From the IMG/VR virus record IMGVR_UViG_3300028840_006257, positions 124,001-188,000 of that record: a stretch of 64,000 nucleotides of DNA. The stretch is one strand, 5' to 3'. Below the pieces are notes generated by a model. That model was not told where the DNA came from. It saw only the letters and a program-made list of their open reading frames with translations, and did not search any database. Positions within the stretch are counted from its first letter, which is position 1. Every line of letters begins with the position of its first letter. The position numbers and the translations under genes are program-made. Shown here piece by piece: positions 1-64,000 of the stretch.

Positions 1-1
1 G

Positions 2-574
2 GGAACGTACACGAACGCGACGGTGGTCGTCGACGCCCAGGGACGCCTCGGTCCCGGCACCGCCTCGGGAATCGTCGAGCAGACGTACTCGCGGCAGATG
101 TTCATCCCGACGCAGGCGATCCCGGTGCCTCCTCTCGTCGTGCAGGAGTTCGACGTCATCTACGTGACGAGCGCGGCTGGCTTCCTCGCGCCGGCGAATC
201 CGGGAGTGCAGCCCGCCGGTCCGGGTCCGGGTCCGCTCCAGTTCTACTTCAACGTGGGAGGTCCCTTCGCGCCAGACACGTGGCTTCAGGTCTACTACGG
301 ACCCGCGGGAGCACTCGTCCCGATCCTCGATCCGGGCGCGACGGGCCCGCAGGGAGTCTACGCCGCCACGGGACTGGACTTGGGCACGCTGCCCGGAATT
401 CCGATTCCGCCCGGCGTCCCGACCGGACCCGGTCTCTCGATGCCCCTCGCCACGATCCTGCCCGTCTCGGTGCCTCCGCTGACGGCGGCGATCCTCCTCA
501 TCGAGGTTACCTATCCGGCCCAGGCGGCGGCCGGAACGGATGGCCTCACCGTCTCCCTCACGGGTACGGTGTAA
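2..574 (+). CDS. 5'-truncated virion/tail-fibre-like protein
   Basis: Frame open from base 2 (GTYTNATVVVDAQGRL, resembling the GTYTxVTVDxxGR motif of phage fibre proteins); Pro/Gly-rich; stop TAA at 572-574; upstream of structural genes. Confidence 0.5.
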   Translation, partial: GTYTNATVVVDAQGRLGPGTASGIVEQTYSRQMFIPTQAIPVPPLVVQEFDVIYVTSAAGFLAPANPGVQPAGPGPGPLQFYFNVGGPFAPDTWLQVYYGPAGALVPILDPGATGPQGVYAATGLDLGTLPGIPIPPGVPTGPGLSMPLATILPVSVPPLTAAILLIEVTYPAQAAAGTDGLTVSLTGTV

Positions 575-599
575 CCGGATCGACTTTGTGCTGTGCTAG

Positions 600-3500
600 A
601 TGAGCGTCCTCGGATACGGACTTGAGCCCTTCGGCATGGGCCCCTACGGGGGGCTCGGCGGGGTCATGCTTCCGGCCATGGTGCCTCCTCTAGGAGGCTA
701 CGGAGGCTACGCCTACGGGACGAGCTCGTACGGGTCGCTCGGCAGCTTCGGATCGCCTGCCATCGGGACCACGAGCGGCTTCGGCGGCTGCGGCTACGGG
801 ATCAACTCCTACGGCTGCATCGGCATGCTCACGATGCCGCCCATGGTCATCTCGGCCGTGTCGATCACGGGGTTCATCATCGAGGTGTTCTTCTCGAACG
901 AGATGTCGCCCGACGCCGACCTGTTCGACCCGGCAAGCTACACTCTGACCGACCTGGCCGGGGCGGCTCCGGCGACGGTCCTGAGCGTGCAGTCGGGCGT
1001 CCCCGGCGTGTGGGGACCTACCTCGGTGCTCCTGCACCACACGGGGACGACGCTGGGCGGCCTCTATCGCGTGACCGTGGTCGGCCCGCGCGACGTCTCC
1101 GGAGTTGAAATCGCCGCGTACGCGCCGCTCAACGAGGCCGACTGCCTCTGCAAGGGGGAGCCGCCGCCCTTCACGATCACGCCCACCTCGGGTACGGACC
1201 TGCTCTACGAGTTCGAGCAGGACATGCTGCCCGAGAGCGGGTTCACCCCCGGGATCCTCCAGACCGACGCCTACGACTACGAGACCGACTATCCCCAGAA
1301 CCTGATCCCGGTCGCCGTGGACCATCCGTTCGGCGGGAACCCGAAGCACGTGGAGGTGGAGGTCGTCGGGATGACGGCCGCCGAGTACCTCGGGATCGTG
1401 AGCTCCGCGACGGCCATCGACTACGACGGGACCTACCTGCCCGACGACCCCCAGGCGGACTTCACGGGGCAGCAGGTCGGCACCGGCACGACCACCCAGG
1501 GCACAGACGAGGTGCTGCTCTCGAGCGCGGTGGGGTTCTCCTACGGCTGGCGGTTCCTCGACACGTCGGGGCGCGTGCTGCCGAACTCGAGCTACCGCGT
1601 GGACGTCACCTTCGACGCGTCGGCCGCCGTCCTCCTCGATCCGGCCCCCGGGGTCGACCCGGTCGTGCTCGTGCTGATCAACGACGGCGCCGTGCAGGTC
1701 GAGCTGTCGTTCAAGCGCGTGGTGGGGGTGGATACCCTCGAGGTCGCCTCGGGCGCGTTCGTGGCCTCGTCGAGCATCGGCTGGACGGCCCAGGAGACAA
1801 CCGTCTCGCTCGCGCGTAACCAGAAGGCGGACACCTATACGGTGGTCGTCAACGGGGAACCCATCGTGGCGGGCCCCACCGCGAGCTTCACGGCGCCCCC
1901 GGGATTCCCCGCCGGCGTCCAGTTCATGGTCGATCCGAACGGGACGTACGAGGTCGTCGACCTCCCGCTCAAGGCGCTCCTGTTCACGGCGACCCAGACC
2001 GTGTTCTCCGCCGCGTGGAACTTCCTGCACAACCAGCAGGCTCCCTTCGTGGGGTCGGGCGCCCTCACCAGGGACTCGCTCCTGACCAGGAAGGGGCCGC
2101 TCGTCAAGGGGTGGGGCGATGCGACTCCGGCCACCAAGCAGGACGTCGTCGTCTACGTCAACGGGACGCCCGTGGAGGTCGACTCGGTCAACCCCTACTA
2201 CGGGCGCATCTTCCCTACCATCCCGATTCCCCTGACGCCTCCGGGGACGATGGAGGTCACGGTCGACTACATCTGGTTCCCTGCGCCGGTGATGGCGATG
2301 GCTGGGCTCAACACGCCGGGCCTCGTGCTGAACAAGTACGACTGCGGGCCGATCACCCCGACCGGCGGCAACTCTCCGGGCGTGGGACTCCCGGGAGGAG
2401 GCACCAACGGCGTGGAGCTCTCCCGCTTCCCGATGGCGGTCGTTCTCGGGCCGCGGGCCATGAGGCAGCCGCTGCTACGGAGCCCGAGGTTCGTCGCCTA
2501 CCAGAAGCCGTACACGGCGGCGCTGAACAGTCCGACCACCCTGCTCCTGAACCGGGACCCGCACCAGGTCGCGCTCTCCAGCGAGCACAGGGACGCCGAG
2601 GGCGTCGTCGTGTTCTACGAGGGGACCGAGGGGCCCACGGTCGCCGACCCGCCGTGGACGCTCGTGGGCACGGAGGGGCTCGACGACGCGGACATCGCGG
2701 GCCCCGATCCCGTAAACCCCTCGAACGTGGATCCCGACTCCACCCTCGACGGGGTGTTTCAGGTCTACAAGACTGTCAGCGGCCCCTACGGTGAGGGCGA
2801 CGTCACCTTCTACACGCAGGAGATCGACACGAGTTTCCCGTCCTCCATCGTGATGGTCGTGCGCTTCCAGGTGCTCCCCTCGGAGACCGAGGACGGCGAT
2901 GCCATCCCGATTCCCGACGGCGTCTTCGTCGGAGTAGGTTTTGGCTGCCACACGAACAACCACCTCTACCTGGTCGGCTGTCTCCGCGTCAACGACCTGC
3001 AGCACGTCGGGATGCTGGTGGACCCGTCCTTCCCCGAGCTGCTCGACTCGTGGCAGGTAGCCTACGCGACGGACGTCGAGGTGCTCGACGCCACGACGTG
3101 CCAGGCCCAGAGCGACGAGCTCCCCCAGCTCGTCAGGGAGCGCCTGATCTCCGATGACCTGGTGCGTTTCCAGATCTTCGCGGGAACGCAGACCGGAGTC
3201 TACGAGGTGGTCGAGATCGTCGACCAGACGGACGGCACCAGCACGATCACCCTCTCTCCGACGACGCCGTTTCCCGCTGATCCGGCCCTGTACGGCAACC
3301 GCGACTTCACGGTCTACTTCGAGTCCAGGTGGGACGGCGACGGAGAGCCCGGCAGGCCCGCGACGTACCGTCTGGTCGTGAAGAACGACGTCAAGCTGGT
3401 GCCCGACGGCCTCGCCGAATTGTACCTCGGCGCTTCGTTCTCCGGGCGCGCCCTCGAGCTGGCGGGCGCACCTCCGTTCGCCATCCCGCCCGACGGCGTC

Positions 3501-6116
3501 CTGCTGTACCCTACCGGGAACGAGGGCGAGGTCTTCTGGGGTTCGCTCGACCGCAGGGCGAGCAACCTGAGCAGCTGGTCCTTCGTCAGGTACGCGCTGG
3601 ATCCCGGCGCCACGACCCTGAACTTCCGGCAGATCGTCGTCGCGGCCGAGATGAACGACCTGCCCGAGGACGATCCGAACAATATCTGGTTCCTGACGCA
3701 GGAGTTCGGGTCGCGGATCATCGACTTCACGGGCGACCAACTGCTCCTCAAGGCCACCTCAGCCAACAACCAGGCGGGCGTCGAGGACCAGGACCTGACG
3801 ATAGGCTACGCGAGGGTAGAGCCGTTCCTGACGCGGCGTCTCGCCATCGACATGGATAGCACGTTCCAGGTGGACAGCGGCGTCCTCGGAGCGGGGGACC
3901 TCCTCTACGTGGTGCAGGACGGCCTGAGGGAGGTGCGCCTCGCGACCCTGCTCTACGAGGAGACCGGGACGGAACGCCAGCTCCTCGACCTGCCGAACCT
4001 CTCGCTCTCCGGGCTCCTCCTCCCGGACGAGCAGGGATGGTCGAGGGGCGGCGAGCTCACGACGGAGCGCGTTCAGGGTCAGAGGCTCCAGTTCGTCCAG
4101 GCGACGGGCGAGACGCTCGTGTACGCGCTCGTGCTCGTCGAGACGGGAGGAGATCCTCCGCCCGGCGACGGGCGCGTCATCGAGTCGAGGATCCGCGTCG
4201 CCAGCGTGACCACGACGGACCCGGCCGGAGACACCGGGATCTTCTTCGGCTCCGACGTGGGGCCCATCGGGTCTGCTAGGGGCGTCGGCCTCCAGCTCCG
4301 CGCGGCGACGGGCGGCGTCGCGGACCAGGTGTTCCTGTTCTCTCTCGAGACGGGACTCGAGGTCGCGGCGTTCGACGTGGGCTGGAACGACGGAGAACTT
4401 CACACCTATCGAGTCATCGCGGACGCGGACGTCTCCACCGTGTCCGTGGTGGTGGACGACGTGGTGCTGGGCACGGCCGACCTGACGCTGTTCGCCTCCT
4501 CGTCCACGGACACCGAGGCGACGCTCGGCTTCGCGAACACGCTCACGGCCTGCTTCGTCGAGGTCGAGGACTACTCGGTCGTGGTGCTGCCGCCGAGCAC
4601 GGCGGGACGCACGCTAGGCGTCTACGTCCGGGGGGACTCCGACGACATCGACAGCTGGAGGATTCCGCGGACGGACTTGCTCGACGTGCCGAACTCCGAC
4701 CTCTCCGCCGTGGTCGAGCAGATGGACTGGCGGCAGCGGGTCCGCGTCCGTATCCACCGAGACCCGGGCTGGGGCGTGACGATCCTGCGACCGGACCTCC
4801 CGCCGCCGCCCTACTTCACGGGAGACTTCGCGACGCAGTTCACGGAGCCGAGCGCGGGCTGGATCAACGTCGAGTACCGCGAGCTGCCGCGCGCGCCCTC
4901 CAACGCCGCCCTCGGCCAGGTCTCCTTCGGTGCCCTCGATCCGCGGTCGATCACTCAGCTCCGCATCGACGAGGTCCGGTACCGGATCTACAGGTACGCC
5001 ACCGAGGACATCATCATGCCCCCGCACATGGTGCTGAACCAGCAGAACGTCGTCTCGAGCGGGGAGTTTCACGAAGACATCACGGTCGAGCACATCACCG
5101 TTACCTCGACCGACGCGAGGACGGTCGACCTCAAGGGGGGCAACGTCACGGCCGACCGGGTCTTCCAGCTCGTCTCGCTGAACGAGGACGGTACCACGAC
5201 GACCTACCTGCCGGGGTCCTTCGAGTTCGACCGTGACGCCCAGGTCGTTACCATCACGTCCACGCAGTTCCTGGGTTCGGCCTTCGCCGCCGACGACCAG
5301 CTCGACGAGGACCCGGACGTGGTCGACGACGGCTTCCCGCACGAGGACCTGGTCGCGCCCGCGTCTCCGGTCGACGGCATCTCGGACCCGGATCGACGCG
5401 TCGACGCGCTCAACCCGATCAAGATCCCGGTGACGGTCTCGTTCGCTCCGGGGAGGCCCATCACGAAGACCTACGTGTGCTCGCAGCCACTCCTCGACGG
5501 GACGACCCTGCTCAACCAGGACACCCCGCCGTTCGAGACCTCTCAGGTCGGGACCGACGTGCGGTTCCTGGCCTGGGGTTCGCGGATCAACGACCCGAAC
5601 GACGTGCTCAACACCGACCCCGACTTCATCCTGAACGACCCGTTCCGGTTCATCGACTTCAGCAGCGACCCGAAGATCCAGTACGAGCAGATCGATTTCT
5701 GCGAGGTCTCGGAGGGCGAGGAGAACCGTCTGTCCCCGTTCTGCGACGGCGGCTATCCGGGGGCGGCGGACGCGGGCCATCCGGGCAACGATCCGGGCGA
5801 CATCGGCAACGGACCTGTCGAGATCGGCCTCGAGGGTATCGCCTTCACGGAGACCGAACCCATCAGTTTCAATGACGGTCCGTCGGACGGCTTCGGGGGT
5901 TTCACGAGCACCACCTTCCTCAAGGCCAGCGGGGGCGACGCCCCGCCCGGGGGCAACCTCGGAGAGGCCATCCTCTTCACGCCCCTGGGGCCCGAGACGG
6001 TCACTCCGGAGAGCCTCGACGGTAGCGTGGGTTGGAGCGTGATGGGGCAGCTCTACGACACGACCACGAACACCCTCACCCTCCTGTTTTTCGGCACTGA
6101 GTCGCTTGGTCCTTAG
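600..6116 (+). CDS. Giant (1838 aa) putative virion tail/baseplate protein with Ig-like and lectin-like beta modules
   Basis: Long ORF with GC3-rich codons. N-terminal G[YF]GxxxYG repeats, an Ig-like stretch (IIEVFFSNEM...DPASYTL) and a LamG-like strand (LHTYRVIAD...VSVVVDD). Function inferred from size and context. Confidence 0.55.
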   Translation: MSVLGYGLEPFGMGPYGGLGGVMLPAMVPPLGGYGGYAYGTSSYGSLGSFGSPAIGTTSGFGGCGYGINSYGCIGMLTMPPMVISAVSITGFIIEVFFSNEMSPDADLFDPASYTLTDLAGAAPATVLSVQSGVPGVWGPTSVLLHHTGTTLGGLYRVTVVGPRDVSGVEIAAYAPLNEADCLCKGEPPPFTITPTSGTDLLYEFEQDMLPESGFTPGILQTDAYDYETDYPQNLIPVAVDHPFGGNPKHVEVEVVGMTAAEYLGIVSSATAIDYDGTYLPDDPQADFTGQQVGTGTTTQGTDEVLLSSAVGFSYGWRFLDTSGRVLPNSSYRVDVTFDASAAVLLDPAPGVDPVVLVLINDGAVQVELSFKRVVGVDTLEVASGAFVASSSIGWTAQETTVSLARNQKADTYTVVVNGEPIVAGPTASFTAPPGFPAGVQFMVDPNGTYEVVDLPLKALLFTATQTVFSAAWNFLHNQQAPFVGSGALTRDSLLTRKGPLVKGWGDATPATKQDVVVYVNGTPVEVDSVNPYYGRIFPTIPIPLTPPGTMEVTVDYIWFPAPVMAMAGLNTPGLVLNKYDCGPITPTGGNSPGVGLPGGGTNGVELSRFPMAVVLGPRAMRQPLLRSPRFVAYQKPYTAALNSPTTLLLNRDPHQVALSSEHRDAEGVVVFYEGTEGPTVADPPWTLVGTEGLDDADIAGPDPVNPSNVDPDSTLDGVFQVYKTVSGPYGEGDVTFYTQEIDTSFPSSIVMVVRFQVLPSETEDGDAIPIPDGVFVGVGFGCHTNNHLYLVGCLRVNDLQHVGMLVDPSFPELLDSWQVAYATDVEVLDATTCQAQSDELPQLVRERLISDDLVRFQIFAGTQTGVYEVVEIVDQTDGTSTITLSPTTPFPADPALYGNRDFTVYFESRWDGDGEPGRPATYRLVVKNDVKLVPDGLAELYLGASFSGRALELAGAPPFAIPPDGVLLYPTGNEGEVFWGSLDRRASNLSSWSFVRYALDPGATTLNFRQIVVAAEMNDLPEDDPNNIWFLTQEFGSRIIDFTGDQLLLKATSANNQAGVEDQDLTIGYARVEPFLTRRLAIDMDSTFQVDSGVLGAGDLLYVVQDGLREVRLATLLYEETGTERQLLDLPNLSLSGLLLPDEQGWSRGGELTTERVQGQRLQFVQATGETLVYALVLVETGGDPPPGDGRVIESRIRVASVTTTDPAGDTGIFFGSDVGPIGSARGVGLQLRAATGGVADQVFLFSLETGLEVAAFDVGWNDGELHTYRVIADADVSTVSVVVDDVVLGTADLTLFASSSTDTEATLGFANTLTACFVEVEDYSVVVLPPSTAGRTLGVYVRGDSDDIDSWRIPRTDLLDVPNSDLSAVVEQMDWRQRVRVRIHRDPGWGVTILRPDLPPPPYFTGDFATQFTEPSAGWINVEYRELPRAPSNAALGQVSFGALDPRSITQLRIDEVRYRIYRYATEDIIMPPHMVLNQQNVVSSGEFHEDITVEHITVTSTDARTVDLKGGNVTADRVFQLVSLNEDGTTTTYLPGSFEFDRDAQVVTITSTQFLGSAFAADDQLDEDPDVVDDGFPHEDLVAPASPVDGISDPDRRVDALNPIKIPVTVSFAPGRPITKTYVCSQPLLDGTTLLNQDTPPFETSQVGTDVRFLAWGSRINDPNDVLNTDPDFILNDPFRFIDFSSDPKIQYEQIDFCEVSEGEENRLSPFCDGGYPGAADAGHPGNDPGDIGNGPVEIGLEGIAFTETEPISFNDGPSDGFGGFTSTTFLKASGGDAPPGGNLGEAILFTPLGPETVTPESLDGSVGWSVMGQLYDTTTNTLTLLFFGTESLGP

Positions 6117-6157
6117 CGGTTTTCGTTCTATCAGACGGCGCCTAGCAGGGAGATCTC

Positions 6158-6349
6158 ATGCCCACCATCATCCGTGAAAATCTCAGGCCAGCCCGCTCCG
6201 GCTACAAGTTCGGACTGGTGCAACGCTGCACGGATGTCGTCCCCCTCGCGATGACGCGGGGACGCGTGTTCATCGAGATGCGGGATGCCCGCACGGGTGA
6301 CGTCGAAGAACGGTATTGGCTGGACGACCTCAAGGAGTCTGATGTCTGA
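6158..6349 (+). pseudogene. Orphan N-terminal fragment of the tail/baseplate gene completed at 7441-8040
   Basis: 63-aa ORF with SD-like GGGAG. RGRVFIEMRDARTGDVEERYW aligns with KGEFFLTMTDVRTGEVQIQW of the 7441 ORF; the ORF ends where the endonuclease begins. Confidence 0.6.
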
Positions 6350-7460
6350 AGTCTCGCAAGCGGAGCTGAGGCGTCGCCAAAAAATCTCAGACGCCTTGAA
6401 GGGACGCAAGAAGGGACCGCGCAAGCGCGTTTCCGAGGAGGCTAGGAAGGCCCATTCCGAAATGATGAAGGTTCGATGGGCCGACATGTCCGACGAAAAA
6501 CGAGCCTGCATTGGACAACGGATCTCGGAATCCCTGAGCGGTAAAAAGCATACCGTGGAGCATCGAAAGGCAAATGCCGAGAGTCGGCGAGGCAAACCCC
6601 TCTCTCAAGAACAACGGAAGAAGATCTCACGGTCTCTCTGTGAAGCCTACGAGGAAGGACGACGCTCCTCGTGGAACACTGGAATGCGTGTGGGGTCTTG
6701 TTCTGAGGAGACCAAGAAAAAGATCTCTGATTCCCTTCGACGGGCGAGTCAGGAAGGACGTCTGACCCGCTGTCCTTGGAATCAAGGAAAACGGACGGGC
6801 CCGCGTCCGAAAGAGGTTCGTCGGAAGATCTCCGAAAGTTTGCGTGGGAGATCTCATTCGGTCTCACCTGAAAAGCGCGAGGCTTGGCGTCAGAAGATTT
6901 CCACAACTAAGCGAGGGGCGCGTCGTTCCGCGGAAGCCTGTCAAAAAACCTCCGAGTCTTTGCGGCGGGCATACGCGGAGGGTCGTCGCGGGATTTCCGT
7001 GAAGTCGGGCTATGGAAAGGGGAGTTACTACGATACGCCGTTCCAAGGCAAGAAATGGTTGCGATCTACTTCTGAAGTTCAGCGCGCACGCGAGTTGGAC
7101 CAGGCCGGCATCATCTGGTTCTACGAGTTACGCAAGTTCGTCGTGGAACTGAAGGGTCACAACTCCACGTACACTCCGGATTTCTGGATTGTCGAAGACC
7201 TCAAAAGAGAGGCCGTATCCTCAGCACCGTCCCTGGAGGACTTCATCAACGAGATGGAGACCTCGGGGCGTTTTCGGATCGAGGATGTGAAAGGCTGGTG
7301 GGGGCCCACACATAAAACCTTCAAGAAGATCAGCGCGTTTCAGGAGCAGTATCCGAGAGTGCCTTTCCGTATCGTGGTCCGAGAAGGTCTGTTCAGAGAG
7401 AGGGCAACACCCGGCATGCGCTGGAAAGAAGAGGAGCAACATGCAGGACAGAGCGTCTGA
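6342..7460 (+). mobile_element. Free-standing homing endonuclease: NUMOD3-type repeats plus C-terminal PD-(D/E)XK nuclease domain
   Basis: Start refined to ATG 6342 (AAGGAG at 6332-6337). Repeated K(K/R)IS(E/D)SL(K/R)G and PWNxG motifs; C-terminal RSTSE...IWFYE...YTPDF...EDVKG. Visibly lower GC than the flanks. Confidence 0.8.
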
Positions 7461-8040
7461 GCCCCGATTCCCCGGCACGCTGAAGGGAGAGTTTTTCTTG
7501 ACGATGACCGACGTGCGTACCGGGGAGGTCCAAATCCAGTGGAGGTGTCCCCAAGTTGTCACTCTCGACGCCTCGCTCCTGGTCGCGGCGCTCACGAAGG
7601 ACCCGAACGAACCCGCCCACGGGATCAACATGCTGGCCGTCGGGACGGGGGCCCTCGGCGCGATCCTGAATCCCGACAAGCCGACGAACGAGCAGAGGCG
7701 ACTCAACAACGAGATCGCCCGCAAGCCGTTCTCCGAGACGACCTTCCGCGACGCCAACGGAGCCGCGGTCGCGATCAGGACCAACGTCGTCGACTACACC
7801 ACCATCTTCGGCGAGTCCGAGGCCGTCGGGTCCCTGAACGAGATGGGGGTACTTTCCACGATCAGCGACAACGTCGCCATCAAGAATCCCAACCCGAACT
7901 TCGCCGGTCAGGGCGGCGAGCCCTACGATCCCACGATCGACACGTCGGAGTACGACATGTTGTGCAACTTCCTGACCTTCGGCGTGATCACGAAACCCGC
8001 GACCTCGATCCTGACCATCACCTGGCGACTTTCGTATTGA
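7441..8040 (+). CDS. Phage tail/baseplate-associated protein (199 aa)
   Basis: SD GAGGAG before ATG. MLAVGTG...EIARK...GESEAVGSLNEMG...TFGVITKPATSILTITWRLSY matches the pattern of conserved myophage tail/baseplate proteins. Confidence 0.65.
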   Translation: MQDRASEPRFPGTLKGEFFLTMTDVRTGEVQIQWRCPQVVTLDASLLVAALTKDPNEPAHGINMLAVGTGALGAILNPDKPTNEQRRLNNEIARKPFSETTFRDANGAAVAIRTNVVDYTTIFGESEAVGSLNEMGVLSTISDNVAIKNPNPNFAGQGGEPYDPTIDTSEYDMLCNFLTFGVITKPATSILTITWRLSY

Positions 8041-8047
8041 GGAACCG

Positions 8048-8830
8048 ATGAAGTCCTGTCCGGCATGTGGTGAGAAGGACGTTCTGAAGTTCGGCAAGAA
8101 CAAGCGCCGAAAAGACGGCCTTGCGTGCTACTGCCGTGCGTGTTCGCGTCGGAAGGCTAGAGAATACGCTCGTACCCCGGCACAGCAGAAGAAACGGAGG
8201 GTTTACTACGAAGAGAATCGCGAAAAGCTCCTGGGACAGGCGCACGAGCGTTGGCGTGTCAGCAAACATCGCTACGAAGCAGCACGACAGAAATGGGCGG
8301 CCGACAACAGAGAGAGGATGCTCGGTTACTATGCCGCGAAAGCGCACGCCCACCAAGAGTTCGTGGATGCAATCAAAGACGGAAAAGCCTGTTTTGATTG
8401 TCACCGGATGTTCGCGCCCTACGTCATGGAATTCGACCATGTCCGTGGCACGAAACGCTGGGCCATAGGCAAGATGGCGAATCATCGGCGAGAACGTGTC
8501 CTTGAGGAGATCGAGAAGTGCGACCTCGTCTGTTGCGTCTGTCATCGCATCCGCAGTCACGCACGCCGGACACCCTCTAAGAGCCCCCGGCTACAAGCGT
8601 TTCATGAGTGGCTAGCCCCCCTGAAGGCGGGCCCGTGTCATGACTGCGGGCGACGGTTCCCACCTCCAGCCATGGACTTCGACCATGTTTCAGGCATAAA
8701 GGTTGCTGGCATTGCGCAAATGGCTTTCTGGGGTCGTGAGAAAACGTTAGCGGAGATCGCGAAATGCGAGCTTGTCTGCGCCAACTGTCACCGCGAACGG
8801 ACGGTATTCCGTCTTTGGAGGGCAGCCTAG
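8048..8830 (+). mobile_element. Free-standing HNH endonuclease with two tandem HNH domains
   Basis: N-terminal CxxC...CxCxxC finger, then two copies of CxDC...(E/D)FDHV...KC(D/E)LVCxxCHRxR. Low GC. Confidence 0.8.
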
Positions 8831-8831
8831 A

Positions 8832-11800
8832 ATGCCGACCCGGCCCAAATTCTTCCCGTCCTCCGTCAGCCGGTACCTCGACCCGAAGGAGCGTGCCTGG
8901 GACACCGTCATCGCGCTCAAGGGGAAGCTCGTCCTCGACTCCGAGAAGATCCTCCAGCAGGACGTGCGCGAGCTCGACCGGATGCGCCAGCTCGCGCGGA
9001 CGGTCCCGTCGGGTTGGATTCGAGGGCAGTCGCGCGGTGACTCCTACGACGACTTCAGCTACGACGCACCGTGGCTCCCCGGGCCGGTCCTCAACCCCGA
9101 CTGGACGGCCAACGCCTTCCACATGCGGAAGGTCCAGGCGCTCGTCGGGGGCCTGCTCGTGGACGTAGAGTATACGAACACGGACACGCCGGGAGACAAC
9201 CTGATCGTCCTGGACTCGCCGACGGTCTTCGATGGCACGCCGCCGTCGGTCAAGCGCACGGACTTCGTGTTCCTCGAGGTCTGGCTCGCGCTCGTCAGCG
9301 AGAGTCCCAACGCGAAGGGGTCCCTGACCGTCAGCGATCCCGTTGCCTCCGCGCCGGGTGACACGGTGCTGGTCGACGGAGTGACCCTCACGGGCGTGCT
9401 GGTCGTCCCCGCACCGAACCAGTTTAGGATCTTTCCCGGCAGTCCGACCAACACCGCGGCGAGCATCGCGACGCAGCTCAACGCGGCGGTCGCCTCGGTC
9501 AACTGCGTGGCGGACGCTAACATCGTGAGGATCACGGCGGCGCAGGCCGGAGCGGCGGGCAACGCCATCACGCTGAACAGCAGCAACCCGGTCGCGATCC
9601 TGGCATCTGGCGGCTTCCTCACGGGAGGCGCGGACACGCCGAACAAACCGACCCAGGACCTGATCTACCGACACGGCAACGTCCTCTCCTCCGCCGCCGT
9701 CGCGCTCCCCGACGACATCGAGGATCCCATCGTGGGGGCGGAGACCACCAGCAGGGTCCAGGTGCAGTACCGCATCCGCCACACCGGCGCGGCCGAGGGC
9801 GTGGACTTCAAGCTCGAGTGCGACGGCTTCTCTAACCCGGCGGTCCTCGGGCAGGGAACTCAGTCGGCCCCGGTGACCGACTACCCCTTCGTTCCCGCCG
9901 ACCTCAAGACCGTCCTGCTGAACTCGGACGCCCGTGACGGGGTGGCCGGTCCCGAGATCGGCTACGGCATCCTGGACAACGGGCTCTGGATCGCGGGCGA
10001 CGGGACGCAGGCGAGCGCCACCGCGCTGGGAACCGTCGACGGATTCTCGTACGCCGTCCCGATCGGCTTCGTGTTCCGGCGCAACGACGCCACGCCCGGG
10101 ATCGGGTTCGACCCGCGCACGAACTCGAACGGCGGACTCCTGGCCAACCATGCCGCCCACGCGAACGTCAACCTGTTCGCCAGCGTTCCGGTCGGCGAGT
10201 CCGACCGCCCCGACGGTCTCTTCGCGGACGCCATCGCGGACACGGACGTGATGGACCTGCGCAGGCACGTGAAGTTGACGGGCCAGGATCTCGGTGCCGA
10301 ACTCCAGTTCCAGATGCAGGCGCTCCAGGACGGGGACTACCGGACGTGGGCGATCGACACGGCCTCGAAGCAGATGCTCGGCAACGGCTCGGGCGACGTG
10401 TCCACGCGGAACCTGGTCGCGAACGAGGTCGGACGCACGCTAGCGAAGGGCGGCACCGCGCCCCTCTCCGGGGACACGACCAGGGGCGAGACGATCCGCA
10501 ACTTCGACCACTTCGCCCGACGTTTCGGCGATCAACCCGTCGTGGAGCGCGTCGTGCTGGAGCTCTACGCGACGGACGACCAGGTCGGGCCTCCCGCACA
10601 TCCTGGAAAGTACGTCGTGCGTCCGGGCTACGCGGTCGCCTTCAGCGGGTGGGCCGAGGGGGACGAGATCAACATCGACCTTCTGGAACTCAACGCCACC
10701 ACGCTGGGCGACTTCGACCCCAACAACGTCGTTTCCGTACCGGGGCCACCCCCGACGGGAACGGTGCTCGACTACGCTCCTCCGGGAACGACGATCACCG
10801 ACGTCCTCTCCCTCTACCACGACGACGGCAATTTCAACGTCGCGGTGGACCAGACGGCGAAGCCGACGACGATCATCGGGCTCGGGACCTCGCACGTCCA
10901 GATTACCCTCGACCAGAACCCGACGCAGGTAAACGGCGGACTCCCGGTGGCCGACCACGACATGGTCGGCACGAGCGGCACGGGTGACGTGGGTTCGCAG
11001 CGCAGGATCTTCGTCGAGCTCGAGGTGACCTACCCCATCGGCGTCGGGACCACGGACACGCCCGACCTCGAGCTCTTCCCCGACACCACGGGCTGGCCCT
11101 ACCGGGCGATGATCGAGAACTGGCTCCCGACGGGCCCCGACCAGCGGCCGCTGGACATGGAGGACCGACGCGCCCCCGAGTTCCGACAGGGATTCCGCGA
11201 GGTGGGGATCGAGTACGTGGCGAACGATCCGACGGGGGGCGGAGGCCATGCCGGCGTTCCCATCGGGACGCTCACGCCCGAGACGGTCGTCAGCCGCGAT
11301 CCTCTGAGCTTCGTGCTCGGGCGGCGTTTCTGGGGCGACTCCGTCACGTCCGTCCTCGTCACGGACGCGAACGACACGAACCCCCGCGACGTGGACGATC
11401 CCAACACCCACTACGGCGCCTCCTCCAGGCTCGTGGTGCTCAACAACACCGGCATTCCCCCGGCCGTCCCGCTCTCCGGAGCGGGCCAGACCCTCTGCGA
11501 GGTGAGGTTCTTCGCGCAGGACGCCATCCCGAACTTCGGCCCCCCGGGTGGCGGCTACCAGCAGGCGATTTACTTCCGCACGAACGCCCCGCAGACGGCG
11601 GGCGTCAAGGAGGGAACGATCAGCACGGTCGTCACGGATTTCCCGTACTCGGGCTCCCTCGGGCCGATGCCCGCGACGCTGGAGGTCGAGCCGCTGTACC
11701 TCTCGGGCAACGTCTGGACCGGCCAGGTCGGCATGGGAAGCGTCGAGCTTCCCTTCCCCTACTACGCCCCGCTCGATCAGCTTCCCGTCAACGACGGCCA

Positions 11801-12284
11801 GACGGAGGTTCCGCCTCCTCCACCTCCCGACCTCTTCCCGGGCGAGCACTACTTCGCGGCCACGGCCACCATCGCCATCGACGACTTCGACGCGGCGGTG
11901 GGGACCCTCACGCTCCAGAGCCTCGTGCCCGCCGAGGGGAGTCAGCCGTGGACGGTGGGAGGGGTGCCGACCACGGACGTGCCCTACAAGGACGCGGAGT
12001 TCCGGGCCGTCTACCCGGTGATAAACCGCTCGGGACACCGCCCGACCGCGATGGGACAGCCGACGAGCAACGTCGTGCGCCACAAGGTCTTCGTCCCGTG
12101 CCTCGTCCGCGCGATGCAGGACAGCGTGTTGTTCCGCAAGGACGAGCTCCTCCTGCTCGTGATCACTCGGTGGGCGCGGCTCGACGACCACAACGTCGTG
12201 GAGTTCGCGGACGCGGGGAGCACGACGGGGGTGGGCGTGTTCCGCACCAAGAACCTCCTCATGACCGCGGGGAACCAGGAGTAG
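8832..12284 (+). CDS. Large virion protein (~1150 aa), DUF6519-like N-terminus, paralog of 19847-25495
   Basis: Start refined to ATG 8832, just after the HNH stop. SRYLDPKERAWDTVIALKGKLVLDSE resembles the DUF6519-type N-terminus; several motif blocks are shared with the 19847 ORF. Confidence 0.6.
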   Translation: MPTRPKFFPSSVSRYLDPKERAWDTVIALKGKLVLDSEKILQQDVRELDRMRQLARTVPSGWIRGQSRGDSYDDFSYDAPWLPGPVLNPDWTANAFHMRKVQALVGGLLVDVEYTNTDTPGDNLIVLDSPTVFDGTPPSVKRTDFVFLEVWLALVSESPNAKGSLTVSDPVASAPGDTVLVDGVTLTGVLVVPAPNQFRIFPGSPTNTAASIATQLNAAVASVNCVADANIVRITAAQAGAAGNAITLNSSNPVAILASGGFLTGGADTPNKPTQDLIYRHGNVLSSAAVALPDDIEDPIVGAETTSRVQVQYRIRHTGAAEGVDFKLECDGFSNPAVLGQGTQSAPVTDYPFVPADLKTVLLNSDARDGVAGPEIGYGILDNGLWIAGDGTQASATALGTVDGFSYAVPIGFVFRRNDATPGIGFDPRTNSNGGLLANHAAHANVNLFASVPVGESDRPDGLFADAIADTDVMDLRRHVKLTGQDLGAELQFQMQALQDGDYRTWAIDTASKQMLGNGSGDVSTRNLVANEVGRTLAKGGTAPLSGDTTRGETIRNFDHFARRFGDQPVVERVVLELYATDDQVGPPAHPGKYVVRPGYAVAFSGWAEGDEINIDLLELNATTLGDFDPNNVVSVPGPPPTGTVLDYAPPGTTITDVLSLYHDDGNFNVAVDQTAKPTTIIGLGTSHVQITLDQNPTQVNGGLPVADHDMVGTSGTGDVGSQRRIFVELEVTYPIGVGTTDTPDLELFPDTTGWPYRAMIENWLPTGPDQRPLDMEDRRAPEFRQGFREVGIEYVANDPTGGGGHAGVPIGTLTPETVVSRDPLSFVLGRRFWGDSVTSVLVTDANDTNPRDVDDPNTHYGASSRLVVLNNTGIPPAVPLSGAGQTLCEVRFFAQDAIPNFGPPGGGYQQAIYFRTNAPQTAGVKEGTISTVVTDFPYSGSLGPMPATLEVEPLYLSGNVWTGQVGMGSVELPFPYYAPLDQLPVNDGQTEVPPPPPPDLFPGEHYFAATATIAIDDFDAAVGTLTLQSLVPAEGSQPWTVGGVPTTDVPYKDAEFRAVYPVINRSGHRPTAMGQPTSNVVRHKVFVPCLVRAMQDSVLFRKDELLLLVITRWARLDDHNVVEFADAGSTTGVGVFRTKNLLMTAGNQE

Positions 12285-12288
12285 TGCC

Positions 12289-15200
12289 GTGCCTCGCATC
12301 GTAGATCCGTCGACCATCAGGAAGGGGCCGGGCACGGCGAACCAGAACTCCGTGGACGCCAACTCCTTCACGGACGAGGTGGTCGACGGTCAGGGGCAGG
12401 CGCTCGCCGCCCACGTGAACGACCCGCAGGACGCGCATCCCGCCTCCGCGATCTCGACCACGGGCTCGGGGGGTCAGTTCGACGGCGACGACGTCCAGGA
12501 GAACCTGGACGAGCTCTCGGCCCTCGTGCCGACGCGACCGCCGACGGTGGGGAACTGGAGCCGCGTGCTCGCGTTCTCGGGCATCACTGACTGGGGGAGC
12601 CTCAAGCTCCTCGATGGTGGGTTCGTCGATCGCGGAGACGTGACGCCGCCCGACCCGAACAACCCGACGAACGATTTCTTCGTATACGGCGAGTTCTGGT
12701 GGCCGCCGTTCGAGACCCAGAACATCAGCAGCTCGCCCAACCCGCCGGGCGACGTGTTCACGATCCCCGGCAACGACCCGGCGACCGACCCCACATTCAA
12801 CATCGACCCCGCGGGCACGGGCGATCCGACCTATACCGGAGGAGGTCCGGGAACAACCCATCAGGGCGGCTTCACGCGCTCGCAGCCGGTCATCGAGACC
12901 GCGAGGATCCTGGCACAGGGACCGGGAGGTCCCGTGGTCGTCTCGGGATCCCTCTATCCCGGTGACCGGGGCGTCGTGGCCCTCTTCCACTGGCCGGCGG
13001 GAGGAGACGTGGCGGCCTTCCTCGCGCAGCCTCTCGGAGACCGGGTCATCGCGGCGCTCCTGTGCGGACAGGGAGTCAACGACCAGTGCGACGGAGACCC
13101 CGGGGGCATTTTCTCCGAGGGCGCTCCCGACGTGTTCGCGTTCCCGGGCCGCGCGAGCGGACAGTTCGACCTCGTCGAGCTCCACTCGGGAGTGGACGGT
13201 CAGACGGGCGACCTTATCCCGCCCGGGCCGGATCCCGCGGCAGGTCAGGTGCGCCTGGGCACGGACCCGCTCGCGGGCCCCGTCATCCTCAACGGCATCC
13301 CCATCTTGGGAGGCACGACCATCGCTCGAGGAGGCGGCAACGACAACAACTACTTCCGCTACCGGCTCCCCTACCTCGACGACTACAGCTCCACCACGGG
13401 TATCGCGTTCACACCCGACATCCAGAAGCCGCGCTATTTCCAGAAACCCGTCGTTTCGGTGGCCGCCGGTACGGACCTCTCCCAGGCTGGGGACTTTGCT
13501 GATTTCCCGAAGAACTACTGGACCTTCCAGGTCGCCCGGTACCGGCACAGGTTCCTCCTCGACTCGCCGCCCGACGACCAGGGCAGCTACCTCCTGCTGC
13601 ACTTCAGGCGCGAGGCCGACTTCGAGGCTTTCGCCCGCGACGGGATCATGCCCGACGACGTGGGTTTCGGGTACGAGCTCTGGAGCGCGGAGATGGTGAA
13701 CTACGCGAACCCGGAGAGCACCGACAACCTGATCGACGTCAGTGATCCCTCCGAACCCATCACGTCAGGCGCCTACCACGTCCATAGGTCTGCGACCTTC
13801 GAGGATCCGGACACTACGCCGACGAGCACGGCCCTCACCTACACGTACCAGGTCGAGCAGGACGAGGTCATGTTCTGCTCGGGCGTCCAGTACTTCCTGC
13901 CGAACGGCAGCGGGGCCGGGACGAACTGGCAGATCGACACGCTCAACTGGAGCGTCAGCAACCTCTGGGCGAACTCCTACGTGCTCGGCACCGGGGTGGG
14001 CGCGACGTACGTCACGCCGGGACTCTGGCACCGCGTGCCCGCCATCCTATACCTCGGCATCGGCACGGCGAGCACCCAGATCCTCGATGGCTCGGGACCC
14101 GGATTCGACGGCTTCTCCGTCTATCAGCGGATGGATTTTCCGTACTCGTCTCTGGGGTCCGTGAGCGGCCCCTTCGACCTGACGAATGGCCCGCAACCCG
14201 GCGACTCGGCCGACATCGTCCTGACCGGTGTCGACACGCCCGTCAGGTTCAACGGCGACGACGCCCAGTGTCACTTCTGGTTCGACGGCCGCGTGCGCAT
14301 GTTCGGACGCAAACCCCTCGGCAGCGACACGCCAACGACCCCGGCGACCACGTTCCTCTTCCCCAACCCGGGCCTCGACCAGATCCTCATTCACACGACC
14401 TCGCACGCTCCCTCCTACGCGAGCCAGGGCGTCTACGGGAACTTCAAGACGGGACCGGGCGATAACCCGCCGCGGCCCACCCTCGAGGACCAGCGGAAGG
14501 ACGTCGAGGAGAGGTTCTACGACGAGGTCTACCGCGTGGCCGAGTCGGCCATGGTCTCCCTCGACCCGACCTTCAACGTCGGGATGGGCGTCGGAAACCT
14601 CGTCGGTCCGGGCCTCCCCTTCCCGGCGAGCACCATCGAACTCCCCGTGCGCTTCGCCTCCGAGGCGCTCGTCGCCTTCGGCTTCGCGAGCTACCTCAGG
14701 ACGGACCTGCACCTGCTCGACCTCGCGACGGCGCCCGCGGTCGCGAACGAGGCGCAGGTCTCGGGGCTCCCCGACCGGGATCCTCCCGCGACGGAGGGCG
14801 CCGAGAATCCGTGTCCGTTCTCGGGCATGCTGATCTACCCGCAGGTCGACTACACGAGCGGTTTCCGCCCCTCCGTGGCGGACGGCGACGTCACGACGCC
14901 GCAGCCCGACTACAACGTGGTGGCGGATCCTGAGCGCGTCTACATCCGGGTCTTCGACGCGGCCTACAGCAACGATGCGAACCAGGAGAACGGGGTCGTC
15001 GGCCAGAACCTCCTGACGTTCAGGATCGACGGGCTCGAGCGCTCCGACTTCGCCTACTGGCCGCCCGGTCCGGGCAGTCCATGGATCGCGATCGAGGTGA
15101 AGATTCCCGGACTCACCACGTGGATGGACATGGGTCGCGCCGATGGAGGCGGCCCCTCCAAGCAGGACCCGCTGGCGGACGGCGCGGGCTGTCAGGTGTT

Positions 15201-15513
15201 CGGGTCCTCGGTCAGTTTCGACGGCCGCGACGCGACCACGGGCACCGTGTACGCACAGGTTCGGATCAACGTCGGACCCGCCGCCAACGTCTTCGCGAAC
15301 ACGGGCGCCGTCGCCGTGGCCGGGGTCGCCCCGGTCATGGTCCGCGTGCGCATCAAGCAGGCGGGCACGGCCCTCAACTTCACGCAGGGAGGTCCCTCGG
15401 CACCCACGAACGTGCCCCGCGCCTTGACGGGCATAACGCTGCTCCGGCACAGCGACGGGTTGGGACCCAACGACTCGTGGCCCTACGGACCTCCGTCGCC
15501 CTTCGTCCCCTGA
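12289..15513 (+). CDS. Large virion structural protein (1074 aa)
   Basis: Long GC3-rich ORF with the AHVNDPQDAHPASAIS motif typical of tail-fibre/tail-associated proteins; in the structural operon. Confidence 0.55.
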   Translation: MPRIVDPSTIRKGPGTANQNSVDANSFTDEVVDGQGQALAAHVNDPQDAHPASAISTTGSGGQFDGDDVQENLDELSALVPTRPPTVGNWSRVLAFSGITDWGSLKLLDGGFVDRGDVTPPDPNNPTNDFFVYGEFWWPPFETQNISSSPNPPGDVFTIPGNDPATDPTFNIDPAGTGDPTYTGGGPGTTHQGGFTRSQPVIETARILAQGPGGPVVVSGSLYPGDRGVVALFHWPAGGDVAAFLAQPLGDRVIAALLCGQGVNDQCDGDPGGIFSEGAPDVFAFPGRASGQFDLVELHSGVDGQTGDLIPPGPDPAAGQVRLGTDPLAGPVILNGIPILGGTTIARGGGNDNNYFRYRLPYLDDYSSTTGIAFTPDIQKPRYFQKPVVSVAAGTDLSQAGDFADFPKNYWTFQVARYRHRFLLDSPPDDQGSYLLLHFRREADFEAFARDGIMPDDVGFGYELWSAEMVNYANPESTDNLIDVSDPSEPITSGAYHVHRSATFEDPDTTPTSTALTYTYQVEQDEVMFCSGVQYFLPNGSGAGTNWQIDTLNWSVSNLWANSYVLGTGVGATYVTPGLWHRVPAILYLGIGTASTQILDGSGPGFDGFSVYQRMDFPYSSLGSVSGPFDLTNGPQPGDSADIVLTGVDTPVRFNGDDAQCHFWFDGRVRMFGRKPLGSDTPTTPATTFLFPNPGLDQILIHTTSHAPSYASQGVYGNFKTGPGDNPPRPTLEDQRKDVEERFYDEVYRVAESAMVSLDPTFNVGMGVGNLVGPGLPFPASTIELPVRFASEALVAFGFASYLRTDLHLLDLATAPAVANEAQVSGLPDRDPPATEGAENPCPFSGMLIYPQVDYTSGFRPSVADGDVTTPQPDYNVVADPERVYIRVFDAAYSNDANQENGVVGQNLLTFRIDGLERSDFAYWPPGPGSPWIAIEVKIPGLTTWMDMGRADGGGPSKQDPLADGAGCQVFGSSVSFDGRDATTGTVYAQVRINVGPAANVFANTGAVAVAGVAPVMVRVRIKQAGTALNFTQGGPSAPTNVPRALTGITLLRHSDGLGPNDSWPYGPPSPFVP

Positions 15514-15523
15514 GGAGCTCGAG

Positions 15524-18500
15524 ATGGCGGAATTCACCGATCAGGACAGAGAGCTGCTCGACAAGCTTCGCAAGGCCCTCGAGAGGGCGGCCAAGACCTC
15601 CTCGGCTCGCACTCCGTGGCAGGAGCACGTCAGCCGCGACGAGTCCGTGGACGCCAACCGAGCGGCCCTGGCGGCCAAGATCGTCGAGGGGTTCTCGGGC
15701 TCCTGGGCGGCCCAGTACGAGTACGGATTCGGCTCGCTCAACCGCGCCGCCTTCGCCACCGGGGACCGTCCTTTCACGGAGGTTGACCCCCTCGGACCGC
15801 CAGCTCCGATCCGCGCCAAGACCAACAAGCTGGGGCGTCGCGGGCCGCCCGAGATCAACTTCGTCCCATACAACTGGCGCACGAACACCTTCGGGAGTAA
15901 GGGACCCGCCGTCGTCGGCCACCCCATCAGCTTCGAGGTCGTCGGCCCCACGCTGAAGTCGCCGTTCACCGACTGGACCTGGCGCGTGGACCAGGGTGCG
16001 GGCGCCAACGGCGGCGACCTGCTGACTCCCGACGTGCGCCCGGACGGGATCGCCTCCCTGTTCACCACGTCTCTCACCACGATGTACGGACCCCAGGTCG
16101 TCCCGTCGTGGACGCTCGGAGACGCGAACGAACCCAACGGCGGACTGTACCTCGTCGTCACGGACGACGGCACGAACCCGGGCTCGCTGTACACGGGCGG
16201 CGGCCAGGTCGCCATGAGTGCGCTCCCGAACTTCCTGGACACGGCGCGCTACGAGATCTTCAGGATCTCGGCCATCACCGTCGACAGCATCGAGGTCCAT
16301 CCCAACAAGAGCCTCTCGAACTTCTTCGACCTGCCCCTCTCCGGCACTCGCTGGATCAGGGCGATCATGATCGTCAGGCCGTACGTGACGCGGCTGGCGG
16401 CGATACCCCAGACGGGCGCCGAACCCGACGGGGGGCCGCCCACGGGACGAGAGCAGACGTTCGCCATCGTCTCCCCTGAGCGCGCGGCCACGTCGGACCT
16501 CTTCCCACCCTTCGCGGGCACCGGCCCCGGCAGCGGCGACGGAAGCTGGTTCGGAGGCGGCTTCACGGAGGCGCGAGCTCCCGGCTCGGGCATCGCCCCG
16601 GGGGACGTCGACGTGTACGGAGGCGGCGTGCGCCTTCCGATTCCGGTTCCCGTCATGGAGGGACGAGGAAACGTGGAGACGGGCCTCGCCGTGCTCCCTT
16701 CCGTGCCGACGGGCACCTGGAAGATCTACACGCCGAACGCCCCGTTCCTCATCCCGGAGTTCTCCGCCGAGTACCCCATCGCGAAGCTCTTCGCGACGTG
16801 GAAGGACGACGCGCTGCCGGACTTCACGATGGGAAGCGTCGAGAACGCCCTCGGATGGTTCGACGTGATCGCCGTTCAGGGACCGAACGGGCCCGACGCG
16901 ACGGTCTTCGCCCGCGTTCCTGAGGCCGATCCACAGACGGGCCTGATCTACTACGGGCCGGGCCCCTACATCCAGAACGTCACCCTCACCACGGAGGTGG
17001 GCTTCGAGCTGTACCAGCCGGTCTCCGAGCTCTGGAGGGGGCCGTTCAGCCTCGACAAGGTCGAGGCCACGCGCATCAGGAACCTGATCGATCCGCGCTG
17101 GGTCGAGCGCTTCACCAAGCAGATCTCGGACCCCACGCTGCCGACTCCGTTTCACCTTCCGCCTCCTCCTCGGGGCTCCGGAGCCGGAAGGCCCGACAGG
17201 GCGATTTTCCCGACGGAGATCATGGGCCGCGGATTCCCGGACGCCGCGAACCCGGGCAACCTGATGGACCTCGGCTTCCGCGTGGTCCTGTATCCGGCCA
17301 AGGAGGTCGCGGACCTGGCCGTGCCCGACTTCGACATGCCGATAGTGAGCCGCGAGGTGCTGATCGACGGCTCCGAGACCGACGAGGACCAGTACGTCGA
17401 GGTCGACTACTCGGCCGGGATCGTGCGCCTGAGCGTCCCTCCTCCGGCCTCTTCGGGCGGCGTGCCCTCGGCTCCCTCGGACATCGTGCCGAACGGCATC
17501 GTCGGCCTGACCACGAACAACGAGAGGGGCGAGGTGGTCCTGTTCGCCGCCTGCGTGCCCTACTCGATGGAGGACTCGCAGGTGGGGACGGGCGCGAGGA
17601 TCACGTCCCACGCCAGCACCGAGGGCACGGACTACGACGTCTCGAGCGCCGAGGTCCGAGCCCAGATTGACCTGGACAACACGGCCTTCGTGCCCGGGGC
17701 GCCCTACGTCGGAGTCAGCCCGCTCACGGGAGCGAACGACCTCGTGCTCGACCGGATCTGGAACGGTCCCGAGACGGGAGTCGTGACCGTCACGCAGGGA
17801 AGCGATGACTCTCCGGCCTTCGGGCGGTGGGGGTACATGAAGCGCAAGCTCGTCACGGTTCCCGCGATCCCGTTTTCCAGGCAGGTCACGGCGCTCGGCG
17901 AGCTCTCGTGCGGCACCTCGGCCCTCGACCCGACGCCTCTCTCGGGCGAGCCGCGGTCCGTGATCATGCGACGCGAGGTCGTCTTCTCGCCCAGTTCGCC
18001 GACGGTGCCCAGCTTCGCCGACACCTACGTGGGCGACACGACGTTCGGCAGCTCCATCAGGGCCGACGTCCTCCGGTTCCAGGACTGCCGGACGATCTAC
18101 GACGTGGACGGATCGGTCACGATAGTGCCGCGGTCGCCCGGCTTCGCGTGGCACCAGGCTGGGGAGTGGGGCCCGGCCGGCGACGAGGACCCGATCTCGC
18201 TGGACGACCTGCTCACCACGACCGGCGTGCTGGGGGGCGTCCTCTACCAGGAAGACCAGGGCGCCGGGTTCATCCCGAACGCGCCGTCGCAGGGGTTCAC
18301 ACGGAGCGACTACGTTCACGGCCAGTACTGGCGCCTGCCGTCGGGGAACACCATGAACTGGTACCGGGGCGCCATCACCAGGAACAGCCGGATCGTGGCC
18401 TCCCACAACTTCCGTCTGGTGGTCAAGTTCAAGTTCCTGCTCGACCTGGGAAACGTCGGGTTCTACATTGGACTGATCGGCCCCTCGGGGACGGCCACCG

Positions 18501-18937
18501 TGCAGGACGCGGTGATCGACCCTGCACCCACGAACCGGGACTTCCTCGGGCTGCGCATCTTCGGACCAAACAACCCGGCCACGCCCTTCACGTTCATCGG
18601 ACAGGAGGTTCCCCAGCCGCCAGGCCTCACCCGTCTTCGCTCGACCGTCGGTCTGCGAGATACGCCCCTCTTCTTCGTCATGGAGAGCGAGCAGTACTTC
18701 GACTCGCCCGACTATACGGTGAGGGTCCCGGCCTTCGTGAAGATGGGCCTCTACGACGAGAACTTCAACGAGCTTGGTCGGGCCCGGTACTACAACCAGC
18801 TCGAGGTGCCGGACGCCGAGATGGAGTTCTGCATCGCGAATCTCAACCCCGGTCCCGTGGTCGGCGCGAACCAGCTAGATCTCTACTACGTGAAAATCAT
18901 CAACCGTACGGACCTCCCGTTCCCGCAGATTCCCTGA
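15524..18937 (+). CDS. Large putative virion structural protein (1137 aa)
   Basis: SD GAGGAG; long Pro/Gly-rich ORF contiguous with structural genes; no recognisable enzyme motif. Confidence 0.5.
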   Translation: MAEFTDQDRELLDKLRKALERAAKTSSARTPWQEHVSRDESVDANRAALAAKIVEGFSGSWAAQYEYGFGSLNRAAFATGDRPFTEVDPLGPPAPIRAKTNKLGRRGPPEINFVPYNWRTNTFGSKGPAVVGHPISFEVVGPTLKSPFTDWTWRVDQGAGANGGDLLTPDVRPDGIASLFTTSLTTMYGPQVVPSWTLGDANEPNGGLYLVVTDDGTNPGSLYTGGGQVAMSALPNFLDTARYEIFRISAITVDSIEVHPNKSLSNFFDLPLSGTRWIRAIMIVRPYVTRLAAIPQTGAEPDGGPPTGREQTFAIVSPERAATSDLFPPFAGTGPGSGDGSWFGGGFTEARAPGSGIAPGDVDVYGGGVRLPIPVPVMEGRGNVETGLAVLPSVPTGTWKIYTPNAPFLIPEFSAEYPIAKLFATWKDDALPDFTMGSVENALGWFDVIAVQGPNGPDATVFARVPEADPQTGLIYYGPGPYIQNVTLTTEVGFELYQPVSELWRGPFSLDKVEATRIRNLIDPRWVERFTKQISDPTLPTPFHLPPPPRGSGAGRPDRAIFPTEIMGRGFPDAANPGNLMDLGFRVVLYPAKEVADLAVPDFDMPIVSREVLIDGSETDEDQYVEVDYSAGIVRLSVPPPASSGGVPSAPSDIVPNGIVGLTTNNERGEVVLFAACVPYSMEDSQVGTGARITSHASTEGTDYDVSSAEVRAQIDLDNTAFVPGAPYVGVSPLTGANDLVLDRIWNGPETGVVTVTQGSDDSPAFGRWGYMKRKLVTVPAIPFSRQVTALGELSCGTSALDPTPLSGEPRSVIMRREVVFSPSSPTVPSFADTYVGDTTFGSSIRADVLRFQDCRTIYDVDGSVTIVPRSPGFAWHQAGEWGPAGDEDPISLDDLLTTTGVLGGVLYQEDQGAGFIPNAPSQGFTRSDYVHGQYWRLPSGNTMNWYRGAITRNSRIVASHNFRLVVKFKFLLDLGNVGFYIGLIGPSGTATVQDAVIDPAPTNRDFLGLRIFGPNNPATPFTFIGQEVPQPPGLTRLRSTVGLRDTPLFFVMESEQYFDSPDYTVRVPAFVKMGLYDENFNELGRARYYNQLEVPDAEMEFCIANLNPGPVVGANQLDLYYVKIINRTDLPFPQIP

Positions 18938-18976
18938 GAATTCCCCTATAGAAACCCCTCCAAACAGGACTCGCGG

Positions 18977-19765
18977 ATGCGCATAGTAGCCACACTCGTC
19001 GGAGACGAGATCCTCCAGGTGGAGAAGAACCCGCCCGACGGCGAGTCCGTCAGTCGCAACGGGACCTACATGATCCCGATGGCCGAGGGCGTGAAGGTGG
19101 CCGTGGACCCGACGAGTTTCGTGCTGCCATCGTCCAACCCGGACTCGGTCGTGGCGCGGAACTTCGCCGGCCTTCTGGCGCAGTTTCCGATGTACGAGCA
19201 CGTCCTCTACAACCCCCTCATCGAGGGCTCCGACGTGGACGATCTCGACCCCGCCGGAGTTCTGAACGAGGGGTCTCCGGTCACGGCGTCCCACGCTTCG
19301 CGCTTCCAGATCGGACGCGGCACGGCGGGACCGCTCCCCTCTGGGAACGCGGCGAACTCGGTCGCGGTGCTCCCCCAGAACGACGCCCCCGGCGTTGGCC
19401 TCGAGCATCCAGGTGTTCTCGTCACGGACACCATCGACATCGGGCCCTTCACGGGCAACCAAGGTGCCACCGAGTTCCTCGTGTACTGGTACGTCTTCGA
19501 TTTCGAGACGACGCCGGACGTGAACGCGACCTATGGACTCTACACGGGTCAGAACAGTCCGGCGCTGCGACGGGCCATCGAGATCGACCAGGAGCCGAGC
19601 GACTTCGAGGCATTCATCTCCGTCAACGACGGCGCGAACTTCTTCCTTGTGCAGCGCCTCGTCCCCATCGCGTTCTGCACTCCGGGCCTCCTCATCCGGC
19701 TCGCGTTCAAGAACACCGATCCGCTTAAAAAGCGGTACTTCGCCCATTACGCAATCCTCTTCTAG
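18977..19765 (+). CDS. Hypothetical protein (262 aa), probably virion-associated
   Basis: Clean ORF between two giant structural genes; function from context only. Confidence 0.5.
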   Translation: MRIVATLVGDEILQVEKNPPDGESVSRNGTYMIPMAEGVKVAVDPTSFVLPSSNPDSVVARNFAGLLAQFPMYEHVLYNPLIEGSDVDDLDPAGVLNEGSPVTASHASRFQIGRGTAGPLPSGNAANSVAVLPQNDAPGVGLEHPGVLVTDTIDIGPFTGNQGATEFLVYWYVFDFETTPDVNATYGLYTGQNSPALRRAIEIDQEPSDFEAFISVNDGANFFLVQRLVPIAFCTPGLLIRLAFKNTDPLKKRYFAHYAILF

Positions 19766-19846
19766 TCGCATGCAACGGGAAGATAGAACGGCACCTCCAA
19801 CCATCGGCGACCGCACGCCTCGTCGCCGTCCAGGAGCCTTTGAGCT

Positions 19847-22800
19847 ATGAGTCAGGATTTTGGCAACGGTGTGAGCCGAACGCTGGACGCGCTCGCGCGC
19901 CAGTTCCAGGCGGTCGTCTTTCAGGAGGGCAAGCCTCCCCTCGACAGTGAGCTCAACCTGGTGCAGCAGGACCAGGTGGAACAGCTCGCCCAGCTCGTGC
20001 GCTCGGAGGCCCACTCGGGCTTCTTCCTCGATCCGACTCGGGCGCTCGACGACTTCGTCACGGACAGGGAGAACAGCAACCTCTTCTTCTTTGGACAGCA
20101 GAAGGAGGACGACGACGGCAACCCCGAGGAGCTCGCGCCCGTAGCTTACGCCAACGTGAACGGCTGGATCATCCCGGTCACCGGGACCGTGCTGACGACG
20201 GAGGGTTCGACCTCCAACGAGGTGCGACTCTACCCGCCGCCTACGTCCGACACGCGCATCGACTTCATCTTCCTCGAGGCGTGGCAGGCCCTGGTCGCTC
20301 CGAACCCGAGCACGATCAACAAGCCCTCCGCGTCGACCCTCTGGAAGTGGGGCAACGTCGAGTTCGGCGCGACGAACGTGACGGACGACATCACGGACCC
20401 TGTCATCGGGCACGAGACGACCGAGCGTCTGCAGCTTCAGTACCGCATTCGGGTCGTGGGCAGCGGCAGCGGGGCCGGGACGAGCCCCAGCCTCGACGTG
20501 TATCCTGACGGCCTCGGTGACCCCAACGTGTTCGCCCAGGGAGTTCAGAGCACCGTCACGAGCTTCACGTTCGAGAACATGCGCGAGGCCCTCGGGGACC
20601 CGTCCCTCTGGCGTGCTGGCGACGGCGACCCGCAGAACGCCCTCGGGACAGTCGACGGCTACTCCTACGCCATCCCCATCTGCGCCGTGTTCCGGCGCAA
20701 CAGCCAACCCTTCGTGGCCGTGAACCAGGCGGGCTCCCCGAACCAGAACGGCGCCTTCGACCGCAATCCGTCTGCCATCTCGCTGCCCGACCCACGCGAC
20801 GGCGCCAAGGTCCTGTCGGTCATGTCCCTGATCGACGACCTGCCGCCGGAGCAGTTCACGGTGGACGCCGTCGTCGAGGTGGACAACGCCATCGGATCCG
20901 GGTGGGACGATCCCGACATGAACCTGACCACGGCCTTCATGGTCATCGGCGACGAAGTGATAGGGATCTCGGCCGTCGACACGACGACGAGCCCCGCCAC
21001 GATCACCATCCCGGCCGGGGGTCGAGGACGCTGGGGGTCCGACATCGTGACGCACACGGGACGCAGCGATCCCGCCGTCGTCGGCAGCGGCACGGTCGTC
21101 GCGTTCTTCAACACGCGTCCGAGCGACGAGGGACCGGTCGCGCCCGGCCCGTACGCCGACGAGATCGCACCCGAGGATTTCCTCGACCTGCGCCGCGGCG
21201 TCAACCTGGGGGACTGGGACTACGGACGCCTGCTCCTCCACAACGTGTCGGCCCTCATGCGGAACCGACTGCGCTCGACCTGGAAGCAGGCCGGGGCGCC
21301 GGGCGGCGACACCGAGGGCGTGACGGTCACCGAGGTCGACTACCTCTTCCAGGACGGAGGGACTGCCGTCCCCTTCGGGACCGAGGCGCTCGACGGCCCG
21401 GACGGGATTCGTCAGGTGTGGTCCGACGCGGCCACGATCCAGGGCGACGTGACTCTCCTGCTCGACCCCGACGGCACGATGAACGCCGGGTTCATCAGCA
21501 CGATGGACGACCTCGTCGAGTGGGACGTGGGCGCGGACTTCAAGCCCGTGGGCTTCATGAACAACGGGAACAACGCGGTTCCGGGTCCGGGTTTCACGAA
21601 CGGAACGACGGTGTTCCTCTACATCGGGGGCGACTCGGGCAACGAGGGTGCCCGCAAGACCTTCCGCGACGGCAGCACCCGGGCCGTGCGGTTCGTTTCT
21701 CCGCGCGAGTACTGGAAGACCCGGTTTCCCGACGAGGGTACCGGCATGCAGAACCCGGTGACGATGCTGTGGGTGAGCTCGGATCAGGCCAACGCCGGGG
21801 TGGCTGGCGAGGGCGGCGGTCTTCAGTCGCTGACTCCCGCGGGACCGGGCGAGACCGCGAACGAGCATCCGGGTCCGATGTACCCGCTCCAGTTCCTCAA
21901 CTTCGAGAGGCCGTTCCTGGTCTGCGGCGGGGTCCTGAACACGGCCTCCGTCGTGACGGGCATCATCTCCGCCACGCAGCTGATCGGGAACTCGCTAGAC
22001 CCGACCATCCCGCTCGGCGAGGGAGAGGTCGTCCTGTCGGGCATCGACTTCGACGTGGCCGGTGACTGGTGGTCCAAGGACGCGAACGGCAACTTCGAGG
22101 ACGATCCGGGCCTCCTCAACTTCCCGGTGATCCGGGGCGAGCGCACGCTCTGGTCGCTGCTCACGAACGGCGGATCCGACGTCACGGGAGCCTCGTCGGA
22201 GGCGTACGCGATCCTCTTCGGAGACGACGAGAAGACGCCGAACAACGGCGCGTTCAAGGTCATCGGAGCCGGGACCACCGTGGCCGGACTGACCACGAGC
22301 CCGGCCTCGGCGTCCAACCGTCTCCGCGTCCGCTTCCTGAGCGAGGGAGTGACCGACTTCGACAACACGAGCAGCAAGACGGTCACCGCTGAGATGCGCA
22401 CCCAGATCACGAATTCCGAGGACGGAGCTGGCCTCGCCAACGGACCCGCGGCCCTGACCGTCACGATGACCGATCTCACGGCCGGCACGGGAGGCGGCTC
22501 GAACCCTTGGTACGTGGAGAACATCAACCCTGGCGCCGCGCCGAACGGCAAGACCCTCCAGCTTCCGTTCGACTACAAGGCGGTCATGAACCTCACGCTC
22601 CTCTACCACCCCGGTCGGGGTGGCATGGCCCGCGTGCCGGACGAGATCCGACGCATCGCCATCCAGAACCCGGTGAGTACGATCCTCCGACAGAGCCGCG
22701 CCGTGCTCGACCCGACGTTCCCGACGGCCACGGGCGCCCCGAGCAATCCGGCCGAGGTGGACTACAACCCGACGCACGTCCAGACGTGGAACCGCCTGCC

Positions 22801-25495
22801 GAGCCTTGGCCTCTCCGCGCCCGACGCTCCGAACTACGGCGGCAACGTGGTCCTGAGCTCGGAGATCGACCGCGAGAACGAGAGCTTCTTCGACCGAGGA
22901 TCCAAGACGCTGCTGTTCCGCCCGTTCCAGCGTCAGTCGATGACCCTCAAGGGATTCACGACGGAGGTGCCCCAGACGCTCCTCGGCCCCTCGAGCTACC
23001 CGAACCCATCCCTCATCCCGAACGGGTGGGACGGCCCGAAGGACGACGCCCAGATCTTCACGACAGGCCTCAAGATGGGTTATCCGGTCCCGCCGCAGTA
23101 CATGCCGCGGTTCGGGCGTTACGACATCCCCTACCGTCAGGACAACGGACCAAACTACGGTGCGGGCACGTTCCTCGAGGGCATCAACCACCTGTTTTGC
23201 GACGAGACGGACCTTAGTAGTCCGACCTTCGACGTAATCGGAGGCGAGGACAACCAGACCGGGGGCACGGAGGTCACGCCCATCTACCTCCAGACGGGCT
23301 CGACCTCGGGCTTCAAGTACGGCCAGTTTGGCACGATCACGGGCACGCTCAAGCCGGGCTACCAGGGGCGGCTGACCACCGAGATCGGGGACGTGTGCTC
23401 CGGCGCGGCCGAGATCACCCAGAAGCTCGCCGAGGTCGTGAGCTCCGACTTCGGCGCGGGGCTCGTCGGCATCCAGCTGCCGCCGTACCTGGGCATCGCG
23501 CGGGTCTACGGGATCTACGACCGCAGGGATTTCGTCGCCAAGGGAGGCGTGACCTACCAGGCCGACCGGGTGACGCCCGAGGCGGCGCCGGCCGTGAACC
23601 TGATGCGCCGCGACCTCGACAGGCAGACGCTGTTCGTCTGCGAGGACGGGGCCTACGACCTGACGGGGGAGCGCGGGGATCACACGTACATCCTCCCGTT
23701 CAACATGATCGACATCACGAAGTCCCCCGACTACGTGGCGGGCGAGCTCCCCGAGGACCTCGAGTACGTCGTGGAGTTCACCTGCTTCGGCTTCGCCCGG
23801 GGCTGGATCAACGAGAACAACTTCGTGATGGCTCGGCGCCACAACGGACAGGGAACGCTCAGGCAGGACAACGACAATCCCGAGCTTGAGGGCGTCCAGA
23901 TGTCCATCCCGAGCGCGCCGCCCGACTCGGCCCGCGCCTACGTGGCGCAGGAGCGGACGGTCTACCAGGGCGACCCGTACATGTCTCGCAACGGCGCGAC
24001 GCGGACGACCTCCGACTACGAGAACCGCTACGGACAGGTGGCGCAGTCGGACGCCTACCAGTTGAACTTCCCGATCCAGCAGTTCGACGCCGACGGGGAG
24101 CAGATTCCGACTCGTCCGAACGCCAGGTCGTTCCAGGTCCTCGCGGCCATGGACTTCTACACGACCATGGGCTGCGGGAACGTCGGGGGCAGGCTGTATC
24201 CGGGAACCGTCACGGACGTCGGGTTCGTGCAGAACCACGACCCCGCCTCCACACGGATCCCGCCCGAGGTGGACACGCCCGCGTGGCGCGTCCTGACGCG
24301 CGGCTTCACGGAGGGGCAGGCCAAGGTCAACACGATCCGCGCCCAGGCCGTGCTCGAGGTGACGGGCAACAACGCGACGTTCGTGTTCCTGTCCTCCGCC
24401 TTCACGGTCAGGAGGCCCGACGGCGTGCTCGTGTCCTTCACGGCCGTCAACGGCCCGACGGTGAATCCGGCCCAGTTCGACGCCAGCTCGCCCGATCCGG
24501 CCGTGATCGCGCGCGAGCTGTTCACCAAGATCAACGCTCGCACGGAGCTGTTGAACACCGTGGTCGCGTTCAACGACATCGACTCGCCGCAGATCGAGGT
24601 CGTGGCATTCGAGGTGGGGGCCGGAGGCGCCGAGGTCACGGTCCTCATCAACGACACCACGAACTTCCTGCTCAAGGTGCCGACCACGGGCGAACAGGGG
24701 CCCAGCGCGCGGCTGACGACTACCCCGCTGATCGGCGGCCGGGACCTGGTCCTGAACGCGGGCGACGGGACGACGCAGCTCGTGCTCAGCGGCATGACGG
24801 AGCGGATGCCCCTGGGCATTCTCCTCCAGGACTCGGACTTCATCGGCGAGAACCCGCTCGACGACAAGGCGAGCGCCGTGCAGACGGAGTTCGGCGGCAT
24901 CCGCCCGGCTCAGATCCTGCTGCCGCTCACGCGGGCGGCGGGCGAGGAGTTCACCCGCTTCTCCGGGGCTCCGGGCGAAGTACTCGCGGCCTCGGACGGC
25001 GGCATCCTTCAGTACACGGCCTACAACTCCGTGACGGCGCCGGGGGGCTCGAGGGCCTTCCGCCTGTTCCGCGGCGGCGGCTCGAGCTTCGTGCTCGGGG
25101 GCCGCAACCCGGGCGGCCCATTGGACTGGTTCGCCGACTCGCTCGCGCCGGCACTCAACCCGGTCCTCAAGGGCGGGATGCTCGCCTGCAAGGCCATCCT
25201 AGTGAGGAACTTCGTGGAGGAGGCGTTCTCCACGGAGGACGTGACGACCGACGGAGACGAGATCCAGATGCTCCTTCTCACCAACGGAGTCTTCGGCGAC
25301 GAAAACACGCCGCGAGAGGGCGTGACGGTCGCTGGCATCGTGGGTCCCACGGGCTTCGGCGAGGGGACGGCTGCCGCCGACCGCTACCGCCTGAACGGCA
25401 AGCCCATGTTCGTGGGTAGGATGCGCGTGACCCCGGACCCGGAGCAGGTCCCGATGGCCCCTTTCCCGGGCCGTGACCAGGTCGACCTCGGATGA
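19847..25495 (+). CDS. Giant virion protein (1882 aa), DUF6519-like N-terminus
   Basis: SRTLDALARQFQAVVFQEGKPPLDSELN start; blocks RIDFIFLEAW, ETTERLQLQYRIR and ALGTVDGYSYAIPI..VFRRN are shared with the 8832 ORF. Confidence 0.6.
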   Translation: MSQDFGNGVSRTLDALARQFQAVVFQEGKPPLDSELNLVQQDQVEQLAQLVRSEAHSGFFLDPTRALDDFVTDRENSNLFFFGQQKEDDDGNPEELAPVAYANVNGWIIPVTGTVLTTEGSTSNEVRLYPPPTSDTRIDFIFLEAWQALVAPNPSTINKPSASTLWKWGNVEFGATNVTDDITDPVIGHETTERLQLQYRIRVVGSGSGAGTSPSLDVYPDGLGDPNVFAQGVQSTVTSFTFENMREALGDPSLWRAGDGDPQNALGTVDGYSYAIPICAVFRRNSQPFVAVNQAGSPNQNGAFDRNPSAISLPDPRDGAKVLSVMSLIDDLPPEQFTVDAVVEVDNAIGSGWDDPDMNLTTAFMVIGDEVIGISAVDTTTSPATITIPAGGRGRWGSDIVTHTGRSDPAVVGSGTVVAFFNTRPSDEGPVAPGPYADEIAPEDFLDLRRGVNLGDWDYGRLLLHNVSALMRNRLRSTWKQAGAPGGDTEGVTVTEVDYLFQDGGTAVPFGTEALDGPDGIRQVWSDAATIQGDVTLLLDPDGTMNAGFISTMDDLVEWDVGADFKPVGFMNNGNNAVPGPGFTNGTTVFLYIGGDSGNEGARKTFRDGSTRAVRFVSPREYWKTRFPDEGTGMQNPVTMLWVSSDQANAGVAGEGGGLQSLTPAGPGETANEHPGPMYPLQFLNFERPFLVCGGVLNTASVVTGIISATQLIGNSLDPTIPLGEGEVVLSGIDFDVAGDWWSKDANGNFEDDPGLLNFPVIRGERTLWSLLTNGGSDVTGASSEAYAILFGDDEKTPNNGAFKVIGAGTTVAGLTTSPASASNRLRVRFLSEGVTDFDNTSSKTVTAEMRTQITNSEDGAGLANGPAALTVTMTDLTAGTGGGSNPWYVENINPGAAPNGKTLQLPFDYKAVMNLTLLYHPGRGGMARVPDEIRRIAIQNPVSTILRQSRAVLDPTFPTATGAPSNPAEVDYNPTHVQTWNRLPSLGLSAPDAPNYGGNVVLSSEIDRENESFFDRGSKTLLFRPFQRQSMTLKGFTTEVPQTLLGPSSYPNPSLIPNGWDGPKDDAQIFTTGLKMGYPVPPQYMPRFGRYDIPYRQDNGPNYGAGTFLEGINHLFCDETDLSSPTFDVIGGEDNQTGGTEVTPIYLQTGSTSGFKYGQFGTITGTLKPGYQGRLTTEIGDVCSGAAEITQKLAEVVSSDFGAGLVGIQLPPYLGIARVYGIYDRRDFVAKGGVTYQADRVTPEAAPAVNLMRRDLDRQTLFVCEDGAYDLTGERGDHTYILPFNMIDITKSPDYVAGELPEDLEYVVEFTCFGFARGWINENNFVMARRHNGQGTLRQDNDNPELEGVQMSIPSAPPDSARAYVAQERTVYQGDPYMSRNGATRTTSDYENRYGQVAQSDAYQLNFPIQQFDADGEQIPTRPNARSFQVLAAMDFYTTMGCGNVGGRLYPGTVTDVGFVQNHDPASTRIPPEVDTPAWRVLTRGFTEGQAKVNTIRAQAVLEVTGNNATFVFLSSAFTVRRPDGVLVSFTAVNGPTVNPAQFDASSPDPAVIARELFTKINARTELLNTVVAFNDIDSPQIEVVAFEVGAGGAEVTVLINDTTNFLLKVPTTGEQGPSARLTTTPLIGGRDLVLNAGDGTTQLVLSGMTERMPLGILLQDSDFIGENPLDDKASAVQTEFGGIRPAQILLPLTRAAGEEFTRFSGAPGEVLAASDGGILQYTAYNSVTAPGGSRAFRLFRGGGSSFVLGGRNPGGPLDWFADSLAPALNPVLKGGMLACKAILVRNFVEEAFSTEDVTTDGDEIQMLLLTNGVFGDENTPREGVTVAGIVGPTGFGEGTAAADRYRLNGKPMFVGRMRVTPDPEQVPMAPFPGRDQVDLG

Positions 25496-25881
25496 GACAC
25501 CTCTCACAGCAGATGCTCGCGGAGACGCTCCGGCGTCCTCACCTGAGGAAGCACCGCAGGCGTCTCCAGGAGTCTCTCCAGAACATGCACCTGAGCCCGG
25601 GGACGCGGAGGCGCCTCCTCGGCGAGCTCGCGAGACTCGGACAGCCGAAGATCTACCGCGCCGAGGCGACGCCCCCTCCCGGGGCGCTCGATCCGGGTCC
25701 CATGCCCCGCCCCGACATCGAACTCGACCTCGAGACGGCCACGGTCGAGTCCCTCTCCGCGACGCCGCACACGCGGCTCTACCTCTACGCGCGCCAGCAA
25801 GGTCTCGAGGTGAACCCGGCCGACACGAAGGTCCAGACGATAGGCAAGATCCTGGACGCCATCCAAGGAGGAGACAGATGA
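25492..25881 (+). CDS. Small protein with possible C-terminal Rho-N/HeH-like helix-extension-helix motif
   Basis: LYLYARQQGLEV...TKVQTIGKIL pattern; ATGA overlap with the upstream gene. Confidence 0.4.
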   Translation: MRHLSQQMLAETLRRPHLRKHRRRLQESLQNMHLSPGTRRRLLGELARLGQPKIYRAEATPPPGALDPGPMPRPDIELDLETATVESLSATPHTRLYLYARQQGLEVNPADTKVQTIGKILDAIQGGDR

Positions 25882-26537
25882 GGAAGCACTTCGCTCTGCT
25901 GCTGACATTCCTGGCAGCACTCGCAATCACGAGTCCGGTCTACGCCGGGCCGACCGAGGAGGCCAAGGCCGAAAACACGAAGGCGGAGGACACGAAGGCG
26001 GAGGAGGCCAAGACGGAAAAGACCAAGGCCGACGAGGCCGAGGCAGAGGACACCGAGGCGAAGGAGTCCCCGGACGCGGAGGGGGATGCCGAAGCGGACG
26101 GACCCGCGAAGATTGAGGACGACGACGAGGCGGTCGCCGCCGTGAAGCAGCTCATCGACGCGGCCAAGAACGGGCACTGGAGCCTGGTCGTCGCGCTCGG
26201 CATCATGCTCCTCGTCTATGTGATTCACAGGTTCGGCCTCGCCGCCAAACTCGGCAAGAAGGCAGTTCCGTGGATCGCGGCCGCCACGGGCGTCCTTGGC
26301 TACGTCGCGGCCGCGCTCCTGGTCGAGGGCGCAACCATTCCGAACGCGCTGACCGGTGGACTGTTGACGGGAGCCGCGGCGGTCGGTCTGTGGGAGATGC
26401 TTTTCAAGCATTTCATGGCGGCGAAGAAGGAGCCCGAGAAGGAGCCCGAGAAGGAGCCCGAGAAGGAGCCCGAGAAGGAGCCCGAGAAGGAAACCGGGGG
26501 GGACGGCGGCGACGCCGAGGGTGGCGACGGCGACTAG
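25878..26537 (+). CDS. Holin-like membrane protein with signal peptide
   Basis: Start refined to ATG 25878 (SD AAGGAGG). Signal-like MRKHFALLLTFLAALAITSPVYA, an acidic linker, three hydrophobic helices (HWSLVVALGIMLLVYV; PWIAAATGVLGYVAAALLV; ALTGGLLTGAAAVGLWEML) and a charged C-tail. Confidence 0.55.
   Translation: MRKHFALLLTFLAALAITSPVYAGPTEEAKAENTKAEDTKAEEAKTEKTKADEAEAEDTEAKESPDAEGDAEADGPAKIEDDDEAVAAVKQLIDAAKNGHWSLVVALGIMLLVYVIHRFGLAAKLGKKAVPWIAAATGVLGYVAAALLVEGATIPNALTGGLLTGAAAVGLWEMLFKHFMAAKKEPEKEPEKEPEKEPEKEPEKETGGDGGDAEGGDGD
26427..26486 (+). repeat. Perfect 12-bp tandem repeat AAGGAGCCCGAG x5 (encodes KEPE x5)
   Basis: Read directly from the sequence. Confidence 0.95.
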
Positions 26538-26558
26538 CGGCGTTGCGCGCTGGATGCG

Positions 26559-26588
26559 CAGGCCCGGCCTCGGTCGGGCCTGTTTTTT
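26559..26588 (+). terminator. Rho-independent terminator ending the structural/holin operon
   Basis: CAGGCCCG...CGGGCCTG stem followed by T6. Confidence 0.85.
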
Positions 26589-26617
26589 GCTCCGAAAAGC
26601 CACTTTCGGGACGTTTC

Positions 26618-26646
26618 TGTAAAAACCGCACGTCTTCCGTGCAGAG
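26618..26646 (+). promoter_or_regulatory. 29-bp motif TGTAAAAAC-NN-CACG-N5-CGTG-CAGAG, copy 1
   Basis: 22 of 29 bases identical to the copy at 44379-44407; ends 3 nt before ATG 26650. Confidence 0.6.
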
Positions 26647-26649
26647 GGC

Positions 26650-26985
26650 ATGACGATCATGCTGACAGCCAAGGGCCTGTTCTTCGGGGTGCTGACCGCG
26701 GGCGCGCCCGCGCCGAGCACGGCCCCGACCGCGGTAGGATCTTCGACAGTGACGGAGAAGACGGTCACCATCCTGTACGCGGAGAGCCTGCTCCCCAAGG
26801 AGCGACGCGACCACATCGCCGGGTTGCTCAGGGTGAACTTCGAGATCACGGAGACGAAGTACCTGGTCTCGGACTCGAAGGACGCCGACGTCGTGGTCAT
26901 CGAGGTCTCGGAGGGCGTCGACCGTGCCGCCGTGGCCGAGATGGTCGACTGGTACGCCTTCGAGTACGACCCGTGCCCTGACTAG
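26650..26985 (+). CDS. Hypothetical protein (111 aa)
   Basis: ORF directly after the conserved motif; no SD; no recognisable domain. Confidence 0.55.
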   Translation: MTIMLTAKGLFFGVLTAGAPAPSTAPTAVGSSTVTEKTVTILYAESLLPKERRDHIAGLLRVNFEITETKYLVSDSKDADVVVIEVSEGVDRAAVAEMVDWYAFEYDPCPD

Positions 26986-27039
26986 ACGCGCGCGAGTAGA
27001 ATGGGGGATCGAACTCGTTCCCCCGCTTGCGCTGTGAAG

Positions 27040-28713
27040 ATGCCCAGGACACCCGTGGAGGTCGCGACGGGAAACGACCTGCGCCGGAGGATGCTCGACG
27101 GAGTCGCGGAGATGGTCCGGGCGGTCGCGGCGACTTACGGCCCGTGCGGCCGTACGGTGATGCTCGACCGTCCCGGTGGCCTCCTCTCCACGAAGGACGG
27201 GGCGACCGTGGCGTGGGAGATCGAGCCCGCCGACCCGGCGCGGCGCCTCGGGACCCGCGTCGTGCAGGAGGCGTGTGCCGAGGTTGACCGTGCCTGCGGA
27301 GACGGCACGACGACGACGGCCATCCTCGTTCATGCCATCCTCGAGGAGAGCTTCCGGTGGGTGGCTGCGGGCGCGCATCCGGTCCTCCTCGCGAACGACC
27401 TCCGGGTGCTGGCCGAGAACATGGTGAGGTGCGACCTCTTCGACGTCGCGTGTCCCGAGCCCGTGGAGGACGAGGCCCAGATGCGGGAGATCGCTCTCGC
27501 GGCCTGCGACGCGGACGCGGAGCTGGCCGACGCGGTCGTTGACGCCCTCGGTCGAGCGGGCTCCGAGGGCATGGTGATCATCGAGCAGGGAAGGGGGCGT
27601 GGAGTCGAGGTCGAGCACAGGCGCGGCACGGAGCTCGACCGGGGATGGGAGAGCAGCGACCTAGCTGGCCCCGACGGATCCCCCAGGCTCCTCGAGGTCC
27701 CCCTCGTCGCTCTGGTCGACGGCGTGCTCGACTCGCTCGAAGACGTCCGCACGCTGCTTGAGGAGGCGACCCAGTTTCCCCACCCCCTCCTCATCGCGTC
27801 GCGCGGGTGCTTCGGGCCGGCACTCCAGACCGTCGTGACGAATGATCGCAGGTTGATGCGCTCGGACGGGGGGACGTTCGAGGTCGTCGCCGTCAGGATT
27901 CCCGGACACGAGGGGGGCGCGCGTGACCTCCTCGAGGACGTCGCGGCGCTGGCGGGCGCGACCGTGGTCGACCCGAGCGTGACCTCGCCGGGCGCGTTCC
28001 GGTCGGAGATGTTCGGCTCGGTCCAGACGGCCACCGTGCGGGCCGAGAGCACCACGCTGATTGCCTTCGAGGACAGGTTCCCGCTGATCGAAGCGCGCGT
28101 CGAGCAGCTGCGTCGCGCCGAAGGCGAGGCGGTGCACACTCATGACGCCGAGGAGATCCGCACCAGGATCGCGAAAATCACGGACGGGCTCTGCGTGATG
28201 AGAGTGGGAGGATCGACCGACGCGGAGATTCGTGAAAAGAGAGGACGAGTCGAGGACGCGCTGAGCGCCGTGCGTCTCGCGGTCGAGCGCGGCGTCGTTC
28301 CGGGCGCCGGAGTCGCGTACCTGGCGCTGGGCGAGTTCTTCGCGGGGGCGCTTCGGTTGTCGGAGACGACGGCAGCGCATGGACGCCCTGACCTGAGCGT
28401 GGCGGGTCTCGGGGCGAAGGTGCTCGCCAGGGCGCTCAGGGAACCCCTCAGGAGGCTGGCCCGAAACGCGGGTCACGAACCCTCGGTCGTCGAGCGACGC
28501 GTCCTGAGGGCGTCTGAGGAGCCTGGGATGTCTCCGTGTCCCTCCTGGGAGGCGGGATGGGACGCGACGACCGACGAGATCCGAGATTTGCGCCGCGCAC
28601 CGGCTCTCCGAGACCCTCTCGGCGTGGTCGAGTGCGCCGTGCTCACCGCGATCTCCGCCGCCTCGACGCTGCTCACGGCGGAGGTCGCGCTCACCCGGAA
28701 GGAACGATCATGA
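27040..28713 (+). CDS. groEL: Phage-encoded GroEL-like (group I) chaperonin
   Basis: TYGPCGRTVML, TKDGATVA, GDGTTT, GGSTDAEIREKRGRVEDAL, GVVPGAG and DPLGVV all align with GroEL motifs. No GGM tail. Start at 27040 is preferred over 27001 by alignment. Confidence 0.92.
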   Translation: MPRTPVEVATGNDLRRRMLDGVAEMVRAVAATYGPCGRTVMLDRPGGLLSTKDGATVAWEIEPADPARRLGTRVVQEACAEVDRACGDGTTTTAILVHAILEESFRWVAAGAHPVLLANDLRVLAENMVRCDLFDVACPEPVEDEAQMREIALAACDADAELADAVVDALGRAGSEGMVIIEQGRGRGVEVEHRRGTELDRGWESSDLAGPDGSPRLLEVPLVALVDGVLDSLEDVRTLLEEATQFPHPLLIASRGCFGPALQTVVTNDRRLMRSDGGTFEVVAVRIPGHEGGARDLLEDVAALAGATVVDPSVTSPGAFRSEMFGSVQTATVRAESTTLIAFEDRFPLIEARVEQLRRAEGEAVHTHDAEEIRTRIAKITDGLCVMRVGGSTDAEIREKRGRVEDALSAVRLAVERGVVPGAGVAYLALGEFFAGALRLSETTAAHGRPDLSVAGLGAKVLARALREPLRRLARNAGHEPSVVERRVLRASEEPGMSPCPSWEAGWDATTDEIRDLRRAPALRDPLGVVECAVLTAISAASTLLTAEVALTRKERS

Positions 28714-29534
28714 CGACGACTCTCGTACAGCACAGAGCTGGGGCGTTCACCCCTGACTTGGCGGCCGCCCTCCGACAACTCGAGCACCGCGTCAGCGCGT
28801 TGAAGGCTCGAGTCAAGATCGAGGGCCGCTCTCCGGCCAAGATGGCGTGGGACGACGTGCGCCAGGATCCGGGTCCCACAGGACTCGCGCCCGAGTGGTC
28901 TGCCGTGCCCACGGGCCGGGAGGTCCGTCTCCAGATCCAGATTCTTGAAGAGGAGGACGACGAACCGTCCGTGTCGAGGAGCGAGCGCGAGCTCGCGATG
29001 CTCTGGGGACTGGCGGTCCCACTAGGCCTCACGCCGTTCAGTCGCTACCCGCTGCCTGGACCCCACGAGTCCGTGTTCCATTTCGTCGGACCGTGGGCAT
29101 CCATGATGGACCAGCTTCTTGGAGCTGGTCGCGGCGAGGTCGCGTGGCCGAGTTTCTGCTGCGCCGCGCAGATCGACGTCGGTCGGTGGGAGGGAGGACG
29201 CACGATGGAGCGGCTCGTGCAGGCGCACCTTCACCGGCTCGGCTACAACGTGGGTCCCCTCGACGGGATCGTCGGCAACAAGACGCAGGGAGCCCTGAGA
29301 GCCGCGAACCTCCACTCCAAGTCGATGACCGAGGTGGCCGAGCACATCGTGAATCTTTCGCCCGAGGTTCCGAGGGAGTTCGAACCCGCCGTGCAGGGGC
29401 GTCTTGAGCTCCCCGACGCTAGTTTCTCTATTCACCCCTATGGACAGGTGCGCGCGTCGCGAACCATCCGAGGGGCCGATCTTCACATCACGGGTCCCGG
29501 TCGCGTCGTGGTCGACATCCGGGAACCGACGTGA
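28710..29534 (+). CDS. Peptidoglycan-binding-domain protein, possible degenerate M15-like endolysin
   Basis: Start refined to ATG 28710 (ATGA overlap). VQAHLHRLGYNVGPLDGIVGNKTQGALR is a PG_binding_1-type motif; the N-terminal region loosely resembles M15 peptidases without Zn ligands. Confidence 0.6.
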   Translation: MTTTLVQHRAGAFTPDLAAALRQLEHRVSALKARVKIEGRSPAKMAWDDVRQDPGPTGLAPEWSAVPTGREVRLQIQILEEEDDEPSVSRSERELAMLWGLAVPLGLTPFSRYPLPGPHESVFHFVGPWASMMDQLLGAGRGEVAWPSFCCAAQIDVGRWEGGRTMERLVQAHLHRLGYNVGPLDGIVGNKTQGALRAANLHSKSMTEVAEHIVNLSPEVPREFEPAVQGRLELPDASFSIHPYGQVRASRTIRGADLHITGPGRVVVDIREPT

Positions 29535-30190
29535 TGCTCTCAGCCGCCACCCCGAGCCACCAGCGAGTCGCCTGGGCGTGGCTCGAGAAGCTCGTGAGTC
29601 AGCCGCCCCCGCGAGCACCGAGTCCACCGCCTGCGCTCAAGATGACGGCCCGGGAGCGCGAGAGACTCCTCGAGAGTGCCTACGAGAGCATCAAGCAGGA
29701 GCTCATCGCGGCCGTCAAGCAGGAGATCCCGAAGCTCGAGCGGGCTCAGGGGCAGATCGCCGGGCGGCATGGCATCGATCCACTGTTTCTCGACTGGTTC
29801 ATCGTCAACGGCAAGCACTGGCCACCGATGTCGCCGAGGCAACGTCGCGCGCTCCGGGCTTTGCAGAGCACGAACATCTGGTTCGGCGCGCTGCCCGACA
29901 CGTGGCGCAACATGGTCGTGCCCGAACTCGACCAGATGCGCGAGCGCGACCAGGCGTTGCGCGAGCTCGCGGACTGGTTCGTGAAAAACAGCCTCGCCAC
30001 GATCGAACGCAAGTACGTGAACGCGATCTGGAAGCACTCGCGCGACCTCGTCCGGGCGTTTCGCGGAGGCGGTGCTCCGACCGACCCGAAGGCGTCGCTG
30101 CTGCTCATGAGGGAGTTCAAGAAACGCCTCGTCGGAGACAGATTTCAGCTTCAGCCGTCGGTCCAGAAGATCGTCGATCTCTTCGACTAG
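29531..30190 (+). CDS. Hypothetical helical protein (219 aa)
   Basis: GTGA overlap; GC3-rich codons. Confidence 0.55.
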   Translation: MMLSAATPSHQRVAWAWLEKLVSQPPPRAPSPPPALKMTARERERLLESAYESIKQELIAAVKQEIPKLERAQGQIAGRHGIDPLFLDWFIVNGKHWPPMSPRQRRALRALQSTNIWFGALPDTWRNMVVPELDQMRERDQALRELADWFVKNSLATIERKYVNAIWKHSRDLVRAFRGGGAPTDPKASLLLMREFKKRLVGDRFQLQPSVQKIVDLFD

Positions 30191-30220
30191 CACCCTCGCG
30201 GGGATGCGTATAACGGTGGC

Positions 30221-33200
30221 ATGGACGCACGCCTCAAGTCCGCGCACGCGAAGCTCCGAGAGCTGCGCGAACGTACCGACCTGTCGCTCAGGCCGACGCC
30301 GCTGCTGAAGCAGACGTTCACGGACTTCGACGGCGAGGAGAAGCCGCTCAGGATCCGCTACTACCAGGTGCAGGGCATCCTGCACCTCGTGGCGATGAAC
30401 AGGTTCCTCCTGGGCGACGACACGGGGTTGGGCAAATGCGTCGTCGGTGACACGTTGGTGAAGACGGATCGCGGTCTCGTCCCGATTCGCGATCTGAATC
30501 CCGGCGTAGAGGAACCGGACTCCTTCGCCGCGTTGGAGGGGGTGCGTTTTCAGGTCGGAGTTTCCGAGGTTCAGGGGCGGTATTTCTACTACGGCGGCGA
30601 GAAGCCGACCGTCAGACTCCGTACCCGCTCGGGCTACGAGCTGGAAGGGTCACAGATTCATCCTGTCATGGTGCGTCGCGACGGCACGGACCAGTGGGTC
30701 CGGCTGCGAGACCTTCGGGAGGGTGACTTCGTTGCGGTGGAGCGTACCGACGACTTCTCGGTGTGTGAAGGACGGCCGGAGCCTGCTCTTCCGGGGCCTG
30801 GTTCGGGCGCCCCGCACGAACGCAGGCACAGGATCCCTTCCAAGATGTCGCCTGACCTCGCCCGGTTCCTCGGTTATCTCATCGGGGAGGGGTGGTTCCG
30901 ACGACACGACTTCTTTACGCTCAGCCAGCATCGCGAAGTGAACCCTGAAGTCTACGGGGACATGGAGGAGCTGGGACGTGTGTTGTTCGACGTGAAGATG
31001 CAGCCGGCCGAGGACGGGTTCACCATCGCGAGCACACAGATCGTTCGGTTCCTGCGCGGGATCGGCTGCGACCCGAGTCTGGCGCCGGACAAGGAGGTGC
31101 CATGGTCGGTGCTTCAGGCATCTCCCGCGTCCATGCGAGAGTTTCTTCGGGGATTCGTGGATAGCGAAGGGTCGGCCAGCGAGTTGGGGATTGAAGTGAG
31201 TTCGTCCTCGGAGAAACTTCTTCGCCAAGTCCAGGTCATGTTGCTGTCCTTTGGAGTTGTCTCGCAACGCAATCCGAAGCTGATCGAAGGGCGTGACCGC
31301 GTCTACTGGAGACTCCAGATCCAGGGCGATGACGCACGCATTTTTTCTCGACGCATCGGCCTGGTGTCTTCCCGCAAGACCGCGGCGCTCCGGCCGCTGC
31401 TGGAACAGGACTCAAATCCGAACTATGACGTGGTGCCAGATGCGTCAGCAGAGATCGAGGACCTGCGTGCTGAGGTCTATGCCCGAGCGGGGCGCCACGG
31501 TTATAAAGGCGTAGGAATGACGGAGCGCTGGGGTTCGGCGTTTTACAACACGCTCGGTCATGTAAGGGCTGGGCGTCGGAATCCCACCTACCAGTACCTC
31601 AGGCGCTTCCTTGAGATCGCTCGTGAGGTTGGGATCTCCGAGTTGAATCCTGCGTACGCACGCGTCCAGGCCCTTGTGCGGCGCAAGTGGTTTTACGACC
31701 CTGTGGATGCCTTGGAGGACGGGTGGGCAGAGGTCTATGACGTTGAGGTCGATGATCCTCGGCATGCGTTCATCGGGAACGGCCTCGTCAACCACAACAC
31801 GCTCATGGGCATCGCCTCCCTCTGCTACATCTGGGCGAAGGCGCCGGAGACGAAGGCCGTCATCTTGACGAACAAGTCGCTGGTCCAGCAGTGGGCCGGG
31901 GAGTTCGACAAGTTCTGCGCGCCGGGCGAGATCAACGTCATCGTGTGCACCGGGGTTCCGGCAAAACGGCGGAAGATCTACCAGGAGTTCGAGGCGTCGA
32001 CGGGGCCGACCGTGCTCGTGATGGGCTACGCGACGGCGCGCCGCGACATCCGGCAGATCCAGGAGTGGTCCGGGCACGTGCTGATCACGGACGAGTGTTT
32101 CCAGTATCACACTCCCATTCTCCTGGCAGACGGTACTCAGGAGTTGATCGGGCGTCTGGTGACCCGAAAAACACCTGCCGAGGTTCTGTCGTGGAACGCC
32201 GAAACCGGGGAGATAGAGCCCCGACGGATCGTGGGGTGGTATCGAAAACCGATGCCGGGGATTCACGGGCGTTCTCCGAGCAAGCGAACGGCCGCCATGC
32301 TGAAGCTGGAGTTCAGGTGGGGGGGCAACCTCTTGAGCACGCCAGACCATGAGTTCTATCGCATGGATGGGACGAAGGTTCGGGCTCGTGACCTCGGGTC
32401 GGGGGACCGCATCGTTCACTTCGATCGGAACATTCCTTCGCCGGACCAGATGCAGGTCCTTCTCGGAGGGCTTCTGGGAGACTCTTCTGTTTCACACCCA
32501 CGAAAAACATGGGCCGTCGCGTTCGGGCACGGGACGGCTCAGAAGGCGTACCTTGAGTTTAAGCGGGACGTGCTTATGAGTTTGGGAGTTTCGGAGGTCA
32601 CGGAGACCCGAAGTGGCTACGCCAGGAGCAAAAAAATCTGGCGCTTTCGCATGAAGGCCAACGAGGAGTTCACCCGCGTCGCGCAGGACGACTGTGGCTT
32701 GCTTGTTCCGTACAGCGGGCCGCGTACGGATCGAAGGTACAGGAAACGAATCACGCACGAGTGGTTGAACCGGATAGGTCCTCTTGGGCTGGCGATCTGG
32801 TATGCCGATGACGGAAGCCTGACTCAGTACCGTAGAAAGGACGGCTCGAAGGGGTACCAGGTTCGCATCAGCACAGACGACTTCACACAGTCAGAGGCTG
32901 GCATGTTGGCGGGTTGGCTTTACTGGGTGTGGGGGATCAAGGCCGAACCCAAGATTGAATACCGCAAGTCAGGAGGAAAGAGGAAACGCCGACGCCTGCC
33001 GTACCCTCATCTGTTCCTTGGGGATGAGGCGGCTCGTTCCTTTTTTGAACTTCTTCCGGGCGCTTTCCCGGGGGTTCAGGCCAAGTTTCCAGACGGCATG
33101 CGGGTCCTTCGACCCCAGGATCTGGATCTGTTGTCGCAGACACAACTTCGGGACGACAGGCTAGTCCGTCGGTCTCGATGGAAAACCACGAAGCCAGCCG

Positions 33201-34369
33201 AACGGTACGTTTACGACCTTGAGGTCGAAGGAAATCACAACTACTTCGCCAACGGCACCCTCGTTTCCAATTGCAGCGCGTACAAGAACCCGAGCACCCA
33301 GACCTACCAGGTGGTTCGGCATCTCGGCCATCCTGAGCGCGCGGCCCGACACTGGGGGCTCACGGCCACGCTGATCAAGAACAACCTCATCGAGGGCTTC
33401 GGCATCTACTCGCTGCTCGTTCCCGGCCTGTTCCCGTCGTCCAAGAACAGGTTCATGAACGAGTACTGCCTGACGCGTCTTCAGCCCATCCCGAACAGCA
33501 GGCGTCAGATCCCGGTCATCGTCGGCTACCGGCCCGACCAGATCGCCCGGTTCCGCGAGAAGATCGATCCGTACTTCCTCTCGAGGGCGAAGTTCGACGT
33601 GGCCAAGGAGCTGCCCGTGCTGACCATGCGGGAGCACAAGGTCGGCATGACGCGCGAGCAGGAGGACAAGTATCGCGAGGCCCTCTCCGGGTTGCTGGAG
33701 ATCGACAAGACGGGGGAGGAGAAGGAGATGACGAAGCTGACGGCGCTCACGTACTGTCAGGAGATCGTCGACCATCCCGAGCTCGTGGACTGCGAGGGCG
33801 ACAGCGAGAAGATGGACGCGCTGTTCACCATGCTGACCGAGGGAGACTTCGCGGACGAGAAGGTGATCGTGTTCAGCCGGTTCAGGAAGATGGTGGACAA
33901 GCTGGAGGCCGTCGCCAAGTCCAAGAGGTACGGGTTGAGCACCGTCCGCGTGACGGGCAAGGAGGAGGAGGACGAGCGCCAGGAGGCCATGCGGCGGTTC
34001 CAGGACCCGAACGACGCCGCCCGGATCTGCTGGATCACGACCGCCGCGAAGGAGGGCGTCAACCTCCAGGCGGCGAAGGTCCTCATCTTCTACGACTCCC
34101 CCTGGTCGGCGGGCGATTTCCTGCAGGTTCTCGGCAGGATGATTCGAATCGGCTCGCTGCACGACAGGTGCTACGCGGTACACCTGGTCGCGCGGGGGAC
34201 GATCGACGTGCACGTGATGGCCGTCCTGCGCAAGAAGATGAAGCTGATAGAGCAGGTCATGGGGAGGCGCCTCAAGGGCGATGACATGAGCGACGTCGTG
34301 GTAGCCTCCCAGGACAGCATCGACGACCTGTTCGCGGCGATGAGCCGGGACGCGAGGAGGGCGGTGTGA
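30221..34369 (+). CDS. SNF2-family helicase/ATPase precursor with two inteins (~536 aa after splicing)
   Basis: LGDDTGLGK|T (Walker A), LITDE|CS (Walker B), WGLTATLIKN, KVIVFSRF, TTAAKEGVNLQAA and WSAGDFLQVLGRMIRIG. Confidence 0.92.
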   Translation: MDARLKSAHAKLRELRERTDLSLRPTPLLKQTFTDFDGEEKPLRIRYYQVQGILHLVAMNRFLLGDDTGLGKCVVGDTLVKTDRGLVPIRDLNPGVEEPDSFAALEGVRFQVGVSEVQGRYFYYGGEKPTVRLRTRSGYELEGSQIHPVMVRRDGTDQWVRLRDLREGDFVAVERTDDFSVCEGRPEPALPGPGSGAPHERRHRIPSKMSPDLARFLGYLIGEGWFRRHDFFTLSQHREVNPEVYGDMEELGRVLFDVKMQPAEDGFTIASTQIVRFLRGIGCDPSLAPDKEVPWSVLQASPASMREFLRGFVDSEGSASELGIEVSSSSEKLLRQVQVMLLSFGVVSQRNPKLIEGRDRVYWRLQIQGDDARIFSRRIGLVSSRKTAALRPLLEQDSNPNYDVVPDASAEIEDLRAEVYARAGRHGYKGVGMTERWGSAFYNTLGHVRAGRRNPTYQYLRRFLEIAREVGISELNPAYARVQALVRRKWFYDPVDALEDGWAEVYDVEVDDPRHAFIGNGLVNHNTLMGIASLCYIWAKAPETKAVILTNKSLVQQWAGEFDKFCAPGEINVIVCTGVPAKRRKIYQEFEASTGPTVLVMGYATARRDIRQIQEWSGHVLITDECFQYHTPILLADGTQELIGRLVTRKTPAEVLSWNAETGEIEPRRIVGWYRKPMPGIHGRSPSKRTAAMLKLEFRWGGNLLSTPDHEFYRMDGTKVRARDLGSGDRIVHFDRNIPSPDQMQVLLGGLLGDSSVSHPRKTWAVAFGHGTAQKAYLEFKRDVLMSLGVSEVTETRSGYARSKKIWRFRMKANEEFTRVAQDDCGLLVPYSGPRTDRRYRKRITHEWLNRIGPLGLAIWYADDGSLTQYRRKDGSKGYQVRISTDDFTQSEAGMLAGWLYWVWGIKAEPKIEYRKSGGKRKRRRLPYPHLFLGDEAARSFFELLPGAFPGVQAKFPDGMRVLRPQDLDLLSQTQLRDDRLVRRSRWKTTKPAERYVYDLEVEGNHNYFANGTLVSNCSAYKNPSTQTYQVVRHLGHPERAARHWGLTATLIKNNLIEGFGIYSLLVPGLFPSSKNRFMNEYCLTRLQPIPNSRRQIPVIVGYRPDQIARFREKIDPYFLSRAKFDVAKELPVLTMREHKVGMTREQEDKYREALSGLLEIDKTGEEKEMTKLTALTYCQEIVDHPELVDCEGDSEKMDALFTMLTEGDFADEKVIVFSRFRKMVDKLEAVAKSKRYGLSTVRVTGKEEEDERQEAMRRFQDPNDAARICWITTAAKEGVNLQAAKVLIFYDSPWSAGDFLQVLGRMIRIGSLHDRCYAVHLVARGTIDVHVMAVLRKKMKLIEQVMGRRLKGDDMSDVVVASQDSIDDLFAAMSRDARRAV
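30437..31798 (+). mobile_element. Intein 1 (454 aa, LAGLIDADG endonuclease) in SNF2 Walker A
   Basis: Starts CVVGDT, ends GLVNHN, +1 Thr; LGYLIGEG and LRGFVDSEG motifs; lower GC. Confidence 0.92.
32096..33271 (+). mobile_element. Intein 2 (392 aa, LAGLIDADG_2-type) in SNF2 Walker B
   Basis: Starts CFQYHT, ends GTLVSN, +1 Cys; LLGGLLGDSS and LAIWYADDGS motifs. Confidence 0.9.
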
Positions 34370-35658
34370 CGGTCGAACCCGCGGTGATCAGGCGTCCTCT
34401 GGGTGACCGGGCCCGGACGGCGATCCTCTACTACGGTGCGAGCTGTCTCGAGACCCTGCGCTGTCTGGCGGACGAGTCGGTCCACTGCTGCGTGACTTCT
34501 CCTCCTTACTGGGGGCTCCGGGACTACGGGACCGAGGAAGATCAGATTGGGCTCGAGGAGAGGCCGGAGAAGTACGTCGATAACCTGCTGAACGTGTTTC
34601 GTGAAGTCCGGCGCGTCCTCCGAGACGATGGAACCGTGTGGCTCAACCTCGGCGATTCGTACGCACGGGGGCGTACAGGACGGGATGATGCGGGACGCAC
34701 GGTGGCAAAGAAGGACGCCTGGAAGGACACGATGCCACACGAGCGCCGTGATCGTGGCATCCCTCAAGGCCTGAAGAACAAGGACCTCGTGGGCATCCCG
34801 TGGATGGTGGCGTTCGCCCTGAGGGCCGACGGGTGGTACCTCAGGTCGGACATCGTCTGGGCCAAGTCGATCAGCGGAGACACGCGGACGGGTACCTGCA
34901 TGCCCGAGTCGGTAACCGACAGGCCCACGCAGTCCAAGGAGTACGTCTTCCTCCTGTCGAAGTCCCCGACCTACTTCTTCGACATGGATGCGGTACGGGA
35001 ACCCCACACGATGCGCCCACAGGCGCGTCCATCGGGCCACAAGCGCGGGAGACCGGGACCCCTCTTGCCGGAGCACACCTGGTCTGGGACTGCTCGCAAC
35101 GGGCCCGGCATCGACGGCGACCTCTCCGGTCGCAATCTCCGGTCCGTCTGGCACCTGAACCCCAAGCCTTATCCGGGGGCCCACTTCGCAGTCTTTCCTC
35201 CGACGTTGCCCCGTCTCTGCATCCTCGCAGGCACGTCCGAACGGGGTTGTTGTCCCATGTGTGGGACGCCCTGGGTTCGGGAGGTCGAGCGCTCTTCCAT
35301 GAAGGTGCGGGAAGGCCCTGGACGAGCCGGCCTCATGGGTGCCTCGACTACCGCCACCTCGCGGACGGCCTGCACCGGGACCGTCACGGAAGCACCCGTT
35401 TATCGCATGCTAGGATGGCGCCCGACCTGCGGGTGTCCCGAGCACGAGCCGGTCCCGTGCGTCGTGCTCGACCCATTCTCCGGCAGCGGGACGACGGGGA
35501 TGGTCGCCCTCGATCACGGACGCAACATCGTGGGACTGGACCTGAACGGAGACTATCTCGAGCTCGCTAGGGCTCGGATCCTCGGTGAACCCGTGCCAGA
35601 TCCGCACGAGGAGGACGACCTCGGGATCTTGAATTTCCTGGGAGTAGAAGATCCGTGA
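34366..35658 (+). CDS. Beta-class amino DNA methyltransferase (N4-C/N6-A)
   Basis: Motif IV VTSPPY at the N-terminus, RVLRDDG, HFAVFP, and motif I LDPFSGSGT at the C-terminus; Cys-rich insertion. Confidence 0.9.
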   Translation: MTVEPAVIRRPLGDRARTAILYYGASCLETLRCLADESVHCCVTSPPYWGLRDYGTEEDQIGLEERPEKYVDNLLNVFREVRRVLRDDGTVWLNLGDSYARGRTGRDDAGRTVAKKDAWKDTMPHERRDRGIPQGLKNKDLVGIPWMVAFALRADGWYLRSDIVWAKSISGDTRTGTCMPESVTDRPTQSKEYVFLLSKSPTYFFDMDAVREPHTMRPQARPSGHKRGRPGPLLPEHTWSGTARNGPGIDGDLSGRNLRSVWHLNPKPYPGAHFAVFPPTLPRLCILAGTSERGCCPMCGTPWVREVERSSMKVREGPGRAGLMGASTTATSRTACTGTVTEAPVYRMLGWRPTCGCPEHEPVPCVVLDPFSGSGTTGMVALDHGRNIVGLDLNGDYLELARARILGEPVPDPHEEDDLGILNFLGVEDP

Positions 35659-36545
35659 GCCGGGAGTACGCCAGGCCGGACTGCATCCACTGTCGGGGCA
35701 GCGGGTTCATCTACGGCGAGTCCATGTTGGACGGAGGGCACTACTGCGAGTGCACCTTCGACGGGATGCGCCTGGAGAACATGGAGAAGGTGTGGAGGCC
35801 GCTTCCGGCCGCGCGTGAGATTCCTGGCCTTCGGCAGAGGGCGCCTCTGCGGCAGCTCGTGGGCACGGACGTCTGGATAACGGCCAAGACTCCCGTCTTC
35901 CAGGCGCACCTCAAGGCGGTCGCGTTCAGCTGTCCCACGATGTGGGACTGCCGGGTGTTCTCCGACAAGGACCTCCTGACCGCGTGGCTCAACACGGCCC
36001 GAGCACAGGGGCACAAGATCTACGACGCCGAGGTCGAGGCCATGCGCATCGGGGCGATGGACGTCGATGAGCTGGTCGAGCCGCCCGAACTCGTCATCCT
36101 CGTGCTCGGTGTCAAGCAGGCCCCGAACAAGGAGACGCCTAGCGTCCTGCTCGAGGCCATCGGGGTGCGACGGCATCTCGGAAAACCCACCTGGCTCGTG
36201 GATCAACCCGATCATCCCGTCGATCAGATGAGGCATCTCTGCTACAGCGAGACGCTCGAGATGTGGCTCTCTCACTGGCCGCACCTCGAGCTGCACGGCC
36301 CGAACGTGAAAGTCGTCGGCGGCGTGGTCGAGAAACCCTCAGCCGCGGCGGAGACGGATCCTGAGGAGATCGTCGAGCCGTCGGACGAGGCCGAGGAGCA
36401 AGTCGAGGAGGCGCTCGAGGACCTGGACGGGGCCGAGTCGGCGACGACGAACTTCATGGACGAGATCCTCCAGAACGAGGAGGCTCAGGAGAAGAAGGCG
36501 CGGAGAAAGTCGTTCTCCCAGAGGAAGAAGGGAGGGCGTTCGTGA
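35655..36545 (+). CDS. Degenerate DnaC/IstB-like helicase loader with N-terminal Zn ribbon
   Basis: CIHCRG...YCEC; ELVILVLG...LLEAIGVRRHLGKPTWLV resembles the DnaC C-terminal half, but there is no Walker A and no Walker B acidic residues; directly upstream of DnaB. Confidence 0.55.
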   Translation: MSREYARPDCIHCRGSGFIYGESMLDGGHYCECTFDGMRLENMEKVWRPLPAAREIPGLRQRAPLRQLVGTDVWITAKTPVFQAHLKAVAFSCPTMWDCRVFSDKDLLTAWLNTARAQGHKIYDAEVEAMRIGAMDVDELVEPPELVILVLGVKQAPNKETPSVLLEAIGVRRHLGKPTWLVDQPDHPVDQMRHLCYSETLEMWLSHWPHLELHGPNVKVVGGVVEKPSAAAETDPEEIVEPSDEAEEQVEEALEDLDGAESATTNFMDEILQNEEAQEKKARRKSFSQRKKGGRS

Positions 36546-38110
36546 AGAACCTGCTGCGCTCGTGCTTCCTCGCCGACCCGACGGACAGCGCCGAGCTGCA
36601 CGCCCAGAACTACCACGCGATGGTGGACTCGGGCCTCGGCTTCGAGCTGCCCGAGGACAACATCATCTGGGCGTTCGTCCAGGACTTCTTCAAGAGCCAC
36701 GGGCACGTCCCCCTCGTCCAGTCGATCCGGTCGCACTACGAGGCCGTCCACGAGAACGACGTGGTCGACCGCCTCGAGCGACTCGCGATGATCAAGCCCA
36801 GGACTCGGGGCGACTTCCTCACCTACCTCGAGGAGAAGGCCAGGGACCGTCGCAACCGGGTCGTGCTCGAGCTCGCCAAGGAGATGACCCAGATCACCTC
36901 TACCGGGCTGGAGGTCAAGGGTCCGCGCGGGAAGTCCGAGAAGCTGTTCGGGGCGATCGACGCTATCCGTCACGTGCTCGACCGCAGCCACGACATCGTG
37001 GCCCCCACGCTCGGGACCAAGCTGTCGGGAAACCTGATGCAGGACGGCGACGACTTCATGGCGCGGTACGATCGCGTGAAGGCGGACCCGAAGTACGGCA
37101 TCGGGCAGTACTGCGGGATCGCCCAGATCGACGCCGCGATGAACGGCGCCAAGCGCTACGAGCTATGGGTCCACGCCGGGTTCACGGGCGCCCTGAAGTC
37201 CACGACGGGGCTCCACTGGGCCTACATCCAGGCGGTCTACTACGGCTTCTCGACGGTCTACTTCTCGCTCGAGATGCCGTACCTCCAGTGCCGCAACATG
37301 ATCTACACGATGCACAGCGCGCACGAGGACTTCAAGCCCGTGCGCGAGGAGCTGGGAATCGAGGGCATCGGGCTCGACTACGAGAGGGTCCGCGACGGAA
37401 ACCTCGCCCCGAACGAGGAGAGGTTCCTGCGCGAGTACGTCGTGCCCTCGCTGAACAAGCAGCGGGTCGTCCCGCCCCGGGGCAGGCACGCCCTGGATCC
37501 CCGAGACTACGGGGACATCCACATCGAGGTCGCCGATCCCGACAAGACCGACTTCACGGTCCCGGACCTGCGCGCCAAGGCCGAGCTGATCTTCTCCAAG
37601 ACGCCGTTCTCCATGATCGTCGTGGACCACGGCGGCCTCATGAGTGCGAGGCAGCGGTACTCGAACACGACCGAGAAGCTCAACGAGGTCGTGCGCGACC
37701 TCAAGCGGCTGGCGATGAGCTTCAACCGCGGCATGGGCATCGCCATCCTCCTCCTGTTCCAGATTAACCGCGAGGGCTACAAGCAGGCCGAGAAGAACGG
37801 CGGCCGCTACAACCTCGCGGCCCTCGCCTACGCGAACGAGTGCGAGAGGAGTGCCGACGTGGTGACGGCGACCTGGATCGACGACGCCCTCCGCAAGATG
37901 AACCGGGCCGTCTTCCAGTGCCTCAAGTCACGCGATCAGAAGCCGTTCGACCGGATCCCGGTGAAGGTCGAGTTCTCGTGCAGGCGCCTTCTGACGGACA
38001 AGACGACCTCGATCGAGGAGATCGACCAGAAGATGAGGGACGCGAGAGGTGATGCCCCGCGCATCGTCGAGTCGAGTCAGCAGGTTCCCGACCTGGGGTT
38101 GCAGACATGA
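36542..38110 (+). CDS. dnaB: DnaB-like replicative helicase
   Basis: AGFTGALKST (variant Walker A), YFSLEM, IVVDH, QINREG, ECERSADVV, LKSR. Confidence 0.85.
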   Translation: MKNLLRSCFLADPTDSAELHAQNYHAMVDSGLGFELPEDNIIWAFVQDFFKSHGHVPLVQSIRSHYEAVHENDVVDRLERLAMIKPRTRGDFLTYLEEKARDRRNRVVLELAKEMTQITSTGLEVKGPRGKSEKLFGAIDAIRHVLDRSHDIVAPTLGTKLSGNLMQDGDDFMARYDRVKADPKYGIGQYCGIAQIDAAMNGAKRYELWVHAGFTGALKSTTGLHWAYIQAVYYGFSTVYFSLEMPYLQCRNMIYTMHSAHEDFKPVREELGIEGIGLDYERVRDGNLAPNEERFLREYVVPSLNKQRVVPPRGRHALDPRDYGDIHIEVADPDKTDFTVPDLRAKAELIFSKTPFSMIVVDHGGLMSARQRYSNTTEKLNEVVRDLKRLAMSFNRGMGIAILLLFQINREGYKQAEKNGGRYNLAALAYANECERSADVVTATWIDDALRKMNRAVFQCLKSRDQKPFDRIPVKVEFSCRRLLTDKTTSIEEIDQKMRDARGDAPRIVESSQQVPDLGLQT

Positions 38111-38817
38111 GCCGCGTCGTTAAACTCTGGAAGGGAGACTGCCTGGAGCGGCTGCTCGAGATCCCAGACGGCACCGTTGGCGCCTTCATCTGCGATCCTC
38201 CCTACGACCTGACTCAGGCGAGTCGGCGAGGAAGCCCGCGACCGCCAGGATCGGGGCCCTTCGGGCGGCACACGCTGGCCACCCACGGACACGACCGCGG
38301 AGTCGGGTCCTCGGGGGGTTTCATGGGGAAGACGTGGGACGCGACGGGCATCGCGTTCGATCCCGAGTTCTGGCACCTCGCGTTCCGCAAGCTATGTCCC
38401 GGCGGCGTCGTCAAGGCATTCGGTGGGACCAGGACGCACCATCGGATGCTCCGCGTGGTCGAGCAGGCCGGCTTCGTGGACGCGTGCCTTGAGGCGTGGG
38501 TATACGGGTCTGGTTTTCCGAAATCGACGAACATCTCGAAGCAGATCGACCGGCGAGCAGGGGCACCGCGCGAGGTCGTCGGCTACAAGCGGGGAGTAGG
38601 GGGAGAGAACCTGAACGATCTGGTGCGGGGCTCGGAGATTCGACAGACGACGGACGCTGGCGGCCGGGGAATGGGCGCCTACGGCACGGGGGCGAGGCAG
38701 GTCCCCGTGGACGTGCCCGTGACCGTGCCCACGACCGAGCTGGCGAAGCTGTGGTCTGAGTATGGAACCGCGCTCAAGCCGGCTTGGGAACCAGTTGTGA
38801 TCGCCAGAAAACCATGA
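38107..38817 (+). CDS. DNA methyltransferase N-terminal (catalytic DPPY) half, no SAM-binding motif I
   Basis: FICDPPY, MGKTWD, PGGVVKAFGGTRTHHRM, WVYGSGFPKS; ends ALKPAWEPVVIARKP-stop. Confidence 0.8.
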   Translation: MSRVVKLWKGDCLERLLEIPDGTVGAFICDPPYDLTQASRRGSPRPPGSGPFGRHTLATHGHDRGVGSSGGFMGKTWDATGIAFDPEFWHLAFRKLCPGGVVKAFGGTRTHHRMLRVVEQAGFVDACLEAWVYGSGFPKSTNISKQIDRRAGAPREVVGYKRGVGGENLNDLVRGSEIRQTTDAGGRGMGAYGTGARQVPVDVPVTVPTTELAKLWSEYGTALKPAWEPVVIARKP

Positions 38818-39308
38818 GCAAAAGAACGAAAAGAAGGCACACATCACGTCCAACAACGCTGACGTGTGCCAATGCGTTGTGCGGGAAAGAATTCCAATCC
38901 TACGAAGGACCGGCGCATCTCAAGCGAAGCAAACGGCACTACTGTTGTCGGTCGTGTCAGAACACGACCCATGGTCTGGGGGGCACCGAGCGCCATAAGA
39001 TCTGGGAACGCCTCAGGAAACGGGCACGGCAGCAAAAAATCCCGTTTGAACTCACCGTGCACGACATCCCGGAAATCCCGGTACGATGTCCCGTTTTGGG
39101 CATCGAGATCAAGGCAAACTCCGAGGCTGGTCCTCTGGATACCAGTCCTTCGGTCGACAAAATCAACCCGTCCCAAGGGTATGTCCCCGGCAACATCCGC
39201 ATCATCAGCAACAGGGCTAACCGTATTCGCTCAGATGCCACGGCAGAGGAACTCTACAAAATCGCCCAAGATGCCGAGACATTGGAGGCCCGTAAAGCGG
39301 CGAGGTAA
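38814..39308 (+). mobile_element. Free-standing His-Me finger (HNH-like) homing endonuclease
   Basis: Start refined to ATG 38814 (ATGA overlap). CxxxxC...YCCRSC finger; CPVLG...SPSVDKINPSQGYVPGNIRIISNRAN; low GC. Confidence 0.8.
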
Positions 39309-39317
39309 GGTGAAGAC

Positions 39318-40109
39318 ATGCCGAACAGGCGACAGTTTCTGCAGATGCTCGGCCTCGGAGGAGCCTCCCTGGCCGTGTCCGCCGCCGTCGAGGCGAGCCC
39401 CATCGTCCCGCTGTTCTCGGGACGTGAAAGCAAGGTCTGGAGGCCCGAGCATGCCAGTTTGACGCGGAGTCACCTCGTCCTCACGCGTCCGAAGGAAACG
39501 TCGTGGACGCAATCTCCCACTCCCCGAGGCGCTCTTCTGGGCATCCAGCGGCTCGGCAAGAAGCGGTGGCCCATCGTGGGAGGAATGCGCCTTCCGATGA
39601 TCGATGACGCGGAAATCTGGTCCTCACCATGGAGGACGCGTCCTGAATCCGCCTTTTCCAACATCCGCGATGTCAAAGTCTTGCTGGAGAAGGGCGACGA
39701 TCCGCACGAGGCGTTCTACCGAGCCGCGATGAAGATGCGAGACGAGTTCGCCACGCAGTCGCGTCGGCGATTTGCCCAGGTTCCCGAGCCCCGACGACCC
39801 TACTCCCTGCTCGTCACCCTCGTGGACACTCCCATCTTCGCGGGTCCGTTGACCACTCCGGGGCCCTACGAGCCGGAAGACGCCGAGCGAGGTTTCTACC
39901 TCGAGATCAGCTACACTCCGCACCTCGTCGAGAACGGAGATCTCGAGCTCAACGGCTGGGGAATCTACTCCGAGAACGGCGAGTATCCGATAGAGGTTCC
40001 GACCGACGTGGACTTCGACCGCCTCCTGACCCTCGACCGCCTCGTTCTCGCGGGGGACGCCGATCCCCTCAGGTTCGCGGGCAAGCTGATCTCGGCCGCG
40101 CAGGATTGA
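39318..40109 (+). CDS. Hypothetical protein with twin-arginine (TAT)-like signal
   Basis: MPNRRQFLQMLGLGGASLAVSAAVEA. Confidence 0.6.
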   Translation: MPNRRQFLQMLGLGGASLAVSAAVEASPIVPLFSGRESKVWRPEHASLTRSHLVLTRPKETSWTQSPTPRGALLGIQRLGKKRWPIVGGMRLPMIDDAEIWSSPWRTRPESAFSNIRDVKVLLEKGDDPHEAFYRAAMKMRDEFATQSRRRFAQVPEPRRPYSLLVTLVDTPIFAGPLTTPGPYEPEDAERGFYLEISYTPHLVENGDLELNGWGIYSENGEYPIEVPTDVDFDRLLTLDRLVLAGDADPLRFAGKLISAAQD

Positions 40110-40112
40110 TCC

Positions 40113-42671
40113 ATGCGCATCGTGACGATGACGCGCAAGCCGTGCTCAGGTGGCAGCGCGACGAACAACGTCATCGGGCACCAGGCGGGAGCGCTGAACA
40201 TCGACGGCTGCCGCGTCGGGTACCTGTCCACGCGAGATTTTCGGGAGACGGTTAGCCGCAATCCGGGCACAGATCGCCGATTCGTCTCGAACCTGTACGA
40301 CACACAGAGCAAGACGAGGCCGATGCAGAGAGTGGACACGTCGGGAAGGTGGCCCGCGAACGTCGTGCTCGTCCACCGCCCAGAGTGTCATCATGTCGGC
40401 GCCGTCGCCGGACCTGGCTACACGATCAACCGCTGGACCGACGGGGCCAAGCCCTTCGGGGGCGGTGCGGGCCACGAGTACGAGAGCAAAGAACGGTCCG
40501 AGGAGCGCATCCCCGTCTGGGATTGCGTGGATTCCTGCGCTGTGGGGAAAATGGACGAACAGAGCGGGGTTTCTCGAAGCGGTGCCATGAGGCGGTACGT
40601 CGGCGCCTACGAGGGCGACTCCGTAACGGGATTTCTCCGTGGAAATTCAGGGCCGCACAACCAGAGGGATGATGTGGGAACCGCGGCCCGCTTTTTCAAG
40701 CAGGTGCAGAGCGAGGAGGACGCCATGAGCAACGTCCCACGGGAACTCTGGGACTACCTCTACACGATGATCGCGCCGCCACTCAGCTGCGAACCCATCA
40801 TCATCATGGACGCCGACCTGGCGGCCCTCGACCTCTCGCAGTTCGAGGACTCCTCCGTCCACGGCATGATCACGGTCGGGAACCCGGAGCTCTACATGAA
40901 GGAGATCGACCGGGTGCTCAAGCCAGGGGCACACCTTCTCCTGATCGCCCCCGACACTGAGCCGACGGGACACACGGGAGCCTGTGCCGTGGAGGACTTC
41001 GGCTACGAGATACGCGATGCCATCGCCCTCCTGGATGCTCCCGCCGAGTTCCACTACGTCGCGAAGGCGAGCACGAGCGAGCGCAACGCGGGCGTCCCCG
41101 AGTTCAGGCGCACGGTCGAGGTCGCGCGGCTGTTCCCGGCGGACGGCGTGGACGTCGAGGACCTCGCGGAGGACATGGCCGAACACCTCGAGGAGGAGCA
41201 GGCGCGCACGTGGCTTGAGGAGGGGCTGCCTCCGCACGCGGTGCCCGAAGATTTGAAGGACAAGTTCGTGGAGCGCAAGGTCAGCGTCGAGAAGGTGCGC
41301 CGCAACGATCACCCTTGTTTGCATCCTGATGACTTAGTGATGACCGCGAGGGGGTACCGGCCGTTGACGGAGGTTCAAACGGGGGATCTCGTATACTCGC
41401 AGGACGGTAGGTTCCACGTTATCGAGGAGGTCACCCGTCATCCGTATGCAGGCCCCTGTCTTTACGAGATCAGGGTGATCGGAACTAACTACACGACGAG
41501 AGCGAGCAACAACCACCCTTTCCTGGTCTGGCGGCCCGTGCGCGAGAGACGGTACATCCTGGGGGGGCACGTTCTGTGGCTTGATGCGGCAGATGTCCAA
41601 CGAGGGGATTACACGATGACTCCGATCATGGAGGACGAGCCTCTTGGAGACGGGCGCTCGGAGGAGTTGGCGGCACGAGCCGACGACGAAGAGTTCTGGT
41701 TCATGTTTGGTCTCTACCTGGCCGAAGGTTCAATCCATACTGCCGGGCCCGGGAAAGCCGCCTATCCGTCCTATGGATTGGGCGACCATGAGGACGATTT
41801 GCATCTGCGGATTGACGAGTACTTCGCACATGTCAAAGTCGGAATCTATGAGAAGGAATCGGGTACCGCCGTCGCAATCATTCCTTTTGATGCTGAGGCA
41901 GGACGAATTTTCCTCTGGCTCGGGGGAAAGGGAGCCGCGACTAAGAGTCTTCGTCCTGAGTTCTGGAGTCTCTCTCGGAGCGCACGAGAGGCAGTTTACG
42001 AGGGTTACATGGCCGGAGACGGAGGAGACGTCAGGAATCACAGGCAGTGCAAAACAGTATCGCAGGACCTCGCCTCTCAGATGTGGCTTCTTTCCGAGGG
42101 ACTGGGCTACAAGGCCAATCTGTTCCGGTACCCCGGAACGCCAGGTGGGATTGGAGATCGCGTCTTCAAGAGTGTAAGCCCTGAGCATCAGATGCACTTT
42201 TATAGTCGGAATCAGGCGCTCCAAAGGCGACAGCCTTCCAGGCCCACGCATCTTGAGCATGAAGGTCGACGGTATCTTCTGCGCTACGTCAAGGAAGTCC
42301 GAGAAGTCCCCTACGAGGGAGACGTGATGAACCTCAGCGTGGAGGGGTCTCCGACTTTCATGACACCTGTCGGGATGACCCACAACACCTGCAAACCCGT
42401 CGGCGTGATGGAACGGCTCCTCGCCGACGTCCCCAAGGACGCCCTCGTGGTCGATCCGTTCGTGGGTTCGGGCACGACCGGCATCGCGTGTCTCAGGACG
42501 GGACATGACTTCGTCGGCATCGAGCAGGACGCCGAGTACCTGAAGATCGCGGACCAGCGAATCCGGTACTGGGATCGAGCGGAGGCCGCGTGGCAGAACG
42601 CTGAGATCGAGAGCGAGGCCGAGCTCGAGGAGGACGAGCCGATGACTCTTGAGGACCTGTTCGGAGGCTAG
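40113..42671 (+). CDS. DNA methyltransferase C-terminal part (variable region, decayed catalytic region, motifs X-I-II-III) with intein
   Basis: Begins MRIVTMTRKP...GALNIDGCRV...GRWPAN...AARFF; RVLKPGAHLL...EDFGYEIRD present but DPPY absent; HP|TCKP; VDPFVGSGTTG; GIEQDAEY. Confidence 0.8.
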   Translation: MRIVTMTRKPCSGGSATNNVIGHQAGALNIDGCRVGYLSTRDFRETVSRNPGTDRRFVSNLYDTQSKTRPMQRVDTSGRWPANVVLVHRPECHHVGAVAGPGYTINRWTDGAKPFGGGAGHEYESKERSEERIPVWDCVDSCAVGKMDEQSGVSRSGAMRRYVGAYEGDSVTGFLRGNSGPHNQRDDVGTAARFFKQVQSEEDAMSNVPRELWDYLYTMIAPPLSCEPIIIMDADLAALDLSQFEDSSVHGMITVGNPELYMKEIDRVLKPGAHLLLIAPDTEPTGHTGACAVEDFGYEIRDAIALLDAPAEFHYVAKASTSERNAGVPEFRRTVEVARLFPADGVDVEDLAEDMAEHLEEEQARTWLEEGLPPHAVPEDLKDKFVERKVSVEKVRRNDHPCLHPDDLVMTARGYRPLTEVQTGDLVYSQDGRFHVIEEVTRHPYAGPCLYEIRVIGTNYTTRASNNHPFLVWRPVRERRYILGGHVLWLDAADVQRGDYTMTPIMEDEPLGDGRSEELAARADDEEFWFMFGLYLAEGSIHTAGPGKAAYPSYGLGDHEDDLHLRIDEYFAHVKVGIYEKESGTAVAIIPFDAEAGRIFLWLGGKGAATKSLRPEFWSLSRSAREAVYEGYMAGDGGDVRNHRQCKTVSQDLASQMWLLSEGLGYKANLFRYPGTPGGIGDRVFKSVSPEHQMHFYSRNQALQRRQPSRPTHLEHEGRRYLLRYVKEVREVPYEGDVMNLSVEGSPTFMTPVGMTHNTCKPVGVMERLLADVPKDALVVDPFVGSGTTGIACLRTGHDFVGIEQDAEYLKIADQRIRYWDRAEAAWQNAEIESEAELEEDEPMTLEDLFGG
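41316..42386 (+). mobile_element. Intein (357 aa, LAGLIDADG) in methyltransferase motif X
   Basis: Starts CLHPDD, ends GMTHN, +1 Thr; FGLYLAEGS and YEGYMAGDG motifs. Confidence 0.9.
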
Positions 42672-42674
42672 GCC

Positions 42675-43322
42675 ATGCGCGTCGTGACGGTGGCCCGAAA
42701 GCCGTGTTCGGAGAGCAGCACGGTGCGGAACGTGGTCAGGCACCAGGCGGGTGCGATCAACGTCGACGGCACGCGAGTCGCCGGACCTGCGTGGGTTCGG
42801 AGCACGGAGACGCTCGAGGACATCCGAGGAGGCCGGTATGGGGCCGCATCGAAGGACCGGATCGTGACGGAACCTCGAGAGATGCCCGAGGGAGGGCGCT
42901 GGCCCTGCAACGTCGTTTTCGTGCACCGTCCCACGTGCCAGGCCGTCGGGACGCGGAAGGTCTCGACCGGGACCGCCGTCCGACGCAACGTGGGGCACTC
43001 GACCAGGGGCCTGATCAGCTACGCGCGAGGAACCAAGGACGCCGAGATGAAGGACGACGTGACCTACGGCGAGAGAGACGGGAAGGAGACGGTGCTCGAC
43101 TGGCGCTGCGAGTCCGGCTGTCCCGTGGCCGAACTGGACCGACAGAGCGGGTTTCTCGCCTCAGGAGCGGGGGCCGTCAAGCGGGCGAGCTCGCAGGACC
43201 GAGAGGATAACAGGAGCGCGACCTACGGCGCCGAGAACCGTCGGGACGGCGAGCCCCAGGTCTGCTACGGAGATAGCGGGGGTGCCTCCCGGTTCTTCCG
43301 GCACTTCAAGGCCAGCTCCTGA
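42675..43322 (+). CDS. Stand-alone second copy of the methyltransferase variable (TRD-like) region
   Basis: MRVVTVARKP...GAINVDGTRV...GRWPCNVVFVH...CPVAELDRQSG...GASRFF parallels the N-terminus of the 40113 ORF; no catalytic or SAM motif. Confidence 0.7.
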   Translation: MRVVTVARKPCSESSTVRNVVRHQAGAINVDGTRVAGPAWVRSTETLEDIRGGRYGAASKDRIVTEPREMPEGGRWPCNVVFVHRPTCQAVGTRKVSTGTAVRRNVGHSTRGLISYARGTKDAEMKDDVTYGERDGKETVLDWRCESGCPVAELDRQSGFLASGAGAVKRASSQDREDNRSATYGAENRRDGEPQVCYGDSGGASRFFRHFKASS

Positions 43323-43430
43323 TCCCCCGTCGCCCCCTCTTGAGCCTCTGGCATGGTCGGGGACCCCTCCGGCTGGTCCGCACACAGTCGGGCCCTTGAA
43401 GGGCGTAAAAGCAGGGAGGAGGTCGATGGC

Positions 43431-44354
43431 ATGAGCTACACGGAGATGTACGCGGTCCGCGAGGACGGGGAGGTCGTGTCCTTCGCCGAGTTCGCGAACT
43501 CGCACGGCGGCGGCATGGCCGTCTGGCGCATCCTCATCAAGAAGTACTTCGGCGTCACCGGGGTTGGGCTCATAAAGATGATGGACGGCGGCTTCAAGGG
43601 ACTGTTCGAGTTCCAGAAGGAAGGCAAACTTCAACCCTGGGAGGACGTGGTGCTGACCACGACCTGCGATAACGTGATCGTCCCCATCGAGTGTGTCGAG
43701 ACCGTGGCTTCCGCGATGGAGGTTTTCGACGACACCTACGGGCCCGTCGAGAGGACCGAGCAGCGCGCCTTCTCCATCGGGCAGCAGGCCAAGGAGCTTC
43801 GTCGGATGCTGGCCGAGCGCGAGGAGCACGGCTGGCGAGGCGTCTGCTGGAACCAGACCTCCGTGAACGGAGACGCCCTCTGGTACGGCAGATGGGTCGA
43901 GTGTTCCGAGTGCGATTCCGTGGAGAGGGAACACGACGAGGAGGGGGAGAACGTTCCGTACAACGTCGACGAGCATGACGACCACTGGTTCTACAAGCCC
44001 GAGAGGATCGAGGGCGGATACGCGAGACCCAGGTCGAGCAAGGAGAGCGTCTACGACGAGCGGATTTCGCCGCTCATGACGGAGATTTTGAAGGTCTGCA
44101 AGGAGCACGGGATCAACATGGCCGCGACGTTCTCCCTCGACCCGTGCCAGGACGAGGAGAGCGAGAGCTACGGTGAGCCTCTCCTGTGCACTTCGGTCCT
44201 CGCGGTCGACGAGGCCGACGCCGCGGGTTTCGCGCTCGTGAACAACGTCCGACGCGTCGTACGCGACGGTTGGAAGGTCCAAGGGCCGCTCACGACGACC
44301 ATGACCATCCTTTCGCGCGACCCGCGCGGCTCCGGGGAGGACGGGGGCGAATGA
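43431..44354 (+). CDS. Hypothetical protein (~307 aa)
   Basis: Start refined to ATG 43431 (SD GGAGGAGG); may be a fusion of two small phage domains. Confidence 0.6.
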   Translation: MSYTEMYAVREDGEVVSFAEFANSHGGGMAVWRILIKKYFGVTGVGLIKMMDGGFKGLFEFQKEGKLQPWEDVVLTTTCDNVIVPIECVETVASAMEVFDDTYGPVERTEQRAFSIGQQAKELRRMLAEREEHGWRGVCWNQTSVNGDALWYGRWVECSECDSVEREHDEEGENVPYNVDEHDDHWFYKPERIEGGYARPRSSKESVYDERISPLMTEILKVCKEHGINMAATFSLDPCQDEESESYGEPLLCTSVLAVDEADAAGFALVNNVRRVVRDGWKVQGPLTTTMTILSRDPRGSGEDGGE

Positions 44355-44378
44355 GGCGCGTCTGCGCGCCCCGGAGCG

Positions 44379-44407
44379 TGTAAAAACTTCACGATCATCG
44401 TGCAGAG
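44379..44407 (+). promoter_or_regulatory. 29-bp motif TGTAAAAAC-NN-CACG-N5-CGTG-CAGAG, copy 2
   Basis: Matches the copy at 26618; ends 5 nt before the ligase ATG. Confidence 0.6.
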
Positions 44408-44412
44408 AGCGT

Positions 44413-46371
44413 ATGGCTAGCCGAAACATCCCGGAGATCGTCGAGCAGCTCGAGCAGTGGCGCGAGGCGTACTACAACGCCGAGCCGCTCGTCGACGACG
44501 CCGAGTACGACGCGCTCCTAGACGAGCTGCACGAGCTCGACCCCAACAACCCGTTCTTCAAGCACGTCGGCGCGACGCCGAAGGCTTCGACCAAGTGGAA
44601 GAAGGTCCGGCACGGCGCGCCGATGGGCTCCTTGAACAAGGTCCAGACTCCAGCCGAATTCGATGCCTGGGAGCAGGACGCCATCGCGAAGATCCGGGCA
44701 GCCGAGCGCGCCGGAGACCTCGACGGCCCAACGCGCGACTTTGTGATCAGCGAGAAGCTCGACGGCATCTCGGTCTCCATGCACTACGAGCAAGGCAGGC
44801 TGGCCGAGGCGATCACGCGGGGCGACGGCGAGACCGGCGAGGACATCACGCGCAACGTCCTGCTGATGAAGGGCGTCGTGAAGAAGGCGCGCGACTTCAG
44901 CGGGTACGTCCGAGGCGAGATCATCCTCACCAAGTCCGCCCACAAGAAGCACGTCCCCGACTACAAGAATCCTCGCAACGCGGCCTCCGGCATCGCAAAG
45001 CGCGAGTCCGACCCGGAGCCCTGCAAGCACCTCACCGTGGTCTGCTACCAGGTCATCAGCGACAAGCACAACATCGAGCGCAAGAGCCACGAGTTCAGGC
45101 TGCTCGAGGCCCTCGGCTTCGAGACCCCGAACTGGGAACTCCTCAAGGCAGGTGATGCCAGGGAGGTCCAGCAGGTCTACGACGAGTACGTGGCGAAGAG
45201 GCGCGACGCGCTCGACTACGAGATCGACGGCCTCGTCATCGAGTTCGACGATCTCGCCGCGATGGAACATCTGGGCGAGCACGACGGGCGTCCGAAGGGC
45301 GCGCGGGCCTTCAAGTTTCCGCACGAGGAGCAGGCGACGAGGCTTCGAGAGATCGTCTGGCAGGTCGGCAACTCGGGTCGAGTGACCCCGGTCGCCTACT
45401 TCGATGGCGTGAGCCTCGCGGGCGCGACGGTGTCGCAGGCGAGCCTGCACAACGAGTCCAACGTCCGGCGCCTCGCCGCCAGCTGCCCCCAGGGCCTCCT
45501 CGGCAAGTCCGACAAGATCCTGGTCAGCCGCCGCAACGACGTGATCCCCTACGTGGAGAGGGTCATAGCTGCCTCCAAGAGGGAGCGCCTGGCCGTTCCG
45601 AATGAGTGTCCCTCCTGTGGCACGAGGCTGACCAAGAAGGGCGAGTACCTCGTCTGCGCGAACGAGAAGAAATGCCCCGCGCAGCGGAGCGGCGCCGTCA
45701 AGCGATGGGTCAAGAAACTCGACATCAAGGGATGGGGCGACACCCTCGTCGAGGCTCTGTGCGAGTCGGGGATGGTCCGCGGCGTGGCCGACCTGTACGG
45801 TCTCGACGCGGACGAGCTGGGCGACCTGACGCTCTCGGGCAAGAAGGTCGGCAAGAGCACGGCCACCAAGGTCCTCAAGAACCTGCGGGCCAAGATGAAC
45901 CTGTCCATCGTGGACTTCGTCGGTTCCTTGGGCATCGACCTTTGGGGTCGCAGCATGGTGAAGTTCATCGTCCAGGCCGGGTTCGACACCCTGGAGAAGA
46001 TGGAGGACGCCTCGGTGGCCCAGATCGCGGCCGTGCCTGGCGTCGGTGACACGAAGGCCACGGCCTTCGTGGACGGGTTCAAGCACCGCCGGAAGGTGAT
46101 TGACGAGCTCCTGGCCGCGGGCGTGAAGATCAAGAAGCCGGTGACGGGCGGCAAGCTGAGCGGCGTGTCGTTCTGCTTCACAGGAGTGCGCGACCGCGCC
46201 TTCGAGACGCAGATCGAGGAGGCGGGCGGCACCGTGAAGAGCGGCGTTGGTAAGGGCCTGACCTACCTAGTCGCGAAGTCGAAAAGCGGCTCTTCTGCCA
46301 AACTCAAGAAGGCTAAGGCTCAAGGAGTCCAGATCCTCACTTTGGAGGAAGCGAAAGGGTTTCTGAAATGA
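44413..46371 (+). CDS. ligA: NAD-dependent DNA ligase
   Basis: AYYNAEP...DAEYD, ISEKLDG (KxDG), VRGE, NPRNAASG, YEIDGLV, AFKF, WQVGNSGRVTP, Zn finger CPSCG...C...C, HhH repeats and a C-terminal BRCT domain. Confidence 0.95.
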   Translation: MASRNIPEIVEQLEQWREAYYNAEPLVDDAEYDALLDELHELDPNNPFFKHVGATPKASTKWKKVRHGAPMGSLNKVQTPAEFDAWEQDAIAKIRAAERAGDLDGPTRDFVISEKLDGISVSMHYEQGRLAEAITRGDGETGEDITRNVLLMKGVVKKARDFSGYVRGEIILTKSAHKKHVPDYKNPRNAASGIAKRESDPEPCKHLTVVCYQVISDKHNIERKSHEFRLLEALGFETPNWELLKAGDAREVQQVYDEYVAKRRDALDYEIDGLVIEFDDLAAMEHLGEHDGRPKGARAFKFPHEEQATRLREIVWQVGNSGRVTPVAYFDGVSLAGATVSQASLHNESNVRRLAASCPQGLLGKSDKILVSRRNDVIPYVERVIAASKRERLAVPNECPSCGTRLTKKGEYLVCANEKKCPAQRSGAVKRWVKKLDIKGWGDTLVEALCESGMVRGVADLYGLDADELGDLTLSGKKVGKSTATKVLKNLRAKMNLSIVDFVGSLGIDLWGRSMVKFIVQAGFDTLEKMEDASVAQIAAVPGVGDTKATAFVDGFKHRRKVIDELLAAGVKIKKPVTGGKLSGVSFCFTGVRDRAFETQIEEAGGTVKSGVGKGLTYLVAKSKSGSSAKLKKAKAQGVQILTLEEAKGFLK

Positions 46372-46850
46372 ATCAGTGCCCGGTCTGTCACCAAGATTTC
46401 CAGAATGTGTGGGGGCATGCCAGGAAGCACCGCGACGTGGCTCATCGGTCGTTTGTGGAGGAGATGGTGGAGGAAGTTATCCAGGATTTCCACTCTCGCG
46501 AGACGGCAGTACAGGTCGCACAGCGATTTCCGTTCAACCCGGAGGTAGTGAAACGAATTTGGCGCGACCACTACACTGTGGAGGAACGTACCCACAGGCG
46601 TCTTTCGTTGCTGGCTCGCGAGCGACCATCGTGTAAAAGGTATGGGAAACCTGTGAAGGAAATGAGGGGCAAATTCTGTTCGGTTCGGTGCTCCAACATG
46701 GTGAACGGTCAGAGGAGCGATTTCCGAAAGCGTCGTTCGCAGAGTTTGAAAGGACGCCCCAAGACGGAAGTCCACCGCCAGAGGATCTCGGAGACTTTGA
46801 AACGTGAAGCGGAGCAGGGAACTCTGGCGCCGCCCTCAGAGCCCCTATAG
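46368..46850 (+). pseudogene. Probable truncated homing endonuclease (Zn finger and NUMOD3 DNA-binding part only)
   Basis: CPVC...H...H, FCSVRC, RSQSLKGRPKTEVHRQRISETLK; low GC; stops without a nuclease domain. Confidence 0.55.
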
Positions 46851-46916
46851 CACTCCTTCAGCGTGGGATCGATGCTCACGGTGGGTCGGCGTCCCCTGCG
46901 GGCGTACAAGGGAGGC

Positions 46917-47573
46917 ATGAAGCTCGCGGATGCCTACGAGCGCATTCGGCTCAAGCCGCTCGTCCCGTTCGAGCGAGGAGAGGGCGTCCTGGTGCGCCGC
47001 GCCGTCGGCGGGGTGGGGATCAGGGGCATAGGTTCCTCGGTTCACATGCTCGTCGAGCTCTACCTCGATCTGGCCGACGCCCTCCGAGAAGTCGCCTTGT
47101 GGGAACGGCATCGGGTCAGGTTCTTGGTGGTATGTCTCGACCATCACCAGGCTCGGGATTTCCGCGGAGTGCTGGAGCAGATCCACGGCACTCTCGACCA
47201 GGATGTCGCCCTCGACCAGATCAGCTTCTTCCCCGAGACCTCCGACGAGCAGCGTCTCCGTGGATACGAGTGGCACTCGTGGGGCGTGTTCTGCGACCAC
47301 GCCGTCAAGGAGAGGCACGACCTGGAGAGGTCGGTCGGTCCCTACCGCCTGGTACGGTCGCTCGAGCGTGGCTCCTCGGCGTGGGTGGCTCGCGACCGCG
47401 ACGGAGGGCTCGTCTGTCACCTGACCGACGATGGCATGCGGGATCTCGTCGACGCCAGCCCGTGCCCGATCACCTACCGTCCGGACCCGAAGGTTGTTCC
47501 CGTCACGTACCCGGCGTGGTCTAGCTTCGGTGATCGGATCGACATCAGGCTGACGAGGGCCTTTCAGCTGTGA
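46917..47573 (+). CDS. Hypothetical protein (~218 aa)
   Basis: Start refined to ATG 46917 (SD GGGAGG). Confidence 0.55.
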   Translation: MKLADAYERIRLKPLVPFERGEGVLVRRAVGGVGIRGIGSSVHMLVELYLDLADALREVALWERHRVRFLVVCLDHHQARDFRGVLEQIHGTLDQDVALDQISFFPETSDEQRLRGYEWHSWGVFCDHAVKERHDLERSVGPYRLVRSLERGSSAWVARDRDGGLVCHLTDDGMRDLVDASPCPITYRPDPKVVPVTYPAWSSFGDRIDIRLTRAFQL

Positions 47574-48157
47574 GCACGTCCAGACTTCGGGCTAGGGCCG
47601 ACAGGGTCAATCAGGAGTGCGACCTGGGCGCGCTCCTGCAGGAGTACGGCTACGCGGTCGTCCCGGATCGCCAGCGCGAGCAGCAGTTCTCGTGCGACCT
47701 GCACGGCGTGGACGCGAAGCCGTCGGCCCGGCTCTACGGCGCGACCAACTCGACGTACTGCTGGGTCTGTCAGAAGACCCGCGATCCCATCGCCTACGTC
47801 ATGGAGAAAGAGCACGTCGGCTTCGTCGAGGCCGTCGACATGCTCGAGAGGCGCCTGGGGCTTTCCCCGCTTCCGTGGAAGGACGAGGAGGAGCGGCCGA
47901 GGGACCTGGTCGACGAGCTCGAGGACCTAGCCTCTGCCGACGGGGGCTATGAGGTGGAACGTGGTCGCGCGCGCCGTTTCCTCGATCAGCTCACCCAGGA
48001 ACGCGAGCTCGACGTGCTCACGCTCCTCGCTTTCTGGGAGGCGTTCGATCGGGTCGAGTACGCGGTCGCCAGGCAGGGTTGGCCCGAGAGGAAGGGCGCC
48101 GAGGCGATGGCGAAGATCAGGGAGCGCGTGATGGCTCGTCTTCGGGAGGCATCGTGA
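47570..48157 (+). CDS. CHC2 zinc-finger (DnaG primase zinc-binding domain) protein without TOPRIM domain
   Basis: FSCDLHGVDAKPSARLY...YCWVC...DPIAYVMEKEHVGFVEAVDML. Confidence 0.8.
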   Translation: MSTSRLRARADRVNQECDLGALLQEYGYAVVPDRQREQQFSCDLHGVDAKPSARLYGATNSTYCWVCQKTRDPIAYVMEKEHVGFVEAVDMLERRLGLSPLPWKDEEERPRDLVDELEDLASADGGYEVERGRARRFLDQLTQERELDVLTLLAFWEAFDRVEYAVARQGWPERKGAEAMAKIRERVMARLREAS

Positions 48158-48609
48158 TTCGCGGGTTCCGCTACGTCGTTCTCGACGACCCCGACCGTCA
48201 TGCTCGGCTCCCCGTGATGTTCCCGACGCCGCGGCGCGACGAGCCGTGGGGGGTACTGGCACCCCTGCGCGGGACGAAGTGGGGCGAACAGATTCCCGTC
48301 GTCACGGGCGAGGCGCTGTCGCACGCGCTCCACGGACATCCGAAGATGCTTCGTGAAATGTGGGGCAACCCTCCCCGGACGCGCGCCATGCGACTCGAGG
48401 CGAAGCACCGACTATGCCACGAGCACCAGCACGGCATCTGCGCGATCAGGACCCCCGACTGCCACCCGGGTTCCGCGCAGATGCCCGACTGCTACGTCGC
48501 TCCCCTTCAGGACCAACACGTCAGGCGCCTGGCGGACGTCGTGGCCCGCGCCTGGGCCGAGGACCGGCACGTGTTCGTGGTCGAGGGACCCGAGTTCGTC
48601 GTCACGTAG
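48154..48609 (+). CDS. Hypothetical protein (~151 aa), Cys/His cluster
   Basis: GTGA overlap at 48154; CHEHQHGICAIRTPDC. Confidence 0.5.
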   Translation: MIRGFRYVVLDDPDRHARLPVMFPTPRRDEPWGVLAPLRGTKWGEQIPVVTGEALSHALHGHPKMLREMWGNPPRTRAMRLEAKHRLCHEHQHGICAIRTPDCHPGSAQMPDCYVAPLQDQHVRRLADVVARAWAEDRHVFVVEGPEFVVT

Positions 48610-48651
48610 GAACGTGAAAACCGAGGCGGGTAGAACCAGAAGAGAACACCC

Positions 48652-51600
48652 GTGAACCTGAGTTTCCTGGACAGCCTTGAGGAGGCGACTAGGCCCGACG
48701 TGGAACGCCGCGCCTGGATCGACGACGTGCACCTGGAGCTCGTGACCGAGAAGACGCTGGACGGCGTCGTGGACGACTGCATCGCGTCGGGGCGTTTCGG
48801 TTGTGACCTGGAGACCACAGGTCTCGACAACCGGGTGTTCGACGGACGCACCAAGGACCAGATCGTCGGCTACTGCCTCAGCCCGGACGTGAAGCGGGGT
48901 TACTACATCCCCGTCCGGCACCGGAAGGGAGAGCAGCACAACCTCCCGATCCAGCGGGTCGAGACGGCCATCCGTCGCCTGGTGAGCTCCGAGGCCGTGG
49001 CAATCTTCCACCATGCGAAGTTCGACCAGGAGTTCCTCCAGTTCTGCGACCTCGGCCTCTGGGACGAGCCGCGCCAGTTCGACGACACGATGATCCTGGC
49101 GTACCTGTGGAACGCCAGGAACAAGCAGAAGGGCCTGAAGTACCTGGTCAGGACCCTCCTCGGCGTCGACATGATCGAGCTGGACGAGCTGTTTCCGGGC
49201 GATCACAAGGGCGCCAAGGACTTCTCCGAGCTCGACCCGTCGTGGGACCCCTGCGTCTGGTACGCGGCGGCGGACCCGCTGTTCACCTACCGGCTGTACG
49301 AGCACCTTCATCCCCTCGTGGCCGCGCCGGACGGGGACCGCGGGAGGGGGCAGGAGGTCGTCTACAACCTCGAGAAGATGTGCCTGCCGGCGACGCGCTG
49401 GATGGAGCGGTGCCGGGTCTACATTGACCAGGACAGGGTGACCGAGTTGATGCAGCTCGGACAGCAGGAGTACTTCGACTCGATGCGGGAGATCTACGAC
49501 TTCTCCAACGAGTCTCTCGGGCGGCGCATCGAACCAGGGTGGTTCAGGCTGCTGCGCGAGAAGTTCGTCGCGGACAATCCCGACTACAACATCAACCAGC
49601 AGATCCACGACTGTCGGCTCGAGGCGAAGAGGAAGGGGTTCGACGACCTGGACGGCAAGGGGCACTACTTCAAGACCGAGAAGGGGTGGCCCGAGCGCTG
49701 CGACGTGTTGAGTCGAGAGCAGCTCGGTCCCCTGTTCGAGGAACTCCAGATACCGGACCTGCGCAAGACGGAGAAGAAGGAGCAGGTTCAGACGACGCAG
49801 GCCGAGATCGCGCGCCTCGAGGAGCAGCATGGCGAGAAGTACCCGTTCCTGCCCAAGATCAAGCGCCTCGGCGAGCTGCAGAAGGCCCTGGGGACCTACC
49901 TCATCTCGCTCCGCAACGACGTGGGCCCCGACGGGACCCTGAAGATCGACTACAACCAGTGCGGGACGGACACGGGTCGCTTCACGACTCCCTCGTCGCA
50001 GAATCCTGCGTCCGACGGCGGGACGAAGTTCCCTATGCACGGGACCCCGGCCACCTACGACAAGTCGCGTCCTCAGTGTCTCCTGCGAGCTCGCGAGTGC
50101 GTCAAGGCGCGGCCCGGCAAGGCGATGGTCGCGTGCGATTTCGGTGGGGTCGAACTCAGGATCGCCACCATCCTGTCGGGCGAGCCCCTGTGGCTCCGCG
50201 AGTTCTTCCGGTGCAGCACGTGCGGCCAGACGTTTGACCGCGGCGACGGCAAGAGCACGCCGCCGGCTCCTCCGGCCTACTGTCCCAAGTGCGGGGACGA
50301 CCGTATTGGAGACCTGCACACCCTGACCGGCATCACCTTCTTCGGCGAGGACAAGGTCGGCACGAAGGAGTGGAAGCAGCTGCGGAACCGAGCGAAGAGC
50401 GCCAACTTCAGCATGGCGTACGGAGGGGGGCCCTCCTCCATAGTCCGCACCATCAAGTGCGACGAGCAGGAGGCCTCGCGGCACCATCTGGCCTTCAACC
50501 GAACCTACTCGACGCTGAAGGCGTGGTGGGACAGCGTAAAGGCGTTCGGCCGCGCGCACGGATACGTCAAGACGGCCTTCGGGCGCCACTACCCTATCCC
50601 CGACATCCAGCTGCCGACGAACGCCCGCGGCGTGCAGAAGCAACTCGCGGAGCAGTACAAGGCGAGGGTCGCGGCCGGGAAGAAGGCGACGCCGCCTGAC
50701 GAAGCGGCCATCCGGCGCCAGATGGACTGGAACCGAAAGTTCCGAGCGAAGGCCGAGCGCAACGCGACCAACGGACCGATCCAGGGCTGTCTTCACGCGG
50801 ACTGTCGGATTCCGACGTCTCTTGGGACTTGTCGGATCCAGGACCTCTGGGAACTCCGTGAACGAGGAGTTAGTAGATTCAAGGTATGGACCGGGCGAAA
50901 CTGGGAGGCCGCGTGCGCCCTCTACTCAGGATTGAAGGAGCTCGTCGTCACGGAGTTCGAATCGGGACAGACCATCAGGACGAGCCCCGAACACCTGTTT
51001 CGCGTGTATCGGGAGGGGGCGTTCGGCTGGGTTCGGCAGGACGAGCTCACGCCGGACATGTGGGTGGCGACGAATTCAATGCCCGTGATCTCAGAGGGAG
51101 AACCCGTTTACTCGTACGACTCGACGACGTTCGACCTAGAGGGGGACCCGGTCAAGATTCCGAATTTTCCCCACAATCGAAAGCCGTTCGTCTTCAAAGG
51201 AAATTCCCCAATCTTGTGGGAGTTTCTCGGAATGGTTTACGGAGACGGGACCATCCAGACGGATTACTTGCTGGTCCACGTCGGGGAGGCGCCGAAGCAC
51301 CTTACGACCGACTTCTCCGCCGAGCGGCTTGCTCGCGAATGCGCGGAGGAACTCAACGACGCGCTGGAAATTGGAGCCATAGCCCGGAAAAGATGTCGAA
51401 GGGAGGGCGACGCTCGGCGCCCTACCTGGCAGATCAAGGTCCACAATAAGTCGTTTCGCGACTTTTGCCGGATCGTGTTGGGCGTCGAAGATCAGAACAC
51501 CTGGACCAAGCGGTTCCCCCGCGCCGTGTGGTCGGAGAGCTACGAGAACCGCAACGCTTTCCTTCGGGGGTATTTTTCGGCCGACGGTGGCATCAACTGC

Positions 51601-52920
51601 GAAAGCGTGATCGATGTCCGGAGCGTGAACGAGGGTCTTCTGCGAGACGCGCACCAGCTGCTTCGCTCGGTCGGCATTCGTTCCACTCTCCGGCTGGCCT
51701 CTCAACGGGTGTCCGTCAAGGATCGACGAGCTTTTCGGGATCGAGTGGGATTCCTTCATTCCTACAAGCGCGACCGCATGGCCGCCATGACCGAGAATCC
51801 GTACTTCGATCAGTGGCACCTCTGTCCTCCAGATCTCGTTGGACGAGTGGGTCAGTGCGTTCGAGAGTCCTCGCTGTGGCTGACCCTGACCAAGGACGAG
51901 AAGTCCGCCGTCTACCGGCTGATGAAGGGTTCGGGAAGCAAGTCACAGTGTCTTCGTTTTCTCAACCGAGTGAAGGGCGCCGAGGTTCCGCAGAGCCTGC
52001 GGGACGCCCTAGTATACGACTTCGAGCGCATCGTCGATTCTGAGCATACTGGAGAAATCGTCGAGATGTATGATGTCGAGGTGTTCGACGACGAGCACGC
52101 GTTCGTGGCCGACGGTTACGTCGTCCACAACACCTCGGCGGACATCACGAAGCTGGCGATGGCCCTGATCTACAAGGAGTGCAAGAAGCGGGACTGGCTC
52201 GACAAGGTCTACATGATCATCACGATTCACGACGAGCTCGTGTTCGAGATCGATCTCGACATCCTCGCGGAGGCCGTCGAGGTGTTCCAGGAGATCATGA
52301 CCCGGAACAGGACGATCACGAAGATGTGCTGGTCCGTGCCCCTCACCACCGACTGCGAGATCGGGTTCGACTGGACCGTCCCGTACGACGTGAAGGACTT
52401 CAAGTACCGTCGGGTGCGGCCCGACGGCGTCCAGGTCAACGAGAAGGGGGAGCCGACCAAGAAGGTGTGGCCCGAGGAGTTCGTGAAACTCTTCGGTCCG
52501 GTGTACGGGTTTGCCGGGGACGCGGAGGCTCCTCCGGCCCCGGCTTTCAAGCCCCTTCCCGCACCGCCCGCGGAGGCGCCCCAGAAGGCCCAGGAGGCGC
52601 CCGCACCCGTCGAGGCCCCGTCGCTCCCGGAACGCGTCGTCGAGGCTCCCGAGCGCTCTGAGACGCCCTCGACGCCTCTCCCGGCGCCGACCCTCCCGTC
52701 GGCGCCCCTGGAACGTGGTCAGGTCTATGAGTACCGGCTGCGCGCCCTCGGGGTCGGCGTCGCGGACCGCCTGGCGCGCGCCATCGTACAGTGCCACGGT
52801 CGGGGGTCGCACCCGCTGCGCGTCGTCGGTCCGACGGGCGAGGAGGCCCTATGGGCCGGCGCGGAGATTCTGGTAAACCCCATTGAGTTCGAGACCGTCG
52901 CCGGCATGTACGGAATCTGA
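48652..52920 (+). CDS. polA: Family A DNA polymerase (3'-5' exo plus pol, no 5' exo) with intein (~974 aa spliced)
   Basis: Exo motifs CDLETTG, HAKFD and YAAAD; pol motif A CDFGGVELR, motif B RNRAKSANFSMAYG (Phe at the 762-equivalent position), motif C IHDEL. Confidence 0.93.
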   Translation: MNLSFLDSLEEATRPDVERRAWIDDVHLELVTEKTLDGVVDDCIASGRFGCDLETTGLDNRVFDGRTKDQIVGYCLSPDVKRGYYIPVRHRKGEQHNLPIQRVETAIRRLVSSEAVAIFHHAKFDQEFLQFCDLGLWDEPRQFDDTMILAYLWNARNKQKGLKYLVRTLLGVDMIELDELFPGDHKGAKDFSELDPSWDPCVWYAAADPLFTYRLYEHLHPLVAAPDGDRGRGQEVVYNLEKMCLPATRWMERCRVYIDQDRVTELMQLGQQEYFDSMREIYDFSNESLGRRIEPGWFRLLREKFVADNPDYNINQQIHDCRLEAKRKGFDDLDGKGHYFKTEKGWPERCDVLSREQLGPLFEELQIPDLRKTEKKEQVQTTQAEIARLEEQHGEKYPFLPKIKRLGELQKALGTYLISLRNDVGPDGTLKIDYNQCGTDTGRFTTPSSQNPASDGGTKFPMHGTPATYDKSRPQCLLRARECVKARPGKAMVACDFGGVELRIATILSGEPLWLREFFRCSTCGQTFDRGDGKSTPPAPPAYCPKCGDDRIGDLHTLTGITFFGEDKVGTKEWKQLRNRAKSANFSMAYGGGPSSIVRTIKCDEQEASRHHLAFNRTYSTLKAWWDSVKAFGRAHGYVKTAFGRHYPIPDIQLPTNARGVQKQLAEQYKARVAAGKKATPPDEAAIRRQMDWNRKFRAKAERNATNGPIQGCLHADCRIPTSLGTCRIQDLWELRERGVSRFKVWTGRNWEAACALYSGLKELVVTEFESGQTIRTSPEHLFRVYREGAFGWVRQDELTPDMWVATNSMPVISEGEPVYSYDSTTFDLEGDPVKIPNFPHNRKPFVFKGNSPILWEFLGMVYGDGTIQTDYLLVHVGEAPKHLTTDFSAERLARECAEELNDALEIGAIARKRCRREGDARRPTWQIKVHNKSFRDFCRIVLGVEDQNTWTKRFPRAVWSESYENRNAFLRGYFSADGGINCESVIDVRSVNEGLLRDAHQLLRSVGIRSTLRLASQRVSVKDRRAFRDRVGFLHSYKRDRMAAMTENPYFDQWHLCPPDLVGRVGQCVRESSLWLTLTKDEKSAVYRLMKGSGSKSQCLRFLNRVKGAEVPQSLRDALVYDFERIVDSEHTGEIVEMYDVEVFDDEHAFVADGYVVHNTSADITKLAMALIYKECKKRDWLDKVYMIITIHDELVFEIDLDILAEAVEVFQEIMTRNRTITKMCWSVPLTTDCEIGFDWTVPYDVKDFKYRRVRPDGVQVNEKGEPTKKVWPEEFVKLFGPVYGFAGDAEAPPAPAFKPLPAPPAEAPQKAQEAPAPVEAPSLPERVVEAPERSETPSTPLPAPTLPSAPLERGQVYEYRLRALGVGVADRLARAIVQCHGRGSHPLRVVGPTGEEALWAGAEILVNPIEFETVAGMYGI
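50788..52131 (+). mobile_element. Intein (448 aa, LAGLIDADG) in PolA at IQG|TSAD
   Basis: Starts CLHADC, ends YVVHN, +1 Thr; FLGMVYGDG and FLRGYFSADG motifs. Confidence 0.92.
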
Positions 52921-52951
52921 CCGTCGGTAGAGTAGACCCAGGACACGACCC

Positions 52952-53563
52952 ATGCTCAAACCGCTAGAGACCGAGTTCAAGGGACGGCCCCTGTCTCTCG
53001 AGTGCACCCACAGGCGCAACTTCCCTCCGCCTCAGATGTACGGACATACGATCGAGGACATCGACGTGCTGTGGAAGCAGGGGAACCTCGATCAGAATCA
53101 GCACCAGCTGCTCAAGACCTGGGCCGAGAACTGTGGCCTGATGGTCATGGGACCACGCTGCCTCGACTGTCCTCTCGCCCTCAAGCGGAATCCGCGTCCG
53201 GGTCGCCCCGAGGTCATCGAGACGGAGAACTGGCTCGAGGCCAAGCGCAGGATGCACTGGGAGGACATGAAGGCGGCCAAAAGGTCCGAGGAAGGTGACG
53301 ACCTCGAACAGCAGGAGGTCTCGGTGAGCGCGGTCGTGGACGACGTCGACGAGCCGCCACAGCCCGAGGACCTGGAATCCGTTCCCTGGACTGACAAGGA
53401 ACCCGTCGGCTTCAGGGACGTCGACGTGCCTGCTCCGCTCGGTGAGGCCGGGGACGAGGAACCCGAAGCTGCCGAGGAGGCCGACAAGGCGAGCGAAAAG
53501 TCGTCGGCATTGAAGGAGCCGGTCCTCTCCCAGGACATCATCGAGGCGCTCGCGGACGACTGA
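52952..53563 (+). CDS. Hypothetical protein with acidic C-terminal tail
   Basis: Clean ORF with a Cys cluster and an Asp/Glu-rich tail. Confidence 0.55.
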   Translation: MLKPLETEFKGRPLSLECTHRRNFPPPQMYGHTIEDIDVLWKQGNLDQNQHQLLKTWAENCGLMVMGPRCLDCPLALKRNPRPGRPEVIETENWLEAKRRMHWEDMKAAKRSEEGDDLEQQEVSVSAVVDDVDEPPQPEDLESVPWTDKEPVGFRDVDVPAPLGEAGDEEPEAAEEADKASEKSSALKEPVLSQDIIEALADD

Positions 53564-54510
53564 TGGTGAAGCCGAGGCGTCTTGAGCTCGACCCGAACGA
53601 CCGGGTGGTCGGCGTCCGTGCTCGAGAGAAGCGCGACCTCTTCGCGGGCTGCAACGAGCCCGGCCAGCGGTGGTTTCAGCGCGACCCTCACGAGTTCGAG
53701 CGCATCCACTGCCGCATCTGCAAGAACGCGGACTGCATCCGGGCGAAGGGAGCGGTCAGTCCTTGGGCGACTCGGATGCAGGAACAGGTGGACTACCTGC
53801 TCAACGCCCCGATCTTCTCCGACATGACCTCTCCCGAGCACAAGGCCCTGGCAGAGATGGCGTTCGAGTCGATCAGGGCGAAGGCCGAGCGCCTGGAGAT
53901 CGCTCGTGAGCGCCAGGACTGGACGATCCCCGACGACGGCCCGACCGACGGCTACGATAGGGTCTCGCAACCCGCGACCACGGAGGGCTTCGACGACGCC
54001 GTCAAGGCGCTGGCAAAGGCCAAGGGCAGGCCCGAACCCGAGCTGCCCACCGAGCGTCGGGAAGAGGGCCCAGCCCACTTCACGCCGGGTACCGACGAGG
54101 AACCCGAGTACGAGACTCGGTACCCGTCCTCGGACGGGAGCCGGACCTACCACGTGATGCTCGCGAGAGATGGTGCGTGGTCATGTGAGTGCGAGGGGTT
54201 CAGGCATCGCGGCAAGTGCAAGCACCTGGCGACCGTGCGCGCCTGGTACGAGGAGGAGGTGCGCAAGATCGAGGAGACCGAGCGGCGTCGGGAGGAGGAA
54301 CGGATCTCGCCTCCGCCTCCTCGGCCCACGGCCGACCCTCGCGTGCCCGTGAGCCGACCGCACAACACTCCGATGCCTCCCGGCGGCGTGATGGTGGGGG
54401 GAGCAGACTCGTCGGCCTCCTCGAGGGTCGAGAGGGATCCCTGGGAGATTCCCGACGAGCACGTGGTCGAGCCCGGGGCGACGGTCACGGTGAGGAGGAG
54501 CAAGAAGTGA
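53563..54510 (+). CDS. SWIM zinc-finger protein
   Basis: WSCECEGFRHRGKCKHL (CxC...CxH); TGATG overlap. Confidence 0.75.
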   Translation: MVKPRRLELDPNDRVVGVRAREKRDLFAGCNEPGQRWFQRDPHEFERIHCRICKNADCIRAKGAVSPWATRMQEQVDYLLNAPIFSDMTSPEHKALAEMAFESIRAKAERLEIARERQDWTIPDDGPTDGYDRVSQPATTEGFDDAVKALAKAKGRPEPELPTERREEGPAHFTPGTDEEPEYETRYPSSDGSRTYHVMLARDGAWSCECEGFRHRGKCKHLATVRAWYEEEVRKIEETERRREEERISPPPPRPTADPRVPVSRPHNTPMPPGGVMVGGADSSASSRVERDPWEIPDEHVVEPGATVTVRRSKK

Positions 54511-55580
54511 CCGAAGACTCGGAGATGCTCGCCGCCATCGAAAGGTTCAGCCGGGAGATGTTCGGGGAGGAGCCCGCCCTCGACGACCTCGTCCGGCGAG
54601 CGCGGTCGGGCTCCATGACCCTCCAGGAAGTCGTCAGGGAAACGTGGAGGATCGCGGCGATCTACCCCAACTTCGACAGCGAGCTGAAAGACGCGCTCTG
54701 CTCCGCGTTCGGCCTAGAGACGGCCTCGACGGAACTCGCCCGGTTCCCGGATAGGGACAGGCTGCTCGAGCGCTGGGGTTTCGCCGAGGAGGACCTGATC
54801 TACCAACCCTTCGAGGAGCGCCCCGACTACAAGATGCTCCATCCGCTGCTCATGGGCATGATCGTCGAGCTCATCCAGTTCGATGGCGACGTGCCGGAGC
54901 TGCGGACCGGCCGGATGCCCGAGGGAGGCAGCCCGGCCGTCCCGGTCGAGACGACTGCCCGCGATCCCGTCATGATAGGGGCCATGCTGCGGACGGCCAG
55001 CGCCGAGGTGGCCGGAGAGCTCCGCGCCGCCGAGGAGACACATGACCGGAAAGTGGGGAAGCTCGCCGAGGCACTCAGCGGCGAGGAGGGAGGAACGGAG
55101 TTGGTACGTCAGGAAGCCGAGCGCGCCGTCGGAGTCCCGGGTTACGAGCCGGGGAGGCGAGCACGTCCTCGTCGGGTCGACGCTCCGTTGTCCTCGGAGC
55201 TGGCCCGTCTGCCCTTCAGGGAACGACAGGAGCTTGCGCACAAGACGCTGACGAGCACGCAGGGACGTCGGTCGGCGGCTCCGGTGATCGCGAGCGGGGT
55301 CCTGGAGGAGCTCCACGAGCGGGGGTTCACAGGCGTGGCGATAGGAGAGGGATCCGAGAGGTTCGCGGAGGCCGAGTGGATCGTCTCCATCGACGGAGGA
55401 CGAGGCGAACGCAACCCAAACTTCAACTTCATCGAGACGGCGACGAGGGCCATCGCGGCCAAGCTAGGGAACGAGCTGAGCGGCAATGCCAGCCGCTACA
55501 CCCGCTTCCGTCTCCAGGTCAGGCCCGTGAACGAGGTCTCGGAGCGCCGCGTCGGTTGGCGCGCGGTCCTGTGCGAGTAA
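54507..55580 (+). CDS. Hypothetical protein (~357 aa)
   Basis: GTGA overlap at 54507 with SD GAGGAGGAG. Confidence 0.55.
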   Translation: MTEDSEMLAAIERFSREMFGEEPALDDLVRRARSGSMTLQEVVRETWRIAAIYPNFDSELKDALCSAFGLETASTELARFPDRDRLLERWGFAEEDLIYQPFEERPDYKMLHPLLMGMIVELIQFDGDVPELRTGRMPEGGSPAVPVETTARDPVMIGAMLRTASAEVAGELRAAEETHDRKVGKLAEALSGEEGGTELVRQEAERAVGVPGYEPGRRARPRRVDAPLSSELARLPFRERQELAHKTLTSTQGRRSAAPVIASGVLEELHERGFTGVAIGEGSERFAEAEWIVSIDGGRGERNPNFNFIETATRAIAAKLGNELSGNASRYTRFRLQVRPVNEVSERRVGWRAVLCE

Positions 55581-55662
55581 GGAGGGATCACGAACGGGGC
55601 TGGAGACGGCCGACGGCGCGCCCTCGAGACGGGAGCACTGTTCTTCGTGTATTAAGAGCAGG

Positions 55663-56025
55663 ATGGATCTCGAGGTCACCCACATGCTCGTCCTCGGTCG
55701 GATGATCGAGCACGCGCGACGCACGCGCGAATGGCTCGTCGTCGTGGCGCCGGAGCGGTCATTTCGCGGGCTCCTGCGCGTCCTCCCGGGGATCGCGCCC
55801 GCCGAAAGCCGCGTCCTGGGTTGCACGGTGCTGCTTTCCGACGGAGGGCGCGTGACCCTGACCGAGACGTCGCGCCCGGTGCATGGAGACGGTTACCGGG
55901 TCGCCTTCCTGGGCGTCGACGGTGCCGGGACGCCCCGCGAGGAGATCGCCATGCACGCGTGGCGCGAGGCGGCCCGGGGAACTCTCAGCCTGGGCGACAG
56001 ACCCGGAGAACTGAGGATCGGATGA
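55663..56025 (+). CDS. Hypothetical protein (120 aa)
   Basis: ORF after an AT-richer intergenic patch; fits operon tiling. Confidence 0.45.
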   Translation: MDLEVTHMLVLGRMIEHARRTREWLVVVAPERSFRGLLRVLPGIAPAESRVLGCTVLLSDGGRVTLTETSRPVHGDGYRVAFLGVDGAGTPREEIAMHAWREAARGTLSLGDRPGELRIG

Positions 56026-56462
56026 TGGCCCACCGCGAGTTCTGGATCTTCGAGGTCCTCGGCGGCCAGTCCTTCGACATGCGGGTGACGGGCAACCCGA
56101 CCATGCGTCACGACGGGAACCGCTCGATTGTCCGCTGTCTATGCACGGACGAGCAGGCGGCCGAGCTCGAGGACGAGATGCGGCGCCGAGGATGCCGGGT
56201 TCGGTCGAACTCGCCCAGGGAGGACGACGAGCAGGCACACGAACGCGAGAACCTGCTCGCCGTGCTCGGAGGGGAGCGGGCGTTCCCGTGCGAGCGCTGT
56301 CCCGAGTGTGCATGGTTCGACCCCCACTTGGAGAGCTTGTGCGGAGCCGGGTTCGCCGTCGCGGGTCGGGGTTGGGAGACTTCGGCCCGCGACGGTGCCA
56401 TGACGAACCAGAAGTTCCGCGACGACTGCGAGGCATGTCCGCTGCGGAGGGAGAGCTCTTGA
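56022..56462 (+). CDS. Hypothetical Cys-cluster protein (~146 aa)
   Basis: ATGA overlap at 56022; CERCPECAWF...C...CEACP. Confidence 0.5.
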   Translation: MMAHREFWIFEVLGGQSFDMRVTGNPTMRHDGNRSIVRCLCTDEQAAELEDEMRRRGCRVRSNSPREDDEQAHERENLLAVLGGERAFPCERCPECAWFDPHLESLCGAGFAVAGRGWETSARDGAMTNQKFRDDCEACPLRRESS

Positions 56463-57088
56463 GCGACGAGACGGAACGCAAGAACCCCGTCCTGGAGGTG
56501 AAGGACGGTGGCTACCCGGGCCGGGAAATGCTCGACTCGCTCAAGAAGACGTTGTTCGACACGGGCGGCGACAACTACCTCGGCAGCGGGATGACCTTTC
56601 ACGACTGGTTCGCCATGATGGACCTCCTGCGCTACGACCGATGGCAGGCGACGCAGGCTCCCCACGAGAAGCGCAGGCGCATGAGATACCTCATCTCGCT
56701 CTGCGCCGAGCAGGCTCGCCTCGTGGAGGAGAGCATCCAGGCCACCGGCATCTCCGAGATGCTGATCGAGGATCTGATCGCGGGAGACTGGAAGGGGGTC
56801 GACTGCTGCATCCAGAGCTTGAAGTTCGAGGGAGAGCGCCCGGAGTACCGACAGCCTCAGGCCGAGCGGTTCGCCCGCTTCGTAAAGATCGCCCAGGAGG
56901 CGTACGACACGCGCCCCAAGGTGTTCTGTCCCGTGTGCATGCGCCCCGCCCCGAAGGAACACGTCGGGGCGTTCCACGACGGACGCCACGTATGTCCCTG
57001 GTGCGAGGTCGTCCACGACGACGAGGGAAACTACGAGGACAGGGCCAAGGCCAACCTCAGGCCCGTGAAGGAGTCCGAGGATGGCTGA
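56459..57088 (+). CDS. Hypothetical protein with C-terminal Zn ribbon (~209 aa)
   Basis: TTGA overlap at 56459; CPVC...CPWC. Confidence 0.5.
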   Translation: MSDETERKNPVLEVKDGGYPGREMLDSLKKTLFDTGGDNYLGSGMTFHDWFAMMDLLRYDRWQATQAPHEKRRRMRYLISLCAEQARLVEESIQATGISEMLIEDLIAGDWKGVDCCIQSLKFEGERPEYRQPQAERFARFVKIAQEAYDTRPKVFCPVCMRPAPKEHVGAFHDGRHVCPWCEVVHDDEGNYEDRAKANLRPVKESEDG

Positions 57089-57470
57089 GCAGCTCCCGCT
57101 CGGCACGCGCCTCGATCCTCCGTGTCCCGAGTGCGGGGAACCGATGGTCCTGCGCGACAGCAAGTACGGGCTGTTCTACGGGTGCAGTGCCTTCCCTCAG
57201 TGCAGGGCGACGCACGGCGCCTATCCCGACGGTCGTCCCCTCGGGACGCCAGCCGACAAGGAGACGAAGAAGGCCCGCATCCGAGCTCATGACTGCTTCG
57301 ACCAGTTGTGGAAAGGCAGGCACATGGGCCGTGGCGAGGCGTACGCCTGGATGCAGGAGGCGATGAGTCTCTCCCCGGAGGAGGCCCACATCGGGAGATT
57401 CACGATCGACCAGTGCGACCGACTCGAGCTGCTCGTGGACGAGTACCTCGAGGAGAAGGACGACAAGTGA
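57081..57470 (+). CDS. Topoisomerase-type C4 Zn finger / DUF3268-like protein
   Basis: CPECG...MVLR..KYGLFYGCS.FP.C; PLGTPAD...R..AH..FD.LW; HIGRF...QC. Confidence 0.75.
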   Translation: MAEQLPLGTRLDPPCPECGEPMVLRDSKYGLFYGCSAFPQCRATHGAYPDGRPLGTPADKETKKARIRAHDCFDQLWKGRHMGRGEAYAWMQEAMSLSPEEAHIGRFTIDQCDRLELLVDEYLEEKDDK

Positions 57471-57727
57471 TGGACGCGGACACGCTCACCATGCTGCTCC
57501 TGGGCCACTGGACCATCGAGACCGACTGCGGCCCATGTCTCCGCCTCGTGCGCCATACGAGGTACACGGACCTTCCCGACGTCGAGGGGCCGTGGGTCTA
57601 CCCGGAGGACGCCGGGCTGCCTCGCTTCTGCGACGACTGGGACGCCACCCTTCGGGTCCTTTTGCCCTTGGCCGTTGACTCAATCATGGAACATCTCAGG
57701 AAGGAAACCCATGGAGAGACCATATAA
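57470..57727 (+). CDS. Hypothetical protein (~85 aa)
   Basis: Overlapping start at 57470; SD GGAG upstream. Confidence 0.4.
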   Translation: MDADTLTMLLLGHWTIETDCGPCLRLVRHTRYTDLPDVEGPWVYPEDAGLPRFCDDWDATLRVLLPLAVDSIMEHLRKETHGETI

Positions 57728-58007
57728 GCGGTGGGTTCAGAGCTTCTTCACGCCCGAAGGGCGAATGGGGGCGTGGGTCGTCGTCTGCGACTCCGAGGAG
57801 CAGGCGGACGCCGTGCTCGACGCCTTCGGGAAACCTCGGGACGGCGAGTCCGAGCTCTCGCTAGACCAGCAGGCCGGGCTGGCCGGGCACCGGACGGGGA
57901 CCGGACTTCCGGGGTTGTCGATGCAGCGAGAGGCCGAGCTGGCGCAGCCGGGGGTGCACGAGCCAGCGCCGAAGGGTGACGATGGATCGCGTCGGTTCCC
58001 TAGGTGA
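57711..58007 (+). CDS. Hypothetical protein (~98 aa)
   Basis: SD AGGAAGG before ATG 57711. Confidence 0.45.
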   Translation: MERPYKRWVQSFFTPEGRMGAWVVVCDSEEQADAVLDAFGKPRDGESELSLDQQAGLAGHRTGTGLPGLSMQREAELAQPGVHEPAPKGDDGSRRFPR

Positions 58008-58197
58008 GCGTCTGCGCTGGCACAGACAGGCGACCGGGATGACCGGCGCCGAGGTCGCTGCGGCGCTCAAGGTCTCGCCCGCCACGCTGTCTCGTTGGGA
58101 GAACGATCTGTTGTCACCCCCCGTGGTTCAGCTCCGACTCTTGGCGCGCGTGCTGGTCATTCCCGACTACTGGAACCTGCTGAGGGGCCCGGACTGA
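57982..58197 (+). CDS. XRE-family helix-turn-helix transcriptional regulator
   Basis: LGERLRWHRQATGMTGAEVAAALKVSPATLSRWEND. Confidence 0.85.
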   Translation: MDRVGSLGERLRWHRQATGMTGAEVAAALKVSPATLSRWENDLLSPPVVQLRLLARVLVIPDYWNLLRGPD

Positions 58198-59015
58198 TGC
58201 CACACGAAATGAGATTGAAAGATGCTTTGACGGGCCTCCGCGAGATGGGCGACGGGTCTGCCAATCTTATCGTAACCGATCCTCCGTATGAGTCCTTGGA
58301 ACGCTGGCGTGACATGGGGACGACCACGAGGCTCAAAAAGTCCAAGATGTCGAACAACCCGTGGTTCCCGACGGTCCCCAACGACTATTTCGTGCCGTTC
58401 TTCGTGGAGTGCTACAGGGTTCTGGCGAGCAACACGCACATGTACGTGATGTGCGACGAGGAGACATCCGAGGCGCTCAGGCCGATGATCCGCGCCGCCG
58501 GGTTCAGCCTCCGCAAGTCGCTCATCTGGCACAAGGTCGGGAAGCTGGAGAAGGTTTCGTGCCCGAGGTGCGGGACGCACGTCTGTGACCGTCGCGCTCC
58601 GGGGACGCCCGGCATGGGCTATCCGTACCGCTCGGCCTACGAGATGATCCTGCTCGCCGAGAAGGGCAAGAGGAAGCCTCCGGAGGACAGGTCGGTCCGC
58701 AACGTGCTCGAGGAGGGCTGGATCGACGAGGCGTGGATCAAGAGCCAGGACGCGTACCCGACGGAGAAGCCGGTCGCGCTCTGCCTGCCTCTGATAAGGA
58801 TCTCCTCCGAGAAGGGCGACCTCGTGCTCGATCCCTTCGCGGGCAGCGGCTCCGCGGGCGAGGCGGCGTTCGAGCTCGGGCGCGACTTCCTGGGTTTCGA
58901 CGTGCAGCAGGAGGCCCTCGACAGGTTCGAGGAGCGGCGGCAGCACTGGACCTACGAGAACCCGGAGGAGGCCCCGAAGGTCACGGGGGGCATCCTCGAT
59001 TTCCTGTCACACTAG
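58197..59015 (+). CDS. Beta-class amino DNA methyltransferase (272 aa)
   Basis: Start refined to ATG 58197 (TGATG overlap with the XRE gene). IVTDPPY, ECYRVL, YPTEKP, LDPFAGSGS. Confidence 0.9.
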   Translation: MPHEMRLKDALTGLREMGDGSANLIVTDPPYESLERWRDMGTTTRLKKSKMSNNPWFPTVPNDYFVPFFVECYRVLASNTHMYVMCDEETSEALRPMIRAAGFSLRKSLIWHKVGKLEKVSCPRCGTHVCDRRAPGTPGMGYPYRSAYEMILLAEKGKRKPPEDRSVRNVLEEGWIDEAWIKSQDAYPTEKPVALCLPLIRISSEKGDLVLDPFAGSGSAGEAAFELGRDFLGFDVQQEALDRFEERRQHWTYENPEEAPKVTGGILDFLSH

Positions 59016-59020
59016 GAACG

Positions 59021-59702
59021 TCACCACAGGCGCCGGAGATCTCCCTTCTGGTATGCCTCCCAAGTGGTGCGTTTTCGGGTGCGATGGTCCACGACCTGGT
59101 TGCGTTGGACGGCGATCGTCCGTCGTTTGTCCCCACGCGCTCCACGACCCACCTGGGCCTTCCTGTCGGCGTTCCGCCCCCGCGTCTCCCTAGCGTCGAT
59201 CTTGGCCTTGAGACGCGCCCTCAGGACGGCCAGGGCCGTTTGACGGTTGACGTGCTGGCTGCGACCGCCGTCGATCCTCACGGTGATGTCCGAGGGGCGG
59301 TGCGACAAGACCACGCAGCTGTCGGTCTTGTTCCGATGCTGGCCTCCCTTTCCGCTCCCGCGCGTGAACGACTCCTCGAGGTCGCGAGGGTCGATGTGGA
59401 GCTCGTGCTCCTCAGGCTCAGGAAGGACGGCGATCGTCACCGTCGACGTGTGGACGCGTCCGCGCTTCTCGGTCGGAGGGACCCGTTGGAATCTGTGACC
59501 CCCGGCCTCATGGCGGAACGCCGCCACGGCCCCACGTCCTGCGACGCGCATCAGGAGGAAGCCGGGTCTCGCCTCGAGGATCTCGTGGTCAAAGACCCTC
59601 CTGGGCCATGAACTTCTCGTACACCCGGTACTGGACGCGCACGAGGTCCTTGGAGTCGTCGCCGCCCTCGGCAGCCCTGATTTCCACGATCACTCGTTCC
59701 AT
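59021..59702 (-). CDS. RF1-type peptide chain release factor lacking domain 1, expressed via +1 programmed frameshift (~226 aa)
   Basis: Frame 0 (ATG 59702): MERVIVEIRAAEGGDDSKDLVRVQYRVYEKFMAQEGL-TGA. The +1 frame continues DHEILEARPGFLLMRVAG...EAGGHRFQRVPPTEKRGRVHTST...GSGKGGQHRNKTDS. Both parts align with RF1 domains 2-4. Confidence 0.88.
59588..59602 (-). promoter_or_regulatory. prfB-like +1 frameshift cassette AGGAGG-GT-CTT-TGA-C
   Basis: Internal SD at 59602-59597, CTT at 59594-59592, TGA at 59591-59589, C at 59588; the +1 frame joins the downstream RF ORF exactly. Confidence 0.88.
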
Positions 59703-59782
59703 TTCGATTTGTCTACTTCCTCTCGCGCTCGGGCGCAAGATGCCGTTGATGTTCGTGCTCGTGTGGACGTGCGCGAACCTGG

Positions 59783-60203
59783 CTAGAGGAATCCTGGAAA
59801 CGAACCCTGAAACTCGTAGTCCGATGCAAGCCTGATTCGCTTAGCCTGTTTGTTGCGGGAGGGTGCGACACGCAGAGAAGCTTTCCTTGTTCCAACATGT
59901 TCGACCGGTACTAAGTACACGGCATCCAACTCTGGTGAGTACACGGCAAAAAACTCGATTTCTTCTCGGTAGGCTCTCGTCTCGCCCGTGTTCCAGTTGT
60001 TGGAACATGTCGAAAAATTGAGGGCTCCTTTGAAGACCTTGCCGGTCTTGCACTGAATACGAACGAAACGACCATCCTGATCCACGACCAAATCGTACCT
60101 CTGTGAGTCTCCGAAGGGAGTCAGAACAACCAACCCTGCCCGCAAAAAATCTAGCAATCATTTGCGCTTCAGACCGTTCTCCGATCTCCTTTGGGGTTGC
60201 CAT
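59783..60203 (-). pseudogene. I-Ssp6803I-like (group I intron-type) PD-(D/E)XK endonuclease broken by one extra T in a T6 run
   Basis: Frame A gives MATPKEIGERSEAQMIARF and frame B gives FLRAGLVVLTPFGDSQRYDLVVD...RIQCKT. Removing one T at 60144-60149 joins them. Low GC. Confidence 0.8.
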
Positions 60204-60238
60204 AGAGCTAAGATATCACAACCCCCATCTCTTGTAAC

Positions 60239-60331
60239 TGGCGAGCGAGGAGGGATTTGAACCCCCGATGGGACTTGCGTCCTCTGGATTAAAAGTCCAG
60301 TGCGTTCGGCCAGGCTACGCGTAACTCGCCC
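60239..60331 (-). tRNA. tRNA-Lys(UUU), atypical: long variable arm, 4-nt acceptor-D linker, G73, encoded CCA
   Basis: GGGCGAG/CTCGCTC acceptor; GCGT/ACGC D stem; CTGGA-CTTTTAA-TCCAG anticodon arm; GGAC-GCAA-GTCC variable arm; GGGGG-TTCAAAT-CCCTC T arm. Confidence 0.88.
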
Positions 60332-60396
60332 ACAACTGATGGAGCAGGGCGCCGCGCGTTTGAGTCTGTGGTGTGTAACCGACATCGTCTTCTCGG

Positions 60397-60469
60397 TGAG
60401 CCGGGTGGGTCACGATCCCACGGCCTGCGGGTTAAGAGTCCGCCGCTCTGCCTACTGAGCTACCGGCCC
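60397..60469 (-). tRNA. tRNA-Lys(CUU), CCA not encoded, atypical T loop
   Basis: GGGCCGG/CCGGCTC acceptor, A73 then CCG; GCTC/GAGC D stem; GCGGA-CTCTTAA-CCCGC; GTGGG-ATCGTGA-CCCAC. Confidence 0.88.
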
Positions 60470-60514
60470 TGGAGACGCACTCCAGCGATGCCCGAGGGCA
60501 CGCGAGGCGTCCCC
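60470..60514 (-). ncRNA. Candidate tRNA-Ala/tmRNA-like acceptor minihelix
   Basis: GGGGACGC...GCGTCTCC-A hairpin with G3:U70 and A73 equivalents; 3' end abuts G1 of tRNA-Lys(CUU). Confidence 0.35.
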
Positions 60515-60557
60515 CCAGGCTAGGTCTTGCGTTTCAGTCGGACAGTCACGGGAATCC

Positions 60558-60586
60558 GTTGTACGCGACGAGGGGCGCCCTGTCAA
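60558..60586 (-). promoter_or_regulatory. Sigma70-like promoter for the tRNA/RF operon
   Basis: TTGACA (60586-60581), 17-bp spacer, TACAAC (60563-60558). Confidence 0.7.
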
Positions 60587-60595
60587 GCCTCGGGC

Positions 60596-61477
60596 TCAGA
60601 CGATGCACTCGCACGGCCGGTTCTCGTTCTCCTCCTCCTGCTCCTGGAGGACCGGGGAGAAGTAGTCGAAGATCGTAGGGCGCCCGTGCCACTCGAGGGC
60701 CTCTCGAGCGTGGGCCCAGAAGAGGGACGCCTCCGTGTTCTCGGTCGCCTCCACCTTCGCCTCCCTCATGATCGCGAAGTCGGCCTCGAGCTCCTCTAGC
60801 CGGACGTTCCGCAGGATGGTGTGGCCGATGTGGGCCTCGGCCTTCTTGGCCTTCTCCCAGAGGTCGGGTCGGGTGCAGTAGACGATGTACCAGTGGCGCC
60901 TGCCGGCCCTGAGGCACGCCGTGCAGTTCGCGTGCTTGAAGACCCCGTAGGTAAGCGGCGGCTCTATCCCGATCTCCCTGGTGGACTCGATGGTGCGGCC
61001 GGTCCAGCGAGCGAGTGGGTAGTCGGTCTGGTATCCCATGTCCCCCAGGACGGCCGTGCGCCTCTCGATCCTGTGATCCTCGTACGCGTCGAACCCGTAG
61101 TAGACGACGCAGTTCTTCTCCGGTTCCATGTTCGCCGCGAGCCACTTGTGGAAGGGCTCCGTCTTGAACCTGTGCGTGCAGAGCACGGACGTGGCGCCGA
61201 CCTTGAAGCCCGTGTGCTTGATGCAAACGTCGAACTGGTCCATCGTGTCCCAGCTCGGATAGTTCGCGTACGTGATCTCGACTCCGAGGTAGCCGGCGAC
61301 CTCGCGCTTGAAGCGCTTGATGTCCGGGTCCTCGACCGACGGGTTGATGTCGTGGTTGAGGAGGATCAGATTCTCGGTCCCGTGGCGACGCGCGACCTCG
61401 ACGGCCACGAGCGCCGAGCTGTGGCCCCCGCTGAAGCACACGACGTGCTTCGTGGTCTCGTCGATCCTCGGCATCAT
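60596..61477 (-). CDS. PAPS-reductase-family / PP-loop protein with Cys clusters
   Basis: VVCFSGGHSSA (PP-loop), CTHRFK, YYGFDAYE..R, HANCTACLRAG, C-terminal CEC. Start refined to 61477 (SD AGGAG). Confidence 0.75.
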   Translation of the reverse strand: MMPRIDETTKHVVCFSGGHSSALVAVEVARRHGTENLILLNHDINPSVEDPDIKRFKREVAGYLGVEITYANYPSWDTMDQFDVCIKHTGFKVGATSVLCTHRFKTEPFHKWLAANMEPEKNCVVYYGFDAYEDHRIERRTAVLGDMGYQTDYPLARWTGRTIESTREIGIEPPLTYGVFKHANCTACLRAGRRHWYIVYCTRPDLWEKAKKAEAHIGHTILRNVRLEELEADFAIMREAKVEATENTEASLFWAHAREALEWHGRPTIFDYFSPVLQEQEEENENRPCECIV

Positions 61478-61544
61478 CTGGGGGTCTCCTAGAGGACGAC
61501 CAGCGAGGTCGCTCATTCTACGCCCCGACGGACCTCGGTCCTTT

Positions 61545-61832
61545 TCACGAAAGGTCGAGTTCCCGCAGCTGCTCGTGAAAATCCAGCAGATGCCGCCGTT
61601 CCTGGCGCGTGAGTGCCTCGAAGCTGCGGCCGAAGACCGTGAAGCCGAAGTGGCGACGCGGATTCCCGCACGAGTAACACGAGCACCAGGCCAGGTTGTC
61701 GGCTAGGCGCAGGGCCGCCTGATGGAGCTCCTCCTCGGTGAAGCGGGCGCCGCTCCACCAGCGCCTCTGGATCCTCTTGACGTGGGCGATCATCCTCGCC
61801 CGGTGATGGCGACGCAGGGCTCTCTTGGACAT
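61545..61832 (-). CDS. Small basic phage protein with CSCxxCGNPR motif
   Basis: SD GAGGAGG; RALRRHH...CSCYSCGNPRRH. Confidence 0.6.
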   Translation of the reverse strand: MSKRALRRHHRARMIAHVKRIQRRWWSGARFTEEELHQAALRLADNLAWCSCYSCGNPRRHFGFTVFGRSFEALTRQERRHLLDFHEQLRELDLS

Positions 61833-61956
61833 GACGGCCTCCTCGGCCCGCCCGGTCCCGAGAGCCTCCTGCTCCGGGCCGGGCTAGGTCGTGATCGGAC
61901 CGCCGCGTGCCTTGTCGCGCATCACGCCCCCTCTATACATCAACTCGAGGCCCGTG

Positions 61957-62589
61957 TCACCGTTTGAAGGGTCGTTCGACCTCGGAGAGAAAGCGGTATC
62001 CGAGAGAGTCGATCTCCTCTCCGAAGCGACGCCGGACGATGGCCCTGGTCTCGTCGTCGTAGTAGGACGGCCACGGCATCTTCTCGGTCGTGACGTTCGT
62101 CCAGGAGAGGCGGACGGGCTCGATTCCGAACCTGTCGAGGAACATGTCGAGGTCGTCCTGGAGGCGCTCGTAGCGGAGGGCGTAGTCCGCGTCCTGCCAG
62201 AAGATCTTGCCGGTCCTGAGGTACGGACCTCCGGGCATTCCCTCGTCGTAGACCTCGACGAAGTGACGGAAGGTGACCTCTCGGTCCAGGTGCTTTTCGA
62301 GGACTTTCCTCTGTCGCAGCCACCAGGTCACGAGCAGGTCGTACGGGTTCCTGATCGTCGTGACGGCCAGCTCGACGCCCACGAAGGAGTCGGGTTGGCG
62401 CTTCCTCAGCTCGGCGCGCGTCGCGTGGTGGGTCGCCCTGGGAAACCAGTGCTCGATCTCGAGGTCGCGGACCTCGTTGATGTCGCTGACTACGGCCCCC
62501 TCTAGCGTCGCGAGGGCTCGCGTGGTGGCGATGGAGGCCGTGTGCGGGGTCGCCAGGTAGATGAACCTTCCGGGAAGTAGGACCGCCAT
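61957..62589 (-). CDS. Sulfotransferase-family protein
   Basis: FIYLATPHTASIAT (5'-PSB-like loop, His in place of the usual Lys), TTIRNPYDLLVTW (3'-PB), LRYERLQDD. Start refined to 62589. Confidence 0.7.
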   Translation of the reverse strand: MAVLLPGRFIYLATPHTASIATTRALATLEGAVVSDINEVRDLEIEHWFPRATHHATRAELRKRQPDSFVGVELAVTTIRNPYDLLVTWWLRQRKVLEKHLDREVTFRHFVEVYDEGMPGGPYLRTGKIFWQDADYALRYERLQDDLDMFLDRFGIEPVRLSWTNVTTEKMPWPSYYDDETRAIVRRRFGEEIDSLGYRFLSEVERPFKR

Positions 62590-62675
62590 CGTGCGTCCTC
62601 GTGGGCGCGTGCGGCCCACGTCTAGGGGCCGTCAAAAGGGCGGTTATCGTCCCCCGAAGATCGGCGCGTGACCGC

Positions 62676-63368
62676 TCAGGCCCTGCGCCTCTCGTCGAGG
62701 ATGGCTTGGATGGCCCGGAAGCGACGGTTGCTCTCCTCGGCGAGCTCGTCGAGGCTCATGGGGACGATCTCGCGCTCGAGCCACGCCCCCAGGCTCTGCG
62801 GGGCCTCGGCCGGAGGGACGCCGAGGTGCAGATAGTGAGGTTTCACGGAGAGGAGCTGCCGCACCATCGGTCGGCTGTGGGTCGTGACGAACACGCCCCT
62901 CGTCTGCTCGGGAAGATCGGCCACGAACTCGGCCACGACCGTTCCAGCTCCGGCCGCGGCCGCCTCCCCCATGCCGATGTCGGGCTCGTCCCAGTAGAGG
63001 AGGTGCGAGTGCGTCCGAGCTCGGCACGTGCTGATGGCCGTCCTCACCGTCATTCCCGAGTTCTCTCCGGTGGAGCGGAAGCCCTCGTCTCCGTAGACGA
63101 AGCCCTTCATCGCCCCCATCATGTTCATGCCGGCGCGGGCCTCCATGCTGAGGTGGATGACCTCCTTGATGGAGGTGTGGCTCTTGGCCGACGCCTGAAC
63201 GCAGCGTCGGAAGAAGCTCTTCCCGCTCGCGTTCTCTCCGAGCACGAGGAAGAGGGGCGACGACCCCTTCACCCAGAGGGCCGGGATGGCGGGTTCGTCG
63301 CCGACGAAGTATCGCCAGCTACCGAGGATGTTTCCGACGATCCAGAGGCCGGTGCTCGGCTTGCTCAT
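62676..63368 (-). CDS. ABC-type (single-domain) ATPase
   Basis: Start refined to ATG 63368. GENASGKS, STGE signature, LLYWDEPDIGM, VTTHS. Confidence 0.8.
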   Translation of the reverse strand: MSKPSTGLWIVGNILGSWRYFVGDEPAIPALWVKGSSPLFLVLGENASGKSFFRRCVQASAKSHTSIKEVIHLSMEARAGMNMMGAMKGFVYGDEGFRSTGENSGMTVRTAISTCRARTHSHLLYWDEPDIGMGEAAAAGAGTVVAEFVADLPEQTRGVFVTTHSRPMVRQLLSVKPHYLHLGVPPAEAPQSLGAWLEREIVPMSLDELAEESNRRFRAIQAILDERRRA

Positions 63369-64000
63369 CGGTCTCCTCCGTCGAACAGGAGGATCCGGTC
63401 GAGCATGGCCGCCGGGAACCTGCGTCGCAGGATCTCCTCGGCCTCCTCGCGCGAGTGCTTCATGGACCTGTGCGTGAGCACGAGATAGTCGCCCTCGAAT
63501 TTCTCGCAGTGCTCGGCCATCTCGGCCACGTGCGTGTGGCCGTAGCGCCGCGCGCCCTCGACGTTCGCGTCGTCCATCTCCCAGGTCGTGACCTCGTGGA
63601 CGAGCACCTTGGCCCTCCGAGCCCTCTCGTGCTCCAGCAGGAAGTCGATCCGGGTGTCGCCCGAGACCACCAGGAGGGTGCTCACCACGTCGTCCGTGAC
63701 CTGCACGCCCTCCCGACGGAGGCGCCCTATCTCGGAGCCCTCCATGCCGACGAACTCGGTCTTGAGCTTGCTCGTGGTGCGGTCGACGCCCCACCCGAGC
63801 GACGCCCCCCGGTGCCAGCTCCGCATCGCGTGTACGACCGCGCCGCGTCCGAGCTCGAAGAAGTAGCCGGGCCTCGCGGGGTAGAGGCGAACCTTCGCCT
63901 CGTGCTCGCTGTCCCGCTGCACGTCGCGCATCGCCTCGAGGAGCCTCTCCATCGGCTCGCCGAGCTCGTCCGGTAGGTAGACGCTCAGCGTCGCCTTGTT
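63365..64000 (-). CDS. rnz: TM-type tRNase Z (metallo-beta-lactamase fold), 5'-truncated by the window end
   Basis: Frame open to base 64000. KLKTEFVGMEGSEIGRLRREGVQVT exosite-like segment, VSGDT, VLVHEVT, YGHTH, LTHRSMKH. Confidence 0.8.
   Translation of the reverse strand, partial: NKATLSVYLPDELGEPMERLLEAMRDVQRDSEHEAKVRLYPARPGYFFELGRGAVVHAMRSWHRGASLGWGVDRTTSKLKTEFVGMEGSEIGRLRREGVQVTDDVVSTLLVVSGDTRIDFLLEHERARRAKVLVHEVTTWEMDDANVEGARRYGHTHVAEMAEHCEKFEGDYLVLTHRSMKHSREEAEEILRRRFPAAMLDRILLFDGGDR

Follow-up and report, generated by a model that had tools for sequence, protein, structure and literature searches.

A release-factor gene encoding a shortened RF1-type translation termination factor, which can be made in full only if the ribosome slips by +1 at an internal stop codon, was identified beside unusual tRNA-Lys genes in a fragment of a very large phage. 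The record (IMGVR_UViG_3300028840_006257) is a 213-kb fragment, estimated to be 40% complete; the window analyzed here is a 64,000-nucleotide stretch of it. This type of gate is known from bacterial RF2 but seems undescribed for RF1-type factors, and the same gated gene is also present in the chromosomes of the Nannocystaceae, the likely host group. We consider a programmed +1 frameshift in a loosely assembled translation region the best explanation of this locus (probability of approximately 0.6).

Gene content of the minus-strand module

A sequence-only reading had described nine elements in this region, from RNase Z to the release factor, as one module for tRNA supply and translation termination. 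This gene list is essentially correct; all nine are present on the minus strand at the place indicated, and they converge on a plus-strand DNA methylase. The features, by window position, are as follows.

63365-64000 (minus), TM-type RNase Z (tRNA 3' endonuclease); the full 280-aa ORF (63365-64207) runs 207 nt past the window end
62676-63368 (minus), stand-alone ABC/SMC/OLD-class P-loop ATPase (230 aa)
61957-62589 (minus), sulfotransferase (Sulfotransfer_2 family)
61545-61832 (minus), small conserved phage protein (95 aa, phrog_4499) of unknown function
60596-61516 (minus), PP-loop ATP pyrophosphatase of the PAPS-reductase/SspD/DndC kind (306 aa, motif SGGHSS)
60558-60586 (minus), weak promoter-like site, TTGACA-17-TACAAC, upstream of the tRNAs
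60469-60485 (minus), 6-bp leader hairpin abutting the 5' end of tRNA-Lys(CUU)
60395-60469 (minus), tRNA-Lys(CUU), 75 nt
60239-60331 (minus), tRNA-Lys(UUU), 93 nt, with a long variable arm
59783-60157 (minus), PD-(D/E)XK (PDDEXK_5) homing-type endonuclease
59589-59702 (minus), release-factor ORF1, 37 codons encoding the start of domain 2 and ending in TGA (59591-59589)
59588-59601 (minus), predicted programmed +1 frameshift cassette: GGAG (59601-59598), GGT spacer, CTT (59594-59592), TGA (59591-59589), C (59588)
59021-59590 (minus), release-factor ORF2 in the +1 frame, encoding the rest of domain 2 (PPT motif), domain 3 (GGQ), and domain 4
58095-59015 (plus), convergent N6/N4 DNA methyltransferase (2.6e-31)

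The RNase Z matched Lactamase_B_2 (2.4e-12), and its best solved relatives are rice RNase ZS1 (7xgt, 6.5e-43) and T. maritima tRNase Z (1ww1, 1.6e-15), so it is TM-type; like the T. maritima and plant short enzymes, it has a metallo-beta-lactamase fold, although it falls below every NCBIfam RNase Z cut-off (68 against 293 bits) and its activity and cleavage site are inferred from sequence alone. The ATG of the ATPase gene overlaps the RNase Z stop codon (ATGA), and an Atlas search placed the ATPase with phage clusters annotated AAA_23, AAA_21, and ABC_tran (TM 0.76). The sulfotransferase was supported by a weak match to phrog_3347 and by an Atlas search (0.97; 87 of 100 hits Sulfotransfer_2; TM 0.77). 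The small protein matched phrog_4499 (1.7e-9) but had no informative relatives; it contains one CxCxxC cluster, and its earlier designation as a zinc protein is putative. The PP-loop enzyme matched phrog_424 PAPS reductase (1.1e-31), SspD (9.8e-15), and PDB entry 21fy 'PptA' (2.5e-8); it thus looks like the DNA-phosphorothioation enzymes SspD/DndC and not like a tRNA enzyme. The promoter-like site did not pass a consensus scan, and the fold of the region containing the leader hairpin (the 'minihelix' of the sequence-only reading) was not significant (z = -1.6). The endonuclease was supported by matches to PDDEXK_5 (7e-33) and HEase (2.6e-7).

The tRNA-Lys(CUU) (57.4 bits) has a G2.U71 pair and, as had been noted, no complete CCA, its 3' end being ACC followed by G. 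The tRNA-Lys(UUU) was found by Rfam at 38.9 bits and as a cloverleaf by ARAGORN only at a relaxed threshold; it has a GGAC-GCAA-GTCC hairpin in the variable arm, a G2.U71 pair, discriminator G, and an encoded CCA. The stretch is the first part of a tRNA region that continues beyond the window with 14 more tRNAs.

Conservation of the module in related phages

The interpretation of these elements as one coordinated counter-defence kit, against hosts that attack tRNA-Lys or termination, was only partly supported. A translation theme is real for four elements (RNase Z, the two tRNA-Lys genes, and the release factor), but scattering of the genes in relatives, named beforehand as evidence against the kit, was observed for half of the list. 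In a 92%-complete relative of 618 kb, the PP-loop and ATPase genes have no homolog, sulfotransferase paralogs lie at 177, 214, and 562 kb, and RNase Z lies 22 kb from the release-factor locus on the other strand. The endonuclease is absent between the tRNA and the release factor in the four closest phage-type loci examined (L002, L003, L004, and L110, the last of which is filed in a MAG); it is a lineage-specific insertion, present at this place in this phage only. Only the order small protein, tRNA-Lys array, gated release factor, and convergent methylase is conserved; homologs of the small protein are located just upstream of the tRNA-Lys arrays in L002, L003, and L004, and methylase homologs (58-69% identical) are located downstream of the release factor in the same three loci.

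We therefore regard the stretch as the proximal end of the tRNA/translation region of a huge phage and as a loose assembly of genes rather than one co-evolved kit. In this view, the small protein, the tRNA-Lys array, and the short release factor form the conserved core, RNase Z probably trims the phage pre-tRNAs (most of which lack an encoded CCA), and the ATPase, sulfotransferase, SspD-like PP-loop enzyme, and homing endonuclease are variable cargo. A counter-defence role for the tRNA-Lys genes is plausible by analogy only: tRNA-Lys is a proven target of PARIS (AriB), and a phage tRNA-Lys rescues T5 (PMC11464382). Related phages carry two to four tRNA-Lys genes for both anticodons, including CUU, which a GC-rich host should already have in plenty. 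While the present phage, like T5, carries tRNA-Lys genes with a body that differs from the host type, T5 tRNA-Lys differs by substitutions in the anticodon stem, whereas here one isoacceptor carries an extra GNRA-capped variable-arm hairpin. Nothing links the release factor to defence, no defence system targeting release factors was identified here, and the same gated gene is a resident chromosomal gene of Nannocystis with no tRNA nearby, so it did not evolve as part of a phage kit; a nine-part kit is thus unlikely.

A simpler alternative is that the tRNA-Lys genes compensate for codon usage and that the release factor merely adds termination capacity late in infection, the frameshift being an inherited feature of a captured host gene with no phage-specific meaning. 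AAA makes up 13% of the Lys codons of the phage, against 1 of 53 in four N. punicea genes, and huge phages commonly carry tRNAs, RF1/RF2, and other translation factors (PMC7162821); the phage release factor also nests within host-lineage copies that already have the gate. However, codon compensation does not explain the tRNA-Lys(CUU) copies or the long variable arm. Moreover, the gate is kept intact in all five related phage-type contigs examined (the window, L002-L004, and L110) at 68-72% protein identity, with synonymous change around it, which argues for continued selection in the phage. This alternative remains possible but tentative.

A putatively frameshift-gated RF1-type release factor

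The product joined by a +1 shift is 226 aa long and aligns without a break to RF1 positions 105-318; Leu37, at the shift, falls on a conserved Trp of RF1. It has PCRF and RF-1 domains, a PPT tripeptide, and GGQ, and presented its best profile match to the RF1 equivalog (206 bits, against a cut-off of 400), with lower scores for prfB (141 bits) and prfH (66 bits, against a cut-off of 167); the best PDB match was T. maritima RF1 (1e-44). It differs from canonical RF1 (prfA) in lacking domain 1 and the C-terminal helix and in its signature (GKGGQHRNK instead of GAGGQxVN), and it is only 40% identical to the RF1 of the likely host lineage; no programmed frameshift is known in prfA (PMC12421855).

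A total of 41 distinct loci were fetched by pattern from viral and genome collections, and all were examined. Of these, 24 need a +1 shift at CTT-T-stop (18 TGA and 6 TAG), 12 have an in-frame TGA at the ancestral Trp codon (11 followed by A), and five are ungated; 21 of the 24 frameshift sites have GGAG or GGGG exactly 3 nt upstream of CTT. The ORF1 peptide is 51-59% identical in relatives. Three whole phage records with the in-frame TGA use the standard code, as open-frame coverage is high and TGA ends 12 of 76 and 13 of 44 long ORFs in the two low-GC records. A wider protein search also found ungated homologs, with 26 of the 120 closest protein clusters being uninterrupted; the gate is thus not obligatory for the family.

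A pseudogene or an assembly error could be suspected, as gene callers split the gene, sources hold only the C-terminal part, and the joined Nannocystis products are not in a collection of 15 billion proteins. This explanation is effectively refuted by conservation: the same cassette is found at the same codon in dozens of independent sequences with both halves conserved, the Shine-Dalgarno-like element is kept at fixed spacing, and contigs from three sequencing runs in three studies match the site with no differences.

Six cultured Nannocystis species carry the gated gene in a conserved chromosomal setting, beside FemAB-like and ClpB genes and in addition to canonical RF1 and RF2, and the phage copies nest inside the Nannocystaceae clade (99/93 support). 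The phage host is therefore probably a member of the Nannocystaceae, although this assignment rests on one gene tree and on MAG binning.

The cassette has the same architecture as the prfB frameshift site, i.e., an internal Shine-Dalgarno-like element 3 nt before CUU, followed by UGA and C, in a class-I release-factor gene and conserved across homologs (PMC3711429; PMC12421855). However, the gene here is RF1-type (PPT, not SPF), the site lies in domain 2 at the position of a conserved Trp rather than at codon ~26 of domain 1, the stop codon is TAG or TAA in some members, which was never seen in 8,164 prfB genes (PMC12421855), and a sister clade replaces the frameshift with an in-frame TGA. In the model that we favor, the ribosome would hold CUU in the P site and UGA in the A site after 37 codons; if termination at UGA is slow, peptidyl-tRNA-Leu would slip onto UUU and translation would continue. 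The resulting factor would have an RF1-type reading head (PPT, plus the Gln and Thr partners) and GGQ without domain 1 and, from published work on truncated RFs, should be independent of RF3. Its output should rise when RF2-dependent termination is limiting, while the product itself should read UAA and UAG and not the UGA that gates it, so that in this phage the loop would be cross-regulatory rather than self-limiting. The anatomy of the gene, the conservation of the gate across the family, the standard genetic code of the phages with an in-frame TGA, and the kinship with the chromosomal Nannocystaceae genes are shown by our analysis; that frameshifting occurs, its efficiency, the codon specificity, and the physiological role are inferred from DNA sequence alone, as all runs holding the sequence are DNA. 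RF1-like specificity is only assumed, because the third residue of the tripeptide is Asn (PPN) in many members, and ORF1 has only a distant Shine-Dalgarno-like sequence before its ATG. Variation of the gate stop codon (TGA, TAG, rarely TAA) also fits an RF2 sensor poorly, and fits a general stop-codon-pause sensor or a factor with broader specificity better.

Such a general pause sensor would be expected if the short factor were a ribosome-rescue factor, analogous to PrfH or ArfB, made only when ribosomes pause at stop codons and releasing peptides from stalled or damaged ribosomes. Like PrfH (RFH), an RtcB-linked accessory paralog with a patchy distribution (PMC1586002, PMC6514570), the factor lacks domain 1, and in Nannocystis it is an extra paralog beside canonical RF1 and RF2. 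However, its RF1 reading head (PPT/PPN with the Gln and Thr partners) is conserved, whereas PrfH has a diverged head, its match to prfH is weak, and no RtcB was found in the phage record or seen beside the Nannocystis gene; this role appears doubtful. A virus-encoded termination factor whose own translation must pass internal stop codons has also been described in Mimivirus/Megavirus (PMC3521657), but that class-I gene is of the eukaryotic/archaeal eRF1 type and needs both a frameshift and a readthrough in one gene, while here the factor is bacterial RF1-type and the two solutions are used by different clades.

Long-arm tRNA-Lys genes

Long-arm tRNA-Lys genes with a GNRA-capped hairpin, supported by stem covariation, recur in 19 viral contigs. 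They share a long variable arm and D-arm features reminiscent of Tyr/Ser/Leu tRNAs with class II tRNAs and allo-tRNAs (PMC5389517), but their anticodon is Lys (UUU or CUU) and their acceptor/T arrangement is mostly a normal 7/5. In several phage arrays, the long-arm gene is the only tRNA-Lys(UUU), which suggests ordinary Lys decoding.

Genomic setting and gene content of the minus-strand block

The IMG/VR record that contains the window (bases 124001–188000) is linear, 213,010 bp long and 65% GC; CheckV estimates it at 40% complete, so it is a fragment of a huge phage. Near-identical DNA was found in sediment and seawater metagenomes from three studies; all sequencing runs that contain the locus are DNA. 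A megablast search of the 5-kb stretch against 50,697 phage records gave no match, and a search in distant mode found only tRNA-sized matches. All tRNAs called by ARAGORN in the record lie on the minus strand at 184–198 kb, and the stretch under study is therefore the first part of a long tRNA region. Every item listed in the sequence-only reading was found to be present. In order from the window end inwards, the minus strand carries the following features:

RNase Z, 63365–64207 (−), a 280-aa metallo-beta-lactamase protein
ATPase (−), a 230-aa ABC/SMC/OLD-class protein whose ATG overlaps the RNase Z stop codon at 63365–63368
Sulfotransferase (−), a Sulfotransfer_2 enzyme
Small protein (−), 95 aa, of phrog_4499, with no known function
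PP-loop enzyme (−), a 306-aa protein of the PAPS-reductase kind that also matches SspD of DNA phosphorothioation
Upstream signals (−), a weak promoter-like TTGACA-17-TACAAC and a 6-bp leader hairpin
tRNA-Lys(CUU), 60395–60469 (−), without a complete CCA
tRNA-Lys(UUU) (−), a 93-nt species with a long variable arm
Endonuclease (−), a PDDEXK_5 homing-type enzyme
Release factor (−), a gene in two frames, with the ATG of ORF1 at 59702

A plus-strand N6/N4 methylase converges on this block. The best solved relatives of the RNase Z are rice RNase ZS1 (7xgt, 6.5e-43) and T. maritima tRNase Z (1ww1, 1.6e-15), and the HxHxDH motif is present as THGHADH, so the protein is of the TM type; however, it scored below the curated NCBIfam cut-offs (68 against 293 bits for RNase_Z, and 48 against 507 bits for RNase_Z_T_toga). 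The RNase Z stop codon and the ATPase start codon overlap as ATGA with GGAGGAG just upstream, suggesting translational coupling of two genes that are not linked in relatives. Pfam and NCBIfam searches returned nothing for the sulfotransferase, the small protein and the PP-loop enzyme, which were resolved only through PHROGs, PADLOC and the Atlas; the name "PptA" of a PDB entry matched by the PP-loop enzyme (21fy) could not be traced in the literature searched. Neither of the upstream signals is statistically notable: a σ70 consensus scan found no promoter, terminator-like sites were no more frequent than in shuffled sequence, and the leader fold is not significant.

The sequence-only reading had further interpreted these elements as one module, a coordinated counter-defence kit against hosts that attack tRNA-Lys or translation termination, and had named scattering of the genes in relatives, together with a lack of rescue, as what would refute it. 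We fetched relatives through the release factor and compared gene content. Three viral contigs (L002, from a 618-kb, 92%-complete record; L003; and L004) and one contig filed in a MAG (L110) share 68–72% release-factor identity with the window. In L002, L003, and L004, the order small protein, tRNA-Lys array, release factor, and (convergent) methylase is kept, while L110 was examined only for its four tRNA-Lys genes upstream of the release factor. RNase Z is located within 3 kb in L003, but 22 kb away on the other strand in the 618-kb record. The PP-loop and ATPase genes have no homolog in any of these records, sulfotransferase paralogs sit at three distant places, and the endonuclease is missing between the tRNA and the release factor in all of them. 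The genes are therefore scattered in relatives for about half of the list. Thus, while the observation itself is confirmed, its interpretation as a nine-part counter-defence kit is not supported; what remains conserved is tRNA-Lys plus the release factor, and even that may reflect common descent of five related phages. The value of the locus lies in a recoding-gated, domain-1-less RF1 paralog shared by huge phages and Nannocystaceae, and in a recurrent long-arm tRNA-Lys design. L110 (contig JBDHAB010000014.1, 72 kb, filed as a Gemmatimonadota MAG) has the closest release factor (72% identity) and the same four-gene tRNA-Lys array, including a long-arm species, and is probably a huge-phage contig binned into a bacterial MAG. 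In addition, contigs of a co-occurring relative in two sequencing runs join the release-factor ORF1 region to the long tRNA-Lys region (59601 to 60286 in window coordinates), skipping 684 nt that include the endonuclease gene; only 28 letters match on one side of this joint, which was therefore not used as evidence, and the release factor of this relative resembles that of L004.

An RF1-type release-factor gene with a prfB-like shift site

ORF1 encodes 37 residues that match the start of RF domain 2 and ends, in the zero frame, at CTT TGA C (59594–59588), preceded by GGAG (59601–59598) and a 3-nt spacer; this is the architecture of the prfB frameshift site (PMC3711429). Skipping one base restores the translation and gives a 226-aa protein with PCRF (1.4e-21) and RF-1 (5.1e-26) domains and a GGQ motif in SGKGGQHRNK. 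This joined product scored 206 bits on the RF1 equivalog model, 141 on prfB and 66 on prfH, and aligned without a gap to RF1 positions 105–318 and to T. maritima RF1 at 1e-44; the Leu at the shift falls on the conserved Trp of RF1. The RF1 reading head is kept, as the sequence HRFQRVPPTEKRGRVHTST aligns to HRVQRVPVTE..GRIHTST of T. maritima RF1, although many relatives have PPN in place of PPT. The protein lacks the N-terminal domain 1 (RF3/stalk-interacting) and the C-terminal helix, and its scores of 206 and 202 bits lie below the RF1 equivalog cut-offs of 400 and 423. It also falls below the prfH equivalog cut-off (65.6 against 166.65 bits), and no RtcB was found in the phage record, which is only 40% complete.

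The gate is not peculiar to this phage. We examined 41 distinct loci from IMG/VR and from GTDB genomes, which fall into three types.

Gate types among the 41 distinct release-factor loci
+1 shift at CTT-T-stop: 24 loci; 18 TGA and 6 TAG; 21 have GGAG or GGGG exactly 3 nt upstream
In-frame TGA at the Trp position: 12 loci; 11 are followed by A
Uninterrupted: 5 loci; all from Actinomycetota

A following A is a leaky context for UGA readthrough by tRNA-Trp. Two members moved the shift site about 20 codons downstream and use TAG. One phage member of the otherwise ungated actinobacterial clade (L021:5848–6501) has the AAGGAGTGTCTTTGAC cassette about 12 codons earlier than usual; this cassette is identical in sequence to that of the unrelated low-GC phages L007 and L011, suggesting independent gain or transfer of the cassette. 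An alternative genetic code (TGA = Trp, code 4) as the reason for the in-frame TGA was tested on three whole phage records (G004, G001, and G002) and rejected, because these records have high open-frame coverage under the standard code, gain little when TGA is read as sense, and use TGA to end long ORFs; their TGA is therefore gene-specific recoding. A protein search widened the picture: of the 120 nearest clusters, 26 are uninterrupted (52–62% identity, with Leu at the gate position), at least 31 show the CTT-T-stop signature in their upstream frame (mostly TGA, some TAG, rarely TAA), and the other 57 were called from a start downstream of the gate. Sources name these proteins "peptide chain release factor 1" and hold only the truncated part, and an exact look-up of the joined Nannocystis products found nothing; gene callers and databases thus systematically truncate these genes. 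Contigs of three runs match the site in the window exactly, and a pseudogene or an assembly error is excluded.

Origin and predicted role of the release factor

Six cultured Nannocystis species carry the gated gene (57–60% identity to the phage protein) in one conserved chromosomal neighbourhood beside FemAB-like and ClpB genes, with no tRNA nearby. In N. pusilla Na p29 (L124), the release-factor gene and the neighbouring FemAB-like and ClpB genes all show single-base gaps relative to five sister species, and the anomalies of this copy were therefore set aside as assembly indels rather than biology. N. punicea also has canonical RF1 and RF2, identified by tblastn, to which the phage protein is only 40% and 34% identical, respectively. 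In a maximum-likelihood tree, the frameshift-type sequences form one clade (99/97), within which the phage copies nest among the Nannocystaceae copies (99/93); the in-frame-TGA sequences form a second clade (100/99) of phages plus Alphaproteobacteria and Hahella, and the ungated actinobacterial ones lie apart. The simplest reading is that the phage lineage captured a resident gene of its host lineage, gate included, and has kept it under selection. These results also give a host lead for a clade of huge sediment phages.

By analogy with prfB, a ribosome with CUU in the P site and UGA in the A site would shift +1 when termination is slow, helped by anti-SD pairing, and output should therefore be inversely tied to RF2 activity. 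The product looks RF1-specific while the gate is UGA, so that, in contrast to the autoregulation of prfB, it would not read its own gating stop codon and the loop in this phage would be cross-regulatory; with TAG gates it would be self-limiting. While the arrangement of the shift site and its conservation across the family are shown by the sequences, the frameshifting itself and the stop-codon specificity are inferred, the latter from sequence only. The mix of stop codons and the frequent PPN variant of the tripeptide leave two other readings open, namely that the gate may be a general sensor of pausing at stop codons or that the factor may have altered specificity. Truncated RFs without domain 1 are reported to remain active but uncoupled from RF3 (Mora et al. 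2003, as cited in PMC6514570).

Programmed frameshifting in release-factor genes is the textbook case of translational autoregulation and has been regarded as specific to RF2. In open-access text, a 2025 survey of more than 12,000 genomes reported no convincing case in prfA and never TAG in the prfB gate (PMC12421855), a reviewer remark says the same for the RF1 family (PMC1586002), and a review of release-factor evolution does not mention phage copies or such a paralog (PMC6514570). The nearest precedent in viruses is the Mimivirus eRF1-type gene, which needs both a frameshift and a readthrough (PMC3521657). The family described here differs from prfB in that an RF1-type factor without domain 1 carries the same cassette at a different place, with TGA, TAG or TAA in the gate, while in a sister clade an in-frame TGA sits exactly where Trp belongs. 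This makes several old questions testable, including why RF2 but not RF1 needs a gate, what a class-I factor does without domain 1 and RF3, and whether stop-codon pausing can act as a general sensor; as cultured Nannocystis strains carry the gene, the biology can be studied without the uncultured phage. A more far-reaching possibility, which the evidence does not rule out but which we consider less likely than not, is that domain-1-less RF1 paralogs shared between Nannocystaceae (and other bacteria) and their huge phages form an undescribed class of back-up or rescue release factor. In this view, synthesis would be switched on by ribosome pausing at an internal stop codon, with one clade using a +1 frameshift and another using UGA readthrough by tRNA-Trp at the ancestral Trp codon. 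This would be the first recoding-gated RF1-type factor, possibly with altered (PPN) or broadened stop-codon specificity, and phages would deploy it, together with structurally disguised tRNA-Lys species, to keep translating when the action of the host or of a defence system compromises termination and tRNA-Lys.

Long-arm tRNA-Lys genes and other RNA genes

Both tRNA-Lys genes of the window form a cloverleaf with a CUU or UUU anticodon in a 7-nt loop; however, the UUU species does not have a class I body (short variable loop), as it carries a 4-bp, GCAA-capped variable arm. Every tRNA-Lys of this phage group (60395–60469 in the window and all tRNA-Lys of L002–L004), whether normal or long-armed, begins GGGC and ends GCTC, giving a conserved G2.U71 wobble pair that E. 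coli tRNA-Lys lacks; the discriminator base varies (A, U, G) among the long-arm species. Each phage has normal 75–77-nt species and 87–93-nt species whose variable region forms a hairpin, and a pattern scan found such long-arm tRNA-Lys genes in 19 viral contigs with 34–68% GC. RNAalifold on a MAFFT alignment of 21 long-arm tRNAs did not recover the variable-arm helix, because the arms are ragged in the alignment, but when each variable region was folded alone, 19 of 21 sequences gave a 3–4-bp stem; there are 13 different stem sequences, and the loop is GNRA in 15 (GAAA in 10, GCAA in 5). The design is thus recurrent and covariation-supported. Directly upstream of the release factor in L003 (5790–5875, plus strand) lies a degenerate copy of the long-arm tRNA-Lys(UUU), which lacks the 5′ half of the T arm and is called by neither ARAGORN nor Rfam.

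In several arrays, the long-arm species is the only tRNA-Lys(UUU), and it probably decodes normally. The phage uses AAA for 13% of Lys codons, as compared to about 2% in four Nannocystis genes; supply is therefore a sufficient reason for the UUU species, but not for the CUU copies or the extra arm. Resistance to a nuclease that targets tRNA-Lys, as shown for T5 and PARIS (PMC11464382), is a reasonable but hypothetical role.

Further RNA genes were noted in other contigs. A low-GC phage (L006) carries 83–85-nt tRNA-Met(CAU) genes with long variable arms (5506–5590 and 6530–6612), one of which has the C1xA72 mismatch typical of initiators, as well as a tmRNA (3130–3498), next to its TAG-gated release factor. 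In the arrays of three contigs with long-arm tRNA-Lys (L149, L151, and L152), ARAGORN also called 76–77-nt tRNA-Leu genes (UAA, CAA) without a long arm, a 94-nt tRNA-Ile(UAU) and, in L151, a tRNA with anticodon UUA (stop); the class I/II body types seem to be shuffled in these phages. Another viral contig, which carries an in-frame-TGA release factor (L013), encodes a full-length bacterial class A RNase P RNA (8614–8980, plus strand; Rfam 167.8 bits) inside a dense tRNA array.

What the first reader, a model, noticed from the sequence alone, without database searches (positions are those of the whole stretch)
60239..60331. tRNA with a Lys(UUU) anticodon arm on a type II body with G73
The anticodon loop CTTTTAA is a canonical Lys loop, but the tRNA has a 17-nt variable region (4-bp stem, GCAA tetraloop), discriminator G and a 4-nt acceptor-D linker (TTAC instead of 2 nt). 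Long variable arms are normally limited to Ser, Leu, Tyr and Sec. Bacterial SerRS reads the long arm and ignores the anticodon, and G73 is typical of tRNA-Ser. This could be a Ser-charged AAA decoder, a remodelled tRNA-Lys resistant to anticodon nucleases such as PrrC, or a decoy.
Basis: partly seen in the sequence, partly recalled or inferred. Interest (0 to 1): 0.75.

Follow-up and report, generated by a model that had tools for sequence, protein, structure and literature searches.

The report
Phage lysine tRNA with extra arm
A jumbo-phage gene encodes a tRNA with the lysine anticodon UUU and the long extra arm normally seen only on serine, leucine and tyrosine tRNAs; it belongs to a widespread phage family for which I found no description, it most likely still accepts lysine, and the extra arm may protect it from tRNA-cutting defences.

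Summary
A 93-nt tRNA gene lies on the minus strand at 60331-60239. It has a 7/5 cloverleaf, a 4-nt acceptor-D linker, anticodon UUU, a 17-nt variable arm, G73 and an encoded CCA. Rfam scores it 38.9 bits, and two metagenomes carry identical contigs.

It is not a one-off. The window is part of a 213-kb phage record, and an exact-pattern scan found 47 viral contigs with long-arm tRNA(UUU) genes inside tRNA arrays. Cultured Caulobacter and Xanthomonas jumbo phages carry CUU versions.

The evidence favours lysine identity over serine:
- Acceptor stems copy those of co-resident ordinary tRNA-Lys.
- In this lineage G2.U71, an element essential for class I LysRS, marks 17 of 18 Lys tRNAs and 1 of 78 others.
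- G73 and U73 also occur on ordinary Lys tRNAs there.
- The short arm with a 3-4-nt 3' tail resembles tRNA-Tyr, not tRNA-Ser.
- Most family members have A73.
- One Actinomycetota genome (46 tRNAs) has such a tRNA as its only UUU tRNA.

What the arm does is untested. Evasion of tRNA-Lys-directed nucleases is the leading idea. I found no description of this family in the literature searched.

The parts
60239..60331 (-). Whole tRNA gene, 93 nt including the encoded CCA (60241-60239) and discriminator G73 (60242)
60325..60331 (-). Acceptor stem 5' strand GGGCGAG. It pairs with 60243-60249 (CUCGCUC), and pair 2:71 is G.U
60321..60324 (-). 4-nt acceptor-D linker UUAC, where canonical tRNAs have 2 nt. 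Relatives have UUAA (L191) or UAUA (L004, L024)
60302..60320 (-). D arm: GCGU stem, 11-nt loop AGCCUGGCCGA with G18G19, ACGC stem. A26 is at 60301
   Evidence: two of the four D-stem pairs change on both sides
60284..60300 (-). Anticodon arm CUGGA-CUUUUAA-UCCAG; anticodon UUU at 60293-60291
   Evidence: U28-A42 here corresponds to C28-G42 in L191
60267..60283 (-). 17-nt variable region: A, 4-bp stem GGAC/GUCC, GCAA loop, unpaired tail CAUC
60250..60266 (-). T arm GGGGG-UUCAAAU-CCCUC
60395..60469 (-). Ordinary type I tRNA-Lys(CUU), 63 nt upstream on the same strand. It has A73 and also G2.U71 (GGGCCGG/CCGGCUC)
59783..60203 (-). PDDEXK_5 endonuclease gene at the position where relatives L004 and L191 carry an ordinary tRNA-Lys(UUU). 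This is context, not part of the tRNA

Best explanation
This is a working elongator tRNA of a jumbo phage that reads AAA (and by wobble AAG) and is charged with lysine by the host's lysyl-tRNA synthetase. It is one member of a conserved family of phage tRNA-Lys genes that have acquired a class II body: a type II-like D arm, often a 3-4-nt acceptor-D linker, and a short variable hairpin (3-4 bp, GNRA loop) followed by a (C)AUC tail. In this phage lineage the lysine identity set looks like the one published for class I LysRS, namely U35, U36 and G2.U71 with a nearly irrelevant discriminator. That would explain why G73 is tolerated. In this phage it is the only UUU-anticodon tRNA in the 213 kb held, because an endonuclease gene occupies the place of the ordinary tRNA-Lys(UUU) found in relatives. 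Shown here: the structure, the family, its covariation, its Lys-type acceptor marks and its genomic company. Inferred: charging with Lys, and the type of LysRS. More speculative (about 0.3): the extra arm leaves LysRS, EF-Tu and the ribosome unaffected but hinders proteins that attack tRNA-Lys. Candidates are PARIS AriB-like nucleases, which read the 3' strand of the anticodon stem and the D loop, other anticodon nucleases, or the phage's own tRNA-depleting activity.
For: Family: 47 viral contigs match a long-arm UUU pattern, and ARAGORN calls all of them at default settings. CUU versions occur in Caulobacter phage CcrBL9 and its relatives and in Xanthomonas phages XacN1 and BUDD. Structure under selection; the closest homologue (L191, 93% identical) has a compensatory change in the anticodon stem. 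Lys identity: (1) The best acceptor-stem match among co-resident tRNAs is a tRNA-Lys in 15 of 27 loci, with 14/14 positions identical in L005 and L044. (2) G2.U71 occurs in 17 of 18 Lys tRNAs, ordinary and long-arm, of G000, L004, L024, L191, L005 and L179, against 1 of 78 other tRNAs (Fisher p = 1e-16). For class I LysRS, G2-U71 is essential and A73 marginal (PMC9976931). (3) Of the immediate neighbours in arrays, 19 of 76 are Lys tRNAs against a background of 7% (p = 2e-6). (4) The discriminator is A in 39 of 48 family members. Long-arm Asn, Trp and His tRNAs in the same arrays keep G73, G73 and C73, as their anticodons predict. (5) Arm geometry is like tRNA-Tyr, not tRNA-Ser. (6) In an Actinomycetota genome with 46 tRNAs for all 20 amino acids, the only UUU tRNA is a long-arm one, whereas 20 relatives have an ordinary one. 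One AAA codon there lies at a K/R-conserved position. (7) AAA codons in this phage align with K in 15 of 23 cases, R in 3 and S in none. Sequence reproducibility. Possible link to defence: the published AriB targets are tRNA-Lys(UUU), Thr(UGU) and Asn(GUU) (PMC12409363). These three make up 7 of 16 long-arm non-class-II tRNAs in the less biased sample (p = 0.006).
Against: No expression or charging data exist, and no RNA run was listed. The host and its LysRS type are unknown. The two Gemmatimonadota-labelled MAGs that hold related contigs showed no class I LysRS, and the tRNA-Lys(UUU) found outside the phage-like contig in one of them has A2-U71. A general anticodon-free profile classifier is indecisive for this particular tRNA: Lys ranks 8th of 20, largely because of G73. 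G73 together with a long arm are, in E. coli, the two main serine elements. Long arms also occur on Ile(UAU), Trp, Met and His tRNAs, so the overlap with PARIS targets is not exclusive. Long-arm tRNAs do not keep the AriB site U36AAUC more often than short ones do. The evidence from AAA codons in the Actinomycetota genome rests on two sites, only one of them informative.
Confidence: 0.6

Rival explanations
1. A lysine tRNA whose extra arm has no adaptive role. The class II body would be a tolerated relic of recombination between tRNA genes in arrays, and the gene simply supplies an AAA decoder that a high-GC host has little of.
For: AAA makes up 3.0 per 1000 codons in the phage, against 31.7 for AAG, which fits ordinary codon compensation. 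L005 looks like a module swap: acceptor and anticodon stems identical to those of the ordinary tRNA-Lys(CUU) and a near-identical T arm, but a different D arm and V arm. No arm-specific partner protein was found near the gene.
Against: The arm hairpin is maintained with covarying stems: 92% of family members form a stem of at least 3 bp, against 45% of shuffles, with 16 different 3-bp stems and a conserved GNRA loop and (C)AUC tail across very diverse phages. Ten of 44 loci keep both an ordinary and a long-arm tRNA-Lys(UUU), which argues for distinct roles.
Confidence: 0.2
2. A serine-accepting tRNA with a lysine anticodon. SerRS reads the long arm and G73, so AAA is partly translated as Ser.
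For: A long variable arm plus G73 are the classical bacterial serine elements, and SerRS ignores the anticodon (PMC9976931; PMC7609411). Precedents exist in allo-tRNAs (PMC5389517) and nematode nev-tRNAs (PMC3333845, listed).
Against: The tRNA has G2.U71 where bacterial tRNA-Ser conserves G2-C71, and phage tRNA-Ser in related arrays have G2-C71. The 4-bp arm has a 4-nt 3' tail, whereas co-resident tRNA-Ser have 4-8 bp and 1-2 nt. The closest homologues have U73 and most of the family A73. Non-A discriminators (G73 in L004, U73 in L024 and L191) also occur on ordinary type I tRNA-Lys of this lineage. The Ser profile has a median rank of 15.5 of 20 for the family. No AAA codon aligns with Ser.
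Confidence: 0.07
3. A non-translating RNA: a decoy that soaks up a tRNA-Lys-directed nuclease, or a regulatory tRNA-like RNA.
For: The anticodon loop and the 3' stem strand (U36AAUCC) are fully canonical, as a bait would need. Some irregular tRNAs are charged but not used in translation (PMC5389517).
Against: The acceptor stem, T arm, G18G19, the G15-C48 pair, the encoded CCA and the Lys-type 2:71 pair are all conserved and covary, which a bait for an anticodon nuclease would not need. In one bacterial genome a family member is the only UUU tRNA.
Confidence: 0.08
4. Mischarging with tyrosine or leucine because of the class II body, or a decaying pseudogene.
For: The arm geometry resembles tRNA-Tyr, and U35 is a tyrosine element. 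ARAGORN's default threshold rejects the gene.
Against: G73 is an antideterminant for E. coli LeuRS and TyrRS, and E. coli LeuRS needs A15-U48 whereas this tRNA has G15-C48. All helices are intact, the sequence is identical in independent samples, and a 93%-identical homologue has a compensatory change.
Confidence: 0.05

Closest known systems
Ordinary bacterial and phage tRNA-Lys(UUU) (type I, 5-nt variable loop)
   Same: Anticodon loop CUUUUAA, 7/5 acceptor-T helix, T loop, G18G19, and in this lineage the same GGGC...GCUC top of the acceptor stem with G2.U71.
   Different: 17-nt variable arm instead of 5 nt, a 4-nt instead of 2-nt acceptor-D linker, an 11-nt D loop, and G73 instead of A73.
Phage T5 tRNA-Lys(UUU), which neutralises the PARIS defence system (PMC11464382, PMC12409363)
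   Same: A phage-encoded tRNA-Lys variant kept alongside or instead of host tRNA-Lys. It offers a possible shared logic of escaping a tRNA-Lys nuclease.
   Different: T5 escapes through point changes (U39A, A41C, U16C) in a type I body. Here positions 36-40 are canonical (C41 and C16 do differ from E. coli) and the change is architectural. No nuclease test exists for it.
Bacterial tRNA-Tyr (class II with a short arm)
   Same: A 3-4-bp variable stem with about 3 unpaired nucleotides on its 3' side, a type II D arm, and G15-C48.
   Different: Anticodon UUU rather than GUA, a Lys-type acceptor stem, and G73 in this member, which is an antideterminant for E. coli TyrRS.
allo-tRNAs (Mukai et al. 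2017, PMC5389517)
   Same: Long-arm tRNAs with anticodons outside Ser/Leu/Tyr, found in metagenomes and phages. An 8/4 allo-tRNA with a Lys anticodon was seen once.
   Different: allo-tRNAs have 8/4 or 9/3 acceptor-T helices, Sec-like D arms and serine identity (G73 or U73). This tRNA is 7/5, and an eighth pair would be a U.C mismatch.
Nematode nev-tRNAs and eukaryotic nov-tRNAs (PMC3333845; Hamashima et al. 2016, cited)
   Same: Class II bodies carrying anticodons of class I amino acids.
   Different: By the title of PMC3333845, and from my own recollection of that paper, nev-tRNAs are charged with Leu according to their body. In the phage family the acceptor stem and discriminator follow the anticodon's amino acid.

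Membership tests
tRNA (Rfam RF00005) | Cloverleaf scoring above the family's gathering score | tested here: met
   38.9 bits against 29, covering the full model 1-71. The minimum-free-energy fold is the cloverleaf.
tRNA (Rfam RF00005) | Two nucleotides (8, 9) between the acceptor and D stems | tested here: not met
   Four nucleotides, UUAC. Relatives also have 3-4 nt, and covariation supports the D-stem register.
Class II (long-arm) tRNA | Variable region of 10 or more nucleotides forming a hairpin | tested here: met
   17 nt with a 4-bp stem and a GCAA loop. Across the family, 92% of members form a stem of at least 3 bp, against 45% of shuffles.
tRNA-Lys | Anticodon UUU or CUU with U35 and U36, plus A37 | tested here: met
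   The loop is CUUUUAA.
tRNA-Lys | Discriminator A73 (class II LysRS identity) | tested here: not met
   This tRNA has G73. However, G73 and U73 occur on ordinary Lys tRNAs of the same phage lineage, and A73 is marginal for class I LysRS.
tRNA-Lys | G2.U71, essential for B. burgdorferi class I LysRS | tested here: met
   GGGCGAG/CUCGCUC. In the lineage, 17 of 18 Lys tRNAs have G2.U71 against 1 of 78 others.
tRNA-Lys | Aminoacylation with lysine | not testable with these tools
   This needs an in vitro charging assay or analysis of the native tRNA.
tRNA-Ser | G1-C72 and G2-C71, conserved in bacterial tRNA-Ser | tested here: not met
   Pair 2:71 is G.U here. The reference statement is in PMC9976931.
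tRNA-Ser | Long arm with Ser-type length and orientation (few unpaired 3' nucleotides) | tested here: not met
   This tRNA has 4 bp plus a 4-nt tail. Co-resident phage tRNA-Ser have 4-8 bp plus 1-2 nt.
tRNA-Ser | Discriminator G73 | tested here: met
   G at 60242. This is not specific in this lineage.
allo-tRNA / tRNA-Sec | 8/4, 9/3, 8/5 or 9/4 acceptor-T helix, with a Sec-like 6-bp D stem | tested here: not met
   The helix is 7/5, the would-be eighth pair is a U.C mismatch, and the D stem has 4 bp with an 11-nt loop.

The most novel reading that the evidence does not exclude
The long arm, together with the widened acceptor-D linker, is a structural form of counter-defence. It would make phage tRNA-Lys, and likewise long-arm tRNA-Asn and tRNA-Thr, poor substrates for PARIS/AriB-like or other nucleases that grip the 3' strand of the anticodon stem and the D loop, while leaving charging and decoding intact. 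If so, jumbo phages carry a class of 'armoured' tRNAs, and some Actinomycetota have adopted one as their only AAA decoder.
Probability: 0.3. Interest if true: 0.85.

Novelty: new variant of a known kind. Interest (0 to 1): 0.6.

Why it matters
Textbook tRNA classification limits long variable arms in bacteria to Leu, Ser, Tyr and Sec. This finding points to a recurrent exception that databases quietly annotate as 'tRNA-Lys' or leave unannotated. These are 7/5 class II-type tRNAs whose acceptor marks follow their anticodon (Lys, and also Asn, Thr, His, Trp and others). They are spread over very different jumbo phages and appear to be fixed in a few bacterial chromosomes. If they are charged with lysine, LysRS, EF-Tu and the ribosome must tolerate a class II body. 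That would raise the question of what selects for the arm, at a time when tRNA-Lys has emerged as a favourite target of anti-phage nucleases. The question is directly testable, because cultured phages (CcrBL9 and relatives on Caulobacter, XacN1 and BUDD on Xanthomonas) carry family members. Such tRNAs could also serve as new scaffolds for orthogonal translation.

Tried and rejected
- **Alternative folds (8/4, 9/3, 8/5, longer D stem, linker pairing with the CAUC tail):** none gives extra pairs (inspection).
- **First profile classifier:** it was biased because the Tyr and Leu training tRNAs had been fished with the same pattern. The corrected version supports Lys for the family but is indecisive for this tRNA.
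- **Donor of the class II D arm:** edit distances to co-resident Tyr, Ser, Leu and Lys tRNAs do not discriminate.
- **Phage-encoded synthetases:** no PF00152, PF00587 or PF01921 in the 213 kb held. No RtcB either.
- **Promoter and terminator scan:** nothing found.
- **RNA evidence:** no RNA run was listed.
- **Host via MAG labels:** no class I LysRS was found in either Gemmatimonadota-labelled MAG, and the tRNA-Lys(UUU) found outside the phage-like contig in one of them lacks G2.U71. An alphaproteobacterial MAG has class I LysRS but A2-U71. The host stays unresolved.
- **'Arm instead of loop mutations':** long-arm CUU, GUU and UGU tRNAs keep U36AAU39 about as often as short ones do.
- **Meaning of AAA in the Actinomycetota genome:** AAA is so rare there (6 against 329 AAG in 18.4k codons) that only two sites could be examined.
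- **Neighbouring 306-aa PP-loop protein:** it is PAPS-reductase-like, is absent from relatives' loci, and has no evident link to tRNA.
- **BLAST of a low-GC family member against cultured phages:** no match.
- **Literature:** nine searches found no description of long-arm tRNA-Lys in phages.
- **Genome G043:** flagged unpublished and used for no claim.

Full report
**What is there.** The window is bases 124001-188000 of a 213-kb IMG/VR virus record. The record has 65% G+C and CheckV estimates it to be 40% complete, so this is a piece of a jumbo phage. The record carries 15 ordinary type I tRNA genes, all on the minus strand.

- a 7-bp acceptor stem with G2.U71
- a 4-nt linker, UUAC
- a 4-bp D stem with an 11-nt loop containing GG
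- a 5-bp anticodon stem with loop CUUUUAA
- a 17-nt variable region: one unpaired base, a 4-bp stem, a GCAA loop and the tail CAUC
- a normal T arm
- G73 and an encoded CCA

Rfam's tRNA model scores it 38.9 bits against a gathering score of 29. The minimum-free-energy fold is the five-helix cloverleaf. Contigs from two separate metagenome runs, one from sediment and one from seawater, are identical across it. No RNA run was listed, so expression is untested.

**It belongs to a family.** I scanned the viral contig collection with an exact pattern: the anticodon loop, then a gap that only a long arm can fill, then the T loop. This found 47 contigs, many of 100-600 kb. All the matches sit in tRNA arrays, and ARAGORN calls them at default settings as 82-93-nt 'tRNA-Lys(ttt)'.

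The family plan is consistent:
- a 7/5 acceptor-T helix
- a 2-nt linker in 33 members, 3 nt in 9 and 4 nt in 3
- a variable region that is typically one base, a 3-4-bp stem, a GNRA loop (GAAA in 16, GCAA in 4) and the tail (C)AUC
- C48 in 41 of 48 members

The arm hairpin is under selection. A stem of at least 3 bp forms in 92% of members, against 45% of shuffled arms, and 16 different 3-bp stems close the tetraloop.

For the nine members with 3-4-nt linkers, the four standard helices are 98.9% paired. Twelve of 21 pairs change on both sides, which 0 of 500 shuffles reach, and slid registers collapse. The widened linker is therefore a real and conserved feature.

The closest homologue, L191, is 93% identical. 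It has the linker UUAA, U73, and a compensatory C28-G42 where the window has U28-A42.

Cultured phages carry CUU-anticodon versions:
- Caulobacter phage CcrBL9 and at least six relatives, annotated tRNA-Lys
- Xanthomonas phage XacN1, annotated tRNA-Lys
- Xanthomonas phage BUDD, unannotated

In 185,579 species genomes the same pattern hits only 25 MAG contigs, many of them phage-like arrays.

**Which amino acid.** Several independent lines point to lysine.

1. **Acceptor stems follow the co-resident ordinary tRNA-Lys.** Where another tRNA-Lys lies in the held stretch, it is the best acceptor-stem match in 15 of 27 cases. All 14 positions are identical in L005 and L044, and 12-13 of 14 in L004, L015 and L024.

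2. **G2.U71 is a Lys-specific mark in this lineage.** In the window's lineage (G000, L004, L024, L191) and in the related arrays L005 and L179, G2.U71 is present in 17 of 18 Lys tRNAs, ordinary and long-arm alike. It is present in 1 of 78 other tRNAs. The published identity set of class I LysRS requires G2-U71, U35 and U36 and gives the discriminator a marginal role. The same pair is an antideterminant for class II LysRS (PMC9976931). In line with this, discriminators of Lys tRNAs in this lineage vary between A, U and G, even on type I bodies. One ordinary tRNA-Lys(CUU) in L004 has G73.

3. **The genes sit next to Lys tRNAs.** Long-arm genes lie beside other Lys tRNAs 3.4 times more often than expected. 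In the window the partner is tRNA-Lys(CUU), 63 nt upstream.

4. **Discriminators follow the anticodon.** Thirty-nine of 48 family members have A73. Long-arm tRNAs with Asn, Trp and His anticodons in the same arrays carry G73, G73 and C73, as their anticodons predict. The bodies therefore follow the anticodon's amino acid, which is the opposite of what is reported for allo-tRNAs and nev-tRNAs.

5. **The arm resembles tRNA-Tyr, not tRNA-Ser.** It has 3-4 bp and 3-4 unpaired 3' nucleotides, like co-resident tRNA-Tyr. Co-resident tRNA-Ser have 4-8 bp and 1-2 nt. Bacterial tRNA-Ser also conserve G2-C71.

6. **A bacterial genome depends on one.** In an Actinomycetota MAG of 4.0 Mb with 46 tRNAs for all 20 amino acids, the only UUU-anticodon tRNA is an 85-nt family member in an ordinary chromosomal setting. 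Five similar MAGs also carry the long-arm gene. A BLAST search with an ordinary tRNA-Lys(UUU) found none in any of them, although it recovered tRNA-Lys(CUU) in only three, so the negative result is weak for the other two. Twenty relatives do have an ordinary 74-77-nt tRNA-Lys(UUU). AAA is very rare in that genome. Of two AAA sites examined, one aligns with K or R in all 11 homologues and the other lies at a variable charged position.

7. **AAA is used as lysine in the phage.** AAA codons in the window's phage align with K in 15 of 23 cases and never with S.

For this particular tRNA, G73 additionally argues against LeuRS and TyrRS, for which G73 is an antideterminant. G15-C48 argues against an E. 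coli-type LeuRS.

An anticodon-free profile classifier ranks Lys first most often for the family, with a median rank of 3 against 15.5 for Ser. It is indecisive for this member.

**Local history.** In L004, and as far as the held stretch of L191 reaches, the order is Lys(CUU), long-arm Lys(UUU), ordinary Lys(UUU). A truncated release-factor-like gene follows the Lys cluster in L004, L024 and L021. In the window a PDDEXK_5 endonuclease gene occupies the slot of the ordinary tRNA-Lys(UUU). The long-arm gene is therefore the phage's only UUU tRNA in the DNA held. AAA accounts for 3.0 per 1000 codons in the phage. The 213 kb held encodes no Lys- or Ser-type synthetase, so a host enzyme must charge the tRNA.

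**What the arm is for.** This is the open part. A neutral relic is unlikely, given the conservation of the hairpin and the co-existence of ordinary and long-arm tRNA-Lys(UUU) in 10 of 44 loci.

tRNA-Lys is a repeated target of anti-phage nucleases. The PARIS effector AriB cuts tRNA-Lys(UUU) between positions 40 and 41 and is modelled to hold the D loop with its second subunit. [quoted passage not shown] The variable region emerges directly 3' of the cut strand. In a sample of arrays not baited with Lys, these three anticodons account for 7 of 16 long-arm non-class-II tRNAs, although they make up 16% of the tRNAs (p = 0.006).

This is suggestive only. Ile(UAU), Trp, Met and His tRNAs also occur with long arms. 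Long-arm tRNAs do not retain the AriB site more often than short ones. Nothing is known about how such nucleases treat a class II body. I give the shielding idea about 0.3.

**Comparison with known systems and novelty.** The tRNA works like, and most probably is, a tRNA-Lys. It fails two textbook features of the family, a 2-nt linker and A73, and it adds a class II arm. It is not an allo-tRNA or a Sec-type tRNA, because it is 7/5 and has no long D stem. It does not meet the serine marks other than G73.

Nine full-text searches found no description of long-arm tRNA-Lys. Neither did the reviews of non-canonical tRNAs and tRNA identity that I consulted. Subscription-only literature was not covered. 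I rate the finding a new variant of a known kind. It is moderately to highly interesting, chiefly because the family is broad, contradicts a textbook rule and is testable in cultured phages.

Noticed in passing
window 59021-59551 (-): A 176-aa ORF with an RF-1 (GGQ) domain and only the last 40 positions of the PCRF domain. It has PPT where RF1 has its PxT motif. It covers only the C-terminal half of phage family phrog_19918. It is conserved directly after the Lys tRNA cluster in L004, L024 and L021. No RtcB is present in the record.
   Followed up: partly
window 59783-60203 (-): A PDDEXK_5 endonuclease gene sits where relatives carry an ordinary tRNA-Lys(UUU). It reads in two overlapping frames around a T6 run (ATG at 60203, TTG at 60157). 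The sequence is identical in contigs of three runs, so this is not an assembly error.
   Followed up: partly
L004-L167 (for example L013, L015, L021, L029, L054, L127, L130): Long variable arms also occur on phage tRNAs with Asn(GUU), Thr(UGU/CGU), Ile(UAU), Trp, Met, His, Gly and Lys(CUU) anticodons. They keep the discriminator expected for their anticodon. Conversely, some phage Leu, Tyr and Ser tRNAs are short (71-77 nt).
   Followed up: partly
L172-L174, L176, L177, L182; G001 (L193-L238): Six Actinomycetota MAGs carry a solitary 85-87-nt long-arm tRNA(UUU). In the one examined (G001/L172) the setting is chromosomal and it is the only UUU tRNA among 46. No ordinary tRNA-Lys(UUU) was found in the others. 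Twenty relatives have an ordinary one.
   Followed up: partly
G001 L227, L230; relatives L244, L246, L247, L249: The same Actinomycetota group has unusually short tRNA-Leu(UAA) and tRNA-Leu(CAA) genes of 76-78 nt. They keep a type II D arm, but the variable region is only 7-9 nt.
   Followed up: no
window 60395-60469 (-): The ordinary tRNA-Lys(CUU) has an A31.C39 mismatch at the base of its anticodon stem. Position 39 is one where a change abolishes AriB cleavage of E. coli tRNA-Lys.
   Followed up: partly
L260:1205-1310 (Xanthomonas phage XacN1): A tRNA-like gene with an insert of about 35 nt in the anticodon-arm region lies between the annotated tRNA-Ser and tRNA-Lys. It is not annotated in the record.
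   Followed up: no
L009:1065-1139; L050:6979-7070; L071; L161: Phage arrays with long-arm tRNA-Lys also hold a tRNA with a UUA anticodon (ochre-suppressor type) and long-arm tRNAs with a CUA anticodon.
   Followed up: no
window 60596-61516 (-): A 306-aa PP-loop protein resembling PAPS reductase (phrog_424) has no Pfam match. It lies directly upstream of the Lys tRNAs and is absent from the corresponding loci of relatives.
   Followed up: partly
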